Assembly (NCBI GenBank): GCA_013239625.1
Contig: MU053751.1
Span: 1 to 33,290 of the forward strand
DNA length: 33,290 nucleotides
From: Lama guanicoe
Taxonomy: Eukaryota
Reading direction: 5' to 3'
The position numbers and the translations under genes are program-made. The notes beneath the pieces are model-generated. The model was not told the origin of the DNA. It searched no databases and saw only the letters and a list, made by a program, of their open reading frames with translations. This document shows positions 1-33,290 of the stretch, piece after piece. Positions within the stretch are counted from its first letter, which is position 1. Each line of letters opens with the position of its first letter.

Positions 1-1582
1 TCTGGTTGGGCATATCCCAGGGCCTCAACCAAAACATGGGGCACAGCCCTTCTCATGCCCCCCGTGTTTTTTCTTGTGTCAACAGTACTGGGTTGTGAAG
101 GGAACTCTGAGGCCCCAGCTAAGGGACAGAAGCAGCCTCCAGAGCTCCAATTGGCGGGTAGCCTCTCCCCCAACAAGGGCATTGGGTTCTGCCCGGTTCT
201 CTGTGTTTCTCTGTTTTGCTGACTCCCCAGCCAGACAGCGTCCTCCTAAGCCTGTNNNNNNNNNNNNNNNNNNNNNNNNNNNNNNNNNNNNNNNNNNNNN
301 NNNNNNNNNNNNNNNNNNNNNNNNNNNNNNNNNNNNNNNNNNNNNNNNNNNNNNNNNNNNNNNNNNNNNNNNNNNNNNNNNNNNNNNNNNNNNNNNNNNN
401 NNNNNNNNNNNNNNNNNNNNNNNNNNNNNNNNNNNNNNNNNNNNNNNNNACTGAGATGTTTCTTTCTCACACAGCCTGCGTCCTTTCACTTTCCCCTTGT
501 TACCTTAAAAAAGCCTTTCCTGAGTCTCCCACCCCTCTGATTCTGAACTTCACAAAGTGCTGAGGTTGCAGTCACTATGTGCATACCTCCCAGGGTTTGG
601 CTAGGTTTCCTTTGCAACATCTTCATTAAGGAGCTGGAACAAGAAGTTTAAAGAGGCTATTCCTTCATCTTAGCGGAGGAGTCTGGAAAAAACCTAAATG
701 GCTTTCAAGAGAGATTTAACCAGGGACAGAGATGTCGCAGTTCCTAGTCAAAACTGTCATGAGGCAAAATGTTCTTCATAGACTCAGAGTGGCTTCTGAA
801 CGCGGAATCGGCAGGGAGGAGGTGACAGGCAGTGAGTGGCATAAGTGACACAGATTACGCTCCCCCAGCAGGGGAAGAATTGGTATTTTTCTAGTTTTCC
901 AAACAATTTCTTACTACCTTTTTCTCTTATTGTGACATACCATTTCCTACGAATTAAGCATATCAATATCAGTTATTTGAGCCACTTGGGGGAAGCTACA
1001 TGATGCCATTCACAGGGCTGGGGCATGACAGCCACACCAGTCTAGGTTGAAAGACCAGTGGGGGTATTTCCAAGGTATTCACAGGCATGCAGCAAACTCC
1101 GCAGCTTCAATGACCTCATCTTAAAGCTGGGGCCAGTAAAACTACCAAGCAAAGTGCGTGATGATTATGGCCGACACCTGTTTACTAGGTAAGTGCCAGT
1201 GACAACTGCCGCTTAATGGGGAATGAGTTCGATCAATGAAGCCCTGTCTACCTGGCAACACGCGCCCTGTCTTCCTGCCTTGGTGCAGCAGCAGAGTGTA
1301 TTTAGCTGAGATGAATGCCCCAAGAGCAGCCCAGACGAGAAAGCTCTCAGCTCTGCACGGCGAGACGTGTTCCTTTCCTTCTCAGAGCTGATCACAGTTT
1401 GCAGTCATCTGTTTTTATGTTTATCACTTTTCTAACTGCCTCTGCTCCGGAGATTTTGCTCAAGCAGCACAGGGCCAGGTGTGTCTTGCGGCCTGCCGGA
1501 TATTCTGGGCTGGGAAACAGCCGAACCCACATCTAGCTCTGGTGCTGAAAGGAGAGGGCAGAAGGCCCAGGGTCCCATGCTG

Positions 1583-1715
1583 AATCGAGACCCCTGCATC
1601 CAAAATTCTGTTCTGACTTTGGGCAAATTGCCCAGTCTTCTTTACCTTGAGATTCCTCATCTGTCCATGAAAATAACTGCCCATGGCACACAGAGTTACA
1701 AAGATTAAAGGAAAT
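1583..1715 (+). mobile_element. MIR SINE fragment
   Basis: TGACTTTGGGCAAATTGC...GATTCCTCATCTGT...ATGAAAATAA resembles the MIR core. Boundaries are approximate. Confidence 0.65.
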
Positions 1716-1827
1716 CACCAAATTCACAACCTATTCAAAGGGCTACCAGTGCATCCTCAACCGACATATGCTGCCTTTACTGCTCTGACGCACGCTAAGC
1801 GGGGTGGCCCCACACAGTGAACACTGC

Positions 1828-2010
1828 TAAGTGCCAGTGTGTTAAGTGCTTCATCTGTGCTATAATACTCTTTAGAACTTACAACATTCCCAGGAAGAAA
1901 CGAATATTATCATGCCCGTTTCACAGATTCTCCAACAGGTTAAGAGAGTTTACATTCTATTCCAAGGCCCTATGGTGAGGAAATGGCGATTTTAACCGGA
2001 ATCTGGGCCC
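1828..2010 (-). mobile_element. MIR SINE fragment
   Basis: TGTGTTAAGTGCTT...TATTATCATGCCCGTTTCACAGAT...GGTTAAG resembles the reverse MIR core. Confidence 0.55.
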
Positions 2011-2362
2011 AGACCTTGGCTCCAACTCTCTCCCATCCACTTGACCACTTGCCTATGAATTCCCCCTGTCCAATACACAAGTTTGCAGCCGGCCAGCTTT
2101 TAAATGCAATGTGTGCCAACGTATGTCATTGTTGGTTAATTACCATAATCTGTTCTCAGAAACCACTACAGTAAAGAAAGGTGGACTTAAGGAATTCTGA
2201 CTTGCGTTCTCCTGTAATGTGCAGAAACCCTTCCCTACACCACCAAATCCAAATGTATGCTTCCTCCATGTTTATGTTTTCACATGGCTTATTAATTAGA
2301 AGGTACCTGCAGTAATTCCATCTCGGTTGCTTTCCAAGGTTGCAGATTATCCATAATCAATC

Positions 2363-2856
2363 TGTGAACGAAAATACTACAATGTGAATGAAAATGCTGC
2401 AACCATGTGAGTAAACAAAGAATACTGAAACCAAGTCATTAAAGGTTGCTGCCACCACCCAGCTAGGACAGGCCTGCAGCCCATCCGATGCAGCAACTCA
2501 CCATGGTGCCTTCTGAGCAGACTCAGAATAGGAAAGGACAGGCTACTGGCCCTAGATAGCTAGGTGCTTGTCTAAAAAATGGATTCATTGAGTCTAAATA
2601 TTTGCTTCCTCCCGTATATACAAAAGCACTACATTCTTGAACTTGAGATACCTCGCTTTCTTTAGATAACAAGCAATCTTTTATTGTTCCAACAACCTGG
2701 TCCTTGTTGTAAAGCTCCTATATAACCTCGCTCTTCCTCAACCACTTGGGAGTAGTCCCTCAGAGAGATCTGAGAGGCTGTCATCCCGGCTCGAATCCTC
2801 CCGCCAAATAAAACATAACTCTTAACTTTTAGGCTGCACATGTATTTCAGTCAACA
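2363..2856 (+). mobile_element. 5' LTR of the provirus
   Basis: Begins TGTGAA and ends ...TTTCAGTCAACA (TG...CA). TATATAA at 2719-2725, AATAAA at 2807-2812. Homologous to 8840-9268. Confidence 0.9.
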
Positions 2857-2860
2857 GTTT

Positions 2861-2878
2861 TGGACACCATGAAGAGAC
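2861..2878 (+). promoter_or_regulatory. Degenerate primer-binding site, tRNA-Arg type
   Basis: TGGACACCATGAAGAGAC lies 4 nt after the LTR end and matches 14/18 to TGGCGACCACGAAGGGAC, the complement of the recalled tRNA-Arg(TCG) 3' end. Confidence 0.65.
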
Positions 2879-3105
2879 CCACGGCAGACTTCTCTCCACC
2901 TAGACTCTCTGAGTAACCGGAGCCTTGGTACCAGCAGTGGCCCTTTGTGCCCATCGGCCTCCTCGGGAAGTCCAGATGAATTTGGGTGAGTCTCTCCTGT
3001 TTCTCGGATCTCACATATTGGTTGATGATCCTGAGTTTTATCTAGCAGTGTATCCAGGTACGTGGCCCTCCAGTTGAAAAAACTGGGGTGAATTACCAAC
3101 CCAAA

Positions 3106-3252
3106 GGAGACATACTGGGTGGGGCCTGGTTGAAAGATAACGGGAAATACACACCTTGAGGAGACGTCCGAAGTGTGTCCGGTGGAAACATATGAGGAAA
3201 ATACTCACCCAGTGGAGACGTCCCGAGTGGGTCCAAGTTGAAAGACACTGGG
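3106..3252 (+). repeat. Imperfect 54-bp tandem repeat in the ERV leader
   Basis: GGAGAC recurs at 3106, 3160 and 3214 (exact 54-nt period). Each copy contains GTTGAAAG or GTGGAAAC, and the first two also contain AAATAC.CACC. Confidence 0.7.
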
Positions 3253-4849
3253 TTCAGGACTGAGTGGTTAGGTATGAGGATGGTCTAATGTTTTCCTCAA
3301 TTTGGTTACCTCCATTNNNNNNNNNNNNNNNNNNNNNNNNNNNNNNNNNNNNNNNNNNNNNNNNNNNNNNNNNNNNNNNNNNNNNNNNNNNNNNNNNNNN
3401 NNNNNNNNNNNNNNNNNNNNNNNNNNNNNNNNNNNNNNNNNNNNNNNNNNNNNNNNNNNNNNNNNNNNNNNNNNNNNNNNNNNNNNNNNNNNNNNNNNNN
3501 NNNNNNNNNNNNNNNNNNNNNNNNNNNNNNNNNNNNNNNNNNNNNNNNNNNNNNNNNNNNNNNNNNNNNNNNNNNNNNNNNNNNNNNNNNNNNNNNNNNN
3601 NNNNNNNNNNNNNNNNNNNNNNNNNNNNNNNNNNNNNNNNNNNNNNNNNNNNNNNNNNNNNNNNNNNNNNNNNNNNNNNNNNNNNNNNNNNNNNNNNNNN
3701 NNNNNNNNNNNNNNNNNNNNAAAATCCCCTGGGAACTTGGATTTCTCTTCCTGTGTCCTTGAAATATAAATGTTTTATCTTTCTCTGGGTGTTTTAAGTG
3801 TGTGTATATATGTGTATATATGTGTACTCTTTTTTTAAAAGGAAACCTTGGACTCTGCCATACAAAAGGTAGAAGTATTTTGTACATATGGTGGCCACGC
3901 AAATAAATTGGATTCTAAGCAGTTCTTTGATTGTACAAATTTTCATATATTTTGCCATCTTAAACTCTGCTTCATCAGCCTGGACCACAAAGGCCTTTAG
4001 CTTTTGGACAGTAAGCCTTTGAATTTTATTTAGGCAACACCCCCACTCTCATGTGGAAGAGCCTCTTCAACTTATTGGTTTAATATCACTATATATGTAT
4101 ATATAAAAATTGACGGCCATATTATGGATCCTTTAATTTGGAAAAACCTTTAAATTGGTGAAAGATTAAAGAGATCTTATTATAAACAGCTGTTTTATTG
4201 GTTCCTATTAAAATCAAGTTTAAAGGTAGAAAAATATATCTAATGTTTAACCTAGGAACTTAGTTAAAAAAATAAAACTGGTTTGAAAAGCTACATTTGT
4301 GTTTTTCGTTTCATATAAATGTTTCTAGATATGCTAATAAAAACTTAGAAAAATTAATGTTAATTAGTTCGAATAACTGGAAAAAGGATTGTAAAAATGT
4401 GGAAAAAAAAAAGGTAAGTGTCTTATCCCAAATGGATAAATATTTTTATACTGTTATTTTAAATGAGATAAATAAAATGGACATTTTTGGATTTAGATAC
4501 AAGGTTTTGATACTACACTACGTAAAGTTAAAATAAAAGGGCCAAAGAGATCACCTACACCCCCCAACATTAAAGTTCAAATAAGTCCGTTTTATTTACC
4601 ACACTTTAAAATATATGTATATTTAGACTGAAATACTTGATCAATAATTGGGACAACAGACCAATTAATCAAGTTAAATACTAAGAAGGGCCTAAGCTCT
4701 TTGTCTGAAATTTGGGCATCCTAGAGACGTCTATAAAATTATATATAATGCACACAAAAAAAAAGTCTTCTGGCACTCCTTCTAGAAATAAATATTGATT
4801 AAACCTAATAAATATAAAAATTAAAGGAATAAGATTTAATAAAATTGAG

Positions 4850-5060
4850 ATAAAAGTTTGTGAAATTGGTATATTTAAATGGTCTTTATACAATCCTTTT
4901 GCTTATGTTGTGGGATAGATATGTTTCAGTGGAAAAACGCTTCCCCTTCTTGGTATTATAAGGCTGGGCACATATCTCTCCCTCTGAAAATATTAATTGA
5001 ACTAATTAAAGGAAACCAATATTGATGCATGAGCCGTCCAATATAACGTAAATATAAAAA
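4850..5060 (+). pseudogene. Highly degenerate retroviral protease C-terminus / pro-pol junction remnant (ERV-L-like)
   Basis: Frameshifted reading ...AYVVG/IDMFQW...LKILIELIK/KPILMHEP resembles the recalled ERV-L segment CIIGIDILSSW...RAIMVGKAKWKPLELPLP. No intact DTGA motif is visible. Confidence 0.4.
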
Positions 5061-7784
5061 CTAATATTGAGTGGCTAATAAAAAAATATAATTAGAGTTT
5101 TACCCTGAGATTAACTTATAACACAAGGAAAAGAGACCTTACTAAATGCCTAATGCAAGCTTTGGAATACATGATAAAAGTAAAGCTTAAAGTTTTAAAA
5201 CACGGAATTCTTTGTTTACAGCTCTTCTCACTGACACAAAAATGCCAATTAAGGAGATAAAATTGGGTCTGGGTGACAGAGCAGTTCTCTGGGGACCTGG
5301 AAGAGAGTGTCTTTGNNNNNNNNNNNNNNNNNNNNNNNNNNNNNNNNNNNNNNNNNNNNNNNNNNNNNNNNNNNNNNNNNNNNNNNNNNNNNNNNNNNNN
5401 NNNNNNNNNNNNNNNNNNNNNNNNNNNNNNNNNNNNNNNNNNNNNNNNNNNNNNNNNNNNNNNNNNNNNNNNNNNNNNNNNNNNNNNNNNNNNNNNNNNN
5501 NNNNNNNNNNNNNTGAAGCTATGAGTAGCTTTTGTCTGATTATTAGCCTGCGTACACATTATAGGTGTGAGATATTTCTACTGCTAAAAAAAAAGTCAAA
5601 GTGAAAGAGCTCTGCTTAATTGACGTAAAAATATAATATAAGNNNNNNNNNNNNNNNNNNNNNNNNNNNNNNNNNNNNNNNNNNNNNNNNNNNNNNNNNN
5701 NNNNNNNNNNNNNNNNNNNNNNNNNNNNNNNNNNNNNNNNNNNNNNNNNNNNNNNNNNNNNNNNNNNNNNNNNNNNNNNNNNNNNNNNNNNNNNNNNNNN
5801 NNNNNNNNNNNNNNNNNNNNNNNNNNNNNNNNNNNNNNNNNNNNNNNNNNNNNNNNNNNNNNNNNNNNNNNNNNNNNNNNNNNNNNNNNNNNNNNNNNNN
5901 NNNNNNNNNNNNNNNNNNNNNNNNNNNNNNNNNNNNNNNNNNNNNNNNNNNNNNNNNNNNNNNNNNNNNNNNNNNNNNNNNNNNNNNNNNNNNNNNNNNN
6001 NNNNNNNNNNNNNNNNNNNNNNNNNNNNNNNNNNNNNNNNNNNNNNNNNNNNNNNNNNNNNNNNNNNNNNNNNNNNNNNNNNNNNNNNNNNNNNNNNNNN
6101 NNNNNNNNNNNNNNNNNNNNNNNNNNNNNNNNNNNNNNNNNNNNNNNNNNNNNNNNNNNNNNNNNNNNNNNNNNNNNNNNNNNNNNNNNNNNNNNNNNNN
6201 NNNNNNNNNNNNNNNNNNNNNNNNNNNNNNNNNNNNNNNNNNNNNNNNNNNNNNNNNNNNNNNNNNNNNNNNNNNNNNNNNNNNNNNNNNNNNNNNNNNN
6301 NNNNNNNNNNNNNNNNNNNNNNNNNNNNNNNNNNNNNGTAAATGAATCTTAGAAGTAAGCTGGTATAAGATTAAATTTGGATTTCTCTCTGTTAAGAGGA
6401 AAAAATTTTCTTAAAATGTTAATCCACCTTCAGTAACAGATTGTAAAACTTCTTATACCACTTAGCTGATCTGTTCTGCCTTTATCTTTGACGTATTTTC
6501 TTGTTAATGAATTAGTACTGCTTTACAGTGATCTATATGTTTATCTGACCAAGTGTTCTGAAATCTTTTAACAAAGTCCCCAAATATGAAATTCTAATTA
6601 AAATTCTTTTAATCTCCAGTTAAGTTTGGGATGCTACAGAGGAACCCTGAAACATCCCAGAGAGAGATCTTAAACTAGTAAGATTCATTTGGCATGTTAA
6701 ATAACATGGTATTGTCAAATGAATCATAAAACTTCTAAGGTTATATTGAATGAGAAAATATTATTAATATAGATATAGTAGAAATTATATGGACTCCCTA
6801 AAATTCTGGTATATCTGAAATGTTACCAGTGATAATTATGGGTATAGCAAACAGGTTTCTTTATCGATTATAGTGTAACGGTGTTTAACCATGCTTTTAA
6901 ATCTTTTGTTATTTATAGACAGTTAATTGTTTTCTTCTGATGATTTTGCAAAATGCTTTCTCTTCAAGGAGATTTACTGATTTCTAATAAATTTCAAACT
7001 ATAGCACTGAATTAAACTGGGTAAGAAATTTTAAAGTTCTAATGAAAACTCTAATTAAAAGATTTAGTTACATGGGACTGAGTAAACTGGTGAATATGGT
7101 TATAATTTTTGATACTTTGAAATACTACTGGCTTTTAACCTGTTTCCCAGACATAAAGAATCTCTTCTCCTTAAGCTAGTTATGGTTCACAGCAATTTGA
7201 TAAATTATACCTATGTAATCAGACTTGGAACAGTTATCTTTTCTCTCTATCTGATCCCTCAAGAAACTAAAAACACTTAGGTCCCCAGTGGCTCTATCAG
7301 ACAAATTAGAAAGTTCATCTCCTCACAGATATAGGACAATAAAGGTATCTTAAGGATTTTAAAGAGAAAAGAATTTACCTAAATCTGTAAGGCAGAAACC
7401 CATGAAAAGCCTTAATGTGGCTTTCCTGGCCTTAGCAAACCTTATTAACATTCTACCCTGAGACTCCATATTAAAACTTCCAACACAGCCAATTTAAAAA
7501 AGCCTATATGTTCAAATAATCAGACTTCACTTGTAAAGAAATAAATCTTCATTTGCCTTTATTTGAGAAAACTGAGGGTAACTTTAGAGAGAAAAAAAGA
7601 CTTTATTTTGGTGGATATTAAATTCTAGTTTTCTTAATTGAGGTCCATATTTACTAAGACACTTCCCAGATCATTCCTTGCTGTTATGTCACATTGCTGT
7701 ACAGTTTAATTGAATTATGAAAAGGATACTCTAGGTTTGTTTCTGAAGCTCAGTAATCTATCCTTGGGTAAAGTTCCAATGCCC

Positions 7785-7970
7785 CATGACCTGCAGCTAG
7801 GGGATTATACATACTGGAACAGGCATGACTTAAATTACTGTCTCCAACCTGAATTGAAGGGCCCTTTATCAGGCACTCTTAACTAGACCATACACACCAA
7901 AGCTGAAGGAAACGGACTCTCGGATTCATTTCCTATCAGAAACAGCCCCTGCAGTGCACTGGCCAATAGA
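7785..7970 (+). pseudogene. Integrase C-terminal (GPY/F module) remnant
   Basis: Translates HDLQLGDYTYWNRHDLNYCLQPELKGP/YQALLTRPYTPKLKETDSRIH with one frameshift. This matches the class I ERV pattern PGD.V.....LQPRWKGPYQVLLT...KL.GIDSWIH. Confidence 0.8.
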
Positions 7971-8392
7971 GCACTGCTCACGTTAAAGCAATGCCCAATT
8001 GGAGAAAAAGCTACCAGGCCAGGATGAAAAGAAGACTACATCTGAGCTAGACAGCTGACCCAAGACACCGGACCAGGCCTGTATAACAATTTCTTTGATA
8101 ATTTCTCCAACCTTTGATTATGAACTACTCCAATTGTTAAGTTTATGATAAATTACCTATGTCTAGTACTTCTGTGTTACCTTGGTGGGTTTCCCTACTC
8201 CAAGGCTCTAACTAGATAGCCCTCAGAAACATTATTCTCAAAAGAAATTATAATTCTGATAAGGCCACTGTTGATCTTACAAGGTGGGAAACTTCACCTG
8301 GCCAATTAATACCTGCTCTAACCCTGATCATAAGTATGAACTTTCTCATAAGATCAAACTCAATCAGAAACACAGGCAAAATTTTAACCTAA

Positions 8393-8578
8393 AAATACAA
8401 CTTCTCCACTATTAAATTCTTACTCGTGTCTTTATTAAGATTACTTGCTTTATTACTTATATCCTGTCTATTTTATAAAATTGTTGTCTGTTACATTTCC
8501 CAATATGCAACTAGGTCTACAAGATTGATGATGGCTAAACATCTTGAAGAAACAGATAAAATTTATATCCCTGAGTAA
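8393..8578 (+). pseudogene. env TM anchor plus cytoplasmic tail remnant
   Basis: Stop-to-stop frame ...IKFLLVSLLRLLALLLISCLFYKIVVCYISQYATRSTRLMMAKHLEETDKIYIPE*. It is a hydrophobic stretch followed by a polar tail, at the expected position upstream of the PPT and 3' LTR. No upstream ATG. Confidence 0.55.
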
Positions 8579-8827
8579 ACTAAATATAATACTGTGATTC
8601 TAGCTATATGAATGAGCAATGAAGGGTAAACACTTCCTGGATCATAATAGACCAGTAAGACAGTTGATCCAGAGAACTTTTAGTATCAACAGGGCCTGAT
8701 AAAAAAACTAACACCTTGAATGGCAACTCAGAAGATTTTTCACCTGAACTAGGAATGAGCCATCCTAGCACCGTGGGACAAAATTGGTCATGAAATGTCT
8801 CTCAAAATATTGGTCGAATTTAGGACC

Positions 8828-8839
8828 AAGGGGGAACAC
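8828..8839 (+). promoter_or_regulatory. Polypurine tract
   Basis: AAGGGGGAACAC immediately precedes the TG of the 3' LTR. Confidence 0.7.
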
Positions 8840-9268
8840 TGTGAATGAAAATACTGCAACCATGTCAGTAAACAAAGAATGCTGAATCCAAGTCATCAGC
8901 GGCTGCTGCCAACCCCCAGCGAGGACATGCCTGCAGCCCGGCCTCTCAGTCACTCACAGAGGTGCCCTCTGAGAGGACTGAGAGTACGAAGGAACAGGCT
9001 ACTGGCCCTGGATAGCTAGGTGCTTGTCAAAGGAATGAATTCAATGACCCAAATATTTGCTTCCCACCATACATAGAAAAGCACTAAATACTTGAACTTT
9101 AGATATCTGGTTTTCTTTAGATAACAAGCAATATTTTATTGTTCCAATTACCTGGTCTTTGTTGTAAGCTTCTATATATCCTAGCTCCTCCCCTACCTCT
9201 TGGGAGAAGTCCCTCAGAGTGATCTGAGAGGATGTCATCCCGGCTCGAGTCCTCCAGCCAAATAAAAC
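8840..9268 (+). mobile_element. 3' LTR of the provirus (U5 end unclear)
   Basis: TGTGAATGAAAATACTGCAACC... aligns with the 5' LTR up to AATAAAAC at 9261-9268. Similarity drops after that. Confidence 0.9.
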
Positions 9269-10009
9269 CAAGCCCTTGACAAGCTGAACGTTCAATTAAG
9301 TCCCAGAATAGACACAACTCATCAATTCTGTAATGGAACACACTGAATCAGGAACCAAAAGCATGTTTTATTTCGGAAAAACTACGGGTTCCTTTTTCTT
9401 CCTGTCATTATACAACCCCTCCAGAACTCATTAACTTGATGCCTGCTCCTCTGGCAACCAAACCCATAGAAGAGTCAACTCAGCAGAGCATCCTGCTGGG
9501 GAGAAACCGCCGTACCAGTACTGCAGGCTACCTGCCCTCCCCCACGCTCTGCTGACCCTTGGTGTCCTCCGTGGAGACCAGGCCAACAGAGCTGTTCCCA
9601 ACAGCTGCAAAGTCGCACACGTTTAATTAATCATTTGATTTTATACGATATTTTACATATATAACCATCTCTGAAAACAGCTTTGCCAGAAGCCCAAATC
9701 TTCAACATCAATCCCCAAAGGCAAATCCGTTCCCCAAGGGGAAACAAGACTTAAGACGACGCTAAGGCCTCCACAGTCCTCTCAAGGACCGTCAACCAAA
9801 CTGCCTGCAGGTCTGCAGCTGCAGGCGGTTACATGTCTGCTTTTAAAGCAACCCCTTCCTGCCCTCGGGTGTTACAGTGTCCCTCTACGCCCTCCCGTCT
9901 CAGGGTAAGAGCAGTCGCTGCAGAACCTTGCAGGGAAGCACTGACAGGAGTCGACAAAGAGGATCAGAGCTAAACTCAGCCTTCTGATGACACGAGCTTG
10001 TCACTCTGT

Positions 10010-10090
10010 CACTTTACAGATGAAGATATATATAGAGAGAGGTGGGGTGATATTCCTCAAAATCACACAGCTAATAAGTGGAAAAGTCTA
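10010..10090 (-). mobile_element. MIR fragment
   Basis: TTTACAGATGAAGA...CAAAATCACACAGCTAATAAGTGG. Confidence 0.55.
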
Positions 10091-11419
10091 TAACTCTGTT
10101 CTTCCCTTAAGCGTGACGCCCAAGCTGGGACCCCCACAGGTTTCTCTCGTGCCTGGCTGAACAGTCCTTTCCTGTCAATCATAACCCACCAGATTGTCTG
10201 AACCTAGCCTGCCTTTTCAGCATCTTTTCCCTCCAGTCTCTCAGGAACAAGGTGGTTTGGGCCACTGTATGACTCCCGGCTCCCAGAAACCTCAGTGCTG
10301 ATGCTGCTCATGCCTGTGCATCCGGCCACCTGCTCAGAAGCTATTCCTCCCCTGCAGGAGGACGTTTCCACTCTCCGCAGGGACACTCCATCAGGGAAGC
10401 CCTCTTCTCACCCTCAGCACGGCAGGTGTCCCAGGCCACATCCTGACCTGCCACATTAGGACTGGGGGTACCCAGGTCTGCTAGTCAGACCAGCAGCCTC
10501 AGAGCCAGGGATTACGCCCGGGCCACTCTGCAAACCTACTACCCGTCTCACAGCCCCCAGCCAGCAGGTCACCTGGAAGTCACAGCAATTGCCCCACCCA
10601 ATCCAGAAGCCTCTTTATTTGCCAGCACCGCTGATGACTGGTCTCCAACCTTTGGTCAGGTTTGCACAAAACAGCACCTTCAACTGTGAAGCAGGGGGAT
10701 TTTGCTTCTGCTCCCCATCCTTACTGGAAACTTTAAGGGAAACGAAGAGGTCTTTTCTCAACACTTTTATGATGACACCCTCCCAACCGCAATACTCATA
10801 TGCTCAAGAGCTTTGGATCCACGTGATTTTGTTTCCCTTACGGTAAGTGACACAAAACACTGCGGGATTCTTCCTCTTTTGAGGGTATTTGTACTCAGTG
10901 TATCGGCTTTAATCTGTTTTTGTCTCTCTCTTCAGTATCCCTAGCAGTTGCCATCTCTTACTCCCTTCAGCAGCCGCCCTCCCAACAGCTAGTCTAGGAA
11001 ATCAGCTATGATGAGGGGCCCGGGGTCAGTCACAGAAGATGCAACTATGGCACAGAGAGGCTACATAATTTGCCCAAGAAGATCAGTTTCAACCCCCAAC
11101 AGTGTGTGTCAAGCCCCTCTGTTTAACTCTTATGCTAAGCAAGATAACTTTTTGTAGATTATGGTTATAAACATATGAGGTATAAAAATACATACAACTA
11201 CACACATCAACTCTAAGATGTTCACTAACTCCACTATTTTGTATCTATTTCTTTCTATTAAAAAAAATTAAGAACCTCTGCAGTCAGTATAGCAAAATCT
11301 TATTGGGCTTTAAGTCCAGATTATAGAGGTGTTAAGTGTGTCATTACTCATACTTATTTGTATATTCACAAGACAAAATGATTTGAAAGTCCCTCTTCCC
11401 TCCCCCTACTCACTACTGG

Positions 11420-11850
11420 CTCTCACCTGAGCTCCCAGACCACACATTTAACAGCCTTTCACTTTACCCACAGCTGAACTCATCAGTTTTCCCCCAGAAA
11501 TCCCTCTGCAGCTTTCCCATCCTCACAGCAAAGCAGGACCATCATTTACCTCATTAATCCACACAAAAACCTGGGCCTTACTCCATCCTATATTGACAGA
11601 CAGCATTCATCCTTTTCTTTTTATCTTCTGAACATGCTTTCAATCTGTTCGCTTTTACCCACTGATCGTCCCATCGCTCAAGTGGAAGCCACCAACACTG
11701 TCCACCTGGACTCACGAGTCTCCTAAGTGGCCCCAGAGCCACTCTCCCCTACTTGAGACAAATGGGATTGTGTCACTTCTGCGCTTTTTGGACTCATTTC
11801 AGACCCACTGTTCTTAGAAGAAACTCCAAGTTCTTTACATGGTGAAGGTC
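11420..11850 (+). mobile_element. L2 LINE fragment
   Basis: Pyrimidine-rich tract with CTCACCTGAGCTCCCAGAC, CTGAACTCATCA, AAAAACCTGGG, CACCTGGACT and ATTGTGTCACTTCT, typical of the L2 3' region. Confidence 0.6.
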
Positions 11851-12543
11851 TTTGTCATGAAACTGTCAGCTCAGGGAGGGCAGGACCCGCCCTCTCCCTT
11901 CGGCCCCACCCTCTGGCAGAGCATCAGCTTGGGAGGACCTGCTGACCTACACCAGCCTGTATTCTAACCCTGGTCTTGAGTTCTTAGCAAACTGCTTCAC
12001 TTATCCATACAAATCCAAGGTAGATTAGAAAGATTTTAGATGTTGAGCAAGACTATTGATTTGAAGATTTTGCACTAACAACCTGCAAGGACATGTTCTA
12101 ATGATTCTGTCTTCTTAAAACCACACCCAGATTAAAGGAGTATTTGTGGAATGTCTTCGGAGTAAAAGGGAATGTACTTTTACAGACTTTATGTTTTTTA
12201 ACATGAACAACCCGGACAGGGTCACAAATGGAACCGCCTCACAAGTGACAGAAGACAGGAGAGAGGCACAAAGCAACAGGTCGCAAAGATGGTAAGAGCA
12301 AAGTTGATTCTCCAACCCCCGAAAAACCCCTGAAGGAACCAAATTTCTGAATTTTAAATGTAAAAGACTATCATATAGAGAAATGAAATAAATAATCCTC
12401 TTCATCAGGGCTTCAAGATCTGACTCCAGAATTTTTAGCAGGCCATACTGAATCCTAGCACAGAAAAATCCCATGGACTAGTGGTGAGAAATTTCCAGGA
12501 AAACTGCACTAATTCCTCAACTGCTGTAAGGACATACACTCAC

Positions 12544-12667
12544 CAGCCGAAGGTGAATGTAGACCGCATTCTGAAGAAATTCGGAAGCTTCCAGGCTCCG
12601 CTTCTGGATGCCGAGGACACGGACAGCTTGGATGCATGCTTCTAACTCAGTCGCCGGCATTCTTACA
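12544..12667 (-). pseudogene. TRAPPC9: TRAPPC9-like exon with 2-nt deletion and intact splice sites
   Basis: Minus strand reads cctccgtttcccctgtAG|TGTAAGAATGCCGGCG--ACTGAGTTAGAAGCA...CACCTTCGGCTG|GTGAGT. It translates [41 protein letters not shown] against recalled [42 protein letters not shown] (about 34/42 identical). 124 nt versus 126 expected. Confidence 0.92.
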
Positions 12668-13828
12668 CTACAGGGGAAACGGAGGCCCCCAGTCAAGAGC
12701 AGAGATGTTCCTGTCGTGTATCACAGGCCATGCCTCGGGAACTCAGTGCCCTGCAGCAGCCCAGCCCCAGGCGAGGACACGCAGCGCGGCCCACCCAAGC
12801 AGGAGGGGCACTGTGCTTGAGAAAGCCCATCTCCGATGGGGGCAAGAAGGGCTGGTGTTGTTGAGTGAACCTGTAAATGCCCACAGAAATATGCCTGCAT
12901 TCATTGAAGAGATACAAACAACAGTAGCCGGCTATTTAACATAATTTCAATTGTCAGTGGAAATTTTGCCATCCCTTTCCGCTTGTCCCCAGCACTCTGA
13001 GACTGGCTTAGGCTCTCTTACACCTGCAGCTCTGTGCAATAGTTGTGAAGTCATTTTACTTTGCTGCAAGTGTCCTCATTCCCAGGTTTCACTTTTTCTG
13101 TCCTCTCTTAACACAGTCGGATATCTTCCTGGATCTCTCCCTGAGTTACATGCTCCTCCTCCTCAGATCCTGAGATAAAGGTCAAATGAAGACACATGAC
13201 CAGAAAAGGTACTGTGGACTTGAACGAAGTCCTCAGTGACCACCTAGTGAGTGCTGCCCACCCCTTACCATCGATTATCAAGGTTCTGCCCAGGGTGACA
13301 TCCAGCCCAGAGAGGCAGCCCAGGCCAATTCAAAGCTATGTGGCTTGGGCGCGGGGACAGGTACAGGAGCTGGTTCCGGAGCCAGGCCCTCCCCACCTCT
13401 GCTCCCCTCTCTACCGAGGCCCTGCTGCTAAGCACTCAGGCTCTGTGATCTTATGTCCTGCTCTTCTACTCTACTCCAAACACTTTTCCTTTTCTTTTTC
13501 TCCCAAATTATCCCCAGCTGGAGTGATTTTTCAATCACAGTATCTGAAAAAATTTCCTGAAGCCTAAAAACAGGTCTCCAGAGGTCAATGCCCATATGCT
13601 ACATCCTGAAGAGAGCCCCTGGCTAGGGGAACCCTCACCAACATTCACGGGGCATCAGACATGTTGCAGGGTCGGCCACCCCCAACAAGAGTTTGCTGTC
13701 ACCCCAATGCCCGCATAGCATCCCTGCTTACAAAACTGTAGTTGGCCCACTTGTCACTTAGTAAGAAGCAAAAATACAAAATTGCTCATGTTTCTTACTA
13801 AAATTATCTATGAAGCTGAAAAGTGATT

Positions 13829-14368
13829 TGTAATAAAAAAAAGAACAATTTTGACCCTATGTTTGATCTGTTCCTTTGGCTTTAAACCTGTGCCCTGTTT
13901 TCTAGGCTCAGACTTGGTACCTCTGCACCAGTTGTAAAAGGAAGTTTCCTTTAGCCTGAAATCTACAGGAAACCCTATTCTCCGGGCCCTGATCTTTAAA
14001 AATGTTAGCTCATCTGCACTTCTGTAGAGATGGCAAGTTGCAAAATAGAGAATAACCTTTTCTTTTTTGGAGGTTTTACAGGGGCATAATGATTTGATCC
14101 ACATGGACAGCTGCAAGAACAGCGGATTCAAAGGACAAACAATTCATACAGCAAGAAGTTTGCAACAACCAGGCACAACCCCGCCCCTCTTTAGTATAAA
14201 AGGAGACTGAATTCTGACTTGGGGAAAATGGTTCTCCAGGACATCAGTCTGCCGTTTTCTGGGTCTGCCAGCGTTGCAAATAAAGTCACTATTCCTTGCT
14301 CCAACACCACATCTCCTGGTTTACTGGCCTGTGATGTGGCGAGCAGAACGAGTTTGGACTCGGTAACA
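13829..14368 (+). mobile_element. Solo ERV1-type LTR
   Basis: TGTAA...GGTAACA termini. GC box CCCCGCCC at 14179-14186, TATAAAA at 14195-14201, AATAAA at 14279-14284, and the typical U5 end GGCGAGCAGAACGAGTTTGGACTCGGTAACA. No clean TSD seen. Confidence 0.8.
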
Positions 14369-14690
14369 AAATGACTGCATTGGAGGTAGTATGTCTCCAA
14401 TGTTTCCTCGTTTCCAATATGTAACATGCACATCATTTATGATCTAGTGCAAATAATTCATCAAAGACAACCACAAAAAGAAACTATACTCACCTAGCTA
14501 TCAACACTGAAATCACATCCTGTTAATTTTATACGCTGTTTAACAACACAATGGAAAAACCTAACATAGGGAGTTGATTCCATGGAAATAAAATTATTTC
14601 TACTCCTTCAATACTTTTTCTTTTCTTTTCTATTTTATTTTGTTTTGCTTATTGAAAGGAAAATAAAATTCAAATCATTTTATTTCACAT

Positions 14691-14730
14691 ATTTTTGTTA
14701 TAGCTACATTATTTTTGTTATAGCTACATT
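14691..14730. repeat. Exact 20-bp tandem duplication
   Basis: ATTTTTGTTATAGCTACATT twice. Confidence 0.95.
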
Positions 14731-14874
14731 CTTTAAATACTACAAAGAGAATTAAATTGCAAAAAAATTGTTCATATATTAGTATAAATATATATACACA
14801 ATCAATGGGGATTAGGAAAGGAATGGACATTTACTAAAAATCCAATGCAATCCAGTCTTTTCAAGCATATCCTG

Positions 14875-15000
14875 GAATATAAGCTCTATGATCCAAGTGG
14901 CCCCACCCCCATTCTCACTGCTGAGTCCCTTAGTAATCAACTACTAAGGCATCAGCATAGAACCATATGATCAGTATTTGAGGAATAAATGAGGGAATTA
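14875..15000 (+). mobile_element. L2 3' terminal fragment
   Basis: TAAGCTCTATGA...TTCTCACTGCTGAGTCCC...CAGTATTTGAGGAATAAATGA resembles the L2 tail. Confidence 0.5.
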
Positions 15001-15044
15001 ACTCATTCAATTCTAAAACAAAAACCATAAAATAAATACAGAAC

Positions 15045-15155
15045 TTATTTACAGATAAAGAAAATTGGAACCCAAAAAAGTAAAGTTACTTCCCCAAGGT
15101 CACAAAGTTAATAACTGATAAAGACAATATTTGAACTCATCTGCCTGATTCTAAA
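15045..15155 (-). mobile_element. MIR fragment
   Basis: ATTTACAGATAAAGAAAATTGG...ACTTCCCCAAGGTCACA...ATTTGAACTC...CTGCCTGATTCTAAA. Confidence 0.7.
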
Positions 15156-15429
15156 AACTAAGGTGGAAATCCCATTCGACTGGGGAGGTTCCAGCAGCAC
15201 AGCCTATCACCCTATCTTTCTTCAGATCTAGCCTTAGACAGCCTGAGACAGCACCCCTTCCCTATGGAACTCGAGGGCAAATGATAACAATAAGGATTTT
15301 ATATCCAGTAGTTTGTTAGGTCTCATTTATATATAGTGTCAGCAGGTCAGCAGAAAAACTCTGGAAAATAAGAGTGGGTCCAGAGCTTTTTGCTGATTAG
15401 TAACTCAGTCTATCAGGACATAGTGACCT

Positions 15430-15680
15430 TCCCATGAGAGGCCACATGGACATAAACTAAAGGAAGCTGAGCAATGAAAACTAACACAAGCCTGGAACTC
15501 AAGCAAGAAAGATCCCTGCCATCCCCCAACCAGTTGCCTCTTAACCCGCGTGGACACGATGGCAGGAGACCCAGGTTCTTGTCCAAGTTACACCATCATG
15601 GATTCTCACCCATAAAAATTTATGACTCTATGCTGTCTTAAGTCGTTTAAAACTCAAATATGATAACAACAATATCTCAG
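15430..15680 (+). mobile_element. MaLR (MLT1-like) LTR fragment
   Basis: GAGAGGCCACATGG...AACTAAAG and GATTCTCACCCATAAAAATTTATGA...TGCTGTCTTAAGTCG resemble MLT1 motifs. Confidence 0.45.
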
Positions 15681-15872
15681 CAGAATATCTATGTCTCCAC
15701 TTCCTCTCTTATAATAGGAGAATATTTCTATGGACACAAAGCAGAAATCCAATTTAAAAAACCATTCACGAAGCCAGGCGAAATTCTGCTTAAGAGACTT
15801 TGCTCTCACGCTCAGTAAATGAAAACTCAGAAAAAGTGGTCCTTCTCCCTGAGCAAATGAGAAGTAGCCTGA

Positions 15873-15907
15873 TGTGTGTGTGTGTGTGTGTGCACGTGTG
15901 TGTGTGT
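15873..15907. repeat. Interrupted (TG)n microsatellite
   Basis: (TG)10 CACG (TG)5 T. Confidence 0.95.
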
Positions 15908-16294
15908 AAATCAAATACAATTAAGTCTGGGACGTGTACAGTTTTTTTTATGTCACTGTCATTTCATGGGGATGAGCCAACATTTAAAGTAATTTGAATC
16001 TAGTGTTCTGAGAGAATCTCAGGCTCTTGGTGGAGGAGATGAAAGGGGAGACTAAAGGGGGAAAGAGGTACATGAAGCAAAGAAGTAAGAATACTTTCAG
16101 GGAAAGGCAAGACGTTAGTTTTGTTCTTCCTTGCACCACATACAAATTAGGGACTCGCTTTCCCCTGAAGACTTATCGAGCACTGAGTTGCAGAAGAAGA
16201 GGCGACAGCTCAATCCTCACTGAGCTTGTGACTGTACTTGGCATCTTATAGACACAAATCATTTACCCTGATCAAACACTCTAGCAGCAGGCCG

Positions 16295-16420
16295 TAATTC
16301 TCCTGTTTTGAGAGACAAGAAAGCAGGAGTTCAATTAAGATATATAACTTGACAAAAGTCAGAGGACCAGTAAACTAAAGAGGATGAATTCAAACACAGA
16401 GTTGAATGCAGACTCTGAAC
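16295..16420 (-). mobile_element. MIR fragment
   Basis: CCTGTTTTGAGAGACAAGAAAGCAGGAG...TAACTTGACAAAAGTCA...GAATTCAAACACAG. Confidence 0.45.
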
Positions 16421-16919
16421 TTCCCACTCCCAGGACTGGAATATCCTTAAAACACAGGCCCCCCAACTCCCCTGCAGTGTTCCTGGCACCAAGCATTTCC
16501 CATGGCAATGGTCACCAGTTCTCACAGACACAGCGCTCTCTGCAGCTAATGACCTTGATCAGACCTTGATCATCTACCTGCCACGCCCACCAGGCTTCAC
16601 CATACAGGCAGGAAAGCTGGCTTTCAAGTGCATACAAAGCCATCCCTGGTCTTATCTGGGCTCCTCTGTGCCTTCTCCAGCCTAAAGGCAGCCATGAAAC
16701 TGCTCACAGTTTGTACATGTGCCAGACTACCTCTCTCCATTTGTCTCCCCGCCTATACTACTTAGCTATGACCATTTTGAGAATCTTGGACACAAATATT
16801 AAAAAAAAAAAAAGAAAGGATTCTGGAGCAAGTACTTAATACTTACAATTTTAAATGACAAGTTACAAAGTGAATACTTACAAACCAAATGTTCCTTTCT
16901 AAATGTCAGTTTTAAGCAT

Positions 16920-18320
16920 TTAAAAATATAATAGCAAAAAATTCTCAATTACAAAATTGACAAAAACATAAACAATAATCTGGAATAAATTCAAAAATAA
17001 TGCCCATGTTCTAAATGGAGAAACTTCAGGACTGTACTGAGGGGTAAAGTAAGTGGTGTGAATGTAGAGACATCAACAAATTGCATGGAGGAATGTGCTT
17101 TTGTAAAGATGTACGTTCTCATTAGAATAATTCAAAACTTACAAAAAAATCCTGTGAAAACTCCAATCTGATTTTTTTTTAACTTGAACAAAATATTTTG
17201 GAATTCTTCAGGAATAATAAAGTCATAATACTAGACAAGAAAATTTGGGATGGAAGAAAAGAATCAAAAAAAATCAGACTGCAAATTATTAAATAAATTT
17301 TTACAATATGTAAGATATGGTGCTGGAGTAAAAAAGGCAGTTTGACAGAAGAGAACCATGAGCTCAAAAAGAGACTGTAGTGTACATAAGTATTTTCTAC
17401 AGGTGGGATTTCAAATCAAAGAGAAAAGTATGACTTCAATAATTGTCCTGGGACAATCAGAGTATCACCTGGAAAGAATAAATTTTATTCCTCTCATAAG
17501 GACCACAAGATAAATTACAGACAGTGATGTAAATATTAAAAAGTACTAATAACAGCAAATACAACACTTTGCTCTTATTAAGTCAACTTAACCTTACATT
17601 AACAAGTACTATTATCATCTCCATCTTAGAGATTAAAAAAAACCTACAGAAGAGATTTATTCCATTATAAGAAAGTATTTCTAGGAATAATGTCAAAGAT
17701 AAAACCTGTAAGGAAGATATTTGCTATCATAAGAATATTTTGAGACACAACCGAAATAAAAAAACCTCCTGAACAAAGTGAAAGGCAAGAAATGACAAGA
17801 AATAGCTCTGTGATACATATTGATGAAGACAAGAAGTTAATGTTCATAACATACAAAGAGCTGTCACAAAGCAACAAGAAGCTACCTCACTTAAATATGT
17901 GCAAAGGATAAAAGGAATCATTCATTTTAAAAAAGTCAAAAGGCTATTGAGTGAAAAATGCTCAATACCTCACTGGTCATGAAATGCAAACTAAAACAAT
18001 GAAAAAGGACTTTTGCTCATCATATTGGCAAATATTTTTAATAGATATTGTAGCTAGTGTCCATCTGTGGGAGAACAAACCATGAGCGACATTTTCGGAG
18101 GACGACTTGTCAATGGATATGTAAACTCTGAAAAACGTACATATACACTGACTCAACACCACTTCTAGGAATCGTTTCCTTTAGGAAAAAAAAAAATTCA
18201 GTCCAAAAAGATGTACCCATTAGGGCATTTACACAGCAATTTTTAAAATGGTGGGAAGAAAAACTGAAGTGAAATCATATCCAGCAATAGAGAATTGGTT
18301 ACATAACTAATTGTGCATCT
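16920..18320 (+). mobile_element. Ancient L1 (L1M-type) ORF2 3' part and 3' UTR, degenerate
   Basis: A-rich + strand with decayed L1 ORF2 motifs: ATATGGTGCTGGAG, TCAATAATTGTCCTGGGACAA, GAAATGCAAACTAAAACAATGA, CCACTTCTAGGAAT, TCCAGCAATAGAGAATTGGTT. No ORF. Confidence 0.75.
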
Positions 18321-18429
18321 TTTCATTCCCCAATGGAGAAAGAATTTCTAGAGTCACTTGAAAGGATTCTGTGATGAATGTAAATGTCACATCCAGGGAC
18401 TAAATTTCCAGAAGCCTTAACTAAAGGAA

Positions 18430-18990
18430 TACTCATACAAGATCACAGGAATGCCTGTACAAGAAGGATGCCAGTCAAACATCCTTTCTGAGAGTGGAAA
18501 ATGGAGAAAACTTAAGTGTCCACCATCAAGACAGTGATGCGGTAAATCACGGCAAGCTGCGAGCACTGAGGGAGCCGGCGTTTCGCCGTGGTCCAGGGCC
18601 TTGTCCACAGCATTCTCCCACCAAAGGTGTGCATGGACAAGAGACCACAGCCGCACATCAGGAGACCCCCCCACTCGATCTGAAAGGACCGTGTGAGTCT
18701 GTAGTTGGAGGACGTCTATGATATACAGCTGAGTGTATAAAGCGAGCTGCAGAAAAACATATAGTATGGTCTCATTTTTAAATAAAGCATATATACACAT
18801 ACGTATACATAGAATTCTCATATGTGTGTATATATGTATGTCATAGGCATAAAGGTCATGAAATATATATACCAAATTTTCGACAGCTTTTACTGTCAGG
18901 AAATAAGGGGAAGGGAGTCAGGGGACTTCCTGTACCACCACAGTTCTATTTTCAGTATTTCAGTTAAGTATACTTGGAATTTAAAAGTTT
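18430..18990 (+). mobile_element. Ancient L1 3' UTR fragment
   Basis: AAAATGGAGAAAACTTAAGTGTCCA, GCATGGAC and AGCGAGCTGCAGAAAAACATATAGTATG resemble L1ME 3' ends. Confidence 0.5.
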
Positions 18991-19464
18991 ATTTAAGTCA
19001 GAAGAAAAGTGGACGATGCCTCCAGAAGACAGAATGCTATACTGGTCATCAAAAATCATGCCAGGGGAGATAGAATATTGTAGAAAAACATATAAATAAG
19101 TCGAATGGAAACTGGAGGTGTCCACACAGAAAACAGGCACAGAGTGCTCTCTGGTTTTTTATGACAGAGGTGATACACAATGACGAAATGATAGAAAAAA
19201 GACGTTAACGTGTTAATTATTATCTTTGATTAGCGGGACCAGGATAGCCTCTTTTGCCCCCTTTTTCAGAATTATTATTTTAAATGTACTTTTTTTATCT
19301 GAAAAAAGCATTTTTAGGTGTTTAGTACCACGCATTGGAGAATAATACATTAATACTTAGAGAAACAAGTAACTAGGAGACAAGGCAGCAGCGTCACACA
19401 ATGTAGAACGGGCGATCCTGATTAACACCATGCAGTTACATAAGGACACACAAAGTGAGAGCAC

Positions 19465-19585
19465 CTGCTGAAACAGGGTGCGGCCCCCTTCTAGTTGTCA
19501 GCAGTGTCTTCAGGGATGAGGTAGTTCTGAGCACGGCCAGTGTCAGTGCTGGTGTCTGGATTGCTGCTACTGGGGGTGAGGGCAC
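19465..19585 (-). pseudogene. TRAPPC9: TRAPPC9-like exon, disabled (acceptor AG>AT, premature TAG, 1-nt deletion)
   Basis: Minus strand translates ALTPSSSNPDTSTDTGRAQNYLIPEDTADN*KGAAPCFS against recalled TRAPPC9 [40 protein letters not shown] (about 21/40 identical). It is preceded by the pyrimidine tract ttctgttcttcctctcggcttgcAT instead of AG. Stop at 19491-19493; 121 nt versus 122 expected from the protein; GT donor at 19464-19463. Confidence 0.85.
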
Positions 19586-22019
19586 ATGCAAGCCGAGAGG
19601 AAGAACAGAAATCATCCTCTGCCTTTTCTTTCTTGTTTCTTTGTTACTTTAAAAGAGAGGCATATATAAGATAAACTGTGTATCTTCCCAAATGAAATTT
19701 CAGTAATGAAACCGTTTTTAAAGTCTTCACAGCGTATATTCTGCCTATAAGTGTTTTTTCAACAAAGATCATATTTCTTAAATGTTAATTAACTCAGTTA
19801 ATTAACTCCCTGTTGAAACATTCTAGTAAAGAACATGAAATGCAGTATGTAAAACAACCACACCTGCACTGACTAGCTCAGCTGTCTTAACGGCAGTGCA
19901 GTCAGCCCCCACCATCCCGTGGCCCTGAGCTCCTGATGCTGGTAAGAGAGCACGCTGCAGCCTCAGATGCAGAGAAACTGTGAAAGCATTTTTTTAACTC
20001 TACAGCACTGACAAAACATAACTGACAAATTCCAGGCTCCCTTGAGGTTGTCATTTTCTGTTTCTTGCCAACCCCCATCAATGAGCAGAACCAACCCATT
20101 CCCGAGCCATGGGAATCACGTGGGGAGGAGTTTTGGAGAAACTTCCAGGTATAGAATGCAACCAACTATACATAGAACTCTCACAAAAGAAAAGATGCAA
20201 TACTCTGATTTTGGAAGACACTCAAAATATTCTTCTAAGCCTAAGTAGCTCAGCCACTTCTTTATTTCACAGCCAGTGAGCATCTCCCACAAACCCTGTT
20301 TCCCTGTGTCTGATGGGAGCCTCAGGCACACTCTTGCTGTCCATCTTGTAAGTCACAGGGAAGAGGCGTGTGTCTCACACCAGCAACCCTCACACAGGCT
20401 CACCTCCTAGCCTGACTGTATGAACTTGGCCCCATTTTCTCACCTGTTTATTTGATATCTGTTCTTCTGTAAGCTGCCTGAAATGCATTTTGGAACATGT
20501 CAGAAGAATGAGTGGGTAGATAAATGAACAGATTGAGAGGTAAGAGATGGGAAGACAGACAGAGAGACTCCAAGAAAAGGGCTACATATAAAATTTCCTA
20601 TGCAAAACCCTCTTCTAGTCAGGGAAGGAAACCACCACGGAGAAGTGTGAAGAGGCAGGTAGCTTAGGACTGTTTCCTGAATTCCATGAAAAGTCACACC
20701 AAGAGATGAGAGGGTAGAACTTATATAGTAAAAGAAAAAAAGCATGCATGCTTGAAAAATATATCTACAATATGTACTTTCTAAAGAATAGATTCAAATC
20801 AGCAGGGCCCAATGACACTATCCTTGGGTATTTACAGAAGTGAGAATCCTATCTCCAAACCACAAGGCATCCCTTCGGAGCACTGAGAGTCTACACGGGG
20901 CGGTCATAAAGCCGTCACCGCAAAAGATATGCGATCCTGCACTTACGAGGAACGAGCAGCTGTGCTCGGGCTGCCCACGTGCATCATTTACACCCCACAG
21001 CACCTCTACGGGGGGGGGACGCCTAGGGAGCCCCGTCTCTGCAGGACAGAAAACCAGTTCTGGAGAGGCTAAGCCGACCTACCATTTCTCCATCTCACAG
21101 GACTGGTCACTCCAGAGCAGGACTCGAACGCGGACCCACGTTTGTAACCACGGTACTACCGTGATTTGTGTGCTGTGTGTGTGTATAATACATTTGTTTC
21201 TAGCATGAAAGGATATTTAATAAATGATCGGTTGTCTTGTCTATCTCATTAGCTCACAATCAATCTTTATACTGTTGAATTGTACTCTTTTCCCCTGGAG
21301 AAAGGAATGGAAACAGCGGGGGTCAGAATGAGGTGGGGCTCCATTCTTTATCTGGTACCTCATCTCATCCAAGTCCCCAACCAGGGAGAAGGAGCAAATG
21401 TTCTCTTCATCTTTTAAAGTGAGGGCTTCACTGATGGTGATTTAGTCAACTCCAAAACCAAGGTTGGGAAAAGGGCACATGCAGCAACTAGAGCAGTATC
21501 AGCTGTAGGAAGGCGAAAAGAGCTCATGGGAGAGTTCAAGGGGCAGCTGATTTAGTTTCACTCTATAAAACAATAACACACTCTAAAAATACTAGCATAC
21601 AATGGATTTGCTGTTTCTTGACATCTAGCACTTTTCCACAGCCCACATGTAACATTATCGTGAACCAGTTAAAGGAAGAGTCCACAGACAGGAAAAATCA
21701 ATGCCACAGGAATGCTGAAACCCAGGCTGGAGGAAAGGAAGAGAAAGGGCATAGTTAAGAAGTGGGGAAAGGCTGGGAAAAAAAAAATCATCACAATGAC
21801 TCTGAAGCATCATCCTAGAATCATATAATCATTCATTCAAGAGAGAGTTACTGAGATCCTATTCTGTGCAAGATTGTACAGCAGGCAAAGCAAGAGCGAA
21901 GCGTCCATGGTGGCAGCAAGTTGCGGGGCTCAAATACACTTCTGATCCCGGTACCTTGCACACTTGTGCTCAGTATAAAGTCAAAGAAAACAAAAGTAAA
22001 ATAATACTCTGTAAACTCA

Positions 22020-22310
22020 AAGCATTGTTGAAACAAAAGTTAAAGAAGACCTAAATACCAGGACAGACACTCCACGCACATTCCTCTATCAAAAGACAGC
22101 GCTCTTAGGATGGCAGTGCTCCCCAAGGTGATCCGTATACTCAGCATGGCTTCGATCACAATCCCTGCGGGCTCCTCTGCAGTAACTGACTATCTGCTGC
22201 TACAATTCATATGGGAAATCGAGGGTCTCAGTAACCAAAACATACTTGGAAAAGAAGAACAACGTGAGAGGACTTGTAATTCTCAATTTCAAACCTTACA
22301 ACTGTATCTC
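22020..22310 (+). mobile_element. L1 ORF2 fragment
   Basis: ORF 22110-22313 MAVLPKVIRILSMASITIPAGSSAVTDYLLLQFIWEIEG matches L1 ORF2p MAILPKVIYRFNAIPIKLP...LKFIW. Confidence 0.85.
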
Positions 22311-23254
22311 TAGGTGAGATTAGAGGCCATTGTGAAGTTATTTCTATGTTTATTCTTATTTTCTAAATTCTCTACTATGAATATAACTGTTACAATAATA
22401 AAAATGAAAAGTAATTTATCCTTTAAAACATGCACACCGATTCATTGATTGGGAAAAATTATTTTATCAATAAAGATATAAACAAATATCTAGTGAAAAA
22501 GGACTACTTAAAAACAAGAGTGCATTTTCATTTTTCATTAATTGAAAACTGAAAAGCACAAACACATCAAGTTTCTAGGGAGACCAATGCAATATATTAA
22601 TAGTTATTTTCAAAAATTCTAATTGAACAATGAAAACTCAGAAAAGGGAAAATCGTGATTGACAGCCAACTGCAAACACATGGAGATCAAAGGCCTAGAA
22701 ATCACAGTTCCTTTAACTCTGCTCCTAACACAATAGGAGAGGAAATTCCTCACTGAGGGGACAGTGGAATCCCATGCATAAGACAGGATACACAGTACAA
22801 ACTGCACTAGAATTGGGGGTGATTTTCTTAGAAGAATTCTAAAGTTACAAAATTGCTAAAAAACTATTAAAACACTGACAGAAAGATTAAAACACAAAGT
22901 CATATATATTACATAGAAACATATGAAGTCTGCTCCCATGTTGCATAGAAATACAAACATATTTGTTCATTTATGGGCACTGATTACTTTATACCAAATA
23001 GAATATTTCAACTAAAATAATTAATCAATATTACACCCTCTTGTTAAATCTAGTTGATAAATTATTCTGCTATGTAACCATAATGTGTCTAAGATAGATC
23101 TAAAATTAGTGAAAAAATTCTTCTTATGGTTTTTTGAACTATTCTCAAAATACAAAGCTTAATTTTAAAACATATCTGAGCAGTAATTCTATATTACCTT
23201 TTCCCTCGTGAAATGAACAACACAGTCTTTTGTCAAAATTCTGTCCTTACAATG

Positions 23255-23375
23255 ATTCACGAGCACCGTATCCTCACAAAACTGCTGGACAGCAAGGCAC
23301 TATCCAGACACTGTGACCCAACAAATGAAACACAAGTAAGACAGTGACCCTATTCTGGAGGGCTTATAGTCTGTC
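23255..23375 (-). mobile_element. L2 3' fragment
   Basis: GAGCACC...AGGCACTAT...TAAGACAG...CCCTATTCTGGAGGGCTTATAGTCT resembles the reverse L2 tail. Confidence 0.45.
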
Positions 23376-23966
23376 ATCACCGGGGTTTTTATTTGATTGA
23401 TTTGATTGGTTGGCAAAATAAAATCAATCAAGTACCTTCTTTTTTGTGCATTCTGTAAGTCATGACTGTTTTTAATGTCATGAACAGGAAAGACTTAAGC
23501 ATGACTTGATTAGGTCAACTAGCAACAATCATCACTGGATTGTGAGTAATAAAGAAGTTAACTGATAGCAATGCTTCTGCCTACATGAGACCTAAAATAA
23601 ACCTACACTGATCTCTGTCAGGACAATGAGGAGATAAGGTCCCCAATGAAAAACATGAGGGTCTCCCACAGCACTGGGTAGCTTTGACACTGATATGTCA
23701 GTCAAATTCTCTGCATCTCAGTCTCCGATCCATAGACTGGGGACAACAGCACCCGTCTCCTAGAACGGTCCTATCCTNNNNNNNNNNNNNNNNNNNNNNN
23801 NNNNNNNNNNNNNNNNNNNNNNNNNNNNNNNNNNNNNNNNNNNNNNNNNNNNNNNNNNNNNNNNNNNNNNNNNNNNNNNNNNNNNNNNNNNNNNNNNNNN
23901 NNNNNNNNNNNNNNNNNNNNNNNNNNNNNNNNNNNNNNNNNNNNNNNNNNNNNNNNNNNNNNNNNN

Positions 23967-24920
23967 CAAAGGACACAGAAAGTGGAAAAACAGAGAGGAG
24001 AAAATTTTTTCAAATCATTTATCTGATAAGGAATTTGTATCTCAAACAAACAAACAAAAAATTCCACAGCTCAACAATAAAAAGGCAAGGCAATTAAAAA
24101 ATGAATAAAGGATCTGAAAACATATTTTTCAAGGAAAATAAACAAATGGCCAATAAGCACAATGAAACAATGTTCAATAACACTAGCTCTAAAGGAAATC
24201 AAGTCAAAACCACTAGGAGAAACCGCTTCACACTCACTACAATAGGTTATAATCAGAAAAAGAGTAACAAGTTCTAATGAGGACACAGAGGAAGCAGAGC
24301 ACGCAGCCCTTGCTGGTGAGGATGTAACACAGCGTGGCCAGTTTGGAAAACAGCCTGGCAAGTCCTCAGAGAGCTGAACATTTGATTTCAGAGTGATCCA
24401 GCAATTCTGCTTCCTGGGCACACAAGTAAGAGAATTGAAAACAAATGTTCACATAAAAATTCCTACAGGAATATTCACCGCGCCATTACTAGTCAGAGCC
24501 AAAAAACAGAAACAACTCAAATGTCTATCACGTGATGAATGGGTAAACAGAGGGGCTCAGCCATACAGTGGAATATTATTCAGCAATAGCAAAGCATAGA
24601 GTACTGACCCAGGCCACAACGTGGACAAACATTGAAAACGTTACTCAGTGTGAAAGAAGTCAGTCACAATAGATGGTTCCACTTACATGAAGTGACTCGA
24701 TTTGCATGAAATGTCCAGCACAGGCAAATCCACAGAGAGAGAAGAGGGGCTCCCTGGGGCTGGGGGATGGGAAAGTTGGGAATGTCTGTTTATGCATACG
24801 GGGTTTCCTGTTGGGGAATGAAAATGTTCTAAGATTGACTAGGATGCACAATTCTGGGCATAGAGTAAAATCCACTGTACATTTTAATGGGTGAATTGTA
24901 TTAAAACTGTTAAGAACAAA
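23967..24920 (+). mobile_element. L1 (L1MB-like) ORF2 C-terminus and 3' UTR
   Basis: ATCTGATAAGGAATTTGTATC, CAAATGGCCAATAAGCACAATGAAA, TTTGGAAAACAG, GATCCAGCAATTC, GAGAATTGAAAACA, ATGTCCAG...AGGCAAATCCACAGAGA, GAAAATGTTCTAA and ATGGGTGAATTGTA. Confidence 0.9.
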
Positions 24921-27547
24921 AGCACCTCAGTCTAGTACCTTCCCATAGTAAATGCAAATTGCTAACTTTTATTACAAGAAGAAGAAACTGCCCTCAGCAT
25001 GAAATTAGGAGATCAGCAAATGTGAGTTACCCGAAATTGGACAAGAGCATTTCACTTGAAACAGTTGCTGAGTGTACACGAAATATTCAGACATGACAAG
25101 GAAAATCAGCTTGACATCACGAAAAAGCATTCTGCTTCAAATGCAAATCAAGGATTCGGCAAGCCCAGCTGGTACAAATGACCAGAGAAGAAACCTGGTT
25201 CTTAAAACAAGCGCCAGAGCCAACAAGGAAATTGTGGTGAGGAAAGCAGGTGGCCGAAGATCTGGAACAGTTTGCTACAAATAATTTCTCCAATGAAAAT
25301 TCAAAAATAAAATGAAAGTGATGCAATGCTGTGTTGACCTCACGTGAATGGGCTTCCTACGGTGCTCGACAGTTCTTTAACCACGAATGGGAGACTCAGA
25401 AGAATCAAGATAGCTCCTGGAAGTCCCCAAGTTACTGCCCACCAGCACGCTGACCACCATCACATCTGCCAGGGTTAAATTCCAGAAAACAGACCAACTT
25501 CTGAAAGGCACAGGAAATGTTGACAAGAAAAGGCTGCAGTCAGTCCTGGGACAGAGGCCCTGAGAGCAGAGGCCAGAAGGCTGCAGGTGAACTGGAGTGG
25601 CCCTGGGGCAGGAAGGGAACATGGGGAAGCAGATCTCAATTATCTTCTCTCTCTCCCTCGGGTAGGAGAGATAAAACCTGCATCCTTCTCACCTAGAACT
25701 GTGGGTTCTGGCTGGCAGAAATCTTACCTACAGGGAATGAATTACTCAAGACTGTGGAAAAAGGAAAGAAAGCAAGAGGGATTAGGGAGCCAACTCCACG
25801 AGTCTCTCAAATGCTCCCATATTTATTGTGTATAATCAACGAAAAAGTCATTAACAGTTGTGTGATAGTAGACAGAAACTTGGGGAAAGACAGGATGAGA
25901 CACAGATTGTAGATCCACCATAAGTACAAAGGCTTAGTGTACCTATAGGGAAGTCTTGGGGAGAGGGAACAAGATACATTCTTTAGACATGTTCATTACA
26001 CAGCAGAACACCAGACCAGCCAGGTCCCTGTTTTGGGGCTAATAGACTAACACCACGCAGGCCCAGCGTTTATATCTGAGGGCCTGGGTCATTGCTGTAC
26101 AATGAGCAGAGTGCTATCTAAAACCTCAACTATGCAAGCAAGGCATTGTCTCTGCTTTTTATGGCAAGGAGACAGGAGTGTGGATGCACAGGTGCTTGTT
26201 TAAAAGCAGTTACTAAGCACATTTTTTCTTCTTAAAGTTGACAGGCGGCTGGGGTGTGTTACAACCTGTAAACCCAATCATGGGCTCCCACATGGAACCA
26301 TTATTGAGGACATGCTAGGATGACAAATCCTGGCTCTGGGTCTTTTCCTGCCAGATTCGGCCACTCCAGCAGGGTCTAGACACATCCCTGAATAACGATC
26401 CCACAGAACCACCTAAACTCTTAACTCCTGGTGCTTGAAACTTAATTTTAGCTCTACACAACTTAATGTAGAAAAGTTTCAGAAATAAAAGATATTATAT
26501 TCTTTTTATATCTCATCGTATTACTGATTTTTCTGATTGCTCTAAGCTGCTTCTACTAAGTAAAGCACCTAATTCTGCAGGTGAATTCAGTACATTCCTT
26601 TGGGCATAACTAGACAGTCTGGGCTGTCTGACTTCTATTAGTCAAATACCGATACACATAATTGATTTCTTTGTTCATCTATTTCAGCCTGGAGGTGAGG
26701 GTCTGTCACTATTTTCCTCAGCCCACCCTCTTCTCTTTTCTCATCAGCATCTCAGGCCTCCAGAAAACAAAACAAAGCATTTGTTTCCCTTAATCTACAC
26801 TTTCCACAAAGGCAACAGGAATCATCAGCCTAGAGAATGAATTCAACACAAATGTTAAAACAAAAATCTACAAACCTGAAGCAACTCCATCTCCGAATCA
26901 TGATACACAATGACATGAGAGTAAGTGTGTCAGGCACAAAGCATGCGTGAGCCTGACCACCTCATTTCTATTTTTCAAAGGAAGGAAGGTTTTCCTATTT
27001 TTTCTTATCATTCTTTGTCAGTTTCTGATTAAGCCAAAAAATCATTTATGAAATAATTAAGCACTGCAATAACAGACTTTCGCTGTATCAATTACAGAAG
27101 GCATTCAGAGGGGATAGGAAAACCCATCTCTGTAAAAAATGAAAAATTTTTCCCCTTTAAGAACACGTGTACAAAATGCAGCATAGAATTCAAATTCTTG
27201 TGGAGAAGACAAAAGCCACAGAATCAAAGCAAAGTCATTATTATGACTCAATTCAAAATTCACTGGACAAACATGCTCAATGCATTCAAATAATTTTAAA
27301 GGCACACTGCAAACCATTTACTTAATTATCTGCAGGCTAGAGGAAGAATTTCCCTCTTTAACAGACAATATAAATCAATAGGTTGCCCCACCAAACGAGG
27401 AACAAACATCAGGTTTTTAACAGTTCTGATAAGTCAGCACGTTCTAAAGATCAAAATCCAGAAATTTTAAACATTCATTCACACCAGAATGAAACAAGCA
27501 CCTAAAAAAAAAAAACCCCAGAGAAACTAAACACATTGATCACGGAC

Positions 27548-27574
27548 CTGGATCAATGAGAAATTCTTGTTCAG
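27548..27574 (-). pseudogene. TRAPPC9: TRAPPC9-like 27-nt micro-exon (duplicated/pseudogene copy)
   Basis: Minus strand reads tacttttttccAG|CTGAACAAGAATTTCTCATTGATCCAG|GTccgt. It is 27 nt, phase 1-1, and encodes xEQEFLIDPG against recalled TRAPPC9 GAQEVLIDPG. Both splice dinucleotides are intact and it is colinear with the two downstream exons. Confidence 0.8.
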
Positions 27575-28431
27575 CTGGAAAAAAGTACAGGCTATATATA
27601 GCCTTTTACTTGAAAAATAAAACTACTTTTAAAGATAACTGCTGAAACATCATACATGTTGCCTTGAAAAATCTGAGGCACTTGTCTCTGATCAGAAAAG
27701 CAATTCTGAGTATTAGTATGTTACAATTCAGTGCCAGTTTGCTTTAGAAGAAAAAAGAAAAGCTACTGTTCCTCATCCTGCACAAAGTGTAAAGAACCTC
27801 CCTGCCTCTATCTCCTCCCATTTTCTAAGCTCATGCTCCCCAACCCTTCTGAAACATGTATGAGAACCTCTTATTCCCACAAATATGCCAAATGACAAAA
27901 GAGTATCAATTTATTTGTGTAAATATATACCTACACCTTGAACTGGAGGAGAAAGGTATAAGAAGGCTATATGGAAATTATTCCTACATTCCTGAAATCA
28001 CACACAAACACACGTTCACAGAGACACAGACATATACACACTGAATTACTGGGTATTTCACAAGCTAAGGACTTCCAACTTCTAGAAGATAACTTTGTAG
28101 TTAGTTTAAAATACAAAACTGTCAGCTTTTGAAAGCCTTGAATATTGCTAAATCATCCAAATATCAAAGAGACCAAATTAGCCTTCTCTGTAGAATGTAA
28201 TTTCCCATGATGGCAAAGCGAACCCTAAGAAGTAGTGGATCCAAGACTCGTGTTTCTCACTAACTATGATCGTTTTTAAACACGTAAACAGATTCAGAAA
28301 GGTATGTCCGTATGACATTTATTCTTATTGAAATAGCATATGTATTCAATTGTCTATGCAGAAAATAGGTCCCATGATGGTGTTTAAGAACTATTTTGTG
28401 TATTGAAATATTTATTATTAAGTGCAGACAA

Positions 28432-28566
28432 GGAGGGTGGGTATTACTCCGTTATAGAGCACCTGTTGAGCATGCACATGTTCCTGGCTTCAATTCCCAG
28501 TACCTTCATGAAAATAAGTAAACACAAGTGCTTATTTAAAAATAAGAATAAATTTATAAAAAAAAA
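28432..28566 (+). mobile_element. tRNA-derived SINE, camelid (vic-1-like) type
   Basis: GGGTATTACTCCGTTATAGAGCACCTGTTGAGCATGCACATGTTCCTGGCTTCAATTCCCAGTACC plus an A-rich tail. The decayed A and B boxes match the recalled camelid consensus GGGTATAGCTCAGTGGTAGAG...AGCATGCA.GAGGTCCTGGGTTCAATCCCCAGTACC. Confidence 0.75.
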
Positions 28567-29199
28567 TGAAGATTAAAAACCACTGCAATCTAGGAGACAC
28601 AATTATAATAAAAAACAAGTGTTTCTATCAAATATTGACTATATGCCAATCACAGAGACGACCACAAATCACATCTGACCACCATCACGTGTGATTCTCA
28701 GCAATCCTACTAAGTAGACACTGATGAGAAACCCGGCTCTGCGGATGAGGAGACGGAGCTCGGAGGAGCCGGGGACGCTGACCGCCCTGCTCCCCGTGAC
28801 AGCGCGTCAGCCCAGGGCAAGCGCTGACGGAGCTGCTCTGAGGGGACACCCAGCTGCATGGAACCTTGGGGGTACTGGGGAGTCCCAGAAAACACTCAAA
28901 AGTGTTCAGTGAAAAACCAGCTCAAATATATTACACTGTGCCACATCCTCTAAACACAGAACATGACTGAGACCTATTTGATGCCCCCGTGTCCTTTCTG
29001 CCATCATCAGTTACTTGCCCTCTCAGCACGACCAGTGATGAACTGGACCCTTTATGAAGTGCACTCAGATGGCAGAGCTTTTAAAGCTGTTTTATGAAGT
29101 TTGTAAGACTCTGTCTATCCATCACTTCTCACCGGTGCGAATGTACCACATGAAATCACACCTTTCTGCTTTTTAAAATTCCTCCATGTAATACACACT

Positions 29200-30302
29200 T
29201 TTAAAAGGCAAAGAAGTAGCTCAACTACACACAGTGGACAGCTTTTCACCAAATGGACTCGAACAGCCCATCGCAATACCTGGAAGCCCTTTTCTTCTAT
29301 TAAACCCACTTCCAGGTACTTCATCATTTTCTGACTGGTGGACTTGGCCTCTGACTGGCCTAATCAGAGAGCTCCCATCCTCACATCCGGGGGTGGGAGA
29401 GGACCCTGCTGTTGGGAAAAATCAGTGAGGAAGGTGGACATTCTCCAGCCATGTCTGCATGGGTAGAAATGCCACAAAATGCTCAGAAATTATACCGTCA
29501 GCACCCCTGGGCTCCCATGGACTGGTTTCACATTAACCAAATTTATGACACACTGATGCAAGAAAACCAGAAATATAATTTATTAATGTAACAGAAGATG
29601 TGAAACTATGAAACAGACTGACATATCAGAGTTCCAACAAGAGTACAGTTTCTCCTCCACAGCCCAATCACGGGCAGGTAGTCACATGGTAAGCGTGGAC
29701 AGAAGCAGAGCAGGAAGGGTTTCTAGATTAACTCAATGGACTAAATTTCTATTTAAAAGGCAAAGAAGTAGCTCAACTACACACAGTGGACAGCTTTTCA
29801 CCAAATGGACTCGAACAGCCCATCGCAATACCTGGAAGCCCTTTTCTTCTATTAAACCCACTTCCAGGTACTTCATCATTTTCTGACTGGTGGACTTGGC
29901 CTCTGACTGGCCTAATCAGAGAGCTCCCATCCTCACATCCGGGGGTGGGAGAGGACCCTGCTGTTGGGAAAAATCAGTGAGGAAGGTGGACATTCTCCAG
30001 CCATGTCTGCATGGGTAGAAATGCCACAAAATGCTCAGAAATTATACCGTCAGCACCCCTGGGCTCCCATGGACTGGTTTCACATTAACCAAATTTATGA
30101 CACACTGATGCAAGAAAACCAGAAATATAATTTATTAATGTAACAGAAGATGTGAAACTATGAAACAGACTGACATATCAGAGTTCCAACAAGAGTACAG
30201 TTTCTCCTCCACAGCCCAATCACGGGCAGGTAGTCACATGGTAAGCGTGGACAGAAGCAGAGCAGGAAGGGTTTCTAGATTAACTCAATGGACTAAATTT
30301 CT
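29200..30302. repeat. Exact 551-bp tandem duplication with a 1-nt spacer
   Basis: 29200-29750 equals 29752-30302 (period 552; no mismatch found by reading). Identical ORFs at 29234 and 29786. A single A sits at 29751. Confidence 0.97.
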
Positions 30303-30494
30303 GTTATGCGAACATATCTGCCGCCAAGAAGACAACGCCAATCACGGTGCACTCTCCGTGGACAGTGGCTGAGACACGACTGTGAGCACCTGTATAATTC
30401 TCCTTTCCCTGTCCTTTCTGGGCTAACTGATACACAGAGGTACAGAAATCTATGGATGCAGATACCTCTAAACACCCAAAGCCCATCCCTGGGA

Positions 30495-30715
30495 GCCTGG
30501 AAACCAGACAGCCAGGGTTTAAATCCCAGCTCTGCCACTTACTAGCTCTGTGACCTTGGCCAAATTACTTACCCTCTGTGTGCTTCAATTTCCACACTGT
30601 AAACCTGGATAACAATCAAATCTTTCTTACTCACTTGTTGTGAAGATTGAAGGATTTATTTCTGTAAAACTCTCAGAAAAGAATGTAGCACATTTTTGGT
30701 GCCCAACAAATGTCA
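30495..30715 (+). mobile_element. MIR SINE, near full length
   Basis: CCAGACAGCCAGGGTTTAAATCCCAGCTCTGCCACTTACTAGCTCTGTGACCTTGGCCAAATTACTTACCCTCTGTGTGCTTCAATTTCC closely matches the MIR consensus. Confidence 0.9.
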
Positions 30716-31564
30716 ATTTAATAAGAAAGTGATTTACAAGTCTCCCATCTGATCATCTTCTGTGTTTCATGGCTAGTCTGAGTCCCAAAGGAAATTCTTA
30801 TTTCCCCTCTTATAAACTGTTGGGAAGAACCCTTCTCTTCCAACCCACCACCTGTTTAAACTGAGGGAGGGGATGCCACCTCCCCACTACTCTGTTCCAT
30901 GGGAGACTGCTTCTCCCTTCACACCCCTGACCCCTGGCCCACGGCTAGCCCTCCTCACACTAACAGATTGAGGTGTGAGTCTGGGGAGACAAGCAGAGCA
31001 TATGAAATCTTTCCTTTCCCTCCAGTGTTGGCCACCCTTTGGAAGCACCTGGGATGCTCAGCTCCATGGCAAGACACCCCTGTACATTATGGGTCAAATC
31101 CTCTCAAGGGAAGGCTGGCTGTGGCCCAGAGTTACCTGGGACTGCGTGAGTCTGTAATTCTGGAACATAGTGTAATGACACCCACTCTCCCACAGCACTG
31201 AATTTCATGGAGAACGTGGCTTCATCAGTAATAAAGGAGACATTTATCACCTGCCTGTTCTTCTTTGTTATCTCTCAGTTGGCTGCTGGAGACAACATGT
31301 GTATAAGTATTGGGTCCCCTTAAGCCCCAACATATATGAAGTAACAAAAAATTCTGTGGCTTAACATTGGTTCAGGGCGACTGTGTAACTGTCCTGACTC
31401 TGCTGATGCTAAATTATGAATATAGGAACTATGGAACCTCCTCAAATATCTTTCATCATAAAACCACCTTTTCTTATTTTCCTGTTTCTCAGTAATTGCC
31501 AAAGACTATCAAATGATGGCTTCACACCAAACAGCAGTTAAGTTTATGAGCCCTTTTGACATAC

Positions 31565-31720
31565 CCACTGTGCTAAACACTTTACAAAATTTCTAATTCT
31601 CACAATTCTACAAAGCAGAAATGAGTGTCCCCATCTCATAGATGAGGGAAAAACTCAGAAAGAACTGACTCAGGATCACGTAGCTCAGTGGCAGCGCGTG
31701 CACGCAAACCCAAGTCAAGA
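31565..31720 (-). mobile_element. MIR fragment
   Basis: CACTGTGCTAAACACTTTACA...TAATTCTCACAA...CCCCATCTCATAGATGAGGGAA...CAGGATCACGTAGCT. Confidence 0.75.
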
Positions 31721-32034
31721 AACTACACCCCATCATATATGTACCAAATCAAATCCCACCAATTAACACACAGCGGCGGGGTCAATACTCAGGGAACTCA
31801 ATACACTTCTCAGCTTTAAGGTGCTCCAGAGGCCGCTTCTAGCTGTTTTATAAAATCCCATCATCAAAGGAGTGAGACCTTACATCTGTGGGGCGAAAAG
31901 CACTGCGGTGCTTCCGAACCATCAAAGAACACTAAGCTTTGTGCAACAGTCCTGAGGCACTTAAAGAGTACTTTCTCTGAAAGGCTCCGAAACTGACTCA
32001 CTTCACAATTTCAGGTACAACGAGGAGGTACCGG

Positions 32035-32170
32035 AATTAGTAGAGAGAACATGCTCTTGAAGTCTGACAAGGCCCTGCTTGAATCCTGCTACAGCATTTA
32101 CTAGCCGCTAAACGGACCAATTCCTTAACCCCTCTGAGAAGGCTTCCCAATCTGCAAAACGGGGCTGCCA
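32035..32170 (+). mobile_element. MIR fragment
   Basis: TAGTAGAGAGAACATGCTCTTGAAGTCTGACA...TTGAATCCTG...CATTTACTAGC...CTTAACCCCTCTGAG...ATCTGCAAAACGGGG. Confidence 0.7.
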
Positions 32171-33290
32171 CCGCCCACCTGGGAGGCATGGATGTGAATG
32201 CAACACACAAGTAGGGCGGCAGACTGGTACCTGACACGGGGCCTGGCTAGTTTCCCACCGCTGCCCTTCTCCCCCTTTAAACTTGCACTGTTCCCCCTGG
32301 TAAGGGTGAAGACCCCGGAACAGACTGCCCGATTCTTCTGTGTATCCCCGGATACATACCTTACCCTTAGGAGGCCAGAAAAACAACTGCGTCCTCCACA
32401 GTCACTATCAATGTTCTTAAGAGTCTGGGTTTTTTTAACTCTATGTTGCAGGGAGACAATTCCAGAATTGTTCAACCACCTTTCTCCAGGTTGGCTCCTC
32501 TCCCAGCGCCCATCCCTTCTCATCTCATATCTTCTGTCTGATTGCCTTTTGTTCATGAGAAAGAGAGTCCGCTAGGGAGTGGTCTCCCTAGGCCTCCGTC
32601 CCTTCCTCACAGGAGAGTGTGACTAACTTCTCCCAACTCCCCACTCCGACTCCAGCTTCTGAGGAGGTTCCCCTCCTGGACCCTGCAGCCTCTGGATCGT
32701 CCCAAGACACGCACACGTGGCCACAACCCTCCCTTCAGATTTCTTCCTGGGTGGCCCTGCCCACCCCCCAGAACCTTAAGGATAAATGCCATTNNNNNNN
32801 NNNNNNNNNNNNNNNNNNNNNNNNNNNNNNNNNNNNNNNNNNNNNNNNNNNNNNNNNNNNNNNNNNNNNNNNNNNNNNNNNNNNNNNNNNNNNNNNNNNN
32901 NNNNNNNNNNNNNNNNNNNNNNNNNNNNNNNNNNNNNNNNNNNNNNNNNNNNNNNNNNNNNNNNNNNNNNNNNNNNNNNNNNNNNNNNNNNNNNNNNNNN
33001 NNNNNNNNNNNNNNNNNNNNNNNNNNNNNNNNNNNNNNNNNNNNNNNNNNNNNNNNNNNNNNNNNNNNNNNNNNNNNNNNNNNNNNNNNNNNNNNNNNNN
33101 NNNNNNNNNNNNNNNNNNNNNNNNNNNNNNNNNNNNNNNNNNNNNNNNNNNNNNNNNNNNNNACTGTTCCCTTGACCCTGCCCTGGAATCAGTCTTGTCA
33201 TTTCTGTCGCTAAGCCAGTCTCAAGTCTGGTTCTGCAGGGACCACGGACGGAAACCCACAAGCTCACAGCAAGGTTCACTGAACTGAGTC

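Follow-up and report, generated by a model that had tools for sequence, protein, structure and literature searches.

The window, meaning the whole 33,290-nucleotide stretch of guanaco (Lama guanicoe) DNA analysed here, is very probably one dead unit among about 100 copies of a 5' piece of TRAPPC9, making no TRAPPC9 protein and evolving as neutral repeat DNA. TRAPPC9 (NIBP) is a TRAPPII subunit, and Pfam finds PF08626 in the pig reference protein. Exon order, splice sites and introns of the window derive from this gene, whereas the window's family is a 5' fragment only, with a stop, frameshifts, a lost acceptor and exon deletions.

Exon remnants in the window and the intact parent gene

A tblastn search with pig TRAPPC9 (P0113) gave three minus-strand matches in gene order: 27578-27546 (8/11 aa, E 7, weak alone), 19583-19464 (47.5%, E 3e-6) and 12648-12538 (81%, E 3e-12). 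Exon borders and lesions were determined by aligning the window to the intact TRAPPC9 of the same guanaco genome. The 27-nt micro-exon is considered real because the intron DNA around it aligns collinearly over 3.5 kb. The duplicated TRAPPC9 DNA occupies positions 505 to 32738, beyond the 12544..27574 delimited by an earlier sequence-only reading, and contains the following features:

505..31855, minus strand: intron and exon DNA collinear with the parent (C55226:31,049,512-31,072,161; 76-80% identity), with copy-lineage insertions between
31859..32738, minus strand: continuation of the duplicated DNA, matching parent 31,083,139-31,083,999
27548..27574, minus strand: micro-exon remnant, 27 nt, pig aa ~288-296, AG and GT intact
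19465..19585, minus strand: middle exon remnant, 121 nt (parent 122), pig aa ~297-336, from the parent alignment
12544..12667, minus strand: last window exon remnant, 124 nt (parent 126), pig aa ~337-378, from the parent alignment
2362..9299, no strand assigned: ~7-kb insertion without counterpart in the parent, between two LTR-like repeats (84% identical, K2P 0.168)
13806..14369, minus strand: solo-LTR-like insertion without counterpart in the parent, present in 14/14 other copies compared
16888..18437, no strand assigned: ~1.5-kb insertion without counterpart in the parent, in 10/14 other copies compared
29202..30305, no strand assigned: 552-bp head-to-tail duplication (551/552 identical), missing from the parent and from the copy on C729

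Of the ~100 copies, 22-24 entered the alignments of the last exon and 6 those of the middle exon; they had been picked for similarity to the window or for the size of their contig. The TAG stop (19493-19491) of the middle exon and the loss of 1 nt at its 3' end are present in 6/6 copies aligned, and the loss of 2 nt close to the 5' end of the last exon in 24/24. The AG>AT acceptor change of the middle exon (19587-19586) is private to the window (1/6 copies). All four lesions had been noticed by the sequence-only reading, and its three minus-strand exons in TRAPPC9 order likewise held up in both the tblastn search and the parent alignment. The stop, the two frameshifts and the lost acceptor rule out a functional orthologue in the window, and the presence of introns rules out a processed pseudogene. 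Collinear introns, lesions, neutrality of one exon (below) and an intact parent together characterise a duplicated, non-processed pseudogene, as had been proposed. The exon peptide had no match to PDB sequences at E 10, the window peptide none in Pfam and the window none in Rfam; Tandem Repeats Finder reported only four short arrays in the window.

The 31855/31859 junction is a deletion of ~11 kb that removed two parent exons and is missing from the C729 copy. Judged by its anatomy, the 2362..9299 insertion reads as an ERV-type element; 3 other copies seem to retain a solo LTR in its place. The start motif of the 13806..14369 LTR has 315 matches genome-wide, and alpaca RefSeq models use part of this LTR as an exon. 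The 16888..18437 insertion looks L1-like by eye, and the 29202..30305 duplication may be either a recent event or a scaffolding artefact.

The parent lies on scaffold C55226, where its first coding exon (31,088,503-31,089,090) is 96% identical to pig. The seven 5' exons translated, covering aa 1-450, are open, with 83-100% identity. The usual gene order is KCNK9 - TRAPPC9 - AGO2. On C55226, a Piwi-domain (Argonaute) gene lies 56 kb from TRAPPC9 on one side and a two-pore K+ channel gene ~110 kb away on the other; this is the expected neighbourhood, which the window's contig does not show. A search with the C-terminal 671 aa placed 14/17 matches on C55226, down to 30,693,122, and the remaining 3/17 in a processed-type fragment on C55224, finding no copy of the 3' exons besides these two. 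Given the parent's expected neighbourhood and its seven open 5' exons, the lineage-specific gene loss once considered is excluded.

A family of about one hundred copies

A motif from the third exon has 98 matches on 82 contigs, compared with 1 for a control motif. Searching with window DNA returned 118 candidates, of which the 40 scored all had 87-100% identity, and counting loci by tblastn recovered, besides the parent, 40 decayed first-exon copies at 55-67% amino acid identity. On 10 contigs, same-strand copies are spaced 54-70 kb apart, as in a head-to-tail array. One inverted copy pair and one 33-kb spacing are present too. The window is 91-94% identical to the C729 copy over ~20 kb and 84-92% identical to other copies. 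It thereby qualifies as a segmental duplication (at least 1 kb at 90% identity or more, by the definition in PMC2796684) through C729, identity to the parent being merely 76-80%.

Among 22 copies compared over 2.8 kb, K2P distance is 0.112 between copies (0.037-0.170) and 0.234 to the parent, and 11/20 inner branches of the copy tree are strongly supported. The closest pair differs by 3.7%, too divergent for alleles. Taken by itself, the window, with its three decayed exons and introns, could pass for a solitary old duplicate or paralogue, or even for the only, broken TRAPPC9 of the genome. The intact syntenic parent, the 98 motif matches and the distance within the closest pair make such a lone locus scarcely credible, and both the gene-loss and the lone-paralogue readings were rejected.

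Since the stop and both deletions occur in every aligned copy, the master must have been dead before amplification. A TRAPPC9 5' piece with its introns, spanning at least the first coding exon through that encoding pig aa ~379-450, would have been duplicated once in the camelid lineage. The master copy would then have been inactivated by the stop, two frameshifts and a 1.6-kb deletion, and would have taken up LTR/ERV insertions. A roughly hundred-fold amplification would have followed on many chromosomes, for the most part in head-to-tail units of 54-70 kb; the AG>AT change and the 11-kb deletion would be later, private damage to the window unit. In the 1.6-kb parent stretch, no duplicon copy was found among 40 scored of 196 candidates. 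Nine copies retain an exon missing from most, matching the parent at 83-90% there, and may be a less decayed sub-family.

Three copies were retrieved from multi-Mb scaffolds, and all three are situated 70-190 kb from the end of a scaffold. Alpaca TRAPPC9-like models occur on 13 different sequences of chromosome scale (over 20 Mb), which argues against one sex chromosome. The family would have spread through unequal crossing-over and ectopic exchange between repeat-rich short arms or ends of chromosomes, and the copies may be located in heterochromatin.

Pseudogene-rich blocks in alpaca (NEK10-like, ATF5/FMN2-like and ABHD17A-like), explained by segmental duplication and decay, resemble this family in consisting of multiple decayed copies of gene fragments within repeat-rich camelid DNA (PMC13751797). 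Those blocks comprise 5-19 copies, largely confined to a single chromosome for each gene, and camels lack them or have them in reduced form (PMC13751797), whereas the TRAPPC9 family counts ~100 copies spread over many chromosomes and is found in camels as well as alpaca. The string 'TRAPP' is absent from the main text and one text supplement of PMC13751797, and a literature search that barely covered subscription journals found no paper on camelid TRAPPC9 amplification.

TRAPPC9-like models and the re-opened frame

RefSeq lists 'TRAPPC9-like' models in alpaca, dromedary and Bactrian camel (XP_072828367.1, XP_064340332.1, XP_074214656.1), which carry the re-started peptide of the window's last exon. 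Together with the TRAPPC9-like family row (0/4/8 copies) in Table 2 of PMC10568864, they contradict, at the level of annotation, the earlier statement that no TRAPPC9 paralog had been described. Neither the models nor that part of PMC10568864 gives an account of the ~100-copy array, the shared lesions or the neutrality.

These models raise the question of an expressed core duplicon, in which the 2-nt deletion and a new ATG (12660-12658) re-opened a TRAPPC9-derived frame of ~120 aa, fed by the LTR and cryptic exons, and founded a young camelid gene family. The new ATG lies in the TRAPPC9 frame in 23/24 copies. Models of 120-149 aa in all three camelids cover the last window exon and the next, others join the LTR (14331-14221) and intronic pieces (25460-25343, 24827-24681) to the exon, and the spliced, multi-isoform predictions suggest that some copies may be transcribed. 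Five runs recorded as RNA share 6-9% of window words, which as word shares alone are no evidence of expression.

However, the last exon drifts neutrally among the copies: 23 of them show 62 nonsynonymous, 19 synonymous and 3 stop changes against a neutral expectation of 57.4/22.8/3.8, giving an omega of ~1.3 with stops at chance level, and among 22 copies the exon is no more conserved than the intron (p 0.109 versus 0.102). These results led us to reject selection on the re-opened frame across the family. Moreover, the models have many different flanking exons and are all XP predictions, and none of four camelid models has a Pfam match at E 0.01. We consider this gene-family reading unlikely. 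Primate core duplicons (NPIP, TBC1D3, GOLGA8, LRRC37) carry expressed, often selected open frames. They share with the TRAPPC9 family a gene-derived unit amplified in one lineage and chimeric spliced models; here, unlike there, amplification began from a master already dead, and the exon tested is neutral.

Mutation spectrum among the copies and its meaning

The ratio of transitions to transversions among the dead copies is 0.8-0.9, compared with 1.91 among dispersed copies of the same LTR, a shift led by C>A and T>A. For singletons the values are 0.64 and 1.13, respectively. This transversion-rich spectrum is new here, as is the indication that most of the divergence from the parent lies on the copy lineage. 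The duplicate stands as proposed; its age may have been overstated in calling it old, because much of the ~20% divergence seemingly arose on that lineage.

Base-call errors are transversion-rich. Copies or odd substitutions could be products of a fragmented short-read assembly, as consensus errors or chimeric contigs: the assembly has 55,231 contigs, the window contains 2,049 N, near-perfect local duplications occur, and no sequencing run has half of the window words. Across 20 runs from 11 studies, the best shares 31%, with paralogues alone supplying 25-28%, and these shares are no evidence of the window's presence. Yet shared alleles are transversion-rich too (1.02 for those in 2-3 copies, 0.90 in 4 or more), dispersed LTRs of the same assembly have a different spectrum, and the strongly supported inner branches speak against an artefact. 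In addition, a 39-aa peptide of the C729 copy equals alpaca model P0012 from another assembly, and transversion-derived residues recur in RefSeq models. An assembly origin is very unlikely.

A transversion-prone, faster mutation process may act in the copies. It is conceivable, though we hold it only tentatively, that repeat-rich chromosome ends or short arms of camelids mutate 2-3 times faster with transversions roughly doubled, the duplicate being much younger than 20% divergence implies. Several finer readings were dropped: a polymerase signature, the clustering of multi-base changes being too weak (41 adjacent pairs versus 29.6 expected); lost CpG mutability, the singleton count being biased and the recount (CpG transitions 2.4 times non-CpG) limited to sites that had already survived; and the parent-only 1.6-kb stretch as an age-matched control, it being a very old repeat.

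Human segmental duplications have a Ti/Tv of 1.78 versus 2.06 (PMC10172114), and in human acrocentric short arms the rate is 10-fold higher, with CpG>TpG reduced and C>G and A>C increased (preprint PMC12724521). The transversion excess is common to all three systems. The shift in the TRAPPC9 copies (0.8-0.9) is larger than in human, and comes from paralogue divergence, not de novo mutations; its lead by C>A and T>A is unlike the human short arms.

In itself the window locus is unremarkable, being a dead member of a duplication family. That family inflates annotation, adding TRAPPC9-like protein models by the dozen that have already been tallied as a gene-family difference between camels, and in camelids it will complicate read mapping and variant calling for the 5' half of TRAPPC9. 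It also marks several megabases left on small contigs and scaffold ends by short-read assemblies, up to 5-7 Mb for ~100 copies if the units are whole. Because base-level alignment of the parent, the master and ~100 descendants is feasible, the family offers a direct non-primate test of whether duplicated or heterochromatic DNA has a mutation rate and spectrum of its own. If the faster, transversion-rich process is true, the ~100 copies would be a natural mutation-accumulation experiment, and the human acrocentric short-arm pattern would be matched in a second mammalian order, over millions of years.

The window copy and the intact TRAPPC9 gene

The window spans positions 1-33,290 of the 36,899-bp contig C1588 in the Lama guanicoe assembly (2.05 Gb in 55,231 contigs). 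Its closest protein relatives are RefSeq models from camels and alpaca. Matches to the pig TRAPPC9 protein (P0113) occur at three minus-strand sites that follow the gene order. Alignment to the intact gene of the same genome, the parent on scaffold C55226, delimits the exon remnants as follows:

27574-27548, minus strand, TRAPPC9 exon remnant of 27 nt
19585-19465, minus strand, TRAPPC9 exon remnant of 121 nt
12667-12544, minus strand, TRAPPC9 exon remnant of 124 nt

The same alignment shows an acceptor AG>AT change, a TAG, a 1-nt deletion and a 2-nt deletion. The sequence-only reading, which had described three minus-strand exons with these four lesions, is borne out in every point. The window tracks the parent from 31,049,512 to 31,072,161 and resumes at 31,083,139, with 76-80% identity, introns included. 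In the window, an 11-kb deletion took out a parent exon retained in only nine copies, together with a neighbouring exon, while C729, a contig with another copy, carries a different deletion of 3 kb. The window is a real pseudogene fragment, correctly described, and belongs as a single unit to a large duplication family of camelids. A putative short tRNA-type SINE at 28430-28510 looks camelid-specific. A 552-bp tandem duplication at 29202-30305 (551/552 identical) is absent from the parent and C729; a similar near-perfect local duplicate occurs in another locus, on C7847, and both are possibly scaffolding artefacts.

The parent's first coding exon (C55226:31,088,503-31,089,090) is 96% identical to pig. 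Residues 1-450 are encoded by seven stop-free exons with 83-100% identity across the matched stretches, the lower values arising because the match extends into intron. The C-terminal 671 residues gave 17 matches, 14 on C55226 (down to 30,693,122) and three on C55224; the parent's 3' exons are known from these protein matches, some of which list internal stops. The three on C55224 belong to a decayed, processed-type fragment (18,636,286-18,636,820) that joins four internal exons at 81-87% identity to the parent. A Piwi-domain gene begins 56 kb to one side of the parent and a two-pore K+ channel gene lies about 110 kb on the other, matching the positions expected of AGO2 and KCNK9. Synteny of the kind suggested earlier is found at C55226, and the gene loss raised as an alternative is excluded by this gene, its open exons for residues 1-450 and its expected neighbours.

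Size and layout of the duplication family

All 40 matches scored out of 118 candidates for a 221-bp query were 87-100% identical. A 19-base motif with at most one mismatch had 98 matches in 82 contigs (copies with more mismatches escape), against one for the reversed control; two of the 98 lie 437 bp apart and appear to be an assembly duplicate. At least 40 decayed copies of the first coding exon and dozens of the exon following the window's last exon are present, while the C-terminal search of the assembly found no duplicon copies of later exons. Same-strand copies are spaced 54-70 kb apart on ten contigs, as judged from the spacing of matches. Among the mostly head-to-tail arrays, inverted pairs occur at C895:172,442 (+)/264,924 (-) and C6476:43,281,369 (+)/43,291,802 (-). 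The nine exon-keeping copies (C8444, C12517, C1686, C9139, C2417, C837, C6062, C7458 and C32389), 83-90% identical to the parent there, are possibly an older or less deleted sub-family.

The family is already visible in RefSeq annotation. Alpaca pseudogene-rich blocks resemble it (PMC13751797); TRAPPC9 is unmentioned in that paper's abstract, text passages and one text supplement, although its supplementary figures could show these arrays. 'TRAPP' is absent from the main text of PMC11513024.

Order of events and coding potential

All six aligned copies carry the TAG and the 1-nt deletion, and all 24 aligned at the last exon carry the 2-nt deletion; the acceptor change is found in one of six. 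LTR-type insertions missing from the parent are common to most or all compared copies. These shared lesions and insertions indicate that duplication, inactivation and insertion came first and amplification later. Over 2.8 kb in 22 of 24 copies (two were left out for coverage under 80%), K2P distance was 0.234 between copies and parent and 0.112 (0.037-0.170) between copies, and the tree was star-like, with 14% internal length. The distance between the window's two LTRs (0.168) equals the deepest copy-copy split, which places the start of amplification soon after the element inserted. The LTR-bounded insertion of about 7 kb (2362-9299) is full length in the window, but three other copies (L015, L017 and L021) seem to retain only a solo LTR from it.

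A C>T change creates an ATG, and in 23 of 24 copies the 2-nt deletion brings this ATG into frame with TRAPPC9, which explains the 120-150-aa RefSeq 'TRAPPC9-like' models. This re-started peptide and some sub-family residues are common to camel and alpaca models, so the master, the single ancestral duplicate, predates their split, over 11 million years ago (PMC13751797), as part of the amplification probably does too. Further RefSeq camelid models splice LTR and intron pieces to a TRAPPC9 exon (window 14331-14221, 25460-25343, 24827-24681, 16244-16176 and 13156-13054). Derived alleles in 23 full-length copies comprised 62 non-synonymous, 19 synonymous and three stop changes (expected 57.4, 22.8 and 3.8), and last-exon conservation across copies was not above that of intron windows; we read this exon as neutral. 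In word counts, sequencing-run shares were what paralogues alone would supply.

Substitution pattern and rate among the copies

The pairwise transition/transversion ratio (ts/tv) among 22 copies was 0.89, and by allele class 0.78 (one copy), 1.02 (2-3 copies) and 0.90 (four or more). Seven more segments, comparing the window with 4-14 copies in non-independent pairs, gave 0.82-0.95. Camel SNPs have a ts/tv of 2.29-2.44 (PMC6946651). Dispersed copies of the same LTR in this assembly (13 of 14 used; selected by exact motif and carrying sub-family differences) gave 1.91, against 0.86 in 15 duplicon copies; in cross pairs, transitions were equal and transversions in excess. Singletons away from gaps numbered 85/75 (transitions/transversions) in dispersed and 77/120 in duplicon LTRs (Fisher p 0.01). 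Restricting the count to singletons halves the control value, which shows that the ratio depends on the method, but the contrast is about 1.8-2.2-fold under either count. The processed TRAPPC9 fragment differs from the parent exons, CpG-rich coding DNA, by 59/21.

Where the pig and parent bases match at non-degenerate, non-CpG sites, the C729 copy differs at 58/511 (0.114, 95% CI 0.087-0.144; introns 0.153) and the window at 25/151 (intron value 0.179). This suggests that about three quarters of copy-parent divergence lies on the copy lineage. The C729 changes at these coding sites are transition-rich (41/17); this, the sub-family differences and motif-based choice of the dispersed LTRs and the missing outgroup DNA count against the reading and leave the rate claim only suggestive. 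The first coding exon of that copy (C729:132200-132780) has 26/6 transitions/transversions at non-degenerate sites, unlike its introns.

The substitution pattern among the copies is new in this analysis, with human parallels in segmental duplications (PMC10172114) and acrocentric short arms (PMC12724521). The main value of the window's copy lies in this pattern and in the size of the family.
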